A DNA stretch of 64,000 nt from Girardia tigrina (taxonomy: Eukaryota). Both the position numbers and the translations under genes were made by a program. The DNA lies in NCBI GenBank assembly GCA_001938485.1, contig MQRK01233137.1:1-64000 (forward strand), in the 5' to 3' direction. Below the pieces are notes generated by a model. That model had not been told where the DNA came from. It was given only the letters and a program-made list of their open reading frames with translations, and ran no database searches. This document shows, piece after piece, positions 1 to 64,000 of this stretch (positions within the stretch are counted from its first letter, which is position 1; the number at the start of each line of letters is the position of its first letter).

Positions 1-1693
1 GGGGGGGGGGTTGTGTGTCGAATGCCCATTTTTCCCCTACTATATTTTTATAAACAAACTTGATTTAACCATTAAACCAGTTGTTCTCAACCTTGTAATT
101 GCTTCGCTCCATTTTCAATGTTAAAATATTTCTTCACACTCCCAAAAGTAGTAATTTTTATTTTTGTAAAAATAAAATAATTTTTTTCGAAATAAATATT
201 TTATGAAAAAACAATAACTTCACAACCAAAATGTTCCTATTGTTAGTGACTACACTGTTGTTTATTTAATTTGTTGGAGATGAAGTTGTTTTTAATAACT
301 ACCCGTAAATCCTCACTTGCATTTAATCGATTTTTGTATTTAAATGTAATAATTAAGAGAAGACTATTTACCATAATTACGTAGTGTAAAAGCATGTGTT
401 ACTTATCAAGTCATGGGTTGAATTGTATCGGTGCAACCTTTTGGTCACTGTGTAACATGAAACCATGTGCCTCTGATTTTGGTGGTTATAAAAGATGAAA
501 AATGTACTTGGTTTTTTGAATAAATTTTATTTTACTGTAAAAAATATCCATGTCATGGATTAAACTCACATTCTGTAACTTATCACATGATATTGTTGTC
601 ATTTTGTTCAATGTCATCCAGAAAATCTTTTAATTATTAGCATCATACTTTTAGGATATTACATGATTATTACTTAATAATTAAAAAAGATAGGAATTAA
701 TGTAATCAAGCACTTAAAGAAAATAAATTATTAAAAATAAAAACAAAAATTTAAATATCTTGGTGACAAAATTTATGTTATTTGGATATTATTAAAGATA
801 TTATTAAAGTTAATTATTCGTTTTTTCTGCAAAATTCTAAGAATTAAGACAGCTTTACATTGCTGATATAGATAATTAAAATGAGCTGTTCGATTATATT
901 TTCGATTCTTTGTTATTTTGGGATATGAATAGAATTGAAGTCAACACTGATTTAAAAGGACTAATCGGATTTAATTTACATTAATTAACAGGCAATTAGG
1001 CCTCCTCCCTCCGATGGCTCAAAAAGAGTAACATGTGAAAACAATAGATCATAGAGCTTTTCAGGAGCTGAGTCGGTGTATCATTGTACAAACATTTACA
1101 TGCAAGTTCTCAACTGATTACGGGCCCCGCCATTACGCGTTTCCATATATCCACTCAGGATAGCACTGCCTTTAACGGTGGTGGATTGCCAACCCTTGTC
1201 CACCATAATATGTTGGTCAGCACCCCAACAAGGCAAGCTTCGGACACTTTATGCTAGAAACGAACTCTAGTTTCCCAGGGACTCCGCTTGGAGGTATGTA
1301 TGACTGGTTTAATATAGGTTACCAATGTAACAGGCTAGTAATATTTGTATATCTTCTGCCTTTAGAACAACCGTTGAAATACTTTCCTTCTTCTTCTGGT
1401 GGTTACATGATTTTCTGAAATATTTGGAAATTCTACTATGTTAGAATTGAAAAAAACTTTTAAATACAGTTTATTTTGATTTGCACAATCAAATGTAGAC
1501 AAAGCTGAATACTTATAGAGCTTTTCGATAAATTAAATAAATTTTTCATTCGTTTAATAATCATTGAAACCAATTTAAAATTTTTCGCAATCCTTTGCAT
1601 AAATATTTTGAAGTGAATACATAAAATTGAGTTACATCATTATGTTCCATAATTATTATGCTCTTAAGCTTTAAGGCCTTATTATTTATTTAA

Positions 1694-1913
1694 CCACTTA
1701 AAGCACCTTTTATTTTAGAATTTAGTGGTTAAAAATCATCGTATTTTTTATACAACAATAGTAAACATGTACAGTTTAGTTCAAACATCGAATTATATTC
1801 GGGTAAAATAAATGCGGAACATTAAGAATATGAATGCCTGATCTGGGTTCGGGCATTCGCAAATTTGCCACTTTTGTATACCCGAACGGAGTTTGGGCAC
1901 GTGCATTAAGTAG
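1694..1913. mobile_element. piggyBac-like MITE (~220 bp)
   Basis: TTAA at 1690-1693 and 1914-1917 flank imperfect TIRs CCACTTAAAGCAC / revcomp CTACTTAATGCAC. Internal cccgaa/ttcggg repeats, no ORF. Confidence 0.45.
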
Positions 1914-4900
1914 TTAATCTTATATTTATTTAAACAATGGGTCTGTAATTTCTTTAATAATCTATGCAATCAATTTCCTAATTTTTTAAACATATTTCTT
2001 TTGAATATATTTTTTTCTTTATATTGAATAATAAAATCCGTCAGTACTATTTTTATTTATATTGTACTATAGTTTTTTTTTGTTTTTTAACATTTAAAAA
2101 TAGTATTATTAATCTTTTAGTACCTCTACCATTTTATTATAATATTAACATAGCCTCTGAAATAACCTTTTTAAACATTTCGCAATTATTTTAATTATAT
2201 TTAATTGATCAACCTCATTTTGTAATAACGATTTCGGAAAAGTAAAAGTAGTATTTTTAAGCTTCCACCGACTGGACGGATAACTGAGTATCTTGGATAC
2301 TACAGTACCAGCATTGGTGTACACGGTAGTGAGCCAGAGACTGTATCTCTGACGTTGTTAAAGCAGTATGACAGATCGGAAACTAAAAAAATCATAATGA
2401 CAGATAGATGTTTAATGTTTTTTTACTTTTCAAGTGTTTGTATCTAATTACGTTAGTTATGTAAATATTACCAAAAATATAACGTTTTACCCAAAATAGT
2501 TTGGGTGTGCAAACCATTCGAGGTAACACGGTAGTTAAAGGCTTAAGCCATCTATTCTTCAGGAGATGTTGTAAAAACTGTAATACTCAAGTGATAAATA
2601 AAATCTGAATGCTAATAAATCAATAATTAGTGGCTCTAAATCAAAGCTGACCCCCTGAATCTTACCTATTTTCTGGCTCTCCTTTTACAACAGAAAAATT
2701 TGTTCATACTTATTCTAATTCGTTAGTATTATGCTCAATGTCAGACTATTCAAACTAATTAAAACTATTAAAGTATCACAATTATTATTCATTTCTACCG
2801 ATATTATTCTCTGACACACTTCTGATATTAATAGTATTTAATATTTGAAGTGTGTCGGCCCGACACGCATTGTATTTAATTACCAAAAATGTTTGTCATG
2901 AAATGTTTTATGTAATAAAATTTGTATTTATGCAACAGTAATTTTTGTTTATGTAATCCACAGAAGATTAGACTGATAATTTATTGCCTCTAAAACACGC
3001 ATAATCTGAATTTATTTTTAAACAGATATTTTCAAAAATAATGTTCATTTAAAAATGTTTTGGACATGATGTACATTTATTATTAATGTGGCTGTTTACA
3101 ATTAATAATATCACAAATTTTGATATTTTAAATATAAAATAGTTTGTAATATTGTGAAAGTGTCTAGTTATAGTTTCTTAAGTATATCAGTTAAAGTGTC
3201 TTGAAATAAGCGTTGGAGTTCTTCATCCTTATCAAGTGTTCCTAGGCAGTTTCTCAAAAGGACAAATGTCCACAGTTGATATTTCTATGCATTACGTGTA
3301 ATAATCATTTAAGTATTGGTTTTTTCCTGATGCTTAAAAATTATAACCACCAATGATTAAAATATTGAATAACTAAATGAAAAGGACTTCGTCCTTTCTG
3401 GATTTTGAGCGTTCGGGAATTCGGTCTCGGAATTGTGTCATTCAAAATTATGTTGCTTTAGTACTTTGGAATTCTCAGCGCACCCTTTTGTGTATCTTAT
3501 GTCTGATCTCTACAGTAATAATTAACAAGTAACCGAAAAACATAATAAAAAAATGAAACCAATAATAAATCAGAAATCCGAATTTTATCATTCAATATTT
3601 ATTGAAAAAAACAACAATACACAATCTCCTAGTCGGGTGTTGTTCTCATTGTATTTTGACCAACCTTTCTAAAGTTCCAACCAATCTTTCCTGTCTTAAA
3701 GACTATTAAAACTTAACAAATTATCACAATTACAAATTACTTATTTCAAATATTGCATCGAGAGGTTCCCTCTGAATTATCCAATCTTCAGAGAAAGAGA
3801 ACGCCGTAAGGAGTTTATACCCACGTTCCTTTATTCTGTAACACCCTTCCTGTGGATCGTAAAAGCCCTGTAAAAAATCTGAAATAACGAAATAATTAAT
3901 CACCGAAGCAGATCCCAAATAAGAAAACTTACGATTTCAAAAATGGCCGTCGCACAATCATAATCAACTGACACGATATCACTAAAAGAAGCCATCAATC
4001 ATAAGTTACCTGAATTTTGCCAGGGCTGCTACCCTGTGTGCATCGAGTCCGATCCGCATCAATATGACGGTTGTGTGACACACCGCATGTGCTACCAGAA
4101 GGTCTCGGCCACTCTGTGCTCCAGAATTGGTATTTAAGCAGCGTACAATCAATCTAGAGCTCCTTAGTAGTATCATTAAGATTATTTACTAATTATCAAA
4201 TACTTATTACTAACTTATCTTTTAATTTTCAATCACCGATGACCAGTTTTTCAATTTTCGACTGCCAATTTTCAATTCCCATCAAATATCACTTCGAGGA
4301 GTATAATCAATAACCGATATTATGGAAAGAGAAATTGGGTGTAATTTCCTTTTCCATTAACTTTATTGAATGATTATATAAAGAGGTGAGTAATATGTAT
4401 TAAGAACACAATATGCACAAGATTGTTAATGAATATAATTAATTGTCAAATCATTCAGTGACAATAAGTATCTTTCTGGCCAAGTCAAAATGAGTGAACC
4501 GAAATTATCACATAGAATTTGGTGTACTAACGCTGATTTCACTGTTTAGTCTGTTACTAAATATCGTGTTTGGGTTTTAGAAAACCCACACGACTGGGGA
4601 TGCCACAACTTGATAAGCCCGTGGTTTCGTCCGGATCCGCTCGGTCAAGTCTGTCGTTTTGCCTACCGTCTCCGTGATCGCCTGTTCAGTATTCTGAAGT
4701 GTTCTGGTACTGGAAGCTCAAAGAAAGTATCAACTCATTTAAATGAGTCTCGTAGTTCACCTTTGCACTCCCGGAGTGCAAGCCGATAATCATAGATATT
4801 GCTGTTTGCGATCGCCGAGCCGATCGCATATCGATCCCAAAATTAGATAAGATTCGGTGAGAAGAAAATACGAGAATCGGTTCGAAAGATTTATTCATAT

Positions 4901-5882
4901 TTGCATAAGCAGCGCGGTCAATATTGACATGGGTGGAGAGGTTGACAAAGGACTTTCGAGTTTTCACCATGATAGTTTTTGTAATCGTTTATTTCGTAAT
5001 TTATTTAAATTAGCAGAGAAAAACAAATATTTTATTTAACTTTTAAAATTAATTGATTTTTGTAATGTGTTTTTTGTTAATGTTTTTTTGCGTTAAATAA
5101 ATATTGTATTTTAATTTAAAATTGAAATTGTTGTGAGTCGCACATAACACTAAACATTAGTCGGATGAACTCGCAATGCAAGTGGTTTAAGTGTCGGTAG
5201 TTTGATGGAAATTCGTCGGTGAGAGTGCCCAGGAATGACGAATTTCCAGTTCCGGCTAAACCAGAAAACCCGACAAATGGATAGTGATAATCTCCAAAAA
5301 ATTGGAAATGATCAAGTAAATCTGATGGCACCGCTTTCTCTGAATTGGTAATTACAGTTTTTCTTCAAACCTTCGCTGGTGAGCCTGTCGAAGAAGAAGA
5401 ATTAGAGTGTCTTCCACGTTTTTTCGCCATCGTTACTGGCGTGGGTTTATTTTAATTAAGAAAGAGTTAACCACTGTTGGGATCCTGAAATAAAATATAT
5501 TAAATAATATGTATAAATATTTAAAAAATCAGTAACTATTGTGTATCATTTATTATTAATTATTTATATAATCATTGCTATTATCATTGTAATTATTATT
5601 TGGATATTCATATTACTATTAATAATATATTGAATATCAGTATTATTACTAAATGATTATAATTATTATTAATATTATTATTAGTAGTATTATTAAAATT
5701 ATTATGGTTGCTATTATTATAATTATCATTAGTTTTATTTGGTGTTGGTTGTTATTATTTAATTAATTATATTAATATTATTACTAATATTATTATTATA
5801 TTTATTATTATTATAATTATTTATATCATAATTATTTATTAAAAAATTTATTTCATTTAAGTGGCATTTATGCCACTATGAA

Positions 5883-6185
5883 GGTGCAAGTGCACCGTGA
5901 TAATAAGAAAATATACGGTGCATTCGCACCTCGTTTGACATTTAGGTGCATGCGCACCTCGTTTGACATTTAGGTGCAAGTGCACCGTGATAATAAGAAA
6001 ATATACGGTGCATTCGCACCTCGTTTGACATTTAGGTGCATTCGCACCTTGTTTGACATTTAGGTGCATGCGCACCTCGTTTGACATTTAGGTGCAAGTG
6101 CACCGATTTATTTCAAAATATGTGGTGCATGCACACCTAGTGAAAATTGGCATTTTTGCCGCTAATTGAGGTGCAAGCGCACCGG
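5883..6185. repeat. Array of palindromic GGTGC-N4-GCACC boxes in 28-34 bp units, probably DNA transposon subterminal repeats
   Basis: Two interleaved units, ggtgcattcgcacctcgtttgacattta and ggtgcaagtgcaccgtgataataagaaaatatac; about 10 boxes. Confidence 0.8.
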
Positions 6186-6431
6186 GAAAAAGAAAAGTAA
6201 ATAAAAAAATAAATCAATAATGGGTATAAATACCCTTACTTTTATAAGAAAGTCACAAAAATAATTGGGAAAAATAGTTGGTAAAAAGTGGTTAAAAAGA
6301 AATAATTTGGAATCCTCAATTGTTTAATAAACTGTTTATTAAAGCCGATTGTAATATTGAAAAATAAAAACAATTAAAACTGTTTGTTCAGTTATTGTGG
6401 TTCAAGTTAATTACTATAATAAATTTTGAGG

Positions 6432-6768
6432 GATCTCTTGCGAGATAATTGTGTATAAAAAATCGGTAGCATCTCTTGCGAGATAAACTGTTTAATTTGA
6501 TTGTCTCTTGTGAGGCAGTATTAAAGGTTGCAAAAGATTTAATCTCCTGCGAGATTACATTATATCAGATATTTCTCATTCGAGATAATATTTGAAATAT
6601 AAATCGAAAAAATCTCATTCGAGATTTAAATTGTTGGCGATCCTCAAGAGAGGAATATTTACTGAACCTCAAGCGAGGAATAACTGTTAAAAGTATACAA
6701 ATAGTTGGAAGAACCTTCTGAACTCAAAGTCAGATTACGTGTCGATACTATAAAACTCAAGAGAGTTA
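6432..6768 (-). repeat. Dispersed array of ~9 short hairpins (CTC-N4-GAG core)
   Basis: atctcttgcgagat (twice), aatctcctgcgagatt, aaatctcattcgagattt, tcctcaagagagga, aactcaagagagtt and similar, separated by non-repeated spacers. Confidence 0.65.
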
Positions 6769-7130
6769 AAGAAATAATTTTTATCAAATACCCAACACCA
6801 CTGATGCTTGAAAACATATGAGCGTCATTTTTTTGTCTTTCTGGTAGCTTTCAGATGCACCTGTCCTGTGGGTATAACAGCCAACTGTTGAAAATAGCGA
6901 GATAGAAAAGATGGAAAAATACATGACGGTACCATTTTCGTATATTCATCCATACACGATAATAGTTTGTATGCGCGTCATACAAATCCACACCTTTTAT
7001 ATTCTTGTTATAAATTAGCACAATCTTTGGACTGGGAATTTCCGCGTGGTCGTGTTCTATGTGACTTATTTATATTTGAAATTAATTTTTTTCACAAACT
7101 AAAATATAATCATCATAGCTGTTCTATTAT

Positions 7131-7632
7131 TATTAAGAACATTTAAATAAGTCCCGTTTGAATTTTTATTACAATCACATTTAGGGTCATTATGACTCTC
7201 AGAAAGTCTTTCATCATTTGTCATCTTTCTAATTGGTTTTCTTATTTCTGTTTTAATCATGATTATTCGAACAATTTTCTAAGTTATTTTTTTTAAAATA
7301 TTTAACCTCTAAAAATATTAATCAAAAAATAATAATTTTTACAATTTCTAAATAAATCCCAAAATAATAAAAATGTCATCAAATTATTAAAAATGCATTT
7401 AATTTAAATTTTACTAAAATTATTAAACTTAATTTTAATTGTGAAATTAAAAATACGAATTTATCAAATGATTATTTTAATTATGTTCGAATAGTCAATC
7501 ACTTTAAATTTAAATAAAAAAATACCAATTTCCATCTGGGTGGGAGAATCACCATTCTAAATTCAACATACCTAAATCAACATACAGCATCCATACATTT
7601 ACACATTCAAACAATTTAAAATATTCCTCACA
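7131..7632 (-). repeat. 3' LTR of Gypsy element
   Basis: Near-identical to 10657-11158. Starts TGTGAGGAAT, ends CTTAATA, preceded by short purine-rich GAGGTGGA (weak PPT). Confidence 0.95.
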
Positions 7633-9655
7633 TCCACCTCGGTTTAAATTGCTTTAGCCATTCTACATTTCTGATCAAGATCCTGCCGTTCTCTAGTTGT
7701 ATCTCATAACTTCTTTCGTGTCTTTGCTTTATAATTTTAGCTGGTCCCATATAACGATCATCATCTTTTGATGGGTTAACTTTCTTTATCAAGACTTTAT
7801 CTCTAACCTGAAATATTCGCTTTGTTTCAATTATATTTTTATTTTCTTTTTCTCCACTTTTTCCTTCTGTTGTAGTTTTCCACCAATGTCTTAGTTTTCT
7901 TCCGAAGATTATCTCAGCTGGAGATATTCCAGTTGTTGCTTCAATTGTACCGTTTAACATGAATTCTATTTCTGCCAACATTTCTACCCAATCTCTATGC
8001 ATTTCATCCTGTAATCGTATATTTATGGCGTCTCTTATTGTTCTGAATTGTCTTTCAATGATTCCGTTAGTGTTGTGGTGATAAACGTTTGAATAGATTA
8101 TCTCCGTCTTAAATTTCTTCGTCGTTTCTTTAAAGAGTGCTGATTCGAAAGTTTTCCCTTTATCAACGTGTATCTCTTTTAGTGGTCCGAATTTCCAAAT
8201 CCATTTCTCTAATAGTACCTTTCGTGTAGTCTTCTCGTGTTGGTGTGTCACTGCGGTCAAGCTGATGTATCTACTAAATTGATCGATTATTGCTAAAATG
8301 TATTGGTATACATTCATAGTCCTTCTGAATGGTTCGCAAAAGTCTTCTTAATGTTCTTTTATAAATGTTTTTCTTTGTCTTTTGCAAAGATTAGAATATC
8401 GTCTAGGTATACAACTGCTTCTTTCCAGTTTAATTCTCCTAACACTCTTGTCATTAGTTCTTGAAATGTTGCTGGGGCAGCTGCAATTCCGAATGGCATT
8501 CTTTTAAAACAATATTGGCCGTTCTTTGTCGAAAATGCAGTTTTTAATTTTGAATCGTTCTCCAATTCAACTTGATGATATGCACTCCCAAAGTCGATTG
8601 TGCTGAAGTATTTCGCTCCATTTAATGTATTTAGCATTTCTTCTACATTTGACATTGGAAATGCTGATATGATTGTGACTTTATTTAATTGTCGAAAATC
8701 AACACATACTCGGATATCCTGTTTGTCTTTTTTTCCATGCGCATACTAGCGGAAAATTCCACGGCGCACTGCATTTTTCAATGATATCATTTTCCTCGTA
8801 ATTCTTGATAATATCATCTAGTTTTCCTCAAAGTGTTTTGGCTGTCGGTACGGTTTTACCAATATTGGTTCTCCTTGCGTTTCAATTTTATGCTTAGTTA
8901 GTGTGGTCTTCCCTATATCCCATTTTTCCGCCATAAATATCATTTTATATTATATTAGTAATTTTATTAATTGTTCATCTATTTTATCTGCGTATATTTC
9001 CCTTATTCTTTTAAGTTTGTCTCCATCAGTTAAAGTATCGCGTATTACCAGCATTCCTTCGTCGTATCCTGTTTCTTTATTTAGTTTTATGCTGAATTTA
9101 TTTAGAAAATCAATTCCTGCAATCATTTCGGGTTCTAAATCTTTTACCATAAAAAATCCACTGTTTTCTGTATTCTTTTAATCTTAATCTTTAGTTGTAC
9201 TATTCCGTAATTTACTAGTTCCGAGTCGTTAGCACAGTGTATACGTTTTTTGTCTCCTTTATTTTGACATCTTTGATATTTTTGAGTAAATCTACTTTAA
9301 TTACATTGACTTGTGCTCCCGTATCCAATAGACATCGTACTTTTTTATTCTTTATTTGAAATTCTATATTCGGTCTTCCTTTCAGTTCTTCGTATTCTAT
9401 TTTAAACTTTGATATTTTCATTATATCTGTGCTTCTTTCTTCATCTTTTTCTATGATCAAACTGTCACATTTCTCATTGTGTATTTCATTTTCACCATCT
9501 AATATACACAATTCCTGAGGAATATTTTCAACAGCATCCTATACACAACATATGTCATCATACAAACAATCATTCATACAGTCAAACATACACATACATT
9601 CGTTTCTTAGTGAAGTGTACTGATCACTTCTCCCTGTGACCGTGCCTCCTCGTTT
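7628..9655 (-). pseudogene. pol: pol fragments: aspartic protease, RT N-terminal half, integrase core and C-terminus
   Basis: LLDTGA (protease), MPFG and YLDD (RT), IDQFSR, HVDKG and TNGIIERQFR (integrase). RT C-terminus, RNase H and HHCC are absent at a junction near 8345. Confidence 0.93.
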
Positions 9656-10750
9656 CCCTGTTCGTCTCTGAAATTTTTCTTGTTTGTAATATTTTCTCTT
9701 CTTGTTAGACTTCCTCCTTTATTCGATCTTTCCGACATTTTTTTCCCACTCATCATCAGAGTCTTCTAATTCTGCTACTTGGTCTCTTTTATTCTTATAT
9801 TCCATCCAACCTCTGTACTGTGTGTTTGCGTATTCTTTTCCTTCATTTCTTCTAATCCTTGTATCTTCTCTTCCAGATTGTTCGCGTTCTCTAAATCTGT
9901 TTGGATTCTCATAACATTGTGTTCTTACATGCCCTTTCTTATTACAATGGTTGCATTTAACATTTGGACATTCCTATCTCACATGTCCTTCTTCATGGCA
10001 GGCCCGACATATGATCCTTCTCGCATTAAAATTTCTTCTTGGTTCTTCGATCTTTCTCTCTTCGTATCTTGGTCTCGGTCTTCTTGTTCTATATTCTACT
10101 TTCTTCCATTCTTTATTTTCCTTTGTCGTGTATGCGTCCACTCTTATATTCCTTTGCCCTTTCAGCTCAAATTCGTAAATTTTCTCTTGGATATTTTTTA
10201 TATCTTCTACTTTTGTGGCATTTCTCAGAATCATTTCTTTTCTTACTTCTCTATCTTCGATGGCATTGGCGTAAGCTAGATCTGACAGTTCCTTTTTTCC
10301 TAGTTTTTTCTCAACTAGTTTTTCAAGTAGTTCATCAATCTTTTTAAATATTTCTGATGGATTTTTATCCCCGATTCTAATCTCTACAAGCTCCTTCATT
10401 ATCTCTAAAATATTCTTCTCTTTCGAGAATGCACTTCTCATTCTTGATTCCCAGCTTCCTTCTTGTATCTTCTCATATTTGTTTATCACTTCTGGGGTCA
10501 TGAATGCTGTAACTAATATCTCTTTTCTTTCTTCCATAAATCCCAAAATCTTTGAATATTTCTCAAAGCTTATTAAGAATTCTTCTAATTTTACTTCTGA
10601 CCCATCGAATGTCTCCGGTCTCTTGATCACTGGTGTCACGTGGTCGTGTGTCGCCATATTAAGAACATTTAGACAAGTCCCGTTTGAATTTTTATTACAA
10701 ACACATTTAGGGTCATTATGACTCTCAGAAAGTCTTTCATTGTTTGTCAT
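9607..10750 (-). pseudogene. gag: gag with two CCHC zinc knuckles
   Basis: ORF 9974-10750, then CRACHEEGHVR*EC and CNHCNKKGHVRTQC. Nonsense codon at 9974 and a later frameshift. Slippery GGGAAAC at 9652-9658. Confidence 0.9.
10639..10656 (-). promoter_or_regulatory. Canonical-type primer binding site (TGGCGAC..., possibly tRNA-Arg)
   Basis: TGG immediately after the LTR end. Partial similarity to the complement of the tRNA-Arg 3' end (TGGCGACCACG, recalled). Confidence 0.6.
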
Positions 10751-11158
10751 CTTCTAATTTGTTTTCTTATTTCTGTTTTAATCATGATTAGTCGAACAAT
10801 TTTTCTAAGTTATTTATTTAAAATATTTAACCTCTAAAAATATTAATTAAAAAATAATAATTTTTACAATTTCTAAATAAATCTCAAAATAATAAAAATG
10901 TAATCAAATTATTAAAAATGCATTTAATTTAAATTTTACTAAAAATTAATAAACTTAATTTTAATTGTGAAATTAAAAATATTAATTTATCAAATGATTA
11001 TTTTAATTATGTTCAAATAGTCAATCACTTTAAATTTAAATAAAAAAATACCAATTTCTATCTGGGTGGGAGCATCACCATTCTAAATTCAACATACTTA
11101 AATCAACATACAGCATCCATACATTTACACATTCAAATAATTTAAAATATTCCTCACA
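10657..11158 (-). repeat. 5' LTR of Gypsy element
   Basis: TGTGAGGAAT...GTTCTTAATA followed directly by TGGCGAC. Confidence 0.95.
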
Positions 11159-14100
11159 ATTATGTTTATTTAACAAAACATTATTTCAGTGAACAAAAGA
11201 TATAGATTTGTGTTTGAGAATATTAAACCATATTAAAAATAAAAGCCACTTTGTAAAACAACAGATATAATTGATATTAAAATTAAAGATTTAAATATGT
11301 ATACTTTCTTTTTAAAATTGACAGCTATAAAATCAAAAAGGAAAGGAAGAATAACTAAAATTTTTAAATGATTTGTAATTTTAATTATCGTTATTTCTAT
11401 CCCTTGAATTTCCTTTTTTTTCGTTAATTTAACTAGAAAAAACAGTGCTTCCTACCCCTCTGTGGTGCACGGACCCTTTGTTGAGGAAACCTGCAATAGA
11501 TCTGTTCGCCGAGCAAATGATTATTCACCACTTGGGGAGGAAAAAATGATTAATGGAAAATTCAAATGGAAGAATACTTACAACCATGATCAGAAAATAC
11601 AGTGGAAAATGAAACACTCGAGTAATTAATTCCGCTTCGTCGAGTATCGTTAATCAGCCAATATTTATGATTGCCAAGATCATTCGAATTTCAATGAAAT
11701 CAATAGATATAGTCAAACAAAATCGAAGAAATTCGATAATTTTTTGGAATTGAATTTTCCGGACTTTTAAAAAAATGTGTGGATCACTAATGATTTCAAA
11801 GATACATAAAAATAGTTTCAAATGATTTCTATAAAGTTCGTCTAAATTTCTTTTTCAAAGATTTTTATTGATTGGTGAATTTTAATGATTTATTTTTTTG
11901 TCTGATTTAAAATTTAGAAATTCTTTGTTATTTTTTAAAATAAAAAAATTAAATATTATATGTAAAAAAGAAATTTATTAAAATTATTATGAATGTTTAA
12001 AAAAATTTGAAAATGAAAAAAATGTTATCACAGTGATAAAGTTTGTTTGTATAAATCAAAACTGTAATTATAATTTGCAGAAAAATAAATCTTGTCGATT
12101 TTTGATATTTTGATGTTTTTTTAATCGAAACTTTTAATTAAATTATGAATCTGAATCTGAAAGAAGTTTTTTCTTTTTGTGATGGCTCGCAAATAAACTC
12201 CGATCTAGAAAAGTCGATAATTCGAAATGTCATTCGAATTCCAAAGAAAAACTTTTTTTGTCATCATTACGACAATTTATTAAATGATTTACCGAATTCT
12301 CTTTCTCCAATGACACCGATCGGTAAAGAAATCGATTCCCAAGTCGTTAGGGAAGTATTCATTGATGAAAATAAGTTCACATTGACTGCTACAAAATCTG
12401 AAAATTATTAAGCCAAATACGCATCGATAACGTTACGCTTGGTGCAGAAGATCGGGCATACTATTTGAAAAGGATTGAAAACGGATTCAACTTGGTTTCT
12501 GTCCTAGAGATAATCCACGATGACTTACTGAAAAAAATGCGGCTTTAAATTACAGCTGGACAAAGTTCTGGTTGAACGCGAATTTCTCCTCTATATTCAT
12601 CGGAGCGTTTTAATGATCATAATCATCTCAGACGCTGGTACTCGCACTCTAATCGACACGGGAGTCAGCGTGACGAGGATCGGGCTCATCAAGAGACTTA
12701 CGGATAGAAAAAATTAGATTTGTCCCCACGACCCTCAGTCCATCCCTCAACCCAGAGGCTCTGCAACCACATATCCACTTCGCACGCTCTCGCACCAAGA
12801 TCTTTTATTCTTCTTTTAATTTTAAAGTAAAGTTTGTTTAAGATTGAATAACTCATGGGAATACATTATGCCAAAACTACTTAGTTTTTTAATAATAAGC
12901 AGCTGAAAAACTGCTTATTCAGTTGGTTTACATTGCTTGAATTTCAGCTGTTTTTTGATTTTATGTGAAGGTTTGTTGAGTGGAACGCATTGAGAGTGAA
13001 AGATTTGTCTCAGAGTTTGATTATTATTTTGTTGTCATTTGTAATAATGTCTTCGTTACTTAAAAAATTACAGAGCTAAAGAGAAAACACATCGTTTTCT
13101 CATATGAAAATAACTATTTTTAGTTAATGTGTATTAAAAATACCGAAAAATTTGTGATAATTCTTTTAGTTTGGTGATAATTTTCAAAATGTATTTCTGA
13201 ATTATTAAATAATTTTAAAATAATTAATTTAGTTAATATTTAATTAAATTAGGGAAAAGTAAAATGAAATCCGACTTTACCTCTGTTCAACAAATAGGTT
13301 CACTGTTTATCCAACTATTCGGAATTATAAAAACAAAGAAATACTAAGTAACAAAAGATATACGTCTTGAAATAATTATTGTATATGAATTATAATTTAA
13401 CATAATTATTAAATAATCTCACCGATTTAATCTCTACAAATTTACAACTTTTGTAATACTTTCAATGAGCAAGGTCCTATAAAGTTCCTCCTCAACGTGT
13501 TATATTCCCAAAACGATTGTAATATACCCAGTTTAGACATTTTCTGTTGGAGAGATTTTGTCATTTAAGGACATCATTTTGGTAGACAACTGAGTTGCGA
13601 TATTCTTTTACAGAATTAAGTTATTACCTTATCAAAAACAGCAAATTATGAGTTTATTTCAACTTATTACGATTCCCAATAAACAATATCGTCATGTGTA
13701 AATTATCTATGAATAGTGTCTAAGGAAATTCATAAACATAACGAAAAATTTGAATATGGCTCTTAGTCACACAGACAATGTCAAAAGTTCTCCTTTTGAG
13801 ACAGCAAGTGTGTTTAAGTAAAAAATAACATTCTGAGTCTACTACCTGATTTTCATGACAGTGAGTGAGTGAGTCGGTATGAGAACATTTTTATAACATA
13901 ACGAAGTTCATTATACTTTGTTACATTAAAAATTTAATTGCTAAAGGAATGTAACTAAATATAACTAAATTCATTACATTTTGAGCGGAAAATGATCGAT
14001 ATTCGTCCTCTTGTTTAAGAGAGTTAGGCTACCACGTACCATTTCCACCCATGTTGGTATTTGTGACCAAATATATGCTGTCGTTATAATTACCTATATG

Positions 14101-14404
14101 TTTGCCAATGCATAATTTCAATGCTTCCATTAACAATGTAAAATACTAGTCTATTATTTAAAATGAAAAAAGCTTATTTATCATGTGCAAGTTTTTGGGC
14201 CAGGTAACAAAGCAGAGGCGTTAAATTTATTTACAAGCTACGGGTTCGGACTGAGGTCCTCGCTAGATTATAAACAATTAATAGTGTTGGTCATTTCATT
14301 TGTTATATTTTAGTTATTATTAAAAGTATTCTTTTACTTATCATTAGTGTCAGGTCAGAAATATTTTCCAAGTCCTTTAAGGAAACTAGTAAATCAAAAA
14401 AAAT

Positions 14405-14690
14405 TTATATCCATTCTTTATGCTGGCCAAGAGAATTTTTTTGCTATCTTTTGTAGAAGGGAAAATTACTAGTACATTTACTTGTTTATCTTTACTTTCT
14501 TTGCGTAATATAAACTACTTATGATTTATAAGTAGATCATTTTATATTAATATTGTTCATGAACTCCGATTTGACAGTTCTTCCAATTCTAGGATCTTAG
14601 AAAGTTTTTTGATCAAATTTTTACATTATCATTTATTGTCATCGAAAATGAGTAAATGTGCAAAATATTTATAGAAAGTAATTTTTTATA
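14405..14690 (+). mobile_element. Non-autonomous interspersed repeat, Helentron/HINE-like (copy 1)
   Basis: Shares ccattctttatgc...gaactccgat...atcatttattgtcat...atgagtaa with 39205-39545 and, inverted, with 57075-57502. Confidence 0.6.
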
Positions 14691-15811
14691 GAAATATTTA
14701 TAGAAAAAGTAAAAAGAAAAGTCAAATAATAAAAAGCCATAGATGATTATTGATTGACGTAGAAAAAGAGGCAATCTATCAAATAAATGATAAAAATAAA
14801 TTAAACGAAAGAAAGAAATGAATGACCGTACATAATAAGACTCAATTTTTTATTTTAATCATTATATTTTATGAAAATTCAAACAAAAGAAATAAGTAAG
14901 GAATATATTTAAAAAATTGATTTATTGAAAAATTTATGCAAAAAATTGATTGAAAAAACATAAATCAGAAAGTGAAATAATTTCCTTTGTATCACTACCA
15001 AAGGCCAAAAAATAATGTCAAAACAAAGTAAAGCATTTCTGCAGCAACACGTAATCTGGCTCGATTAATTGCCTATTTTTGTATCCTAACAGTCAAAATT
15101 TTTATTATATTATACTGTTAATTATTTCAATTGTATTATATTTCGAACAGATATCCCTTTTCATATGATGAGTCTGTCCGGTTTTAAAAATGACCGATCT
15201 AGAATGCACTTATTTATATTGATGTTTCTATTCTTTGTATGTTTTCTTTGATATGTGTTCTTTGTCTTAAACGTTCCCTGTCAATAATGAAAATACAATT
15301 TTTTTCAAATTTCTTTTTGACATTATTTATTTGATATTGATATATATCGATTTATTTATAGCATTATATGGACTACGAGATTACAAAGTATAGTGTTCAC
15401 TAAATCGTATCAGCAGCAGCAACCAATTAAGAACCTTTTTTTCTTTCAAGTGATATTTAATTTAATTTTTTGGTTTTTAATTATTAAAAAAATGCCTTAA
15501 TTGGATTTGCGACCCCTGAAATTTTTGAGCTGAGAAAAATCCAGATATACATTGGAAAATTTTTAATGTAATTAAAAATAAAATTTTGATTTAAAAAAAT
15601 TATTATCGATGACTGTAAAAAAATTATTATCGAAAACTGTAAAAAAATTATTATCGAAAAACTTTGAGTGAATTAATTTTTGTATTGTTTAAATATATTC
15701 GAATGATTATCGCATTCTTTAAATTTGTTTTCTACGTAATTAAATATTTGAAACCATTCTACTAACAAGAAGACTACTGTTTCAAAAAGTGCAATTTTAA
15801 AACAAGACGAG

Positions 15812-16507
15812 ATGGACAATTCTCCGTTCTCGGAAATGCTTGAAGCGGTCGATAAATTGTTTTCTCATCGAGAAATCACCGAAGACGACATCAAGTCGCT
15901 TCAGGAGAGTATTTTCATGTATATCATTCCGCAATTTAACGAAGCGGTTATTTTGACCGATCTTCTCGGAGTTCCGAGAAATAATTTGTTTAATTCGATT
16001 AATAATGCTTTTATCGATAAAATCAAATTGAAATTATCGAACAGTCGGAATCTGCGGGCGACACGTTTGAGCGGGGTGGACGCGATGATTTGCGTGACTG
16101 ATATCGGTGACACTGGTCATATCACAAAGCATGAAATCCGTGTGTTGTTGCGTCACTATTGGACGAAAGGCTTGACAACACGAGATGCTGCCAAGGCAAT
16201 TTGCAAAGTTGAAAGTAGACAAATGGTTGGAAAAAGTACGGCAATTGATTGGTTCAAGCGTTTCAATAAAGGCAACTTTGACTTCAATGACAATCCTCGT
16301 TCCGGACGACCAACGAAATTGGATAACGATGACTTACAAGCAGAGTTGGACATGAAGCCTTCGTCAAGCACTCGCGATTTGGCATTTAAGCTTGGAGTTG
16401 GCAAGTCAACCATACATAGGTATTTGAAGCAGCTCGACTTTCTGCACAAGAAACCGCGTCAAGATCCACACGAACTCACCAAAGCACAGGCCGATAAAAG
16501 AGTCTAA
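15812..16507 (+). CDS. Chimeric ORF: 99 aa of unknown origin fused in frame to a mariner transposase DNA-binding domain
   Basis: Mariner similarity starts at DTGHITKHEIR (16109). Contains WFKRF, PRSGRP, second HTH and DPHEL linker; stop at 16505-16507. Confidence 0.6.
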   Translation: MDNSPFSEMLEAVDKLFSHREITEDDIKSLQESIFMYIIPQFNEAVILTDLLGVPRNNLFNSINNAFIDKIKLKLSNSRNLRATRLSGVDAMICVTDIGDTGHITKHEIRVLLRHYWTKGLTTRDAAKAICKVESRQMVGKSTAIDWFKRFNKGNFDFNDNPRSGRPTKLDNDDLQAELDMKPSSSTRDLAFKLGVGKSTIHRYLKQLDFLHKKPRQDPHELTKAQADKRV

Positions 16508-17182
16508 ACTTGCCGAAAACTGCTACAAAATCCACGAGATGGCCGCTTTTGGAAACGAATTGTGACGTCGGATGAGAAGTGGGTCTACTTGGTCAACCAC
16601 AACCGAGACAAGCAATGGGTTCCACAGGGTCAAGCAACACCATCAGTTCCTAAACAAGATCGATTTGGCTTAAAAATCATGTTGTGCGTCTGGTGGAACT
16701 TTGAGGTGGTTCAGAACGGCCAGGCCATCAATGCAGAGCTCTATTGTAAACAGCTCGACTGTGTCTACGAGAAGCTCAAGGAGAAGTACCCTGCCTTAAT
16801 CAACCGAAAACGGCTACTATTTCAGCAAGACAATGTCAAGCCCCATACTGCCAAGAAGACCACTCGCAGGTTCCAAGAGTTGAATGCAGTCGAAATCCTG
16901 CCGCATCCTGCTTACAGGCCTGATTGCGCACTATCCGATTATGGCATCTTCCGATCCATGCAACACTTCTTGAAAGGCCGCAGATTCGAAGCATTCGATG
17001 AAGTTGAACAAGCATGTCAAGAGTTCTTCAATTCGAAGCAGCCGGAATGGTACTTTGACCAGATCCGAAAGCTTGCAGACCGTTGGCAGAAAGTAGTCGA
17101 AAGCGATGGACTGTACTTTGAAAATTCTTACACAAAAAATTGTATTTTTCATTCTTGACCAGGAACTTTTAGGACAACCTAA
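16109..17182 (+). mobile_element. mariner (DD34D) element lacking its 5' TIR
   Basis: TSDEKW, QDNVKPH and YRPDCALSDY in the same frame past one stop. 3' TIR revcomp TTAGGTTGTCCTAAAAGTTCCTGGTC ends at 17182. Confidence 0.93.
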
Positions 17183-18320
17183 TTCAAAAGAATCACAAAC
17201 TTCTTTATCGAGTATTCACCTAATGAAATTACAGCTTGAATTCAAAGTTGAAAGAAAAAAACAGAAAGTTCAATGCTGTTTGGATGGAGGAATTCTTTAT
17301 ATTAGAGTAGAACAAAATGTGTGTTTGTTCAATTTGTGAATCATAGATTACCACTATGTAAAGATGTAACCTCAACAATTATTTCAAAGCTGTTTCGATT
17401 GGCTATTATTAAACGTAGCCGGTATAAGATCATGTATTTCTTTTAATGAATCATTAATTGCAATATTCGTTAGTTTAATATTACTTTTCCGATCATTTAA
17501 TGTCCTCATTCATCTAAGTCTTTCAGCGAATTATTTCGATAATGAATGCGCACGTTGCGAGTATCTTCAGATCGTCCAACGAGTCAAAATAAATGTTAAA
17601 CATCTCTTTGTAATCGAAAAGTTCATTTGGAGAAAATATTATTTTGTTGGCGTTCAGAAACATTGGCTGCGCCCATAAACCGGCTCAGCAACATCAATCC
17701 GACCATTTCACACTAATCGTTGTAGATGGCTTGGAATCAGTTTATTTGTTCCAATTTTGAATTTAAATAGCTTCATATAGTAATCATCGGAAATTACGGT
17801 AAACAAACATAAAAAAAATACCGAGTAAGCGAGTAATGTTTATTCTGACGAATTGATATAACTTTTGAATTTATTGAGTACATCTGTAGCTTTATAGAAA
17901 TTGTCTATAGACACACATGGCAATCTTAGTGGGAGGAAGTAATTTTTAATTCAAAATGTCGAATAAGAGGGAACAATGTTCTAAGGTTTCTATTGATATA
18001 TCTAATAATCTTTTAAAAAATAAAATCGATTCACAGAATAAAAAATATCAATAGAAACCTTAGAACATATATCAATACAAAAATCATCACTTACATCATA
18101 CAAAGCCGCATGAGCCAATGCTAATTCATTCACAATTTTATTCCGTAATTTCTTTTCTTTCTCCAGCATTCTTCGCAAGATCTTTCGGTGAATGCTTCTG
18201 ACGTCTTCATTGAGGTTTCTATTGATATGTCTAATAATCTTTTAAAAAATAAAATCGATTCACAGAATAAAAAACTTATAAATTTACGCAAATAATTTGG
18301 TGTTTTTCAATTTGATTTCC

Positions 18321-18461
18321 AAATGTCAAAAGTTCTCGAAATGCAACCACGTTTAAATTTTGTGTTCATGAGAATTATTTTTCCAAATTTCACAGCATAA
18401 ATTTATGGTTTCATTTAGTGGGACATTAGTAAATAAACTAGTCACATCAAACGAAACCATT
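18321..18461 (-). repeat. Inverted copy of a Penelope RT segment at the element 5' end
   Basis: Reverse complement of about 19215-19593 but without the 239-bp insert. Confidence 0.9.
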
Positions 18462-19918
18462 AAGTTTTAAACTTAAGTGATGAAACTTTAAATGAAGATG
18501 AAATGAATTTATTAAAATTTAGTCCTAAACATAGTATTCGTAAAAAAATTAATAAACATAAATTCCAATCAAAAATTATTTTGTATGTTAAAATAATGTA
18601 TGTTCAAGTTTTATAATTTAAATTACCCGCATTTAAATAAAAGCGTGGATTTTGAAAATTTTAAAAATGTACTTTATAAAAATAATATTAACTATATTAA
18701 TAAAAATGCAAAACAAAGTAATAAATATTTTTTAATTTTAAAAAATCTTTCAAAAAAGAATATTAATATCTGTAAATACGATAAAGGTAATGGATTGGTT
18801 ATTTTAAATGAAAAAGAGTATATTAATAAAATGGAAAATGTACTTCAAAGTCAGCAATTTGAAAAAATTGATAAATTTAGCATAAATGGGAAATTAGCCC
18901 CTTTAAAAGATGAAGAACATCTCTCGTCTTTATAAAATAAATTAATTAAAAATGGACACCTTGATGAAAAATTAGGGAAGCAATTAAAACCAATAGGTTC
19001 CCAACCGGCTAAGTTATATGAACTTCCTAAAGTTCACAAGGATGGTGTACCTATGCGTCCAATTCTTTCAATGGTTCAAACTGCACAATATGACATCGCT
19101 AAATTTTTAGACTTAAAGTTAAAATGTTTAATATCTGAAAAGTATGCATGTCGTGACAGTTTTGAATTTTTTAACTTTATTTCCAATTATGAATTAAGTA
19201 ATAAAAATGAATTCATGGTTTCGTTTGATGTGACTAGTTTATTTACAAACTAGTAAATAACCCGTCATGTATGACGGATATAATTATATAGTTATATAAT
19301 TATATAATTACAATTGTAAGTAGATAATTATATTAATAATAATTCATATGGAAAATTATCATGAATAATTCTGCTAATAATAATTTTCCATATGAATTAT
19401 TATTAATATAAATATCTACTTACAGTTGTAAGTAGATAATATGAGCGTTAGTGAAGCAGTGAGTGACTTGGGCTTTTATAAGATAAGATATCCCACTAAA
19501 TGAAACCATAAATTTATGCTGTGAAATTTGGAAAAATAATTCTCATGAACACAAAATTTAAACGTGGTTGCATTTCGAGAACTTTTGACATTTGCCACAT
19601 CAAATATAATTTTTTTATTTAATAATCAATGGTACAAACAAGTGGATGGTGTTGCAATGGGATCTCCATTAGCACCAACATTAGCCTCAATTTTTTTGTC
19701 CAAAATTGAAGAAAATATTGATTTGTTTTCCGGTTATAAACCACTTGTATATAAAAGATATGTAGATGATGTATTTTTAATTTTCGAAAATAAAGATCGT
19801 GTAAAACCATTTCTAAATTATATGAATTCGATCCATTCTAATATCAAATTCACAGTAGAGGAAGAAGTGCAGAGTATTCTACCATTTTTAGACCTATTGA
19901 TCAACAGGAAATCTAATT
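18462..19918 (+). mobile_element. Penelope-like element RT region, decayed, running into an assembly gap
   Basis: DKGNGLVIL, LPKVHKDGVPMRPI, SFDVTSLFTN, GVAMGSPLAPTLA, RYVDD, IKFTVEEE and LPFLD motifs. Confidence 0.93.
19250..19488 (-). mobile_element. Non-autonomous Helitron inserted in Penelope RT
   Basis: Minus strand starts TC and ends CTAG, inserted between A and T with no TSD. Subterminal hairpin CCGTCAT..ATGACGG. Removing it restores FTN-IPL. Confidence 0.9.
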
Positions 19919-21329
19919 NNNNNNNNNNNNNNNNNNNNNNNNNNNNNNNNNNNNNNNNNNNNNNNNNNNNNNNNNNNNNNNNNNNNNNNNNNNNNNNNNN
20001 NNNNNNNNNNNNNNNNNNNNNNNNNNNNNNNNNNNNNNNNNNNNNNNNNNNNNNNNNNNNNNNNNNNNNNNNNNNNNNNNNNNNNNNNNNNNNNNNNNNN
20101 NNNNNNNNNNNNNNNNNNNNNNNNNNNNNNNNNNNNNNNNNNNNNNNNNNNNNNNNNNNNNNNNNNNNNNNNNNNNNNNNNNNNNNNNNNNNNNNNNNNN
20201 NNNNNNNNNNNNNNNNNNNNNNNNNNNNNNNNNNNNNNNNNNNNNNNNNNNNNNNNNNNNNNNNNNNNNNNNNNNNNNNNNNNNNNNNNNNNNNNNNNNN
20301 NNNNNNNNNNNNNNNNNNNNNNNNNNNNNNNNNNNNNNNNNNNNNNNNNNNNNNNNNNNNNNNNNNNNNNNNNNNNNNNNNNNNNNNNNNNNNNNNNNNN
20401 NNNNNNNNNNNNNNNNNNNNNNNNNNNNNNNNNNNNNNNNNNNNNNNNNNNNNNNNNNNNNNNNNNNNNNNNNNNNNNNNNNNNNNNNNNNNNNNNNNNN
20501 NNNNNNNNNNNNNNNNNNNNNNNNNNNNNNNNNNNNNNNNNNNNNNNNNNNNNNNNNNNNNNNNNNNNNNNNNNNNNNNNNNNNNNNNNNNNNNNNNNNN
20601 NNNNNNNNNNNNNNNNNNNNNNNNNNNNNNNNNNNNNNNNNNNAGCTTCACACTCAACTTCTCTGTTAAACATTTTCAAATAGAGCCTTTATTACATGAT
20701 TGATTACATAATCACCTTTCTCATATATAAGCTGCAAAAAGCCAGTGTTAATTTAGTCTGAATATGGCGGGTAATCAGCCGAAATTAATTACGAAAATAA
20801 ATTGTGAAAAATGGCGTTCACTTTTTAATAATGAATATCAATTGCCATTATTTTTTAAATTCCTTAGTAAAGATTATTATATTGTATTAAACCAATCATG
20901 CATTTTTTTAAATAATTCATATTTTTACTTTTTTAATATTAAATTAATATTTTTAAAGATAAATGCATTAATATATTATAATACTAATACTACTACTAAT
21001 AATAATAATTAGTAAAATGAGCATAAGAATGAAACAATAAGGATCGCAACGTTACAAAAGCAATATATGAAAATATATGAAATTTGAAATATCCTCATCA
21101 TATCAGTATGTTTTACAAAATTTATCACTTTTGTAATCAGCTACAATTTTTGTAGAGAAACAATTTTCCAAGACATGTTTTTGCAAAGCCAACCATTAAA
21201 GACAGATTGTTTAATTGAAAATATCATTGACTACCAATTAAGTCAAAAAGTTTTTTTCAAAGATAGACTATATTGTATGTAAAACAAAGATCCTCATTGC
21301 AAAGATAACTAATAAATCTAAAATATGCT

Positions 21330-21950
21330 AGGATAGGAGCCCCTTGACTCCAATCATCGATAGTCTCTGGTGGGCGTTTGTCGATAACTCGTTCCTGTCC
21401 CGAATCCCCTCGACCCGTTTCTCGATCACTCGATCGTGCCGAAACACGATATCCCCGGTCACTTTCACCGCGTACAACCGCACCCTGAGTCCCAGTCGGC
21501 CCAGCACGAGCGCGTCAACGCCCATCCATCCACGCTCTCGACCACCTCGAGATCCCCGCGGTGCGTCCTGCCGTCCCCGACCACGGTCGTGATGTCAATC
21601 CCAATCCTCTGAATCGCCGTCGAGATAAAACTACCAACCAGTCGGTTCCGCTCCCGAAATAACCACCGCCTCCGCGATCCCCTTGGGCACCGCCACAGGC
21701 CTTCACACCATCCTCAGACTAGCCACAACACTTCCCGCCGGAAACCGATCGGACTGGCACCCCCGCCGATACCTTCGAATCCCTTTTGGTGATCGCTCAC
21801 ACCAGCACAGTCGCCGTCTGCTTCAAATGGCCCCTAAACGACTCTCGCCGGATCCTATCCGAGATAATGGCCATCTTTCTTGAGATCAAGGATTTGCCGC
21901 GATAGCTTGTAACAAAGCAATAACGCAAGGCGGTCGAAGCAAGATTTTTT
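21330..21950 (-). mobile_element. GC-rich LTR-retrotransposon-like remnant (LTR end, atypical PBS, degenerate protease-like coding)
   Basis: ...TTGTTACA then AGCTATCGCGGC, then an ATG about 22 nt later. Peptide GSFIS...VVGDGR...GDIVFRHD loosely resembles a retropepsin. Confidence 0.5.
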
Positions 21951-23493
21951 TTGAAATACCAAAACTATGGTGACGAAACACCGATTAAAACAAACGATAA
22001 ATATATATCTACAATTGTATTGAAAATAAATATTCGAAAACCCATATTGGTGTTATTAAAAATTGGTATTCTTAATAAATATTATAAGTATTTTTATTTA
22101 TACCGGTTAAAGATTTATGAATCAAATTGTTTCTAAAAAACGTTTGTTTAAATATTAGTGTTAATCATTATTTTAAAAAACTTTGTATTATAATAATATT
22201 TGCATGTCGGAATCAACTTGTTATAGTAATCCCGATGATGCTCCAAGAACATCTAACACTTATGTTTAATAGTAACATTTAAACATAACTATGATAATAT
22301 CCAACGTAATTCGAGAACATTTTTAATTTAAAAATTTTTTACAGAACTTCTCGATATAAGTAAAATATAAATAAAATAATAATTCATTCATTTATATAAT
22401 TTTTAAACTCAAAAAAATAAATAAAAATTTCCCAGTAATTTAAATGGAAACGATTGGTTGTTTTTTATTGGTCAATCCAGTGAATTTAAACAAGAAATAG
22501 GCTCTGGAAATTTTTATTTGGATATATCAATGAATTTTAATTGTGGTAAGAATACTGTTTATACTTTTTTGACATTTAAAATCGTTATATTATATTATCG
22601 ATTATACAAAAAATATTATTTTATAAATATTATTTCAATAATTCTAACATTTAATAATCAATTTTCAAGAGTTTTTTTTCAATATTGATTTACATTAAAT
22701 TTATTAATTATTTTCGAATATTTTCAAATAATTACAATATTTGAGTGTGATTATTTTAAAATGAAGGGGTCCATGTTTTTTAAACTTTAAATGTTGATCT
22801 ACTAAGTTCGTTTATGTTCACTAAATACGGTTTGGAAATAGACTCATTTCCTAAGTACCTTTGCAATTCTAAAAACGGACATCCTTAAAATCATCAGATC
22901 ATTTTTAAATCTTTCAAAATGTAAAAATAATCATTGAACTGTATCAAACATTTTCGTCATGGTTTTGGAAGTACATATTCTGAATTCTGTGGACATATTT
23001 CCTCGCCCCATACATTTTCAGTTAAACCAATTACACAAACACCAACACATACATCATGAATAGTCAAACACAATACAATTGTTTGTGACTTTGATCAGTT
23101 ACATGATTAACAAAAAATCTCTTACCAGTTTTGATCACCAAATATTGAGTTTGGTTGTCTTTTTATAAGACAGTTAATTTATTTTCTGTTGTCCAAAATG
23201 TATTTACATCATTCTGATCTTGACAAAACATTAGTCTCAAAATCGCTTTGACAAATCACTGTTGCATTCAAACAAAAATTATTCTATTGTAAATGAAAAC
23301 TATTTAGTAACTGTATACTAATTTTCTATCAGTCGATAAAACAAATTATTAAGAGAATTCGATATTTTGTACTTAGAAATTTATTTTGTAAAATTAAGCG
23401 TTGATTTTTTAACACTGTAAGTAGAGGAATCCTGAAATGGGAAACCTCTTGATTTGTAAGGTTATTATATGGACAAGACTGTACCCATATAAG

Positions 23494-23495
<2 letters not shown>

Positions 23496-23535
<40 letters not shown>
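23496..23535. repeat. (TA)n microsatellite
   Basis: Directly visible; similar tracts at 45122-45154 and 49652-49690. Confidence 0.95.
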
Positions 23536-23537
<2 letters not shown>

Positions 23538-24370
23538 CAAAGTAAAATCTATATGCAAGGGATGAAAAAAGGCAACGCGTTTAGAGAAAACAATGCCATC
23601 ATCAGGTCAATTCACACCATATACCAAACTAGCACATTATACGGAAACAAATAATAATTTAAAACATTTTACCAATAAATTATTGGATTTAAATAATTTC
23701 ATTGTTATGAGATTGTTTTCTCGAAACTCGCCGTCTTATTTTTATCCCTTGTATATAGATTTCACTTTGCGATGTTTATATTTTTACAATAAAATCAATA
23801 ACTTTGTGAACAATTTGGAAAGATCGAAGAAATTTGATTCATTTTCTTGCACTGATGGAATGTGTTTTTATACTGAGTGTCACCATCTTTAAATCTAGCA
23901 CACTTGAGAGAACATACTGTACTCTCAGATTGCCATTTGGTCAGACATTTCAGTCGCATTGCATCGATGAGATTTTGGATTGTTTTGGGTTTGACGTGAA
24001 GTCTAAAATTGAGTGGATTGTATTGAATGTGAGGAGTTTATCTCAAAGTACAAAACGATAGAGTAAACATATCGTTTACTCAAATGGCAATCGTTAGCTG
24101 CCAACGGTTAGTTTGCGAGAATGCAATCGATCGTGTTTAGTGTATTTTTGCTTAATTTTCTAAGATTGAAATTTCTACTCTTGAAGCAGTTTGTGTAAGT
24201 TTCGAAAATAGCATAAAAAAGCGTTATTATTTCTGTGGGTTCTCATTTCGAAAACTTTCTATCATAAACCGCTTAAAATTTTCTTTAAATCGTGTACTTT
24301 TCCATAATTAAAATAAATTATTTTAAATACATAAACATTCTAACAAGTTTAGTCGCATCGACCCACCCTG
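23536..24370. mobile_element. Tc1/mariner-type non-autonomous remnant
   Basis: Right end revcomp CAGGGTGGGTCGATGCGAC followed by TA. Left end not recognisable next to the (TA)n tract. Confidence 0.4.
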
Positions 24371-24723
24371 TATATATATTTGTTATATACTGATGATGTC
24401 CGTACAGGTAAATCAGTATGATTAAAGCAAATTTCGAACAAATGACTTATTGTTTTCTTGTATTTAAACTTATTTTATCATAATAATTATGACTCTAATT
24501 ATAATGATAATTTATTTGCAGATATTAATTTAAAATAGACATCATTGACAATATCTTAGTTCATATATACAACCATTAAAACATTTTTATATTTTCATAT
24601 AAACAACATTTTACATTTTTATATTTACAATAAAACATTTTTTGTTGTTTTGACAAGTAAATATAAAATTAATTAACATTTACTAGTTCTAAAATTTGAA
24701 ATATAAAATAAATAATAATAATA

Positions 24724-25952
24724 ATAGGTTGTAAAGTATGAAATTCGTAGGAATGATTACAATAAATTTATATAGTTATAATTTGACAATGACTGAACAT
24801 TGTCTTCCTCAGATTTTTTGTTAGATTGATACATATTTTGGCTATTGAACAAATCAATAAAGATTTATTTAAATTATTGATAACTTGATTTAATAATCAG
24901 TATATCTAAAATGAAAAATGTCGAAATTCGAACTATTGTGAAGTACGAGTTCTACGCGGAACCTCAGCATCAGAAACCGTAGAAAACATCAATATTGTAT
25001 TCGGATACAATGCTATAATACACAGCAGATAGTCTCAAATTGGTTCAGGAAATTCGTGAAAGGTAGTTTTAAATTCAATAATGAGTCTTGGGTTCGCCCA
25101 GGAATTTATTTGGATAATAATAATAATCAAAAAGTATTCATGATTTAGCGCTAACGTTTGCTGTTACAAAACAAACAATATGGAATCACTGGCTCAAACA
25201 GGTAAAAAGAAAAAGTTGGATAAGTAGATTTCACATGAGTGGAATGAAAAGCAGAAACAATAACGTTTGGATGCTTGCTTGATGATGTCATCTCGTTATA
25301 AATGTGATGACTTTTTGAATCGAATCATCACTTGTGATGAAAAATGAATCCAATATGATAATTATAAACGTTGAACAAGCTGGGTGAACACGAAGGAAGC
25401 ACCAAAACACAGTCAAAAGCCCAAAAGAAGTTGATGATAAGTGTTTCTAGGTCTGTCGTAGGTGTAATCGATTATTACTTCGAGAAACCTAGTTTTTTGA
25501 TCACAGAAGATGTATACTGTAACTACTATTCGGACGATATGATGCTGAAACTCAAAGAAAAACATACGCGTTTGATAAACAGGTCGACTCCTATCTTGAT
25601 CCACGACAATGAAAAAACACATACTGCACTTAAGACCGTAAACAAAACTACAGGAACTTGAGTTTGATCTTCTGCATCATCATCCATACTCACTAGATCT
25701 AGGTCTAACTGACTATAATTTCGTCCATAATTTGCAAAACGTTTTTATCGGAAAAAATTTAATTCTGAAGATGCCGTAAAAATGGCCTTCCAGGAATTTA
25801 TAGATTCTCGGCCTCAACAAGCTACCACAGAAATGACATAAGTGCGTCGATAATATGGGTGCATATTTTGATGAATGACATAAATATTTGTATTGGTAAA
25901 TTATCAATAAACATTTACTTTATTTCTACAAATTTCATACTTAACGACCTAA
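24724..25952 (+). mobile_element. mariner element, cecropia-subfamily-like, degenerate
   Basis: TIRs (A/T)TAGGT(T/C)GT(A/T)AAGTATGAAATT with TA flanks. ATG at 24911 gives MKNVEIRTIVKYEF; TCDEK, HDN and YSLDLGLTDY remnants with many stops. Confidence 0.92.
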
Positions 25953-27149
25953 TAATAATAAAATATAATACTAAATAATAATAATAATATTTAAATGGGA
26001 AATGCAGCACTAGAATGAATATATATATTTGAAAAAAAGTAATGTACTTTAAAATTTGTTTTATATAAGGCTCTTAATGTGTTTCATAAAGTGATTGAGT
26101 ATAAATTTCCATAAATCCTTTCTTCATGGTTGATCAATGAATGACATTTTCAAGACAAAGAACTGATATGATCAATGGGTTTTCTCAGCAGATATCAGTA
26201 GTGAGTACTGCCTTTGGGTGGCAGTTACCTGGACTCAGGAAAATTAGATGCAATAAAGCTTTTGTTTACCTCGTAATCTGTAAACAATCTGTTTGCTTTT
26301 TATGAAAAAAATTAATCGATTGACAGGGAAGAATTCAATTTACATTGAATTTCATTCACTTTTTAATTCAACATTGCACTGCAAAATGAATACGAAACTT
26401 ATGTACTTTTATTTGAAATGTTAAATTATAAACGAAAATTCAACTGACTTCGTATCAAAAAAATAAATCTTTCGGTTGTCCTTTTAAACAAAAAATATCT
26501 CCTCGATAAAAATGTCTCAATAAAAATAAATAATAAAAATTTCCTGTAATATAAAAATGATTTGTCTTCAAATGTAAAGAAATATCAGAAATCTTATATA
26601 AAATATTGTCTGTTTGTTTGGTAGCACATCAATTAAAGACGATATGATCAAATGCGACCAAATTTTCCACAAACCTTATTCGTACATAGGGGTAGGTTTA
26701 AATCAACTCTTTCGAAATGACATGAATATTCCACAGTAAAAAACTCCGAGTTTTCCATTCGACCAATCAGAATACAGTATTTTTAAAATTTTGACAAATT
26801 ATTTTGGATATAACAAAATGGAACAAAAGATGATTTTTTAGACCCTAATGTGAATTTGACTTTCGTTTACCACTTATATAGCCATATTCATTCGTGAAAA
26901 AGTCTGAATAAGCTGATCAAACAACTGATTATATTGTAAATAAAAATGTAGAAAACTTTTGAAAATCTTTCGTAAAAAGCCGCCTGATCTCTAAAATTGT
27001 AGTATCAAAAACATGGATTACTTAATATTTGAGTCCATTGGATCCATGGATTAAATTAAAAAATAAATAAGCTAATTTTTTACTAAATAAATTTATTTAT
27101 AGAAAAAGTAAGTCATTATAGAACATGTCATTTTGTTTTAACGTGTTAA

Positions 27150-29068
27150 CAGTGGCATAGCATGGGGGGGGGCGAATCGCCCCGGGTGGCACGATTGTTG
27201 GGGGTGGCATTTGTGAATGTGAATGAAGGTGTTCTATTGAAATTCATCCAAAGGACTTCATCGTCCACAAACAGTGACGGATACGGAGGACGACAATCTG
27301 CAGAGACTCGAGTTGTCAATACTGCTAGTGCGGAAGGCGAAGGTGGCATTGAAAGCGTAGAAGCGACGGAAAGTGTCATTGATGCAGAAGTTTGTGTGTG
27401 TGTGAAATCGAAACACAAGAAAGGCAACAACTAATCACTCAGAAAACAGACTTTGTAACTGATTTTACTGAAATTGGTCTTTGGCTATCTTTAAGATTAA
27501 CCATGAAATTCTGATTATGCTTGTTCGACCTGGATATACTTCTGTGCAGCACTTCATTGTGAATTCAAAGAAGTACCGCGATCAGGAACGAAAACAAAAG
27601 ATGACACTAGGAAGTTAACCAAAGAATGGTTTTTTCATGATCTGCGGAACGGAGAAAAAAGTATGAGAACATGATTTGTGTATATTCCATCAAAGGAGAC
27701 ACTGTTCTGATTTTGTTGCAGACTCTTTTCAGTTTGGTTGTCTGGTTTTTCGGCTGAAGAAGGCTTTAAGAACAGGTGGGAATTAAATTAAATTACATTG
27801 GACCAGTGGTTCTCTTTCGCTTGGGTGTCTTGATTCATGAGACTAATCTAAGTATCAAGCGGCTTGTGGAAACTAGATGGAGCACTCGAGCTGATGCTGT
27901 AAATGTGTTGGTGAAAAAATCATCACAAGTCGTGACTGCTCTGGAGAAGCTCACCAATGAAGGAGAATAATTGATGAGAAGATCAGATGCACCTTTAATT
28001 CTATCATCAGCACTGTCATTTCAGTTTCTGTCGCTTCTGACCCTTTGGAATTCTGTTCTACTAGAGGTAAATGATGCGCAGAAGTATCTTCAAAGAAAAG
28101 ACTGGATCTGCATCAAAGTTCTGTCAAGCGCATAGTACTGAGAGATTACATTTTTAAGAATAAAGAAAAGATGGTGGACAGTGCAATGAACGAATCCAAG
28201 AAGCTCTATTTTGAAATTGGAATAAGCATGGAGCGTCGAATTCGCAAAAAGAATAGAATAGATGGTGAGGTATCGACTATTGTAGTGATGGCATTTGATG
28301 TTGAGCTGAGACAGGAAATGTTGTCTGTCGTAGACAGGTTGATTTACGAAATATATTCAAGATTTCAACAAGTTCATGATCTTGCAAACAAAGAAGGTGT
28401 CATCAAATCTCTTTGGTAATAATTATTATTGCCAACTTGGCGAAATAGAAGACGAGGTGGAGAAATAGACATTCTTAGCCGAAAGAAGACTGCGGTATTT
28501 TGTCCCAGCTTCAGGAAACGACAAAATCGACGGACCTTTAGAACTTATGAGCTTCATACAGAGATATCACTTTGGGAACTCCATCCCTAATATTGTGATC
28601 TTGCTGCGTATCTTTCTTATCCGAGATATTAGTGTTACCAGCTGCAAACACTCGTTTTCCAAACTAAAGCTCATAAAAATTATCTTCGATCTACAATAAG
28701 TCAATTACAGACTTGGTAGTCCTCTCGATGGAGACGGAGCTTGCTTCTGAACTGAATTTTAATACTGTTATCAATAAAATTGCAGAAATGAAAGTGTAAA
28801 AAGTTCGCTTGTATATTGTAAATAAAATCATAAATTTTGAAATGACTTAGTTACTTGGTAATTTTTAGTATAAAAATAAGAGTATTGAAAGAAAAATATG
28901 AAATTCAAGTAAATTAAGGGATTTTGAGACTAACAATAACAGAACTCTATTTAATTTTTAGCAGACAGTAATTGAGAGTTTCGAATAATGGGTTAATGTT
29001 AGGTTTAGGGTTAGGGGGAGGCAAATCTTAGGACCGCCCGGGTGCCAATAACAGTTGCTACACCTCTG
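27150..29068 (+). mobile_element. hAT element (Tip100/ZMYM1-like transposase), internally deleted
   Basis: Imperfect TIRs CAGTGGCATAGC / CAGAGGTGTAGC with subterminal gcccgggtg at both ends. TTF zinc-finger remnant, ETRWS and SFSKLKLIK(NYLRST) dimerization motif. Confidence 0.88.
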
Positions 29069-31525
29069 AAAATTTATGATCGTATAGGAGGAAAACGACT
29101 ATCATATTCGTGTTTATTGGGTTCGAATTCAGAATTCAAGTTTATGACTCAAAATTTTATTTCTAGCACATTAACGATTTTTCAAACAAATATTTTTGAG
29201 GAACTTCAGCACTTTATTTTCTTTACACAAACCATTATAAATAAAAATAAATATAAATTCTGATATAGTTATTTTATTAATTACGAATTTTAATTTTATA
29301 ATCGTCTTTAAAATTATAAATGTCTCTTATTAAAATTTTGTCACAAAGATTTTATTTCATCTTTTATTAAATTTTATTTTATTTTACATTTTCATTTTAA
29401 CATAATTACCTTTTTAATTAACATTGTAACGTAGATTTTCATTTCAATAAAATTACATTTTCAATTTAAAAATAAAAATTACATTTCCATTTTTTTCAAT
29501 TTAACATTTTTTGAATGAAAGTTATATTTTCATTTTGTCTCCAAACAATTATATTTTAATTTTAAAATTTATAAATTCATATGATATTCCATTTGTTTTA
29601 TATTTAGATAAAAGTTACAAAATAATTGTTTAGTTTATTATCATTTCAAATATTAAATATTACGTTTTATATAGAATTAAAAATTTATTTTATTAATAAA
29701 TTTATTTATGGATTTTGTGTTAATATTTAAAAATCTACCTTAAAATTTATTGTTATATGAATTAATTTTTTACGCTATTTTATGAAAATCTTATTTTAAC
29801 ATAATCTATGGATCTACTTTTTGTAATGTTATTATTTCATTATTAAATTGATTAGATTTTAAATTCAAAAATTTTATGAATTCACCAAAGCTCCCAACAG
29901 TGTTCATCATCGATATTTGGATATTGTGGAGGTAAAGACTTCCTTGTCTAAATTTGAGTGCAGGGTAGTAATTTTGAAAATAATTTAGCTGAAAAGTAAT
30001 ATTTCCATTTTTACATAAAAACTTACAATTTTCAGAATTAATTATTACAAAATTAATAAAATAAAATCGATATGGAAAGTAGTCTTTTTTTTTGTTCTGA
30101 TTGTCAATAAATCTCACATTTAAATGAAAATATTTTTGATTATTTATAATAAATATACATAAAATTTCCAAACATGTAATAAGGAATATATTGAAGGAAA
30201 TACAAAGCAATAAAATAACCATAGATAACACTCAATGTTGCACAATTCATAAAGGAGACAGACAAAAATTCATTATTATTATAAGAGATTATTATTTGTG
30301 AAAAATGATGAGATAATTAAAATGAATTCTGTCAACTGAAAATTAGCAATAAAATAAATAAATAAATAAATGATAGGTGGCTATAAATATGGAGTTAATG
30401 ATAGTTTTTGTCTCTCGGTGAAGAATTATTTCTGCAAATTAATAAAAAATAATATTATGATTAAAAAGGGATTTTACGAAGGTCAAACCTTTGATATTTG
30501 TTACTTTTGTGTATCACTTTCTTAATAATTATTATATTAATGTTAAAATGTCTAAATAATTATTGTTAAACAAAACTTGAAAACCAAGATCAAATACATT
30601 TCCTTTAGATATTGACTCCCTACTTGTTTACATTATATTAAAACCATATATAATTACATTTGAATTTGAAAACCATAATTTAGCAGCAAATATTTTAATT
30701 GTTTTAAGTCTGAAAACATTTGTGAACAGTAATTTCAACTCATAAAATTATCACAAGTCCGTTCCAATCTTTCCTTTTATAGCAGCTTTAATAAAAATCG
30801 AAACAATCTATGGCTACTAACCGTACTTTTTAAAGAGTACTTGTACCCTATTTGAGCTGTGTACTTTTTTAATCTTTACTTTTTTCATTTCGATTCTTTT
30901 TAATTTACATTTTCAATTTTGAAGTACAAGTGTCATACGCTTTAGAATTGCTTCGAAGACTTTGATATGATTAGTTTGTTTCAAATTCTAGTCTTTGGAC
31001 AAAAAAATCAATCACAATGTTTATTCTACTCTCTCAGTATAGTCTATACTTACAGCCAGTTTTAAAAGGGAGTAAACATAAAATATTTTTCACTTCAATA
31101 AAGCATTTTGATCGCTTACAGTTTTATTCAAATTATTTACTGAATAAAGGGTCGTTTTCAGAAATTCGGGGAACAGCAAAATATCCATTTAAATAAAGTA
31201 GAATTATATTATTGAATGAATTCTTAAGTAAAATTGAAGTTTCTATCATATGGACTTTTTTTCAATTTAATCGATTCGGAGTCGATATTTCGGGTCTGGG
31301 TAGTAGATGACCAACTTATTAAGAGGGCATTTTTGTATGTTTCGGTGCATGTCCAAGTGTCGTAGCACAAATATTGGAAATATCGGAAATATGGAAATTC
31401 CTCATTTTTAGATATAACTGAATTAAGTATAATTATTAATAAATAAAAAAAGTATTTATACCGAAAAATATCCAAAAATTCAATGGTTATGATAAATAGA
31501 AAAAAAACACCAATTTTAAACATCT

Positions 31526-31913
31526 TATTAAGAACATTAATTGAGTTTCCTTTATATTTATTATTATCACAATTTGAATTGCCACTAGAACAATTCTCCG
31601 TAAAACATGCGTAGCTCGTCATCGTTCTTGATTGATAATCTTTAATAATATTCTTTAACATCTTATTATTCAAAGAAATTTAAATTACAATTTAATTATT
31701 ACAACAATAATTTTTATTTATTTTAAGAAAATTATTATTTATGAAATATTAGTTTAATTTTAAAGTGATTATTTAAATTTTAATAATTGATTAAACAACC
31801 CGACGTTTTAAAATATTTAAGATACCAATCTTCCATCTGGGTTGGAGAAACACAATCCTAAAACAACATACCAAACAACACACAATAAACACCATTCAAA
31901 AATATTCCTCACA
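31526..31913 (-). repeat. Solo LTR of a diverged relative of the 7131-11158 family
   Basis: Starts TGTGAGGAATATT, ends AATGTTCTTAATA, shares the cccagatggaa..ttggtat box. TSD degenerate (CATCT/CAACA). Confidence 0.8.
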
Positions 31914-32619
31914 CAACACTATTTAACTTATAAACACATTTTAATTAATATCGAAAACGTTTTTTTTGCAAAAAATGACTAATGAATCATTTAGTTAGTA
32001 AATTTTTCGATTCTTTTCCCATTGGGATTATAAAACTGCACAAAAGTTTAGCTCAATCGAACTACGGGAAGTTGGTGAAAGATCGTTTGCGAAATTTGTA
32101 GCAAATGCTCAAATAATCAAAATGGTTTAGAGAGGCATGGTAATAATACATAAATAATACTTAAACGAAACTGTACCATATTTTTATGATTTTAGTATTT
32201 CGAATTGTCTCTCTGTACCCATTCCAGTTATAAACTATATAATAATAATTAATAAACGAAGGATTTAATATAAAAATGTCGCGAAATAATATTTTTTTAA
32301 TAATTCACTCACTGTCGGATTTGTTTTGATAAAGTTTGTAAAATAATTTTCTAAATGAATAATTTTTTATCTATTTTTGATAATTTCAATCAGAAAATAA
32401 TTTTAAAAATTATTTGTATAGAATTGAATTATGAATGCTTTATTTAATCTTTTAAATTGAAAAATCTAACCTTTAATTTGTTACTTTGAAATTCTTTTTC
32501 GCTTTGATATTCTGAAAGTTTTATTTAAATTTCTTGTTTAAATTTACTGATTCATAAATTTGGGTTTTTTATTTATAAAAATTATTTTCTTGCGTATTAA
32601 AATTAATTGTCTGCCTGTT

Positions 32620-33238
32620 TGGTTGCCACTGAGAACCCCTATGATGATTCGTTTCCTTTCATTCGGTGTCTCTCTCACGATAAATATAAGATCATTTGCG
32701 AAAATTTGCTTTGGCCATATTGATTTCTCCCTGGCTTCCGGAGCTCCATGTATCCTTGTTGTTATTTCCGTGTAGTATTTCCGCCATTGAACCATGTAAT
32801 AAACATTTTTTAATCTCCAAATACCTTCGGTTGTACTGGATCATTTCGTTCAGAATATGTTCGGCGACCCGTTCCAAATACACCTGCAACTCGAAAGGGA
32901 GTCAATCAATCAAGGCAGCCTTTGTTAGATCGTCAATCTTTGACGCTAACATCTTCACCTGAGACGCATATTCATCGATAGTCTCGCCCTTGTGATACTG
33001 CAAGTTTGTCAATTGACTGTACACAGAGCGTCTAGTCAGGCCAATTGAATCGTTTAAAATCTTGAAGAACTGATCGCAGCTGCTCTGCAATTTCTCGTTC
33101 GATTTCATTTATATGTTCATTGCCACCCCTGATATTAAAAAACGGAGGTAAGGGGCTAGATCGATAAACCTCTGAATCTTCACGATCGTTTCAAATTTCT
33201 TCTCCCAGATCTCGAAGCTAACGCTTCCATCGAAGAAC
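32620..33238 (-). pseudogene. gag: Second gag fragment of the short-LTR Gypsy group
   Basis: FFDGSVSFEIWEKKF...GETIDEYASQV is alignable by eye with the gag at 34000-35278. Confidence 0.75.
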
Positions 33239-34410
33239 CACTGTAAACATCGATATATTTGTTCAATTCCCTGAAATCGAACACAGGTCTTATCTTATCC
33301 TTATTCAACTGGGTTATACCATAAATGGGGATCGACCCCACTGACGCGCCCATTTTTTCGTAGTCATACTTTATTAAGTATCCTTTTTCCATCCATTTAT
33401 TTAAAATATTCATCGTCGATTTGTCCTTTGGTTTTGACTCATTCAATACAGTTTTTCTCCACGGTTACTGATCGGGGATATCCGATTTCCAATCCCAAGA
33501 AACTGTCCACACTTTGTCAAAACAAATTCTGAAATTATGTTTCTTCGTGCCACCCTCTACAGTAATTCTAGTCCCAGACAACTCGACACTTGGACCCGAA
33601 GTACAAACATTTACTAGATCGGAACTCACCCCAAACTTTACACTTCCATTATGAAACACCATTCCTCCTAATTTCGCAATGACATCAACACCCAACAATA
33701 AATATAAAATTTCCGGCAACGTATTCATTACAATACAATTTTCGATTACCTCTTTATCATCCACGTTGATCCTTGCTGTATATATACACACAAACACCCG
33801 AGACCCATTAGCCAGAGTAACTTGTTCTCGATTCCGCTGCATCAATGGTCCTTCCACATTACATCTTTTCACGACCGATTGCGAACACCCGGTATCCACT
33901 AATGCTCTGCAGTTTTTTTCCATTGACGATACATCGAATAACTGGAAGAGCCTTTAATCCCTCGAGAAGCCGCTGACGCTGACGACACCTCGCTCACGTT
34001 TTCCGCCCGACAGAATCTAGCAATGTGTCCCTTCCTTTGACATCTAAAACATATAATTTTACTCTTGGAAGGACTTTTAGGAAGATCCTCTTCCGTCTTT
34101 TGAACGCTCTTTTCGTCAGCTTCATACGGTTTTTTAACACTCTGATCCGCGCTAACGCCGCTACGACTACATCCTTCCAGTCTATTTATTCCCCTCGATC
34201 GTATAAACTCACCATTGAAGTATGAGTTGTGTTTTCTGCAATACTAATATACGTCCGGCTGACTTCCACTTTTTCACTCCATTCTCGGACTCCTCGTTTC
34301 TCGATTTCCAAAGCGATTTCCGCTGGTAATCCGGCTAAAAATGCAGCGATTTCTAGATTGTCAACCGTTTTTGCCAATTTCGACACTTCCGCAGTGTACT
34401 CATCAATAAT

Positions 34411-34987
34411 ACTTATGAGGGGTTAATTTAAATTTTTATCTCACCTGAATAATTTATTATTTCTTATTTTAAAGGGTAAAATATTTTAATATTAATATGC
34501 TTATTCAATATTTTAAAATTAAAAATGATATAATAAAACAACTATTAAAAAATCAAAAAAGTTTTTAAAAATAAAATATTTTTTAATGTGTTTTTAAATA
34601 TTTTAAAAAANNNNNNNNNNNNNNNNNNNNNNNNNNNNNNNNNNNNNNNNNNNNNNNNNNATGTATCTATTAAATATCTTAAAATTAAAAATGTTAAGAA
34701 AACTATAAAATTTTAAATATTTATTTATAAATAAAAATATTTTTAATAAGCAATTTTAAATAAATTTTGAAAATAAATTATAAATAATTTTTGAAATAAA
34801 TTTTTGAAATAAATTTTCAGGATTTTAAAAATTGAATTGAAAAGAATTTAATAGATTAATCTGTGGCGAGATAATTAAATTAACAGGAAAATTTGTTTTA
34901 AACATGTGAATTTTTATAGAAATAAATTTTGGTGTTAAAAATTGAACTCGAATAGCGACGTTGCAACCACCTCTCACAGTACTAAAA
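34411..34987. mobile_element. Unclassified AT-rich non-autonomous element inserted in gag (copy 1)
   Basis: Collinear with 50585-52447 (acttatga.gggttaa...ttgcaac.ac.tctcaca.tactaaa). TCAATAAT occurs on both sides of this copy. Confidence 0.8.
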
Positions 34988-35279
34988 TCAATAATTAATA
35001 ATACATTTAATACACTGTAATTTACGATAAGCCCCTCGTGGTTTCACACCAAACACTGCATTCAATACTCGAAAAACTTCAATATTCGCTTGTTGCTTCT
35101 CTGACATCTCCATATATATATTGAGGGTCGATCCACTCAACACGAAGGGCATCAATACAAATACATCCTTTATCTGCTGCATCGACGTCAATAAAACGAA
35201 CTGCTTCTTCCACAGTTCTCACGATTGATTCCCATTGAATTTCTCAAGACAATCGAAGATCAATTTCATGTTCGACATA

Positions 35280-35291
35280 GCCCGGATAGCT
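35280..35291 (-). promoter_or_regulatory. Atypical PBS complementary to nt 1-12 of tRNA-Lys(UUU)
   Basis: Plus strand reads GCCCGGATAGCT, the 5' end of metazoan tRNA-Lys(UUU). It lies between the LTR-terminal ACA and the gag ATG. Confidence 0.75.
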
Positions 35292-35449
35292 TGTTGTAGA
35301 GAATGACAATGAATAACAAGTTCCTAAATTGTATTAAATAGAAAGAAACGCGTTTTTCGCAATAAACGGAATATTCAAACAAAATATAAAAATCGAATTA
35401 ACAAAATTATTATTTTCGATTATCATCTCATCCCACACAAATTTAAAAA

Positions 35450-35630
35450 TAAAATTAATAAAATCATTTAAAATTTCCAACCATAAAAAATTAAAAATAT
35501 GAAAATTAAATCTAAATTTGAATAAATTAGTTTCAGATTATAAGAATTAAAATATTAATCATTCATCTGATTAAGAGAGACACAATCCCTAATCAACACA
35601 CAAACATCAACATTCCAAATATTCATCACA
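35450..35630 (-). repeat. Partial LTR related to the TGTGAGGAAT family
   Basis: Starts TGTGATGAATATTTGGAATG and resembles the U3 of 31526-31913. Confidence 0.6.
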
Positions 35631-35715
35631 ATTTTGAATATTGGAAGACATTTATAATTTATTTATTTATAATTTTGTTGTATTAAATTACGTTGATTTT
35701 TATTTATATGACACT

Positions 35716-36249
35716 TGTGAGGAATATTTAAAATTGTTTGAATGTGTGAATTTATTGATGCTGTATGTTGATTTGAGTATGCTGAACTTAGAATGGTGAT
35801 TGTCCCACACAGATGGAAACTGGTATTTTTTAAATTTAAAGTGATTGACTCGATTGATTCGAACATAATTAAAATAATAAGTTTTTATTATTTTTAAATT
35901 AACAATTTAATTTAAGTTTAATATTTTTTAAGAATAGAAAAGCATTTAATTAACTTTAAATAAATTTAATAAGATTTAAATTAATGTCATTTTAATAATT
36001 TGATAACATTTTTATAATTTTGAGTTTTTATTTAGAAATGATTTAAATTATTATTTTTAATTAATATTTTTAAAAATTATGTATTTTTAAAAGATTTAGA
36101 AAGATTGTTCGAATAATCATGATTAAAGACAGAAATAATGAAACCAATTAGAGCTATGTCAAACGATGAAAGATCTTCGGAGAGTTGTAACGATTCTAAA
36201 TGTTGTAGTAATAAAAATTCAAATGAGAATTGTCTAAATGTTCTTAATA
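35716..36249 (+). repeat. Solo LTR of the 7131-11158 family
   Basis: TGTGAGGAAT...CTTAATA with perfect 5-bp TSD ACACT (35711-35715 and 36250-36254). Confidence 0.95.
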
Positions 36250-36799
36250 ACACTTAAATAATTAAAAATTTTCAATACTTCTTGTTTATTGTTTCATTAT
36301 ATGAAAGCTATTTATTTTATTTAATAATTTTGTATTAATGTTAGAAAAGTCATAAATCATTTTATTTTGTCACTTAATATTTATTATTTATTTTCTGACT
36401 TATTCAAATTATTAAGATAATATATTAAATAGCTTATTTTTCTTCATTATTTTGGATTAAAAAAAGATTGAAACGATTAATTTTTTTCGTAATATTTCCA
36501 TTTTATTAAACTTCAACAATTCATTTTTGTTCAATAATTTATTATTAAAATAACAATTAAATGTTATAAGTTTTATGAATCTATATATATATATATTATA
36601 TACTATTTTATTTTTGAGATTATTTAATTTCAATTATTTTGAATTAAATTTATTAAATATTGAATATTATTATAATTCTTTTCCGTTTATGTATTAACAT
36701 ATCCGAAAACCACAAAAAATCTAAATTTAACACTTTTTGAGGCATTAACAAAAATGCTTTCAAATAAAAGAAGAAAAAGAAAAGAGATTAAAAAAATAT

Positions 36800-37620
36800 T
36801 TTGGGTTCGTTCAACTCGAACTTTTTCGTTCATTCATCCCGCGTTCACTCATACTAAATTTATTTTAAAGAACCAGCTTTGGTAGATTTACCTATTTTAT
36901 TTGTTTAATTGTTTTTTTCCTTTTTTTTGTAAGATAAGGCTGTTACTTTCATTTGAGTTAAAGTTTGTTGCGCAAAATAAATGAAATAGAACTGAAGATT
37001 CCATATGAGCAGAACGATGAAGTACACATTTATATACTATAAAGGGATGTTTTGACGACGTCCCAGAATCATTTGATATTTCAGCAGAGGCTAAACCGGA
37101 TTACGAACAGTTTGATGAACTTTTAACATTTTTCGAACATACGTATGTTCGAGGAAGAAGGCTTAAGGTTGCGATAATGGACCAGCTCTTTATCCATTCA
37201 AGTCCGGAACAAGCATATAGCCGGTTTTGATGGCATAGCTCGTACGAATAATGGTTTCTTGAACCTTTTTCACTTCCACCATCCAAGTCTGAACCTTTTA
37301 GACGGTCTAAGAGGTGACATGACTTAACAGAAAGTATCATTTCTACAGGTAAAAGCAGGTATTATACATTCAATGACGAAACTGTATCGTCAGATTAATG
37401 AACGAATGCAGCGTGTTGTTGAATCCAATGGACGAGCAGAAGTATGCACTTGACTGTATTTTGCGGTAAACTATTTTGTCGCGTTTAAATGTTATCTTAC
37501 ACAAAAAAGAAAAGAAATAAATTAAAAAAAACAAAAAAGGTCAATCTTCCAAAGCTGGTTCTTTAAAATAAATTTAGGACGAATGAACGCGGGTCGAACG
37601 GGTTTGGCATAAACAAACGG
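36800..37620 (+). mobile_element. MULE/Mutator derivative with long TIRs
   Basis: Inverted repeats at about 36838-36897 and 37537-37593. Internal FFEHTYVRGRR and (R)TNN...HHP transposase C-terminal remnants. Confidence 0.78.
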
Positions 37621-39204
37621 CATGCTTGCAAAAAACTCCAAAACTGATACATTTTATATAACTTATTCAAGAAAACTGAAAAATTAAAAACCCTGGCGGA
37701 AACGATCACCTAATTGAAAGGTGTGGGGGAAGCCGCGAGTAAAGAACCCCTGTGAAAACCAGGGTACATTTTGAAGACATCTTCCGCCCGAAACATGGTG
37801 CGAATGAATTCATGTAACAACCGGGCACTTTTGCTCACAGACAAAAGAAATTTAGAAGAAATATAAATTATTTCACAAAATACCCTTTATTTTCAGAAGA
37901 CATAAGAATCTTATTGCCATCAGTACCAAAATATTTTGATATATAATTATTATTTTTTGTAATTTTTTTCTACTATTGCTATTTGCGATATTATCACGAT
38001 ATTATACAAATATATAAAATATAAATAAAATTCTCATTCATATAAATTAGCTATGTAAATAATTTAATATAAATATACATTAAATATATTTTAAAATCTA
38101 ATTTAACGTCGAATAAAGAAATCTCAAAACTTTTAAAAAAGTGTGACGAGAATAATGCATTATTAAAGTAAATATATGAATTCATAAATATTTAACTAAA
38201 ATTATGATTTTTTCAATGTCTACATTTATGTAAAAAATTAAGACAATTTTTTATTATTTACATATTTTAAAGGGCAAATATTTTAATTTACAAGTTATAT
38301 TATAATTTTTTTATTCTGATTTTTCAAGAATTTTATTTTTTGTTCATAAAATCATCAAAAATTGACAGAAAATTTTTTTAATAAAACTTCATCATAAATA
38401 ATACTTTCTGTAAGATTCAATAGTTGATGAAATATATAATATTGAATTTAGGAATTATTTATTTATTTTAATTATTGTTTTGAAACTTTATTAAAAAATA
38501 TAATAAAATTGTAAGAATTATCCATAAAACCGGAAATCAAAGAAATGTTTATTTCAAATCAAAATTAAATTCTGTGCGTAATTTATAATTACGTTGATTG
38601 ATTCAAACAATTTCAGGAGTTTATATAATCATATAATGGATCCTTGATTTATTTATAAATAGAGATATGAATTTAAATATATGTATTGATATTAATTTAA
38701 TTATCCTAACAAATTAATTTGAATAATACAAATAATTCATTAATGACTAAAATATTGTTTGAAGCAGTTGATGGATGATGTTCGAAGGTGATCTAAAAAC
38801 GTTCAAACTTGGCTTATACTTTATATCATGTAAACAATTTTTTGCTGTCCTCTGCGCTCTACTCTACTTCTAATTTTGTCACACCCTGTGTTAATCTAAA
38901 TTACATATAGTTACAGAACTTAAACTTTAAACATAAGCTTATTTCAATTTTCGACGTAATCTATGAAAAATTCAGAGCGATTCGACAATCCTAAAAATTT
39001 TATCCTTGTTGTGAGTTTCTTACACTTTTAGTAAAATTGGATAGGTTTATTTATTAGTAAATATTTTAAATTGATTTTATATATTTCCAAACTAATAATG
39101 TGTGCGCATTTTAATTAAATGGCGTTATATTAATATCTACCAATTATCTAATACAAATGTATTGAAAATTTAAAATAACTAGTAAATTAAAAAATTAATT
39201 TTTT

Positions 39205-39545
39205 TACCCATTCTTTATGCAGACAGAACTCTACTTTGCCAACAAAGTTTTAATAAAAAAAATAATTTCAAAAAAACAATAAAAAATAATATAAACTACT
39301 TATAATTTATAAATTGATCTTTTTTTAAATAATATTGTTCAGGAACTCCGATGGCACCGTTTTTCCCAATTCTGAGACCTTAAATAGTTTTTTTTGATTA
39401 AATTTTCACATCATTTATTGTCATTGGGAATGAGTAAGTGTGCAAAGTTTGGAGAAAATTGATTGAATAAAAAGCCTTCAAAAATAGGTTTCTAAATTCA
39501 ATGGATCCATATATACCTATATAGAAAGTAAGCTAATAAAAAGAA
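39205..39545 (+). mobile_element. Helentron/HINE-like repeat (copy 2)
   Basis: Homologous to the 14405 and 57075 copies; ends aagctaataaaaag. Confidence 0.6.
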
Positions 39546-39734
39546 CTAAAGTTGTAAGACAGATGAAGAAAATGAATAATGTGCCTTTTATAGTTTGATT
39601 CAATTTTCCAAAAATAAATTTGAAATTTTCTTGCTTCCTTTTTTGTAAATTTTCTTTGCCATTATTGTAGCTCAATAGCAAATATCAATGGCCAAATAAA
39701 AATTTAGATTTGAATTTATATTTAAATGTTATTT

Positions 39735-39878
39735 TTCGATGCATTGTTTAACGATGAAAGTTTTTCGATGCATTGTTAACGATGTAGTCTTTCGATGCAT
39801 CGTTTAACGATGAAAGTTTTTCGATGCATCGTTAACGATGCATCGACTCATCGTTAAACGATACATCGTCGCTCCCTA
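39735..39878 (-). repeat. hAT-like terminus with tandem tcgatgcatcgttaacga subterminal repeats
   Basis: Minus strand starts TAGGGAGCGACGAT, followed by 4-5 palindromic repeats. Confidence 0.55.
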
Positions 39879-41007
39879 GTAAAAACATTGAAAAGGTTTT
39901 TTTACTAAAATATATATTTGTAACAACACTTCCAACACAAAAAATGTACCTGTTCAATACGATCTCCAAGTTGCCCTGAAGACTGGACGGTGGTAACAGA
40001 GACATGGCACTCGGAATTTCGTGCTTGGCCCATTTTATATTATTCAGACTGATAATCATTGTGCTCGATATTAAAAGCTTTCTTTAATCGTTATTAACAA
40101 TTACTTTTATTATATAATTAAATTCAGACAAATAAAAAATTCAGTCACTTTTTGAAAAATCTTAATTGGTTTCAATAATCGTTCAAATTCGACTTAATTG
40201 TTCGTAAAAGATAATAATCAATCGTTCAGCGAAATTCGATAATATCACAAAAGAAACAAAAATATTCGTTGAAATATTATCACTCACAAAAATTGATTTA
40301 AATTTCTGTTCACAAAAATATACGATAAAAGAAAATTGGTGATTAAAAATCATAAAAAGTGAATTTTAAAGATTCATTAGAGTCCACGAAACTCACTCTG
40401 ATTGGTCGACCAACATAATAAAATATTTTCAAAGTTTCAAATATCATCGATTGTCTTTTTTGGACATGTGTGAGGAATTTCGAGTTATAAATAATAATAA
40501 TAATGAAATATAAATAAAAAACTAAATTTAAATTCCGAGCATGTATAAAAAATGTACCAAATAAAAACTTTCTAAATTGTAAATTTAAGACAGAAAATAT
40601 AATTAAAAATTCGAATGGATAATACCAAAACGAAAGAACAGAATTTTTAACAAATTTTCAAAGTCTATTATTTTAATAATTAATTAAAATTTCTAGCTTT
40701 TAGACACTCCTAGAATTTATGTGTTTTGAATTTTTCATGCCAAAAATTTCATCTCTTTAATCAAAACAATAGAGTATGTTTATTAATTCCCACACGAAAA
40801 TCATAAACAGTCAACAAATGCAAAATTTGTAACATAGTTAAAAGGGTAATTAATTTATTTTTTTTAATATTTTGTTTTATTAAATATGATTAAGTATTAC
40901 ATTTTATTAATTTAAGTATTATTTTAAAAAAATTATATTTTGATATAATATATTTTTTATTTATTAGTTTTCAAAATGAATATTTAATGTTGATTATTAA
41001 AAATTAG

Positions 41008-44000
41008 GGATCTTGTAAAAATTCTGCCCCTAGGGACAGGACTTTAGCATGATCAATTTAAGGGGAGTATTTTTAATAAATGTAATTTTAGGGGTAAAGT
41101 TTTAATAAGGGTAATTTTAAGTGCAGAATTTTGACAAGTATAATTTTTTTACCTATATCAGATACTTTTTATGAACACACGGCAAGAGACTTTAAATGCA
41201 GATATTACATAATTGATTTTATTCTTTTAATCAAGATATGTATTAAAATCAATGATGTTGTGTTCTCATTGTTATCAACAAACAGTATTGACTAAGAAGG
41301 TAACGCCCTTGGACAAATATGTCTGGAATTTTTAAAATAATTTGTTCTAAATGCAATATAACCTTGACCATAAGAAGATGCTCTTTACTGACCATTTCAT
41401 AGATAAGTCTGATGACTTGGTTAGATGTTCAAATGGTCAAATGAAGAGTCTAAAATTTTAATTTTAAAATCTTTGATTATTTCAAGACCTACATTAACCA
41501 ACTGTTCGATTCACCCTGGGGGAGGAAATGAAGGGGATTGACATTCAAAAGGTCAATTCAAAAATGTTATGAAAACGAGCAAGTCACAAAAATCAATTGA
41601 CATTAATGAATATGTTCTTGAAAATCGAAATCTCGCAAACATTTTATTGATTTTGCAGAATTGGTTTTTCGAATCCACCAGGAAGATAATGGATCTTTAC
41701 GAACCTGACAACGAAGATTTCTTCTCTGAATTTCTAAATAAATTTACTGTGAATGACAAAAGAAATACAGTCAATGACATTCCAAACTGACGCGGATTTT
41801 AAAACTCAAACATAAAAAAGAAGTCAATGTTGTAGATAATCAGAATTTCCAGAAACGAAATTATCAAGATATCAACTATAATGAACAATCAATAAGAAAT
41901 GCTTATGGAAATATTCAAAACGATGATGATCTATTGTAATTAAACGTGCAAGTAAAAAATCTAATACTCGATAATCAATCAATATCCAACCAATAGTTGC
42001 TTTTTTTCGAATGTTCGATCGATAATTGTGACAATTGTTTCCGAGTTGTATCAAAATTGTATAAAAAAATAATTGTATTAATAAAAAAACGAACAAAAAA
42101 AATGAAAACTATATAGACATAAAAAATATATCTATATAGTTACAAAAAAGAGAATTTCAAAAAAAGGTAACTTATTTATAATAAAACAATATTGACTTTT
42201 GTAAAAAAAAGTGATTAAGCAAAAATTGTTTTGTTTAAATGGATCTATTTGTTAAAATCAATTCATTGTAAATCCGCGGAATTTTGTAAAAAAAATTTAT
42301 ATACGTGATTGATTTCGTTGTTCATTATTTTTGATTGTGATCTCTTTATTAATCGACCATCTCCAATCAACATTTAAAGTGCTAATGAGGACCGAATCAC
42401 TTTCACAACTAATCAATGTTAATTCTTTATTGAGAAGGGCGAGTTCGGTCCACTGTAATGTTCGCAAATCGAGGCTGAAGAGCTGACTAGAACGGACGGT
42501 CGCGGACGAGTCTCGGATTCAGAGTGGTTCCCAGAATACGAGCATTTGGCTGTCTTTGGTCACGGTGGCGTTGTGGCTCAGAAACTCGGCCCTCGGTTGT
42601 CGGCTTGCCCCAGTGGCCACTGGTCAGGCAGAACACGAGTATCTGATTTGTCCAACCACGATCGTCTCTACCCGACACATTAACAGCAATTTGGTCTAAT
42701 TCTTGCTTCATTTTTTTTATTTCCAAGTCGATAGCAATTTTTGATTCAAGATCCAGAACATCTTCATTTTCAACAAGCAAAGGTGGATTTTCAATATTCA
42801 TATTTATTCGCGTATAATTCATTCAATAATAAATCGATAACTTTATTATATTCCAATTCTACAAAACTTATTAATTCGTTACAACACAAACCAACAAAAA
42901 TTAATTATTTAATATTTATGACAGAGCTATCGGAGCGTGGCTGCAGCACCATGATGCGAGTGGGAGGTTTTCAGGTCGAGGAGAATAAAATTTTAGTGCC
43001 TTATCATGAGAAATAGCTCCTCCTTGGAAAACCTTTTCAAAATTTAATTTATACGTGGCATATGTTTCATAATAGGCACTCATTTTTCAATCTGCAGCAA
43101 GTTTACAGGCTTTGGAATCATCGATGACTCTATGAGTTGATTCATTTATGCAATCCTGTTTTCCTCTCAGAATACGTGGAAGTTCACCACCGATTGTGCT
43201 GTTTCCTAATTTGAAAAGTTGCTCATGAAATTTATAAAGAACGTTTAGGCTTTCCTCTTTTTTCGAAACTGAATACAAATCTCACACCGTTGACCAATTA
43301 GAAAACTGAGAATTAGGCGGCTTAATACCATCATCACGGAGCAATATCAAACAACCATCATCACCGTCCAAATTCGAACCAGTTCTGTCCGCAATGTAGT
43401 AGCTTTTATCTCAGCACAGCCCGCCAAGATCAATCAGGACGGAGAAATCAAGCTCTTTCTCAAGAAAAATTTTCAACCGAATTTTTGATACACAATTTTC
43501 TCGATTCCCACTCCAAAAGAAGAACAAGAATGTATTTGCTGAGTGATTTTGCCTGTGATGTTGACGGGTAATATGAAGCTAAAGCAAGATCACAATTCAG
43601 ACGAAGCCAATTTTCTTGATAGTTCTCTTGCTCAAAAAATTGCTCATTTGCTTGGACCACATGTTACCGAAATGACAAAGGCTTTTTCAAAACAGAGAAC
43701 CAAGGTAAGTCGAGAAATGGTGTCGAAAGCACAGACAAAAGAGCAATCCAAGGTTTCAGATAAAAAGAATATGTGAACTTTTTTTGTGTCTCTCCCGTAC
43801 TCGTCCAGTGTCTCCGCGTTCCCAGCATTGTGCTGCGTCTACACTCCTGCCATCAACACTAACATTTTTAAATGTTTAAGATTAAGTATCAACAGACATT
43901 TTGATATTAATCCTGTTAGGCTGCGTGTTAATAATGTAGACTGTTCAATCGATGAAAGTCTATTTTGCCATAAACAAAGATACCATCGAGGTAAAGTTCC

Positions 44001-44456
44001 TAGTGACCAAATTTGGGAGTTTGGAATTGTGAATACATCATATGTACATGCTAAAGGATACACGAAAGGGCTCACAAAAAGGTCAGCTACTACTTTAAAG
44101 TCTATCATTCAAAAGTGGTTTCATGATATTATTCGTAGTTATGAATGGCAGGGTCTATAGTTTTTTTACTAATTATTCAGTTAATTTTGTGAACCACTTG
44201 CGGGTATTCACACTCAAAATATAGTATCTTATTCGACTGAAAACAAAAAGAGATAACTTTAGAGAAGAACGTTTTGAAAAAACTTTACAATTAATTAAAG
44301 ATTTCTATCAATTAAAATTGTGTTAGGGTCAAAAGTTTTATACGAAAAATTTTAGGGTCAGGACTTTAACAAGTGCAATTTAAGGGGCGGAATTTTTACA
44401 ACTGATTTTTAGATTTTTGTAAGTGTTATTTTAAGGACAGAAGTTTTGCAAGATCT
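41008..44456 (+). mobile_element. Merlin (IS1595-like) element with nested cargo
   Basis: TIRs GGATCTTGTAAAAATTCTGCCCCTA / revcomp AGATCTTGCAAAACTTCTGTCCTTA, with 8-bp TSD AAAATTAG/AAAATTAT. Transposase remnant IDESLFCHKQRYHRG...SVNFV at about 43900-44290. Confidence 0.8.
42480..43860 (+). mobile_element. Putative LTR-element remnant (LTR end, atypical PBS, decayed ORF) inside Merlin
   Basis: ...TTTATGACA then GAGCTATCGGAGC, then ATG at 42951 and a stop-riddled ORF. Boundaries approximate. Confidence 0.45.
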
Positions 44457-44559
44457 AAAATTATTGCCCATACTGATTAAAATGATGGAATACAAAATTT
44501 TAGGTTATTTTAATTTTAATTAATTTAAATATTTTTATATATTTGTGGTTCCAATAACA

Positions 44560-44860
44560 TCCAAAGTTAAAATCAACCTCTCGAATACATCAAAAACAAT
44601 TTGGGGATTGCTAAGTAATCTGGTTTATAAATTTGATTGTAGAGTGTGTAAAAACTCGTACATTGGAAAGACAAATACTCATCAAGGTTCTTGATCATTG
44701 GTTACACTGTAAAAATAGAATCTGTTATATTTCAAAGGATATTTTTTTAATTTACAGAAAAGCTTCGATTCACACTACGTGAGACAGTTTTTCGAATCAT
44801 TATTCAAAAAAATTAAAACCCATTAATAAACATTAAAAATGACAATGTAAAACCGTTTCA
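44560..44860 (+). pseudogene. Penelope GIY-YIG endonuclease fragment
   Basis: LLSNLVYKFDCRVCKNSYIGKTN and a later ESL motif. Confidence 0.8.
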
Positions 44861-45116
44861 AATCTTAAAATTTGAATTGAAATTTTTAAAATATTTTGCC
44901 CTTATTATCCAATTATATCTTAAATTAGATAGATAAATAAATAATTCGTTCTCTTTAGTGAATAACATTTTAAAAAGTAACATTAAATTAGTAACTAACA
45001 AATATAATTGCTGATGATGGAAAAAGAATTTCCGAAACATATACAATAATCGATTTCTTAAAAAAGCTTTTACAAAATTATTCTTCAAAAATATTAAATT
45101 AGCGTTCACAAGACTC

Positions 45117-45154
<38 letters not shown>

Positions 45155-45204
45155 NNNNNNNNNNNNNNNNNNNNNNNNNNNNNNNNNNNNNNNNNNNNNN
45201 NNNN

Positions 45205-46813
45205 TTCATAAGTCGTCGTCTTAAGATATGGAACTATACTGCGATGTAATGTAAAACTTTTTGAATATGATATAAATGTATTACGACATGGTTTTTTACG
45301 CAGTACAACTTGAAGACATGAAAAGAAGAAGGTTTTACAATAATTGTTCAAAATGTTCACCATTTTTCTGTAAACACAGATTGCACCGCTCCACAAAATT
45401 CGTGTAGCATTTTCGAATGATGCGGTGATCGATGTCTGAAATGGCGCCTTGTAGTTCGTCGAGGTTCAGATAGTTATTTTCGATGGCGTAAACTCGATCT
45501 TTGACGTAACTCCATAGCCAGAAGTCAGGTATCGTCAAATCGTGAGACCGAGGTGGCCATTCCTGGGGTCCTCTACGACCAATCCATCTTTGTGGGAAAT
45601 GTTCATCCAGCCACGTTCGCGCTGCAATGCTGAAATGCGGGGGTGCGCCTTCATGTTGATACCAGTGTTGCGTGTTATCCCAAACAAAAGGCAGCAACTT
45701 CTGATTAAGAACGTCGACATATCGTACCTGGTTCATTGTTTCACGGATAATACTGAAAGTTATTCCAAGGTCGTAGGAAACAGCTGCCTAAACAGTTAAT
45801 CCCGGCGATTTCATAGGCACACGAATCAAACGATGTTCATTCTCTTCAGAATAATAAAAAAGATTATGCTTTCCCACATGACCATTAAAATAAAACGATG
45901 CCTCATCAGAAAAAATAATTCTTCTGCAAAAATTGGTGCCATTTTCGTTGATTATCCAAGAACAAAATTCAATTCTTCGATCTGGGTCATCTACTGTTAA
46001 CTATTGTTGAAAAGAAAACTTGAAAGGCTTTACCTTTTCTTGCTTGAGGTAACGATGAAAAGAACTCTGCGAAGTACCAAGGACACGTGTAACCCGTCGT
46101 TGATTTGCAGTATCGTTTTCTTTCACATACTGAACAACACTTTCCTTCATGTGTTCATCAGATGGTCTTCCTGATCGCGGTTTTGTTGACAAATTCCCCG
46201 TTTCTTCGAATTTCTTCTTCCAATGCTGAACCGTTGTTTTCGGTGGCGGTTCACGTTTGAAACGCTCTTTAAACATTTGACACGCTTTTGTGCAGCTTTC
46301 ATAAACGATTGCATGACTAGTGATGAAAACTTTATCTTTAATAGAAAATTCGACATTTCCACTTGCTTCAGCCACTGTACTGGCAGTTGGCGCATTTGAA
46401 TAAAAGTGAAAGTACACAAACTAATATCAGACATTTAAAATTTCAATTTCATAGATATTGAATAACCGGATAATCAATCAATAGGCCGTAAACAATCNNN
46501 NNNNNNNNNNNNNNNNNNNNNNNNNNNNNNNNNNNNNNNNNNNNNNNNNCTTTATAAGAGAAAAGGTCGAGTCAGACATCGATCACCGCATCATTCGAAA
46601 ATGCTACACGAATTTTGTGGAGCGATGCAATCTGTGTTTGCAGAAAATGGTGAACATTTTGAACAATTATTGTAAAACCTTCTTCTTTTCATGTTTTCAA
46701 GTTGTACTGCGTAAAAAACCATGTCGTAATACATTTATATCATATTCAAAAAGTTTTACATTACATCGCAGTATAGTTCCATATCTTAAGACGACGACTT
46801 ATGAATCGCACGG
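45205..46813 (-). mobile_element. Tc1/mariner rosa (DD41D) element with an inverted second 3' end
   Basis: PRSGRP, FSDEA, QHEGAPPH and WPPRSHDLTIPDFW; stops at 46001 and near 45781. 46572-46813 is an inverted copy of 45205-45439 ending in TIR plus TA. Confidence 0.9.
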
Positions 46814-46923
46814 TATATATGTCAGTTTATTACGGGGCCTTTTTGGTGAAGTTAAAAATTTTGGAAATTTTTAAATTGAAAATCATATTTATAGTTAAGA
46901 TGAGTCAAAATAATGTTTTACTA

Positions 46924-47240
46924 TTGGGTTGTTGCATAAGTTGTCGCCGTTTTTTAAACATTTATTTTCAAAGAAATCAAAGAATTTTAACAACCAAAAT
47001 AATGAATAAGTTAATTATATATTTAATGAAATCAAAAAATTTTAACAGCAAAAATAATAAAATTTCAATGAATTATGTAATCTCCTTCATTGTTCACTAC
47101 TTCTTCCCATCTTTCCACCAGTTTGTTGATTCCATTTCGCCAGAAATCCTTAGGTTGAGTCTCGAAGAAGTTTTTTAGCCAATTCTCAAGATGATCCTGA
47201 TTTTCGAAGCTAAGACCCCTCATTTCATTTGAAAGCATGA
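46924..47240 (-). mobile_element. mariner 3' remnant
   Basis: TA then TTGGGTTGTTGCATAAG TIR; C-terminus FWRNGINKLVERWEEVVNNEGDYI. Confidence 0.85.
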
Positions 47241-47293
47241 TTTCATGCAATCGATTACATAATCATCATTTTTGTATTTATATACAAATTAGT

Positions 47294-47332
47294 GACCTGA
47301 AGATGACGGTAGATCCGTCGAAATATATTGTC
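47294..47332 (+). ncRNA. Minimal type I hammerhead ribozyme (Penelope-type)
   Basis: GAC CTGAAGA T GACGG tagat CCGTC GAAA TATA TT GTC: conserved core, 5-bp stem II, 1-bp stem III with palindromic loop, 3-bp stem I. Confidence 0.75.
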
Positions 47333-49047
47333 TTGAAATATATTTTTAAATGGATGAATGTTGTTATTAAAAGAAAATTTTCGTCCGGATTTTGTTTTAT
47401 CAATAATCTATAAAAAATGAATATTTTGCAATAGATCGAATGATTAGAGTTTACTTTATGTAAAAGTTAGTTTTTAAAAATAATTAAATTTCTGTAAAAA
47501 ATGAATATTATTTTAATAGTTTAAATGATTAAAGAATTTTATTTTTAAGAAAATTAATTTATAATAGAACTTACAAAAGTATGATTAAATAAAAAAAACA
47601 GATTGGGATTTAATTTCCTTAAAAAAATTTAAAGCTTAAAGAATAAAATTTAAATTAAATAAAATTATTTATCAATATTTATATTTAAAATAGGATATCT
47701 GGTTGTGTTAAAAATGAAACATTGTTCTTCAAAAATTTGTTTAAAAAATCATTGTTTGTTAGAAATAAAGTTTTGCGTTAAGGACTTCTTCTATTGATCA
47801 AGAACCCGTTTATATTTATACCGTTTATATCTTTTTTTCTCAATATTTTTTAAATTAATTTCTTTTATTTTAATTTAACCTTAATTATTAAAAACTTAAT
47901 GAAATAAAAATTCCTTTTTCTCTAAAATACAAAACAAATGATCGTTATAATTGCATTAAATCAACTATTTATGTCATTTTTATCATATTCTTGATCATTT
48001 ATTAACTGGTTTAATTTATTTAGGATAATATTATCAAGATTTCTGTTGAAGGAAATCATTTCGGTTGATAAAAAAATGATTAAATAAATAAATAAATAAT
48101 AAATTTACTTGTCAGTAATTTCTAATACCGTTATGATTTATTAAAAATATAAACGTATTTTTTAATATAGACGTTCTATTTAAAATGTCGTTTCAGCCTC
48201 CATTTATTCGCAAGTCTTGTGGATAATTTTATAAAAATTAGAACATGTATCTAAATCATTTGCAAAAATCGTTTTCTTTTTTTCAAAAGGATTTAAACAC
48301 ATTATTTTGGTTTCTTTAGAAAGAATATATAGCAAAAATAGTTACAACTCAAATAGTAATAGTAAATAATAATAAAAGTAATATTACTGAACATAAAACT
48401 ACTGTTAAACGACTTGCTAATCAAAACTCGTTTAAATTCAAGAAATTCAGCGAACAAAAATCGATGAGATTTTTAATAGTCAAAAAAATCAAGTTACGTG
48501 AAGATTGTCACACAGCTCCAATTGGTTGACCAATCAGAGCGAACCAATTGACAGGAACAGAAAATTTTTCGGCCAATGTTCGGCAATCACACACAATAAA
48601 AACGGCGTACTTGGTCTACCAACCTGAACAAAGAAGTCTAATTTTAATTATAATATTTATTAATTAATCTTTAATCATTGAAATATTTAATTATATATTT
48701 TAATCTTTACACAACAAGCAGAAAGTAAATATAATAAATTGAATAGTCATTCAAAATGCTTTAAAATAAAACGTTTTGTCATTGGAAGATGTACTTGAAA
48801 TCCTGATAACAAAAAAAGCAATTATGATAAGATTATTATGTGATATTCCGAAACACGACAGTTGAAATAAATAATTTTCATGCAGAAATTAAAAAAAATT
48901 ATTGGGAAAGTTTCGTGTGAGGCATTGATAATGTCCAATCAAGTGACTCATTAACTTTGTTTAAAGTTTTTAGCGGGAAACAGTAATTACATAACTAATT
49001 GTATAACTATTTTTGAACATATATTAGCTTTAAAGTTATAATCATAA

Positions 49048-49088
49048 GAGCTTGATGATGACGGACATTCCGTCATAATATAGTCCTA
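49048..49088 (+). ncRNA. Degenerate hammerhead motif of the same family
   Basis: tTGATGA T GACGG acatt CCGTC ataa TATA GTCC; core C and GAAA are mutated. Confidence 0.5.
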
Positions 49089-49648
49089 TTTATTTTTCGA
49101 AATGGTGTTTTCTTTACTTTTTAGAAACTTTATTGAAAAATATATAAAATTCATTATTATAATATGTAATAACTTGTATGGAAATCAGAAAGAAATGTAG
49201 ATTTTAATTTTATTTTTCTCTGGCAACTTTTTCCATCGATTTTATTTCAGTTTTAATGTTTCTAGTTTGTCTTCTAGTATTAAAATATTTTCAAATTACT
49301 AATTTATACATTAATTTATGAGTTATGATTAATATTAAAGTCTTCAATCAAAACAATTGAAAAAATCCTTACTCTTGAAATAATCTGTTTTTTTTAATTT
49401 TCAGTAGAACTTAATTGTAGCGTACGACCAACTGAATAGAATCAAGAGATTATAAATGAAATAAAGAAAATTAAAGTTTTTTTCGGGAAAGGCAACAAAG
49501 GCGAATGGATTTTCTTCAATTTGTATTAAAAAAACATTTAAAATATAAATTAAATTGTATTTTGGTTAATTTCAAGAGTCTCCAAAAAATGTGACTTCAA
49601 GAAACACTCGAATATTTTCCAATTTCCTTTTCATTCTTAAATTTATAA

Positions 49649-49692
<44 letters not shown>

Positions 49693-50584
49693 AAAACAAA
49701 CTTTTTTTGACAAGAATTAATAGACATTGTAAATTTTATTAATATTTTGTAGCATAAGCTAAAACTACTTTACAACGATCAAGTATTGAGTCGACTAATT
49801 TATTCATCACATCCAAATGAATGCTGCTTCAAATATCATGAATTCTTTCATAAAGCTCACTCTTATTTTTAGGCTTATTGCCTTTCAAATAACGATCAAT
49901 GTATTCCAAAATATGTTCAGTAGAATTTAAGAACATTTTCATATATATTCATCACACATTTACTTTCTTCAGAGATATTTGAAAACCAGGAGGAATTTTG
50001 TGAGACATACTTATTCTGTCACATATTTCACATGGCCTACGTATTTTATTTCATCAAAAAAAGGTGTTTGGTTATCTTGAAAATAGTGAAATTTTCGGTT
50101 GACTTTCCCACCATAAATAAATCCAACTCGATGAATATCTCTTCCTGTTTTTTTCTCTTTTTGAACAAGAAGTATACGAAAAAAAGACGATTCGGTATTT
50201 TACATTTTCCAATGGTATTTATAAAATAATCAATAATTTATTAAATCTAATATAATAAATGTTTTTTAACTTGCTAATAATGGAAAAATAAATTTCATTT
50301 AAATCGGATTGTTTTTTATGGTTGGCTCACAAATTAGTGGGTGATATCTATGTGATATCTAATTAATTGTCGTCCTTGAATTCCTTAATTATTTGTCATA
50401 GACGACATTTATTGTTTTCCTGTTGTAATAAGTATGTCTTCTTTATTCATCAATCAAAAAATATTTCCTGGAAAATAAATGACATTTGTGAAGACATTCG
50501 AATCTTCATTACCCCTTCCATCAAAAATGGCCATGAAAGAATAACTGACCGAATATACATTATATATACATCCTTCTTCAATAT

Positions 50585-52447
50585 ACTTATGAAGGGTTAA
50601 TTTAAAGTTTCATCTCACCAAAATAATTTATTATTTTTTTTAATTTAAAAGGTAAAATATTTTAATGTTAATATGCTTATTAAATATTTTAAATTTAAAA
50701 ATGATATAATAAAACAACTATTAAAAAATCAAATACGTATTTAAAAATAAAATATGTTTTTAATGTGTTTTTTAAATATTTTAAAAAATTAAAAATGATA
50801 TTGGGTTGTTCGGAAAGTCATTTCGTTTTTTTGTATAAAAGTAAAAGACAAATTTTTATGACGAATAAATATTTTATTGAAATACATATTGACCATTGTG
50901 GTCCAATACCTTCTTCCATCATCCTGGCAGTGACATAATTCCACGTTCTTCCAGGTGATTTTTAACATCTTCATTTGATCCAAAAGTGTTACCATCTAAA
51001 TAATTTTGTAGAGACCGGAACAAATGATAATCAGAAGGTGCGAGGTCTGGAGAATATGGTGAGTGAGGCATGATGTTCCATTCAAGCTGTAAAAGCTTTT
51101 AGCGAGTTACCGAACTTGTATGAGGTCTGGCATTATCTTGGTGAAACACTACACCTTTTTTATTGATCAATTCCGGCCTTTTGTGTTTAAGGAATTGATT
51201 TAATTTGTCCAGCTGATGACAGTAGACGTTCAAATCGATCGTAGTTTTGTCCGGAAGAAGCTCATAAAATACGATTCCTTTGAAATCCCACCAAACAGAG
51301 AGAATCACTTTTTTTTGATGAATGTCAGCTTTCGAAGTGCTTTGAGCAGGTTGATCTTTTTAACTCCAAGATTTCTTGCGTTTTATATTATTGTAGTCTA
51401 CCCATTTCTCATTTCCAGTGACGATGCGCTTCAAAGATGGATCATTTTCTTGACGTTTGAGAAGCATATCGCAGATGTCTAAACGACAGCATTAATTTCG
51501 TTCGGTAAGATTATGAGGAATCCATGTGTCGAGTTTTGATGTAAAACCTAGGCGCTTCAAATGATCATGGACGGTCGAATTAGATAAATGTAATGTCTGG
51601 GCAATTTCGCGAGTTGTTATTCGCCGGTTTGAATCAATTAATGCCTTTATTATGTCTTCGTCGGCCTCAATGGGCCTTCCGGAACGTGAAGAATCTTCAA
51701 CATCAAAATTTCCGGATCTAAATTTTTTAAACCATTTTTGGCATTGACGTTCTGTCAACACATCTTATCCATACACTTCGCATTTTTTCTTCTTGATTGT
51801 ACAGCATTTTACCTTTTCGGAAGTAAAAAAGCAATACATGCCGTAAATGCTGATCCTTGCTTTCCATCTTTGATAGGTCAAAAATCAAATATAAATAATT
51901 TTAATTATTCCAGAATTTTCCAAATCTAACCTTGATTACTAACTGCTAAAATAAATAATATAGTCGATGATTATTAATGATTATTAATATAAAAAATACA
52001 TTTAAAACAAGTATTAAAAAAACGAAATGACTTTCCGAACAACCCAATATAATAAAAGAAAATCATAAAAATAAAAAATATCTTTTTAATGTATCTATTA
52101 AGTATCTTAAAATTAAAAATGATTAGAAAGCCATTAAATATTAAATATTTATTTATAAATAAAAATATTTTTACAGTCATAATATTTATATATTTTAATA
52201 TAAGTTATGAAACAATTTTAAATAAATTTTAAAATAAATTTTTAGTTTTAATGTGAAATGTATTTAATAAATTTGCAAGATTTTAAAAATTGAATCGAAA
52301 AGAATTTAATAGATTACTTTGTGGCGAGATAATTAAATTAACAGAAAAATTGTTTAAATATGTGAATTGTTGTTATATTAATAAATTTTGGTGTTAAAAA
52401 AATGAATTCAGATATTGATGTTGCAACTACTTCTCACAATACTAAAC
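50585..52447. mobile_element. Unclassified non-autonomous element (copy 2), split by a mariner
   Basis: Both flanks of the mariner match 34411-34987. Confidence 0.8.
50801..52047 (-). mobile_element. Full-length mariner (mellifera-subfamily-like), transposase inactivated
   Basis: Perfect TIRs TTGGGTTGTTCGGAAAGTCATTTCGTTTTTT with TA TSD. WIPHNL, HQDNARPH and YSPDLAPSDYHLF, with frameshifts and stops. Confidence 0.96.
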
Positions 52448-52458
52448 ATAAGTACAAT

Positions 52459-52990
52459 TTTTTACCACGTTTTTATTAGCTTGCTTTCTTGTCTGTTTGT
52501 CTGTCTGGAACAAATCTTGCGATTGATTTTTCGACCACTTTCAGTCATCCAATTCAGCTGAATTTTTTTATACAGNNNNNNNNNNNNNNNNNNNNNNNNN
52601 NNNNNNNNNNNNNNNNNNNNNNNNNNNNNNNNNNNNNNNNNNNNNNNNNNNNNNNNNNNNNNNNNNNNNNNNNNNNNNNNNNNNNNNNNNNNNNNNNNNN
52701 NNNNNNNNNNNNNNNNNNNNNNNNNNNNNNNNNNNNNNNNNNNNNNNNNNNNNNNNNNNNNNNNNNNNNNNNNNNNNNNNNNNNNNNNNNNNNNNNNNNN
52801 NNNNNNNNNNNNNNNNNNNNNNNNNNNNNNNNNNNNNNNNNNNNNNNNNNNNNNNNNNNNNNNNNNNNNNNNNNNNNNNNNNNNNNNNNNNNNNNNNGGT
52901 ATAAAATTTCTCACATGTCTAGAAAAAAATTATTTTCCTCTTTTTAGTGCATTGGTAATGCTTGAAAAACGTGGTTGTTTTTATAAAAAA
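52459..52990 (+). mobile_element. Helentron-associated (HINE/DINE-1-like) element spanning a gap
   Basis: T-run, subTIR accacgttttt / aaaaacgtggt, ttttattagctt plus (tgtc)n-like microsatellite, terminal T/A hairpin. Confidence 0.65.
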
Positions 52991-54419
52991 TATTTTTTAT
53001 TAATAATATTATTAATCTTTGTCTGTGGCTCCTTTTTAAATATCATTTCTGATAACAGAATTTTGTCGTTTTCATGTTTTAATAGATTCGCAGTTCAGAC
53101 ATTTAATGATTGACACTATCGGTTAATGAATACTTGTTTCGATACCGAATTTATTAGTTTAATATTCAATTCGTCATTACCCACTGAAATTTATTTAAAA
53201 TTTGCTTATTTAAATAAAAAGTTGTTAAACAATTTTTATTTGGTAAATAAATTGAATATCGAATTACCTTTTTGACAATAAATTAACTTTTATAATTAAT
53301 ATATTTTTGGCATTCTAATCATTTAATAGTTCATATATTTGATAAATTATTTCTTGATTATATTATAATATTAAATGACGTTTGTTAGGATTTTGGGAAG
53401 TTCACATAAATTTTTGCATTTTAATATTTAAAATATTTAAAAATTTATTTTATAAATATTAGAAAATTTTACGATTAAAAATATTTTAAATTAAAAATTA
53501 AAATGAGACTTTTATTATTTAAACATTAATTTAAAAATGCAAATTCGACAAGAATATAAAATCAAAATAAAAAGGTTAGTTTACGATTTTAAAAATCAGT
53601 TTAATGATTAAAACAGAAACTTTATAATTAAAATATTTTGATGTGAAATTTTTTTTAAAAAAATGAATTAAGAGTTTAAACAAAATCTTTGAAGGATAAA
53701 ATTTTAATAAAATAATTGTTAAAAAATTAATTTTGTAAATTCCAAAAAAAGAAAGAAAAAATAAATTAAGTATTCATATTTATGTTACACGAGGTTTGTG
53801 CGAAAGAAAATTGTTCCTCGCAAATTTGTTCGAATAATATGTTATTGTGTTATATTAATAAAATTTTGGTGTTATTAATTCAAATTTTCATAACGAGCCT
53901 AACAACCCTTAAATTCATAACAACAAGTTTAAAACTAAAATATGATTTCTTGAGCATAATTTCAGATTATTGTAGTGAATTGTTGTAGGGATCGTCTGAC
54001 CCGTAGGGACGATCTCATGCTTTCTTTTTTTGAACCATGATTGAGCGAACCCCACTAGGATTTATGTAGTCAACCGGAATGATTGGATTGGATAATATTC
54101 TAATTTATTTTAGGTGGACATTTTTAAAATTCTTTATTAAAATGATAATTTTGACTAAAGCTAATAGATCAAATAAAAATTGCGAGAATTTAAGCAGCTT
54201 TATGAAAACGGTCATTTGAAAATGTATACATTTGAAAAAGTAGTTCAAAATCAAGAACCGGATAACGCTACAAAATAATTTGTAAAGATCATTCAAAACC
54301 AAATCTATATTCGACAAAATCAGACAAATCATCTTATTTAAAATTTAGTTCATTACAGTTTATTAATTAATTGTAAGTTAAAAAATACTTTTAATTAAAT
54401 TTTCAATAAGAACCCAACC

Positions 54420-55497
54420 TAAGGTAAAAAATGTAATAGGAGATTTGAGTTTTTTTTGTGATTAAATAAAATGATATAGGTTTTAATTTCAGTAATTGTT
54501 TTATTTTATCAAATAAATTAAAATTTTTATTTCGAAATATTGAATTTTCGTCAGTGCGATGATTTTAGACATCGAATTTTGGAGCATTATCAAATTCTTT
54601 GTAATGCAGAAAAAGACGCGCATTGAAATCTATGCTTTTTGAAATCTTCAACTTACCTACATGACTCCCAATCTCTGACAGCTGGTAAATATTGGATCAG
54701 AGAGTTAAAAGATGGTCGCACCTCCGTTTTTGATCATGAAAAATCAGGTCGGCCATAAAGAAAATTTTGACACAGTTGATGAAAAATTAGAGAAGATGAT
54801 CCAAAAGGAGCGTCAAATTACCTTGAAAAGCTATGAGCGAAGCTTAACATCAATTTTAGTACAGTCCATGATCAATTGAAATCCATGAGTATCAGAAAAC
54901 TGTGCTCCAGATTCGTCCCCGCTTCTTGACTGGTGAAATGATTCGAAACTGCTAGGAGTGCTGTCAGAACAACTTGCAACTGTGGGACCAGCTTGGCGAG
55001 ACTTTCCCTGCAAATTTAAATACGGAGAATGAAACCCTACCCAGTATGTATTTGCTGGAAACAAAGCGTGAGTCAGCAGAGTGGAAACTGTCTGGAGAGA
55101 AGCCCTCTTTGAAGAAACGAACGGGGACAAATGGACGAGCGATGATGCTTTCCATTTACTGGAATTACAAAGGTGTTATTCTGATTGATTTCGTGGATAA
55201 AGATATCATACTTAACGCTGCTTATTACAAACCACTCGAGGAAACCCCCAGAAAGATTAGAGGGAAGTAGAAGAAGATGCAACTATGATTCTTCTCGTCA
55301 ATGTGCCAGTACACAGAGCTGGCATTTCTCAACCCCCATTTGAAGGGGCTTGATAAGTGCTTGTGGATCATGTACTGAGCATTTTTTTCTTTTTCAAACA
55401 CCTAAAGAAGCATTGGAGAGACATGGAGTTTGTATCCAAAGACAATTTGAAGGTTACCGTGGAGGATTTCTTTGCTGCACAAGTCACAGAAGTTTTC
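54420..55497 (+). mobile_element. Heavily decayed mariner (irritans-like)
   Basis: DGRTSVFDHEKSGRP, RFVP and MMLSIYWNYKGVILIDF remnants; ends not resolved. Confidence 0.75.
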
Positions 55498-55975
55498 AAA
55501 ATTGTTTTCTTTGACAGTGGCTACACTTAACGTTCGGACATTCTCTTCTAACATGACTTTCCTCATGGCAGGCCAAACAAATTATTTTTCTGACTTTATG
55601 ATTTCGACTTGTACCGTCTCTCTGTACTTCGTCTTTCCGTGGTTTTGGTGTTGTTCTTTTATTCTCCACAGTTTTCCAATTGTTTTCTTTCCTTGTGTTA
55701 TATGCTGCAATAGGTGAATTTCTTTTCTTTTTCCCGTATTCATACATCCTCATTTGTATGTTTTCGATCTCCTCTGCCCTTGTTATACCTCGAATCGCTA
55801 TCTCTTGATCGACGTTATCATCGTCCATCATATTAGCATAGACCAAGTTTGATAGTTCTTTCTTACCAAACTTTTTCTCCACTAATTTTTCGATTATCTC
55901 ATCTTAGATTTAGAATTTCTTATAGATTTCTCTTTTGAAAATGCTGCACGCATTTCTATTTTCTCTTCCTGTAAT
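55497..55975 (-). pseudogene. gag: gag fragment related to the 7131-11158 element
   Basis: EKKFGKKELSNLVYAN...KIICLACHEESHVRRECPNVKCSHC aligns with the gag at 9974-10750. Confidence 0.88.
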
Positions 55976-57074
55976 GCCATGGTTTTTATTGAGGATTTAT
56001 TGATAAATGAAAAATATTACCGTTCTAGGTACGACAAAGTTTGTCTTTCATCTCTTGATTCGTCCGTTAAAGCATTCTCCAAACCTTTTGTATCTCAAAT
56101 ATCATTATGAAGAAACGGTTCCATATGCAACAAGATAAGTGTAAAGAGAAACAAGGACAAGATACTCGATTTGAATGTTTTACGTTTGAGGCTGGACCTT
56201 GTGTATACACATGCTTTAAATATTTTTACATACTTAAAAACACCGTTCCAAAAAAATTAAAAGTATGAATAAAAAATATTTTTTAAATTTCAAATATTTA
56301 AAACAGATTTATCATGACCGATATTATTTATTTTTAATAATTATAAATTAACTAATAATATATAACTGATATATTATTTATAATTTATATAATAACTATT
56401 ATTATAATTTATGTGACTGTTATAATAAATGTATTATAAAATTATTGTTACAATTTTATAATTGATAGGCGATTTAGTTAATTTTATAGTTATAGAAAAC
56501 AGATAAATTTTTACCAATGTTAATCTCAATTAGCTCAAATAAGAAATACTATATTTTTTTTAATAATCTCTTTTTACTCAATTCAGATCATTTTACATTT
56601 TTCCTTTACCCTGAATATTTTTTTATAAAAATAATATAGGAAAAGATATTGAAATACTATAGGCAAAGTAATTTTACAGTTTTATACTGATTTTATTGGA
56701 TTACGTCCGAAATAATGTACATACAATTTCATAGAAAATTTCCCTTTCTGAAAATCGTAAAATATATATTTTATTATTTTTTTCACAAAAACCGAAATTC
56801 AAAAGGTATTTTATTTTATTGGAAACGACATCTAAAATGAACAATAAATTTACTGAAACGTGTAGTTTTTTATATTTTAGAATGCCATTTTAGGTAGTTT
56901 TATAACTAATCTTTCTAAATTAATTACGCTTAGTCAACAAGCTTTTTTGTTAGCACGGATTATTTGATCAGCATAAAAGAAATTAAGAAACTAAATAAAC
57001 CCAAATATAAATGCAAATATACACAAATTTAACATTTGTGTTAATTAATAATGTCAAGATTTAAATGAGAATAT

Positions 57075-57502
57075 ATATATTAATGTAATTTAGAAACCTA
57101 TTTTTGAATGCCTTTTACTCAATAATTTTTCTCCAAACTTTGAACACTTACTCATTTTCGATGACAATAAATGATAATGTCATAAATGACAATAAATGGT
57201 AAATAATAATTTGATCAAAAAAAACTTTTTAAGGTCTCCAAATAGTAACAAAACAGTTCTATCAGAGTTCCTGAATAATAATAGCATAAAAATATATACT
57301 TATAAATTATATGTAGTTTATATTACGCAAAAAATAAATTAAATCCAGTAAACCGATTTAAAGTCTAACTCTATAAATCTAACGCTCTATGCAGACTTTA
57401 TTGTGCTTGGTACAAAGAATTTTTTATTGTTTTTTTTGAAAATATTTTTTTAATTTAAATTCTGTTGGTCAAGCAGAGTTCTATCTGCATAAAGAATGGA
57501 TA
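57075..57502 (-). mobile_element. Helentron/HINE-like repeat (copy 3)
   Basis: Inverted homolog of 39205-39545. Confidence 0.6.
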
Positions 57503-57729
57503 TATTTGTTTGATTTACAAGTTCTATTTAATTTCTACTTTTATTCTTTTCGGAATAAAAATTCTAATCAATTTTCTAATCTGATTGAGAAAAAAAGGGA
57601 ATTTAATGTTAAATTATATTTAATTATAATTAGTTTAATCGTGAGACATAACGTAAACGTTAAACGGAAAGTTTCGGAAACTGCGGAGCTGCAGCAATCT
57701 AGACGTCAACCAGATGTGGAGTTGTCCTG

Positions 57730-59035
57730 AGATCACCAACACTTGACATGTAGATACGCAGTCCAGTCTTGTATGTTATCGTCGAACCACGGTATATTCT
57801 CACAAATAAACTCATAGTTTACATTCAGTATGATCAACTTGGTCATGTCAAACACACGAAATGCTCGGAAAAAGTTCGCAGAAGGTTGACAGAATTGAAA
57901 TGTGCTGCCTTCAACTTCACAGATATAGTTTCTCAGTTTCTCGGAGCTTTTGCGTAAAGCCTCAACAGATGGAGATAGTTGCTTCAAATGCTGTAGGACT
58001 TCAGACGCTGAAGTATCCATCCATTCAGCGAGATAAGTCAGTTCATCTGTTACAAGATGTGCTTTTACGGGCGCATTATTTCTAGCTATCGATGCTGCTT
58101 TTGTGTGGTTTACTTCGCGAAAACTTCAAATATACTGGTCGGCAGTTTCTGTTTCTTTGCTTCATGTGACTCATCACCTTTTTTTGCTGCCTACCGTTTG
58201 TGAACATTACTATCCAGATGCTTTGTACAGCTGTCCTTACGAATAAAATCCACGGGCACATTGCAAGTACTGCAGAAAAGTAAATCACCAGTTACATGAA
58301 ACGTTCCAGGCTTGAACTGTCTTGTCCGCACTGTTGGTGTCACCAACACGGCAGTTTTACTTTTTGCCGTACTGCCAATCTTTCTTTTATCCATTTACGT
58401 AAAATATGGCTAAATATAAATTAAAAACGTAAATTTTAAATACGAAATGTGACCTTGATGAAAATTTAAACAAATTTTCATTAAAATCAATAGAAATGAA
58501 TAATTAATAAATTATTTAAAAGAAAAAATATTATATAATGAAAATTCTTAAAAACTGAACCCTAATTTAAAAAGATAATTGATAATATTAATGATAAATT
58601 GAATACCAAATGGAATATTAAATGATCTGTAAAGATTATTCATTATAAATAATAGATAAATAGTCGAAAATTTTAATAATTTTCAATTTCATTTTTCTTT
58701 CATTAGGAATATTATTTTAAAGGAAATTTGAATATAACAAGTATCAATATCAATCATATTTCTCAAATTATTCCAAAACATTCCGGGGTACCAACTATAC
58801 CCGAGCCTAAAATATTTCTAATTATAAAACCAACAAATAGTATCAATTAATAATTGATTTTAAATTAATAATAATAAATTAAATAATAAATCTATGGAAA
58901 TCAACAATAATCCGTCCATCTAAAAATCAGATTAGTCTGAGAAACAAAATCGCGGAATTGGCGGCATGATTGAGAAATTCGCGGTAGATGCAAATTCGTG
59001 AAATTTGCGATAGCCGCGAAAAAATTACAGCCTTA
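57730..59035 (-). mobile_element. hAT element with CGGBP1-like transposase remnant
   Basis: Terminus TAAGGCTGTAA with cgcgg/aatt repeats. RQFKPGTFHVTGDLLFCSTCNVPVDFIRKDSCTKHLDSNVH zinc finger and FRAFRVFD motif; stops and a deletion. Confidence 0.78.
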
Positions 59036-59609
59036 ATAATTATATGTGTATATGATAAAAATAAGTTATATAATTAAGAAAAGTAAAATAATTAAAAGAA
59101 ATAATTATAGGGTTTACACCTTAATTTATTCACGTTAAAATTTACCTTAGTCCCGTTAAACTTTCATTTAATCTCTTTAAATTTTAATTTATTTTGCTTT
59201 AAAATGTGTGTATTTAAAGAAAAATAAATTAAAAATTAAATAAATAAATAATATTTAATATTAAATTATTTTATGTATTTAATATTAAATTATATTATTT
59301 ATATAAATTAAAAAAACTTTTATTTAAAGCACGTATACTTGCATCTGTATCTAACAATCAATATTGATAATAAGTGTAAAACATATTCCTTTTTATATTT
59401 TAAATACCTATTTTTATTTATGCTGGTATGCTGTTTTTTTCTGATACCTTTACATAGAATCAAACTTTCGCCGATATAAAGACTTTGAACGAGTCATCGT
59501 AAAATTGAACTTGTTATTGAGAAAATTATTAACTTGACTGATTTCGTTGATTCGATTTCCTTAGTGGTTTTAATAATCGCCAAAGTGAAGATATTTCAGA
59601 ATAGCTAAG

Positions 59610-60312
59610 GAACGGTCTCGAGTGGGGTACGGAAACAGTTAATCCCGAGACACTTAATCCCGAAGAGACTTGATACCGAAGACACTAGATCCCGATGACA
59701 TTTAATAATAATAACAATAAGTAACAAAAGTCACCAATAAATATTATTATTAATAAAACATTAACTTTCAGGATTGTGACATATGAGCCATTGCATGTAG
59801 AAACACAAGTACCTCAACACGATTATAGGCGGTCATAGCACTTTTTACTATATTATTCAAAGTACGATATCTCTTCTCAGTTATGTGTCTTATGCTGGTG
59901 AAACCTTGAAGCAGCAGCGTTGCTTGTTTGTTGATGTCCTCTCTGATCTGAACTTCCAGGTTATCGGTTGATGATATTGAAAGAGTGACTGAAGACCATG
60001 ATACCACCCTTCTAATGAGTTTGTCGTTCTCACAATTCCTGCAGTTGCAGCCTCGTGCTGATTCCACGGTTCAACTTTAAAGAGTGATGAGCCATAAGCT
60101 GCATTATGATCGCTCAAGCGGCGGCAAACTGGATTTATTCCATCTTCAAATGCAACAAAAAAGGTTCCATCAGCAATCCAGGTCTTCGGGATTAAATTAC
60201 CTTCCATTACCTCCGGATTAAATGACATCGGGATCAAGTGTCCTCAGGGTTAAGTGTCCGGGATTAAATGTACCGGTAGTAACTATCTCGAGATCAAGTG
60301 TCGTGGATTCCT
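59610..60312 (-). mobile_element. MULE non-autonomous derivative
   Basis: Inverted arrays gacacttaatcccga / cgggat(t/c)aagtgtc. Internal WNQH...RTTNSLEGWY transposase C-terminus. Confidence 0.85.
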
Positions 60313-60599
60313 GGAGTGGATATTATTGAGAAAATCTTTATATTAGAATTACAGTTGTGAAGTAAACTTATAGTTCATAACTCGCGATTAGTTGCAACGG
60401 TGAACGTTTACATAACGACTTTTAGGTTCACGTGTCTTCGTTGCCTTTACACAAAGTTTCATTTGAATAAAAAAATTAAAATCAATTTCAGGTTATAATA
60501 CCATTCGATAGACAACTTAGACTAAAGTGTCGTATAGTGTCTTTGAATTAGTCCATGATTCTGTCCAATATTGAGTGGACCGGCAATATTATATAACTT

Positions 60600-63360
60600 G
60601 TACATGGCTTTTAGCTGTTGATGTTGTGTTTTTCCTATGTTGAAGCGCAGTATTTGATGTTCAACACAACACATATCTTTCTAAAATAGTTTATTGATAT
60701 GTCTGATAACTGCAGTCCTTGTAGTACTTCGTCATTTTTCTTCGGCCATGATCCGAGACACCCGATCACTATTGTTCTTAGGTAGACTTCCCAACCTGGA
60801 AATTTCGCTCTTGCTTCATTTTCCAGTGTTGAATATTTTATCTCGTAGAACTTTCTGGTAGCTTTTAGATTTTCTGTGTCACCAGAAGGTTTTCTACAAC
60901 TCTTAGCCACAGAATTTTTCGTCCATTGTTCCTTATTTGGAGGTCGATTCTCTTGTTGGACGTTGAAAAATCCCTTTGTTGATCTTTGATAATTTTGTAA
61001 GATATAAATTCAAAGTCTAGTACTTCTTCGATAAGATTCACTCTCGCATTATGACGGACTGTTGTGAGTGTCATATTCATCGTACGCCGGTAAAGTACGT
61101 GCATTTGTGTTTCTGCGTATCGTCGGCAAGTTCGGCACAGTATTTTGTCTTTATCTTTTTTGGGTTTGTAATTTACGGGTAGATTTTGAGTTCTGGTGTA
61201 GTGTGAGGCTTCCGTTGGATAAAACTTGTTCCAAACTTTATTCTCACTGATTGCATCTGCTAATTTCCCTGAACTTTTTGATTTAACCAATTCACGAATT
61301 TTTGGTGATGATACAGTCTGTGAAATTGGAAATATAATGATTGTCTGTGGTTGATAGTGGGATATTTTCTCCGGCTGATTTGATCTGTTGGCAGATTCTT
61401 TTCAGGGTATCGTAAATGAAGCGGTTTTGTAATCCAATCTTGTCCAGGTAACGAATGTTGTTTTTAACTTTTGTCCACCCTGATTGGATCCTGTTTTCTT
61501 AATCTCCATAGTTTAGCCACCATCATTTCTGAGATGGTACGATCTTTGCTGATTTTTTCTTTTTGTTCTTTTTCTGTTTCTTGATCGTGTTGTTCAGGTC
61601 TATCATTGTTAGTCCAACGACGCCCAAGTCTTCACATGTTAGATTTCTGAATGCGTGGATTACCGATTGCATGGCATATTCATATCTGGTTTCGATTAAT
61701 CCCAGACTTCCATATTCTTTTCCAGTATGGATATAGTCGTTTGAGGCAGTTTTTTGAAGTCCAAAGACCGGTTTTATTATTTTTCGGATCTCCGTATCAA
61801 GTTCACTTGCAAACACTTTGTCTTTAGATTTTGGATAACCATAGTCTGATAGTTCTCCGTTCGGAATATTATAGTTTTAAAACGAGAATATTAAACGTGA
61901 GTGAATAAACACTTTGTATGCGTCTATCATTTTCCATGGTTTGAGTGAGGATTTGGCAATTGTTTTCATATCCTTGATGATGTTTTTGAAGATTTCAGTA
62001 GGGGAGTTTATGGTCTTTCTGGTGAAATTCACTGCCAAATATCGATACCCTTTTTCGTCATCAACTGAGATTTCTTCGCCGTTGATAGATATCTTGTTGT
62101 AGTTCTTGATTGTGGACAAGGATCCAGATTTATTGAGATTAAATGTCATTGAAGTTCATGATGCAAATTTGAAAGCTTTATTTACCATTTCTTGTTGCCG
62201 TTCATGTGTTTTTGATATCAGGGCTATATCGTTGGAATTAGAGGTTACATCCCGGGATTTTCAGGGACGGATTTCCCGGGAAATTTATTTTTTCGAAAGT
62301 TGTCATTTATTAACTTTTTGTGAACTAAAATGCGCAAGACAGGATTTTCTTCACTGTTTGATTTTTATTCCAGATTCTAGCGCTTGATGCATTTAAGTAA
62401 GAATCGGATCGATACTGATGTTGAAAAGCAGAATAGATAGAGGACAACCTTGTCTTACTCCTCTGTTTATCGGGATTGCTGGGACGGATCGTCCATTGCA
62501 GGAATACTCTGAAATGTTGTTTGATTAGATTACATAATTTGACGTTCATTCCTTTTCTTTTCAAGATTTCGATGACGTGGTCTATTGGTATTCTACTGAA
62601 TGCATATGTTAGATCCAGGAAACTGACGTGAACTTCTTCGAGTTCTTCCAATGTGATTTTCAACACGTTATTGTGTTCTATACATCCATAAGATGTTTCA
62701 GTACCTTTCTAAAGTGGAAAGATTAGATTGTTGTCCATCAGCTAATTTTTGAGTTGAGCTGATAGGCATGATACGAAGATCTGGTATATACATTATAGAA
62801 GAGCAAGTGATCTCTTAGTGGTTTGGGTACACAAATTGTTATAAATTCACTACAAGTTTTAGGAATTTCGAAGTTTTCTAGAACTTATAGAATAGTTTGG
62901 CTAATATGATACCTCCGGCTTCACAATACTTGATATCCTTGTAGGTGATGTTTGATTTGTCGGGGCATGATTTTTTCATTTTTGATAAGAGTATCAGGAT
63001 TTCAGTTTCTGTTATTTTTTGAAATCTGAATTCAGGTCCCTCTTCGATATGAGAACAAATATTCTAGTCCTTTATAGGCGTTACTGGTGTTTTAGTTTTG
63101 GCATATCATTTTATCTTATCAATAGTAGGTGTTTTTAATTGACTTTTGAGTTTGAGAGAATCATTATAATAACCTTCTGTGGTCTTTCTTGTACTCCTTT
63201 TTTGCTTCTTTCTTTCCCAATTTTACCATTATATGGATTTTTATGATATTTGTGGATGAGTAGTTCGAATATTTCTGCAAATGCATCGATTGATTCTTTT
63301 CAATCGTTTTAAAGAATTCTTCGGCAGATGCGAATCTTTTGTAATGGGCGTTGAAAGAAA
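60600..63360 (-). mobile_element. R2-group (NeSL/Utopia-like) non-LTR retrotransposon with RT and restriction-like endonuclease, decayed
   Basis: GCIEHN, FLDLTYAF, GVRQGCPLS, AF..SNDIAL, CRTCRRYAETQMHVL, RHN, RIDL, IKY and IVIGCLGSW. Confidence 0.9.
62239..62327 (+). mobile_element. hAT-like terminal fragment inserted in the RT catalytic motif
   Basis: TAGAGGTTACATCCCGGGA...TTCCCGGGAAAT interrupts AF-(A)DDIAL. Confidence 0.6.
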
Positions 63361-64000
63361 GTAATAAAATAATCAAATAAAAAGTTGAAATAATCTATTT
63401 TATTATCACATGGTAGTTTAACTCCATAATATTTTCCAGAGTTAACCGAGCAATTCCAATTTTGAGAAATGAACGAGGATGCTTTCCACGATGTTGAAGT
63501 TAAAATGCATGAAGATTCGGCAGAATCATTGAAAAAACAATAATTTTCTAACCTCGTGTCACTATCCGCAGAATATAATCATCCTATTCACTATAATAAT
63601 AAAGTTCACTTGATCATTAATTGAATTCATAGTAAAGACAAAATTAGAAAATGAGATGGAAATCAAAAATTATCTTTAATACTTCATAACTAAATGAAAA
63701 CGATATCTAACCAGCATATATAATTCGTTGTCAATAAACTAATCCGCAAAAATAATCACATACAGAATTTTTCACAAAAATGAACCCAACCCTTTATAAG
63801 ATAATCCATGCTTATATATATATATATATGCACCAGGATGTAACTTATCTTAAATGACTCAGCTGAATGAGACCTACAAAACGATAATTAGATTTTTGAT
63901 CCACAATTTCTTGACGAAAGTCATTTGGACAAATGTACCACCAGTCCTGAATTGGCTAAGGAAATGTTAGACCCATTGATAGATGAAAGGGTAGATTGTT

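Follow-up and report, generated by a model that had tools for sequence, protein, structure and literature searches.

A conserved 12-nt site behind the LTR of a widespread animal retrotransposon lineage matches tRNA 5' ends and may be its primer-binding site

A 12-nt sequence placed directly behind the LTR was found to be a conserved mark of a widespread lineage of animal LTR retrotransposons. Two sites with its pattern lie in the window, which is the whole 64,000-nt stretch of DNA analysed here and consists of AT-rich eukaryotic DNA with N gaps and numerous decayed mobile elements. Judged from its sequence, we hold with moderate confidence that the 12-mer is a site primed by a 12-nt tRNA 5' fragment, which the element's own RNase H probably frees. 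The features of the window that bear on this reading are the following.

21896-21907, minus strand: putative primer-binding site AGCTATCGCGGC, complementary to tRNA nt 1-12, likely of tRNA-Phe.
21908-22258, minus strand: putative 5' LTR of 351 nt, TGT...ACA (ends read; 24 contigs diverge beyond 22258).
21797-21874, minus strand: frame of 25 codons from the ATG named in the earlier note, with no gag profile match.
21357-21895, minus strand: GC-rich non-coding inside of a multicopy, non-autonomous element, as judged from contig depth and diverged copies.
21340-21356, minus strand: weak hairpin (TGAT tgga GTCA) with AGGGG, which resembles the hairpin and polypurine tract of the lineage (resemblance only).
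35280-35294, minus strand: sister site, ACA followed by AGCTATCCGGGC, complementary to nt 1-12 of tRNA-Lys(UUU).
33231-35278, minus strand: decayed gag-PR-RT start of the element at 35291 (gag and pol profile matches), interrupted by an insertion at about 34450-35000.

The earlier note, made from the letters of this DNA, had described an LTR-ACA, a 12-mer and a nearby ATG on the minus strand, and these read as claimed over 21917-21872. Specifically, CTTTGTTACA at 21917-21908 is followed by AGCTATCGCGGC at 21907-21896, such that 21910-21896 reads ACA (21910-21908) and then the 12-mer, and the ATG stands at 21874-21872, 21 nt past it. The pattern ACAAGCTA-N4-GGC (ACA-AGCTA-N4-GGC) has two matches in the window, at 21896-21910 and 35280-35294, both on the minus strand, and 100 shuffles of the window gave a mean of 0.01 matches and a maximum of 1. 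Because the pattern was derived from these two sites, the real control must come from outside the window. In the lineage loci described below (317,808 nt), CAAGCTA-N4-GGC occurred 53 times in the sense and 0 times in the antisense orientation, in 49 of 78 loci. Folding around the site gave no stable structure that covers it (z of −0.6 to 1.6 in six of six folds). A scan of the window and of 60 of the 78 lineage loci detected no tRNA genes. Two other stretches of the window, AGCTATCGGAGC (42925-42936, plus strand) and AGCTACGGGTTC (14236-14247, plus strand), are site-like, lie off the pattern and have no gag downstream. Positions 42925, 14233 and 25817 were rejected as further sites, with the pattern not fitted and no gag match.

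The element at 35291 provided the coding link to a lineage. Downstream of its site, a decayed gag and a CCHC finger come first, then a protease and the beginning of a reverse transcriptase (RT). The gag profile matches are collinear, at 35272-35015 (E 1.3e-12), 34407-34270 (weak, E 0.15) and 34096-33965, and a pol match spans 33935-33231 (E 1.9e-46). The PR-RT piece is 91% identical to a protein, P0001, that has RT, DUF7047, RNase H and integrase domains. The order in the lineage is gag-PR-RT-DUF7047-RH-IN, with PR-RT-RH-IN assigned by Pfam on P0002-P0004. At 32860-33234 (minus strand), the RT start of this element is joined to another gag fragment of the lineage, in which the 5' end is missing.

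A protein search over 1.84 billion representatives returned 548 proteins at E 1e-30 or better. Named members come from Trichuris, Trichinella, Petrolisthes, Macrobrachium and Amphibalanus (whipworms, Trichinella, decapods and barnacles), and matches in the Atlas were RT/RH clusters without names. An alignment of 49 proteins yielded 179 confirmed stretches of metagenome contigs; the best 80 of the 179 gave 78 loci, on which all locus counts for the lineage are based. In viral contigs, none of 49 candidates was confirmed as a member, and 18 matches of a 16-mer had no gag or pol. The lineage consists of LTR retrotransposons with gag, protease, RT, RNase H, a DDE integrase and a purine tract before the 3' LTR. 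Four loci (L008, L011, L027 and L058) have two direct LTRs, TGT..ACA, in elements of 4042-4325 nt; a target-site duplication of 5 bp is perfect in L027, has one mismatch in two of the four and is absent in L008. The D/E/D/D residues of RNase H were intact in all 49 proteins, the RT carries a YIDD/YVDD catalytic motif, and the motif W-x-G-P-[FYH], sought as a sign of a GPY/F module at the integrase end, occurred in 8 of 49 proteins. The gag finger was CX2CX4HX4C in 36 of 41 gags and CX2CX8-10HX4C in none of the 41.

Several features of these loci and their relatives were observed apart from the site itself. In 34 of 36 polypurine tracts from the lineage (for example L058:5440-5459 and L077:4385-4410), a hairpin of 5-7 bp with differing stem sequences adjoins the tract, compared to a mean of 2.5 and a maximum of 8 of 36 tracts in shuffles. 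This hairpin may position plus-strand priming. Five loci (L001, L017, L048, L049 and L060) show the LTR and site again after pol, like tandem elements or one-LTR circles, and these repeats may be assembly cycles. In L059, a tRNA-like stretch with a T-run lies between site and gag (1845-1945), with no ARAGORN or Rfam call. Two longer proteins, P0098 and P0113 (1393-1416 aa), have RT-RH in common with the lineage and a longer integrase region; the Atlas clusters nearest to their RT-RH part include Euglenozoa records.

The 12-mer was present at the LTR/gag junction in 58 of the 78 loci. Eighteen of the other 20 lacked the gag 5' end and the junction. Of the remaining two, L007 retained just the final 8 letters, where the junction is rearranged, and L015 had 7 letters at a contig end. 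The 58 loci fall into 46 families at 80% pol identity, with pairwise identities of 34-77% (median 42%). AGCTA-N4-GGC fitted 41 of the 46 families and five deviated. Positions 2-5 of the 12-mer were identical in all 46, position 1 in 45 and positions 10-12 in 43-45, whereas positions 6-9 varied as discrete types. The edge of conservation is sharp and falls after base 12, which corresponds to tRNA base 1: position 12 was fixed in 44 of 46 families and position 13 in only 26. The variant AGCTATCGCGGC was found in 11 of the 46. The LTR repeat stops at ACA exactly before the 12-mer in all four loci with both LTRs, which differ in their flanks. The reading of ACA as an LTR end was thereby seen in 4 of 4 such relatives, and we infer it for the copy at 21908.

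The 12-mer lies 0-26 nt upstream of the gag ATG in most families, a position that would also suit a tRNA-binding signal for packaging or translation control, with priming elsewhere. We consider such a signal very improbable, given that the 12-mer abuts the LTR end exactly, that no other primer site was found, and that the site is kept in the non-coding island at 21.3-22.3 kb with no gag after it. Directly after the LTR end, the 12-mer stands where a primer-binding site must be.

Comparison with tRNA sequences supported the primer-site reading and its 5'-end geometry. Three variants equal published 5' ends of tRNA-Phe or tRNA-Lys, as given in the accessible parts of the sources. AGCTATTTCGGC, carried by 11 families, forms the end of a Drosophila probe for tRNA-Phe GAA (PMC7038984); AGCTATCCGGGC is the 3' end of a zebrafish 5'tRF-Lys(TTT) probe, the fragment itself starting with its complement (PMC4688932); and a Triops probe for Lys-CUU ends in AGCTAGCCGGGC (PMC4501094). 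Four other variants match tRNA starts in viral contigs. These include tRNA genes that start with the complement of AGCTATCTAGGC (L107, Phe GAA), of AGCTACCTCGGC (L104, anticodon CAT) and of CGCTACCGAGGC (L127, Phe GAA; one of six matches was a tRNA). The C at position 1 of L067, a site assigned visually in a copy whose LTR ends are decayed, corresponds to G12 of the tRNA-Phe in L127. Starts with GCCGCGATAGCTCAG, the complement of AGCTATCGCGGC, belonged to a called tRNA in 17 of 22 cases in viral contigs (12 Thr, 4 Phe and 1 Met). Since these tRNAs are not those of the hosts and such starts are common, the viral-contig matches establish the geometry and no more. The start GCC....TAGCT is shared by many tRNAs, and agreement between a single variant and some tRNA therefore counts for little by itself. 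Two variants (complements GCCGTGAT.. and GCCGTAAT..) had no tRNA match, and a third (complement GCCGGGAT..) was matched to a tRNA in a literature-search listing alone. The tetramer ACTG, which would extend pairing into the D loop, occurred in 9 and 10 of 46 flanks against a background of 14%, which is not convincing.

The isotype paired with AGCTATCGCGGC had been proposed as Phe- or Thr-like. In a pol tree (FastTree), this variant is interleaved with the Phe variant, L024 for example standing beside L058 and L069. This interleaving favours Phe, and on these sequences tRNA-Phe is the likelier partner and Thr the less likely. The suggestion that a conserved mechanism uses different tRNAs is supported and extends well past two elements, in that a lineage-wide 12-mer after the LTR matches several tRNA 5' ends.

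Other primer types were looked for in the same loci. No TGG was present within 6 nt of the LTR end in any of the 46 families, and no canonical 3'-end site for the same tRNA was found elsewhere in them; a canonical tRNA 3' site was consequently rejected as the primer. An ordinary element of the window (7131-11158, minus strand) does have a TGG site, at 10656. That element is decayed, its LTRs are 95% identical, and its TGG site overlaps the gag ATG; a solo LTR of it (77%) lies at 35715-36250 (plus strand), upstream of the 35291 element. Self-priming as in Tf1, in which the 5' end of the transcript itself serves as primer and the tRNA likeness is due to chance, would fit the similar length (11 versus 12 nt) and the missing spacer. 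A complement of 11-12 nt was absent from every complete LTR, however, and among the 58 loci the longest self-complement of the 12-mer was at most 7 nt in the LTRs and at most 8 nt in whole loci, and it was 5-6 nt upstream of the two window sites. With no locus exceeding 8 nt, Tf1-type self-priming fails, and the exact match of three published tRNA starts further argues against it; we find this explanation scarcely credible.

For priming by a tRNA 5' fragment, we propose three steps. In the particle, the site would invade the acceptor stem and D stem of the tRNA and form 12 bp; the site-tRNA duplex was calculated at −18.7 to −23.5 kcal/mol, with the cost of unfolding the tRNA not subtracted. 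The tRNA would then be cut between nt 12 and 13, which would leave a 3'-OH facing the last A of the LTR. Plus-strand synthesis would finally copy the primer to its 5' end and rewrite the site from the host tRNA in each cycle. Copying to the 5' end would explain why conservation breaks off sharply at base 12 and why close relatives carry swapped variants. In LTR reverse transcription, the primer 3' end is presented at the base next to the LTR, as described in the accessible text of PMC7175516. Here that base pairs with tRNA nt 12, which implies either a cut at this place or extension from an internal hydroxyl.

The enzyme for the cut is suggested by Tf1: according to the same part of PMC7175516, its RNase H acts on a comparable duplex and cleaves the element's RNA between bases 11 and 12. 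This precedent and the intact RNase H residues favour a cut by the element over host-made fragments, and by analogy with the Tf1 11-mer the element's own RNase H probably cuts the tRNA. The same primer could instead be made by the host, from tRNA 5' fragments cleaved in the D loop, trimmed to 12 nt under protection by the site and then extended. Fragments from the 5' side of the same tRNAs exist in animals (PMC4688932, PMC4501094), and copia and Ty5 prime from truncated tRNAs (PMC10886601). The fragments in the accessible parts of these publications are 30 nt long or tRNA halves, however, not 12 nt, and a fixed D-stem end across 46 families would better fit a cut measured on the duplex. We therefore regard a host-made primer as unlikely, while still a reasonable competitor to cutting by the element.

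Synthesis could also start elsewhere on a bound tRNA 5' strand, either from a primer of 10 nt, in which case integrase would trim AG as a spacer, or from a 2'-OH inside the uncut tRNA. The 2-3 variable bases between the G-run and TGT on the opposite side would agree with trimming. Extra bases at that place are seen in elements with trimmed ends, and branch priming is known from retrons. Positions 1 and 2 are nonetheless fixed in 45 and 46 of 46 families, and the lone change at position 1 has its counterpart in a tRNA with G12, which together indicate pairing through nt 12. Such a start is quite improbable in our estimate, and pairing over all 12 nt with a cut after nt 12 remains the preferred reading.

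The island at 21.3-22.3 kb carries the site in a non-coding context. The ATG past the 12-mer had been implied as a gag start; its 25 codons have no gag similarity by profile or BLAST, which contradicts this. A gag/protease remnant was likewise rejected by profile, BLAST and frameshift-tolerant scores (the island scored 48, four shuffles scored 49-62, and the decayed gag of the 35279 control scored 110). The inside has a fold z of 0.51 and no match in Rfam, and blastn agrees with the earlier note that it is unrelated to the element at 35280.

Copies of the island were followed in contigs from X1 and X2, two runs of a single study that may cover the source of the window itself. Over 21289-21996, a contig identical to the window reached a depth of 206, compared with 51-54 in the flanks, and the run contigs also contained many copies that differed by 10-17%. 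In X1, 24 contigs carry unrelated flanks beyond 22258, where TGT begins, which points to a likely LTR of 351 nt. Summed depth in X1 was very high over 21978-22253, where the AT-rich middle may attract low-complexity contigs. Several contig joints end at 21893-21895 with a short side of 21-28 letters, which fits copies with the same site and LTR end. The deepest contigs (56 in X1 and 46 in X2) diverge at 22013, indicating that the commonest relatives carry another LTR 3' part. No solo-LTR edge at 21908 was seen among the contig matches listed, and the contigs of run X3 (organism B) gave no coverage of the island. A second copy of the 351-nt LTR was found neither elsewhere in the window nor as a 3' LTR after AGGGG. 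This copy accordingly showed no LTR pair, and it showed no duplication.

The hairpin at 21356-21340 has 3 Watson-Crick pairs only, while 34 of the 36 tracts in the lineage have 5 or more. A stretch of 14 nt shortly past the site (21878-21891) is the reverse complement of the hairpin-tract motif of L058, possibly by chance. The island is likely a truncated, non-coding, TRIM-like passenger that keeps the site. Its membership in the lineage is suggested by the 15-nt junction and the weak hairpin and tract, without a coding link, and an autonomous relative with lineage enzymes would move it, to judge from the junction. Like a TRIM as defined in PMC10886601, it has a short non-coding inside with a primer site, may have a tract, and is multicopy; it differs in lacking a 3' LTR and duplication in this copy, and with two 351-nt LTRs it would measure about 1.3 kb versus the limit of 1000 bp given in that source's accessible text. 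Consequently, we call it TRIM-like and not a TRIM. Decayed mariner/Tc1-type transposases or long-TIR elements were also observed in the window at 15752-17158, 25020-25752, 50946-51791, 45205-46805 and 18310-19605.

The lineage was compared with known elements. It resembles Ty3/Gypsy (Metaviridae) in its gag(CCHC)-PR-RT-RH-IN order, TG..CA LTRs, 5-bp duplication and purine tract, and differs in lacking a TGG site and in having DUF7047 between RT and RH. Its RT motif is GFGL in 39 of 49 proteins, versus PFG/TFG in the reference rows compared by eye, and GFGL had no matches in the accessible supplement text of PMC11673190, including the 418-taxon data set. By eye, its RT and RH motifs look DIRS-like. 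Troyka/Kuafuorterviruses are likewise an LTR lineage of aquatic animals outside the standard clades (PMC12440569, PMC11673190). As described in the available portions of these papers, they have CG..CG ends, 3-bp duplications, a CX2CX8-10HX4C finger and IADD/VADD/LADD, whereas the present lineage has TGT..ACA, 5 bp, CX2CX4HX4C and YIDD/YVDD; identity with Troyka/Kuafuorterviridae was rejected on ends, duplication, finger and RT motif. The accessible text of PMC12440569 makes no mention of a primer, PBS or tRNA. The lineage could be one of the MolGy clades, as far as the available part of PMC6238403 describes them.

As to primers, Tf1 and sushi use the first 11-12 nt of an RNA 5' end beside the LTR, where a cut frees the 3'-OH (PMC7175516 and PMC4600332, in their accessible parts). 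The proposed RNA here differs in being a host tRNA acting in trans, in a lineage without a self-complement. Copia, Ty5, Osser, Bryco, Bianca and the fungal Helenus are primed by half tRNAs and share the 3'-truncated tRNA primer; their primers stop within the anticodon arm and have been reported from Copia lineages with their TRIMs (accessible text of PMC6317226 and PMC10886601). In the present lineage, by contrast, the proposed end is at nt 12 in the D stem, pairing covers nt 1-12, and the order is of Gypsy type with the integrase last. The available portion of a 2019 survey recognises three primer types, namely whole tRNA, half tRNA and self-primer, with half tRNAs in Copia lineages only (PMC6317226).

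The type of element is known, and its primer type appears undescribed. No description of a tRNA 5'-end priming site was found in the literature searched, as judged mostly from titles and the openings of abstracts, whose scope left out Repbase Reports, most subscription journals and bioRxiv supplements, so that an earlier record of the site is possible. Within their accessible text, PMC4600332, PMC12859917, PMC13524379, PMC3587641, PMC4402516 and PMC11042837 contain no such site. We tentatively suggest a fourth primer class, which could well prove too broad a claim: in an unnamed, widespread lineage of animal LTR elements that combines DIRS-like motifs in RT and RNase H with a DDE integrase, the RNase H would cut host tRNA-Phe or tRNA-Lys after nt 12 so that the front piece primes, as an in-trans counterpart of Tf1 self-priming. 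If true, a 12-nt tRNA 5' fragment would be a fourth primer type that connects the Tf1 route with priming by tRNA fragments. Screens restricted to the last 12 nt of tRNAs, such as that in the accessible part of PMC13524379, would record no primer site for the lineage. The reading predicts a reverse transcriptase that cuts or uses tRNAs in the D stem, and elements of this lineage would be possible targets or sources of 5' tRNA fragments.

What the first reader, a model, noticed from the sequence alone, without database searches (positions are those of the whole stretch)
35276..35300. Gypsy PBS complementary to the first 12 nt of tRNA-Lys(UUU): candidate priming by a tiny 5' tRNA fragment
Seen: on the element strand the short LTR ends CTACAACA and is followed directly by AGCTATCCGGGC, one base, then the gag ATG; there is no TGG. 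Established: GCCCGGATAGCT is the 5' end of metazoan tRNA-Lys(UUU). Known LTR priming modes use the tRNA 3' CCA end, the 5' half of tRNA-iMet cut in the anticodon arm (copia, Ty5), or self-priming (Tf1). Inference: the pairing puts the 3' OH at tRNA nt 12, in the D-stem, exactly at the U5 boundary, so the primer would be a ~12-nt 5' tRNA fragment made by a host nuclease or by the element RNase H. The same arrangement recurs with different acceptor-stem sequences at 21896 and 42924, which argues against chance. The 148-bp LTR contains no copy of the 12-mer, which argues against Tf1-style self-priming. I do not know whether this is already recorded.
Basis: partly seen in the sequence, partly recalled or inferred. 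Interest (0 to 1): 0.9.

Follow-up and report, generated by a model that had tools for sequence, protein, structure and literature searches.

The report
Retrotransposon primer site matching tRNA 5' ends
A decayed retrotransposon in this window, like more than 50 intact relatives from Hydra, a leafhopper and many metagenomes, has exactly where reverse transcription should start a 12-base site complementary to the first 12 bases of a host tRNA rather than its 3' end, which points to a way of starting DNA synthesis that I could not find described.

Summary
On the minus strand a candidate LTR ends CTACAACA. It is followed by AGCTATCCGGGC (35291-35280), one base, then the gag ATG. There is no TGG. 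The 12-mer is the exact complement of nt 1-12 of tRNA-Lys(UUU), as printed for human and zebrafish.

It is not a one-off. The window's gag, protease and RT start belong to a large clade of small (about 4-4.5 kb) LTR elements whose pol runs PR-RT-DUF7047-RNase H-IN. At least 50 distinct relatives show the same junction: LTR ending in CA (ACA in 42 of 45), a 12-mer, 0-26 nt, then the gag ATG. These include young copies with identical or near-identical LTRs and target-site duplications. None has a TGG site.

The 12-mers fall into discrete types. Three equal nt 1-12 of tRNA-Phe(GAA), Lys(UUU) and Lys(CUU). No LTR holds a complement of its 12-mer, so Tf1-type self-priming is not supported.

Priming by a 12-nt 5' tRNA fragment is the best reading, but it remains an inference. 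Three points of the finding did not hold up: the "Gypsy" label is not supported, the 148-bp LTR cannot be checked, and the site at 42924 cannot be tied to the family. I found no record of this priming site in the searchable literature.

The parts
35292..35439 (-). Candidate 5' LTR (TG...CA) of the truncated element. The 3' end at 35292 is fixed by the junction; the 5' end at 35439 is unverified.
   Evidence: for the sequence. No second LTR or other copy in the window. Relatives have short LTRs of 180-240 bp with the same TGT...ACA ends.
35280..35291 (-). 12-nt primer-binding-type site AGCTATCCGGGC, complementary to nt 1-12 of tRNA-Lys(UUU). It abuts the LTR's terminal CA and lies one base before the gag ATG.
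   Evidence: The same 12-mer is at the same junction in relative L072.
33899..35278 (-). gag, broken. The N-terminus aligns from residue 1 of family gag proteins, and there is a CCHC zinc knuckle near the C-terminus. Breaks: one premature stop, at least one frameshift, and one nested insertion of an unrelated AT-rich repeat.
   Evidence: zf-CCHC; blastx E 2e-10 to gag of L058, from residue 1.
33180..33923 (-). pol fragment, broken: aspartic protease and the first part of RT. Breaks: one in-frame stop between the two; truncated within the N-terminal part of RT. The rest of RT, RNase H and integrase are absent.
   Evidence: gag-asp_proteas, RVP; PR E 5e-15; RT start 43-45% identity, E 1e-16, to pol residues about 210-277 of relatives.
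32690..33110 (-). Second, 5'-truncated and broken gag fragment of a family member, directly downstream of the truncated pol.
   Evidence: weak Retrotrans_gag. (blastx E 6e-6 to 3e-5, matching gag residues about 73-184).
21896..21914 (-). Second junction: LTR end TGTTACA followed by the 12-mer AGCTATCGCGGC (21907-21896). The GC-rich stretch after it (to about 21340) has no recognisable gag.
   Evidence: The identical 12-mer is found in 9 relatives.
42921..42936 (+). Third, unconfirmed junction-like site: ACA, G, then AGCTATCGGAGC. It could be a 13-nt complement of a tRNA 5' end. No family gag or LTR could be tied to it.

Best explanation
The 12-mer is the minus-strand primer-binding site of a truncated, dead copy of a widespread clade of small LTR retrotransposons. 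Their layout is gag with a CCHC knuckle, and pol running PR-RT-DUF7047-RNase H-IN.

In this clade the site is complementary to the first 12 nt of a host tRNA, not to its CCA end. The tRNAs are Phe(GAA), Lys(UUU), Lys(CUU) and others not yet assigned.

Shown: the site is clade-wide. It begins immediately after the LTR's terminal CA and ends exactly opposite tRNA nt 1. It comes in a small number of discrete types that have switched repeatedly during the clade's evolution.

Inferred mechanism:
1. The 5' strand of the tRNA (acceptor strand plus U8-A9 and the first three D-stem bases) pairs with the element RNA.
2. The tRNA is cut between nt 12 and 13. This could be done by the element's RNase H at the end of the RNA-RNA duplex, as Tf1 cuts its own RNA, or by a host nuclease.
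3. The resulting 12-nt RNA supplies the 3' OH for strong-stop DNA.
4. Plus-strand strong-stop synthesis then runs off the 5' end of the primer. That would explain why the site is exactly 12 nt and ends at tRNA nt 1.
For: Position and identity in the window.

Family membership of the window element.

Recurrence. There are 45 distinct junctions by pattern, plus about 8 variants. The LTR ends in ACA in 42 of 45. The spacer to the gag ATG is 0-26 nt. Column conservation drops sharply at -4 and at +12.

Exact LTR ends in genomic copies:
- L003: LTRs 95% identical, TSD GTGGC.
- Hydra vulgaris L088: LTRs 100% identical, TSD GAACC, LTR | AGCTATTTCGGC | A | ATG.
- Leafhopper L087: the same 12-mer.

Three types equal nt 1-12 of printed tRNAs:
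- Phe(GAA), human primer and Drosophila probe.
- Lys(UUU).
- Lys(CUU).
Nt 13 is C in all three and is never matched by the element.

All types keep the universal tRNA bases U8, A9, G10, C11 (one rare type has C8).

Type follows pol relatedness: 23 of 45 nearest neighbours share a type, against 5.6 expected. There are still many switches, as with primer switching in retroviruses.

No complement of the 12-mer lies in the upstream LTR.
Against: - No direct evidence of priming.
- No host tRNA gene set could be examined. The window and 42 scanned loci hold no tRNA genes.
- The most common other types have no printed tRNA counterpart in the library. On the tRNA strand these are GCCGCGATAGCT, GCCGTGATAGCT and GCCTAGATAGCT.
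- A 12-nt 5' tRNA fragment ending in the D stem is shorter than the usual 5' tRF classes (my knowledge).
- The window copy itself is dead and has only one candidate LTR.
- No conserved local RNA structure was detected around the site.
Confidence: 0.7

Rival explanations
1. The 12-mer binds the 5' end of a tRNA, or is conserved for another leader function next to the gag start codon (packaging, dimerisation, translation control). Reverse transcription is primed some other way.
For: The site lies 0-26 nt from the gag ATG and makes up almost the whole leader after U5. Priming itself is not shown.
Against: The site always starts at the first base after the LTR's terminal CA, which is the defining position of a minus-strand primer site. 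No other candidate primer site (TGG, or a complement in the LTR) exists in any relative.
Confidence: 0.12
2. Tf1-type self-priming: the 12-mer pairs with the 5' end of the element's own transcript.
For: The primer length (11-12 nt) and the absence of TGG resemble Tf1 (my knowledge of Levin 1995, cited in PMC7472051).
Against: No complement is present in the window's candidate LTR at up to 3 mismatches. In 31 relatives with at least 300 nt upstream, the best upstream match (7-9 of 12) is no better than in downstream control sequence. The 12-mers are a few discrete types shared by elements only 40-55% identical in pol, and three equal tRNA 5' ends, which self-priming does not predict.
Confidence: 0.03
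3. The primer is another small host RNA that happens to share the 3'-terminal ...GATAGCU. Examples would be a tRNA-like or SINE-type transcript, or a pre-made 5' tRF trimmed to 12 nt, rather than a cut made on the annealed mature tRNA.
For: Nothing in the sequence tells how the 3' OH at nt 12 arises. 5'-end fragments of tRNAs are common small RNAs (for example PMC3413118, listed).
Against: Complementarity ends exactly at tRNA nt 1 in all types. This fits the mature 5' end made by RNase P. This is a variant of the main explanation rather than a true alternative.
Confidence: 0.1
4. Chance resemblance, or a fragment of a tRNA pseudogene or SINE.
For: With 2 mismatches allowed, 0.48 matches per window are expected by chance.
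Against: The match is exact, at a fixed structural position, and repeated in more than 50 independent relatives. Similarity to the tRNA stops at nt 12. There is no tRNA or Rfam hit.
Confidence: 0.01

Closest known systems
Half-tRNA priming in Ty1/copia-group elements (copia, Ty5, and Candida albicans families with sites matching internal regions of tRNA-iMet or tRNA-Arg(UCU))
   Same: The primer site is not complementary to the CCA end. The primer is taken to be a 5' portion of a host tRNA released by a cut inside the tRNA. PMC4139406 records the internal-region sites of C. albicans families; copia and Ty5 are from my knowledge.
   Different: In those elements the complementarity is to an internal stretch next to the anticodon loop, the primer is about 39 nt, and the tRNA is mostly iMet. 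Here it is nt 1-12, the cut is in the D stem, and the tRNAs are Phe, Lys and others. The pol order is also different (PR-RT-RH-IN) and the clade is unrelated.
Tf1/Tf2 self-priming (Schizosaccharomyces pombe)
   Same: An 11-12-nt primer that is the 5'-terminal stretch of an RNA, paired to a site right after U5 with no TGG. In Tf1 the element's RNase H cuts the RNA duplex to free the 3' OH (my knowledge). The same step would fit here.
   Different: In Tf1 the primer comes from the element's own transcript, in cis. Here no complement exists in the LTR, and the sites equal host tRNA 5' ends.
Canonical tRNA 3'-end priming (retroviruses, Ty3, Drosophila gypsy)
   Same: A host tRNA is the source of the primer. 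The site abuts U5. Primer type is discrete and switches between lineages (compare PMC13524379).
   Different: There the site has TGG plus 8-18 nt complementary to the tRNA 3' end, and an intact tRNA is used. Neither applies here.
Short 5' tRNA-derived fragments (tRF-5 class)
   Same: They start at tRNA nt 1 and end in the D arm.
   Different: The described tRF-5 classes are longer (about 14-30 nt, my knowledge), and none is known to prime reverse transcription. Known links between tRFs and LTR elements concern 3' fragments (PMC7472051).

Membership tests
LTR retrotransposon | Two LTRs (TG...CA) flanked by a target-site duplication | tested here: inconclusive
   Window copy: only one candidate LTR and a truncated element. 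Relatives meet the feature: L003 has 237-bp LTRs and TSD GTGGC; L088 has 202-bp identical LTRs and TSD GAACC.
LTR retrotransposon | gag with a CCHC knuckle followed by pol with protease and RT | tested here: met
   for the window. for the full PR-RT-RNase H-IN order in relatives.
Unnamed clade of small LTR elements with DUF7047 in pol | Sequence similarity of gag, protease and RT to clade members | tested here: met
   gag E 2e-10 from residue 1. PR E 5e-15 and RT start E 1e-16. phmmer hits.
Unnamed clade of small LTR elements with DUF7047 in pol | DUF7047 between RT and RNase H | not testable with these tools
   The window copy is truncated before this region. The domain is present in 7 of 8 long relatives scanned and in almost all listed homologues.
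Ty3/gypsy (Metaviridae) | Ty3-type RT-RNase H (Pfam RT_RNaseH / RT_RNaseH_2) and RT grouping with Ty3/gypsy | tested here: not met
   No such Pfam domains in 8 relatives; the RNase H matches PF00075/RVT_3 instead. The pol profile's best PDB sequences are retroviral integrases (7e-17) and an HIV Gag-Pol RT stretch (7sep, 8e-10); Ty3 integrase scores 9e-9. An RT tree with reference families was not made.
BEL/Pao | Pfam Peptidase_A17, DUF1758 and DUF1759 signature | tested here: not met
   None found at E<=0.001 in 8 relatives.
Canonical tRNA 3'-end primer site | TGG within a few bases of the LTR, plus complementarity to a tRNA 3' end | tested here: not met
   Absent in the window and at all 45+ junctions.
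copia/Ty5-type half-tRNA priming | Site complementary to an internal tRNA stretch ending in the anticodon arm | tested here: not met
   Complementarity is to nt 1-12 of Lys(UUU), Phe(GAA) and Lys(CUU).
Tf1-type self-priming | Complement of the site at the 5' end of the transcript (inside the LTR) | tested here: not met
Proposed 5'-tRNA-end priming | The site abuts the LTR's terminal CA and equals the complement of nt 1-12 of a tRNA | tested here: met
   Met for three types against tRNA sequences printed in papers. Boundaries are fixed by TSDs in L003 and L088.
Proposed 5'-tRNA-end priming | Each host encodes a tRNA with that 5' end | not testable with these tools
   No tRNA genes in the window or loci. 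No eukaryotic tRNA set was on hand.
Proposed 5'-tRNA-end priming | RNA-DNA junction of strong-stop DNA at tRNA nt 12 | not testable with these tools
   This needs sequencing data from natural material.

The most novel reading that the evidence does not exclude
A whole, widespread clade of LTR retrotransposons has given up the tRNA 3' end and starts reverse transcription from a 12-nt fragment made of the first 12 bases of a host tRNA, cut inside the D stem. The clade is found in cnidarians, insects and many uncultured aquatic eukaryotes. This would be a priming mode that is not on record. It would combine copia's use of a tRNA 5' piece with Tf1's very short, RNase H-cut primer.
Probability: 0.45. 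Interest if true: 0.85.

Novelty: new variant of a known kind. Interest (0 to 1): 0.78.

Why it matters
If the reading holds, it adds a fourth way for LTR elements to obtain a minus-strand primer, alongside the tRNA 3' end, the half-tRNA and self-priming. It would be used by a very large and little-described clade: 889 pol proteins at E<=1e-20 in a capped search.

It would give a function to very short 5' tRNA fragments, or reveal a nuclease cut in the D stem.

It also has a practical consequence. Standard annotation looks only for complements of tRNA 3' ends; the 12-nt 3'-end search described in PMC13524379 is an example. Such tools will report these elements as lacking a primer site.

The sharp 12-nt length, ending at tRNA nt 1, also gives a simple sequence signature for finding the clade and for inferring host tRNA pools from metagenomic contigs.

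Tried and rejected
- Looked for a second LTR or another copy of the window's LTR by repeat search and blastn. None was found, so the 148-bp LTR stays unverified.
- Looked for tRNA genes in the window and in 42 loci to match host tRNAs. None was found.
- Rfam scans of the window and of the junction region gave nothing.
- Tested self-priming by searching LTRs for the complement. The result was negative.
- Folded 110-nt stretches around six junctions. There was no shared or unusually stable structure, with z-scores from -1.0 to +0.4.
- Tried to tie sites 21896 and 42924 to the family through gag similarity. Nothing was significant.
- Ten literature searches and several papers were read. No retrotransposon paper prints these 12-mers or describes a site matching tRNA nt 1-12. 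The hits for the 12-mers are tRNA primers and probes.
- Bowen & McDonald 1999 and Ganko et al. 2001 are not held. The BEL/Pao survey does not mention primer sites.
- Cluster look-up gave no host names for the closest fragments.

Full report
1. THE OBSERVATION

On the + strand, 35280-35291 reads GCCCGGATAGCT, followed by TGTTGTAG. On the minus strand, which is the element's strand, this gives ...CTACAACA | AGCTATCCGGGC | T | ATG. An open frame starts at that ATG, at 35278. There is no TGG.

The 12-mer equals the first 12 nt of the human tRNA-Lys3(UUU) gene printed in PMC8715211. It is also the end of a zebrafish 5'tRF-Lys-TTT antisense probe (PMC4688932). The tRNA's nt 13 is C. The element has A at the matching place, so the pairing is exactly 12 bases.

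The exact 12-mer occurs once in the window. With two mismatches allowed there are three hits against 0.48 expected. More telling, AGCTATC occurs only four times on both strands of the window, and three of those follow ACA or ACAG.

There are no tRNA genes and no Rfam families in the window or around the site. The 12-mer is therefore not part of a tRNA pseudogene or a SINE.

2. WHAT THE WINDOW ELEMENT IS

Downstream of the ATG lie the following:
- a gag with a CCHC knuckle;
- an aspartic protease;
- the first part of a reverse transcriptase.

The copy is dead.
- gag has one premature stop, at least one frameshift, and one nested insertion of an unrelated AT-rich repeat. Other copies of that repeat lie at 50575-50788 and 52089-52446.
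- pol has one in-frame stop after the protease and is cut off inside the N-terminal part of RT. The rest of RT, RNase H and integrase are missing.
- A second, 5'-truncated gag fragment follows at 33110-32690.

No second LTR or other copy of the candidate LTR exists in the window. Its 3' end is fixed by the junction.

3. RELATIVES

A search of 1.84 billion representative proteins with the protease ORF gave 76 hits, among them pol proteins of about 900-990 residues.
- Of the 8 long hits scanned, 6 show RVT_1 (weak), DUF7047, an RNase H of the PF00075/RVT_3 kind and an integrase core. A protease match is reported for 4 of the 8.
- None has the Pfam signature of BEL/Pao or the Ty3-type RT-RNase H domains.
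- A second search found 889 pol proteins at E<=1e-20 in a capped candidate set. These include proteins of Hydra vulgaris and the leafhopper Macrosteles quadrilineatus, and hundreds from metagenome contigs of about 3.7-4.5 kb.
- A profile of 14 of these proteins matches retroviral integrases best (7e-17), then an HIV RT stretch (8e-10), Ty3 integrase (9e-9) and foamy-virus PR-RT (8e-8).

The window's protease and RT start align to these pols (E 5e-15 and 1e-16). Its gag aligns from residue 1 of their gag proteins (E 2e-10). The window copy is therefore a member of this clade. Calling it Gypsy is not supported; I leave it unassigned.

4. THE JUNCTION IN RELATIVES

I fetched 88 loci.

Genomic copies with exact ends:
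- L003: 237-bp LTRs, 95% identical, with a 5-bp target-site duplication GTGGC. The 5' LTR ends ...CGCA and is followed by AGTTATTTCGGC, a decayed form of the commonest type, then the gag ATG seven bases later.
- L088 (Hydra vulgaris): 202-bp LTRs, 100% identical, duplication GAACC, a polypurine tract before the 3' LTR, and ...ATTACA | AGCTATTTCGGC | A | ATG.
- L087 (leafhopper)...TTACA | AGCTATTTCGGC | ATA | ATG.
- L004: a 4.4-kb contig with complete gag and pol, showing ...TTACA | AGCTATCCCGGC | ATT | ATG.

Across all loci, a pattern scan followed by a gag-based check gave 45 distinct junctions, plus variants outside the pattern in L010, L012, L044, L052, L057, L074, L060/L065, L082 and L083, and a partial junction in L024.
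- The three bases before the 12-mer are ACA in 42 of 45.
- The gag ATG follows after 0-26 nt.
- The share of the commonest base is 0.96-1.00 at -3 to -1 and at most positions of the 12-mer. It falls to 0.67 at -4 and 0.49 at +12. Part of this is fixed by the search pattern; columns -3, -2 and +9 are not.
- Nearly all loci without a junction are contigs that do not reach the gag start. L064 is the one unclear case.
- No locus has a TGG site.

5. THE 12-MERS ARE tRNA 5' ENDS

Counts per locus, on the element strand:

| 12-mer | loci |
|---|---|
| AGCTATTTCGGC | 14 |
| AGCTATCGCGGC | 9 |
| AGCTATCACGGC | 9 |
| AGCTATCTAGGC | 9 |
| AGCTATCCCGGC | 5 |
| AGCTACCTCGGC | 3 |
| AGCTAGCCGGGC | 2 |
| CGCTACCGAGGC | 2 |
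| singletons, including AGCTATCCGGGC (L072, the window's type) | 1 each |

Three types match printed tRNAs:
- The first is the complement of the 5' end of tRNA-Phe(GAA), as given by a human forward primer (PMC10505166) and a Drosophila 5' probe (PMC7038984).
- AGCTAGCCGGGC is the complement of the 5' end of tRNA-Lys(CUU) (PMC12140204).
- The window's type is Lys(UUU).

The other types were not found in any paper. One, as GCCGGGATAGCT followed by CAGTTG, appears in a chloroplast primer that looks like a tRNA 5' end. All types keep the bases that are near-universal at tRNA positions 8-11, except one rare type with C at position 8.

Type follows pol relatedness (23 of 45 nearest neighbours share a type, against 5.6 for shuffled labels). 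It has also switched many times between elements 41-57% identical in pol. This is what a host-supplied, discrete set of primers predicts.

6. RIVALS

Self-priming of the Tf1 kind needs the complement of the site in the LTR.
- The window's LTR has none at up to 3 mismatches.
- L004 has none in its LTR. L003 has only one 3-mismatch match in its 3' LTR, no better than a match in the coding region.
- In 31 relatives the best upstream match is no better than in control sequence.

A purely structural role is not supported by folding. Chance is excluded by recurrence.

A role other than priming cannot be excluded, but it does not explain why the site always starts at the first base after U5.

7. MECHANISM

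Shown: position, complementarity, discreteness, conservation.

Inferred: the tRNA's first 12 nt pair with the site. A cut between nt 12 and 13 gives the 3' OH. The cut is made either by the element's RNase H at the end of the RNA duplex, as in Tf1, or by a host nuclease. Plus-strand strong-stop synthesis later copies the 12-nt primer and runs off at tRNA nt 1, which would fix the length of the site.

8. THE OTHER TWO SITES IN THE WINDOW

21896-21907 carries TGTTACA | AGCTATCGCGGC on the minus strand. That 12-mer is shared with nine relatives. No gag can be recognised after it. I take it as a second, more decayed junction.

42925-42936 (ACA G AGCTATCGGAGC) has no counterpart and no gag. It is unconfirmed.

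9. NOVELTY

Using a 5' piece of a tRNA (copia, Ty5, Candida families; PMC4139406) and a very short RNase H-cut primer (Tf1) are both known. A site matching nt 1-12, with the 3' OH in the D stem, I could not find in ten full-text searches. These included searches for the 12-mers themselves, which returned only tRNA primers and probes. Older subscription literature is not covered, so prior description cannot be excluded.

10. LIMITS AND SLIPS

- Host tRNA sets could not be examined.
- N runs were left untouched.

Noticed in passing
L008, L013, L014, L021, L039 (junction copies about 4.0 kb apart): Several metagenome contigs carry the junction, and the sequence after it, twice at a period of about 4.01-4.06 kb. 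L004 has identical 114-nt ends. This looks like LTR-collapsed assembly, or tandem or circular forms of the element.
   Followed up: partly
relatives P0016-P0075; alignment A1: pol has an RNase H of the PF00075/RVT_3 kind and a DUF7047 domain between RT and RNase H. The profile's best PDB sequence matches are retroviral integrases and an HIV RT stretch rather than Ty3. The clade's place among LTR elements is open.
   Followed up: partly
window 50575-50788 and 52089-52446: Copies (91% and 79% identity) of an AT-rich repeat that is also nested inside the broken gag of the element under study.
   Followed up: partly
window 32690-33110 (-): A second, 5'-truncated gag fragment of the same clade sits directly after the truncated pol. 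This suggests a rearrangement, or two adjacent dead copies.
   Followed up: partly
window 15812-17158 (+) and 45335-46417 (-): Mariner/Mos1-type transposase fragments (HTH_48, HTH_Tnp_IS630). The window is largely a graveyard of mobile elements at about 28% G+C.
   Followed up: partly
window 7628-8317 (-), 9974-10750 (-), 55496-55882 (-): An integrase core ORF and two gag-like ORFs with CCHC-type endings from other LTR elements. No clear primer site was seen upstream of the gag at 10750.
   Followed up: partly
window 18600-19917 (+): An RVT_1 reverse transcriptase fragment of another retroelement, interrupted by the 725-N run at 19919-20643.
   Followed up: no
L087 4776-4985 and 8489-8628: In the leafhopper copy the two LTRs share only 140 nt. 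The 5' LTR region runs about 70 nt further to the junction, so the 3' LTR appears truncated and no target-site duplication is seen.
   Followed up: partly
window about 11060-11090 (-) and 31830-31860 (-): A similar short motif (…cccagat.gaa..ttggtat…) recurs upstream of two different mobile-element fragments. It may belong to a further repeat family.
   Followed up: no
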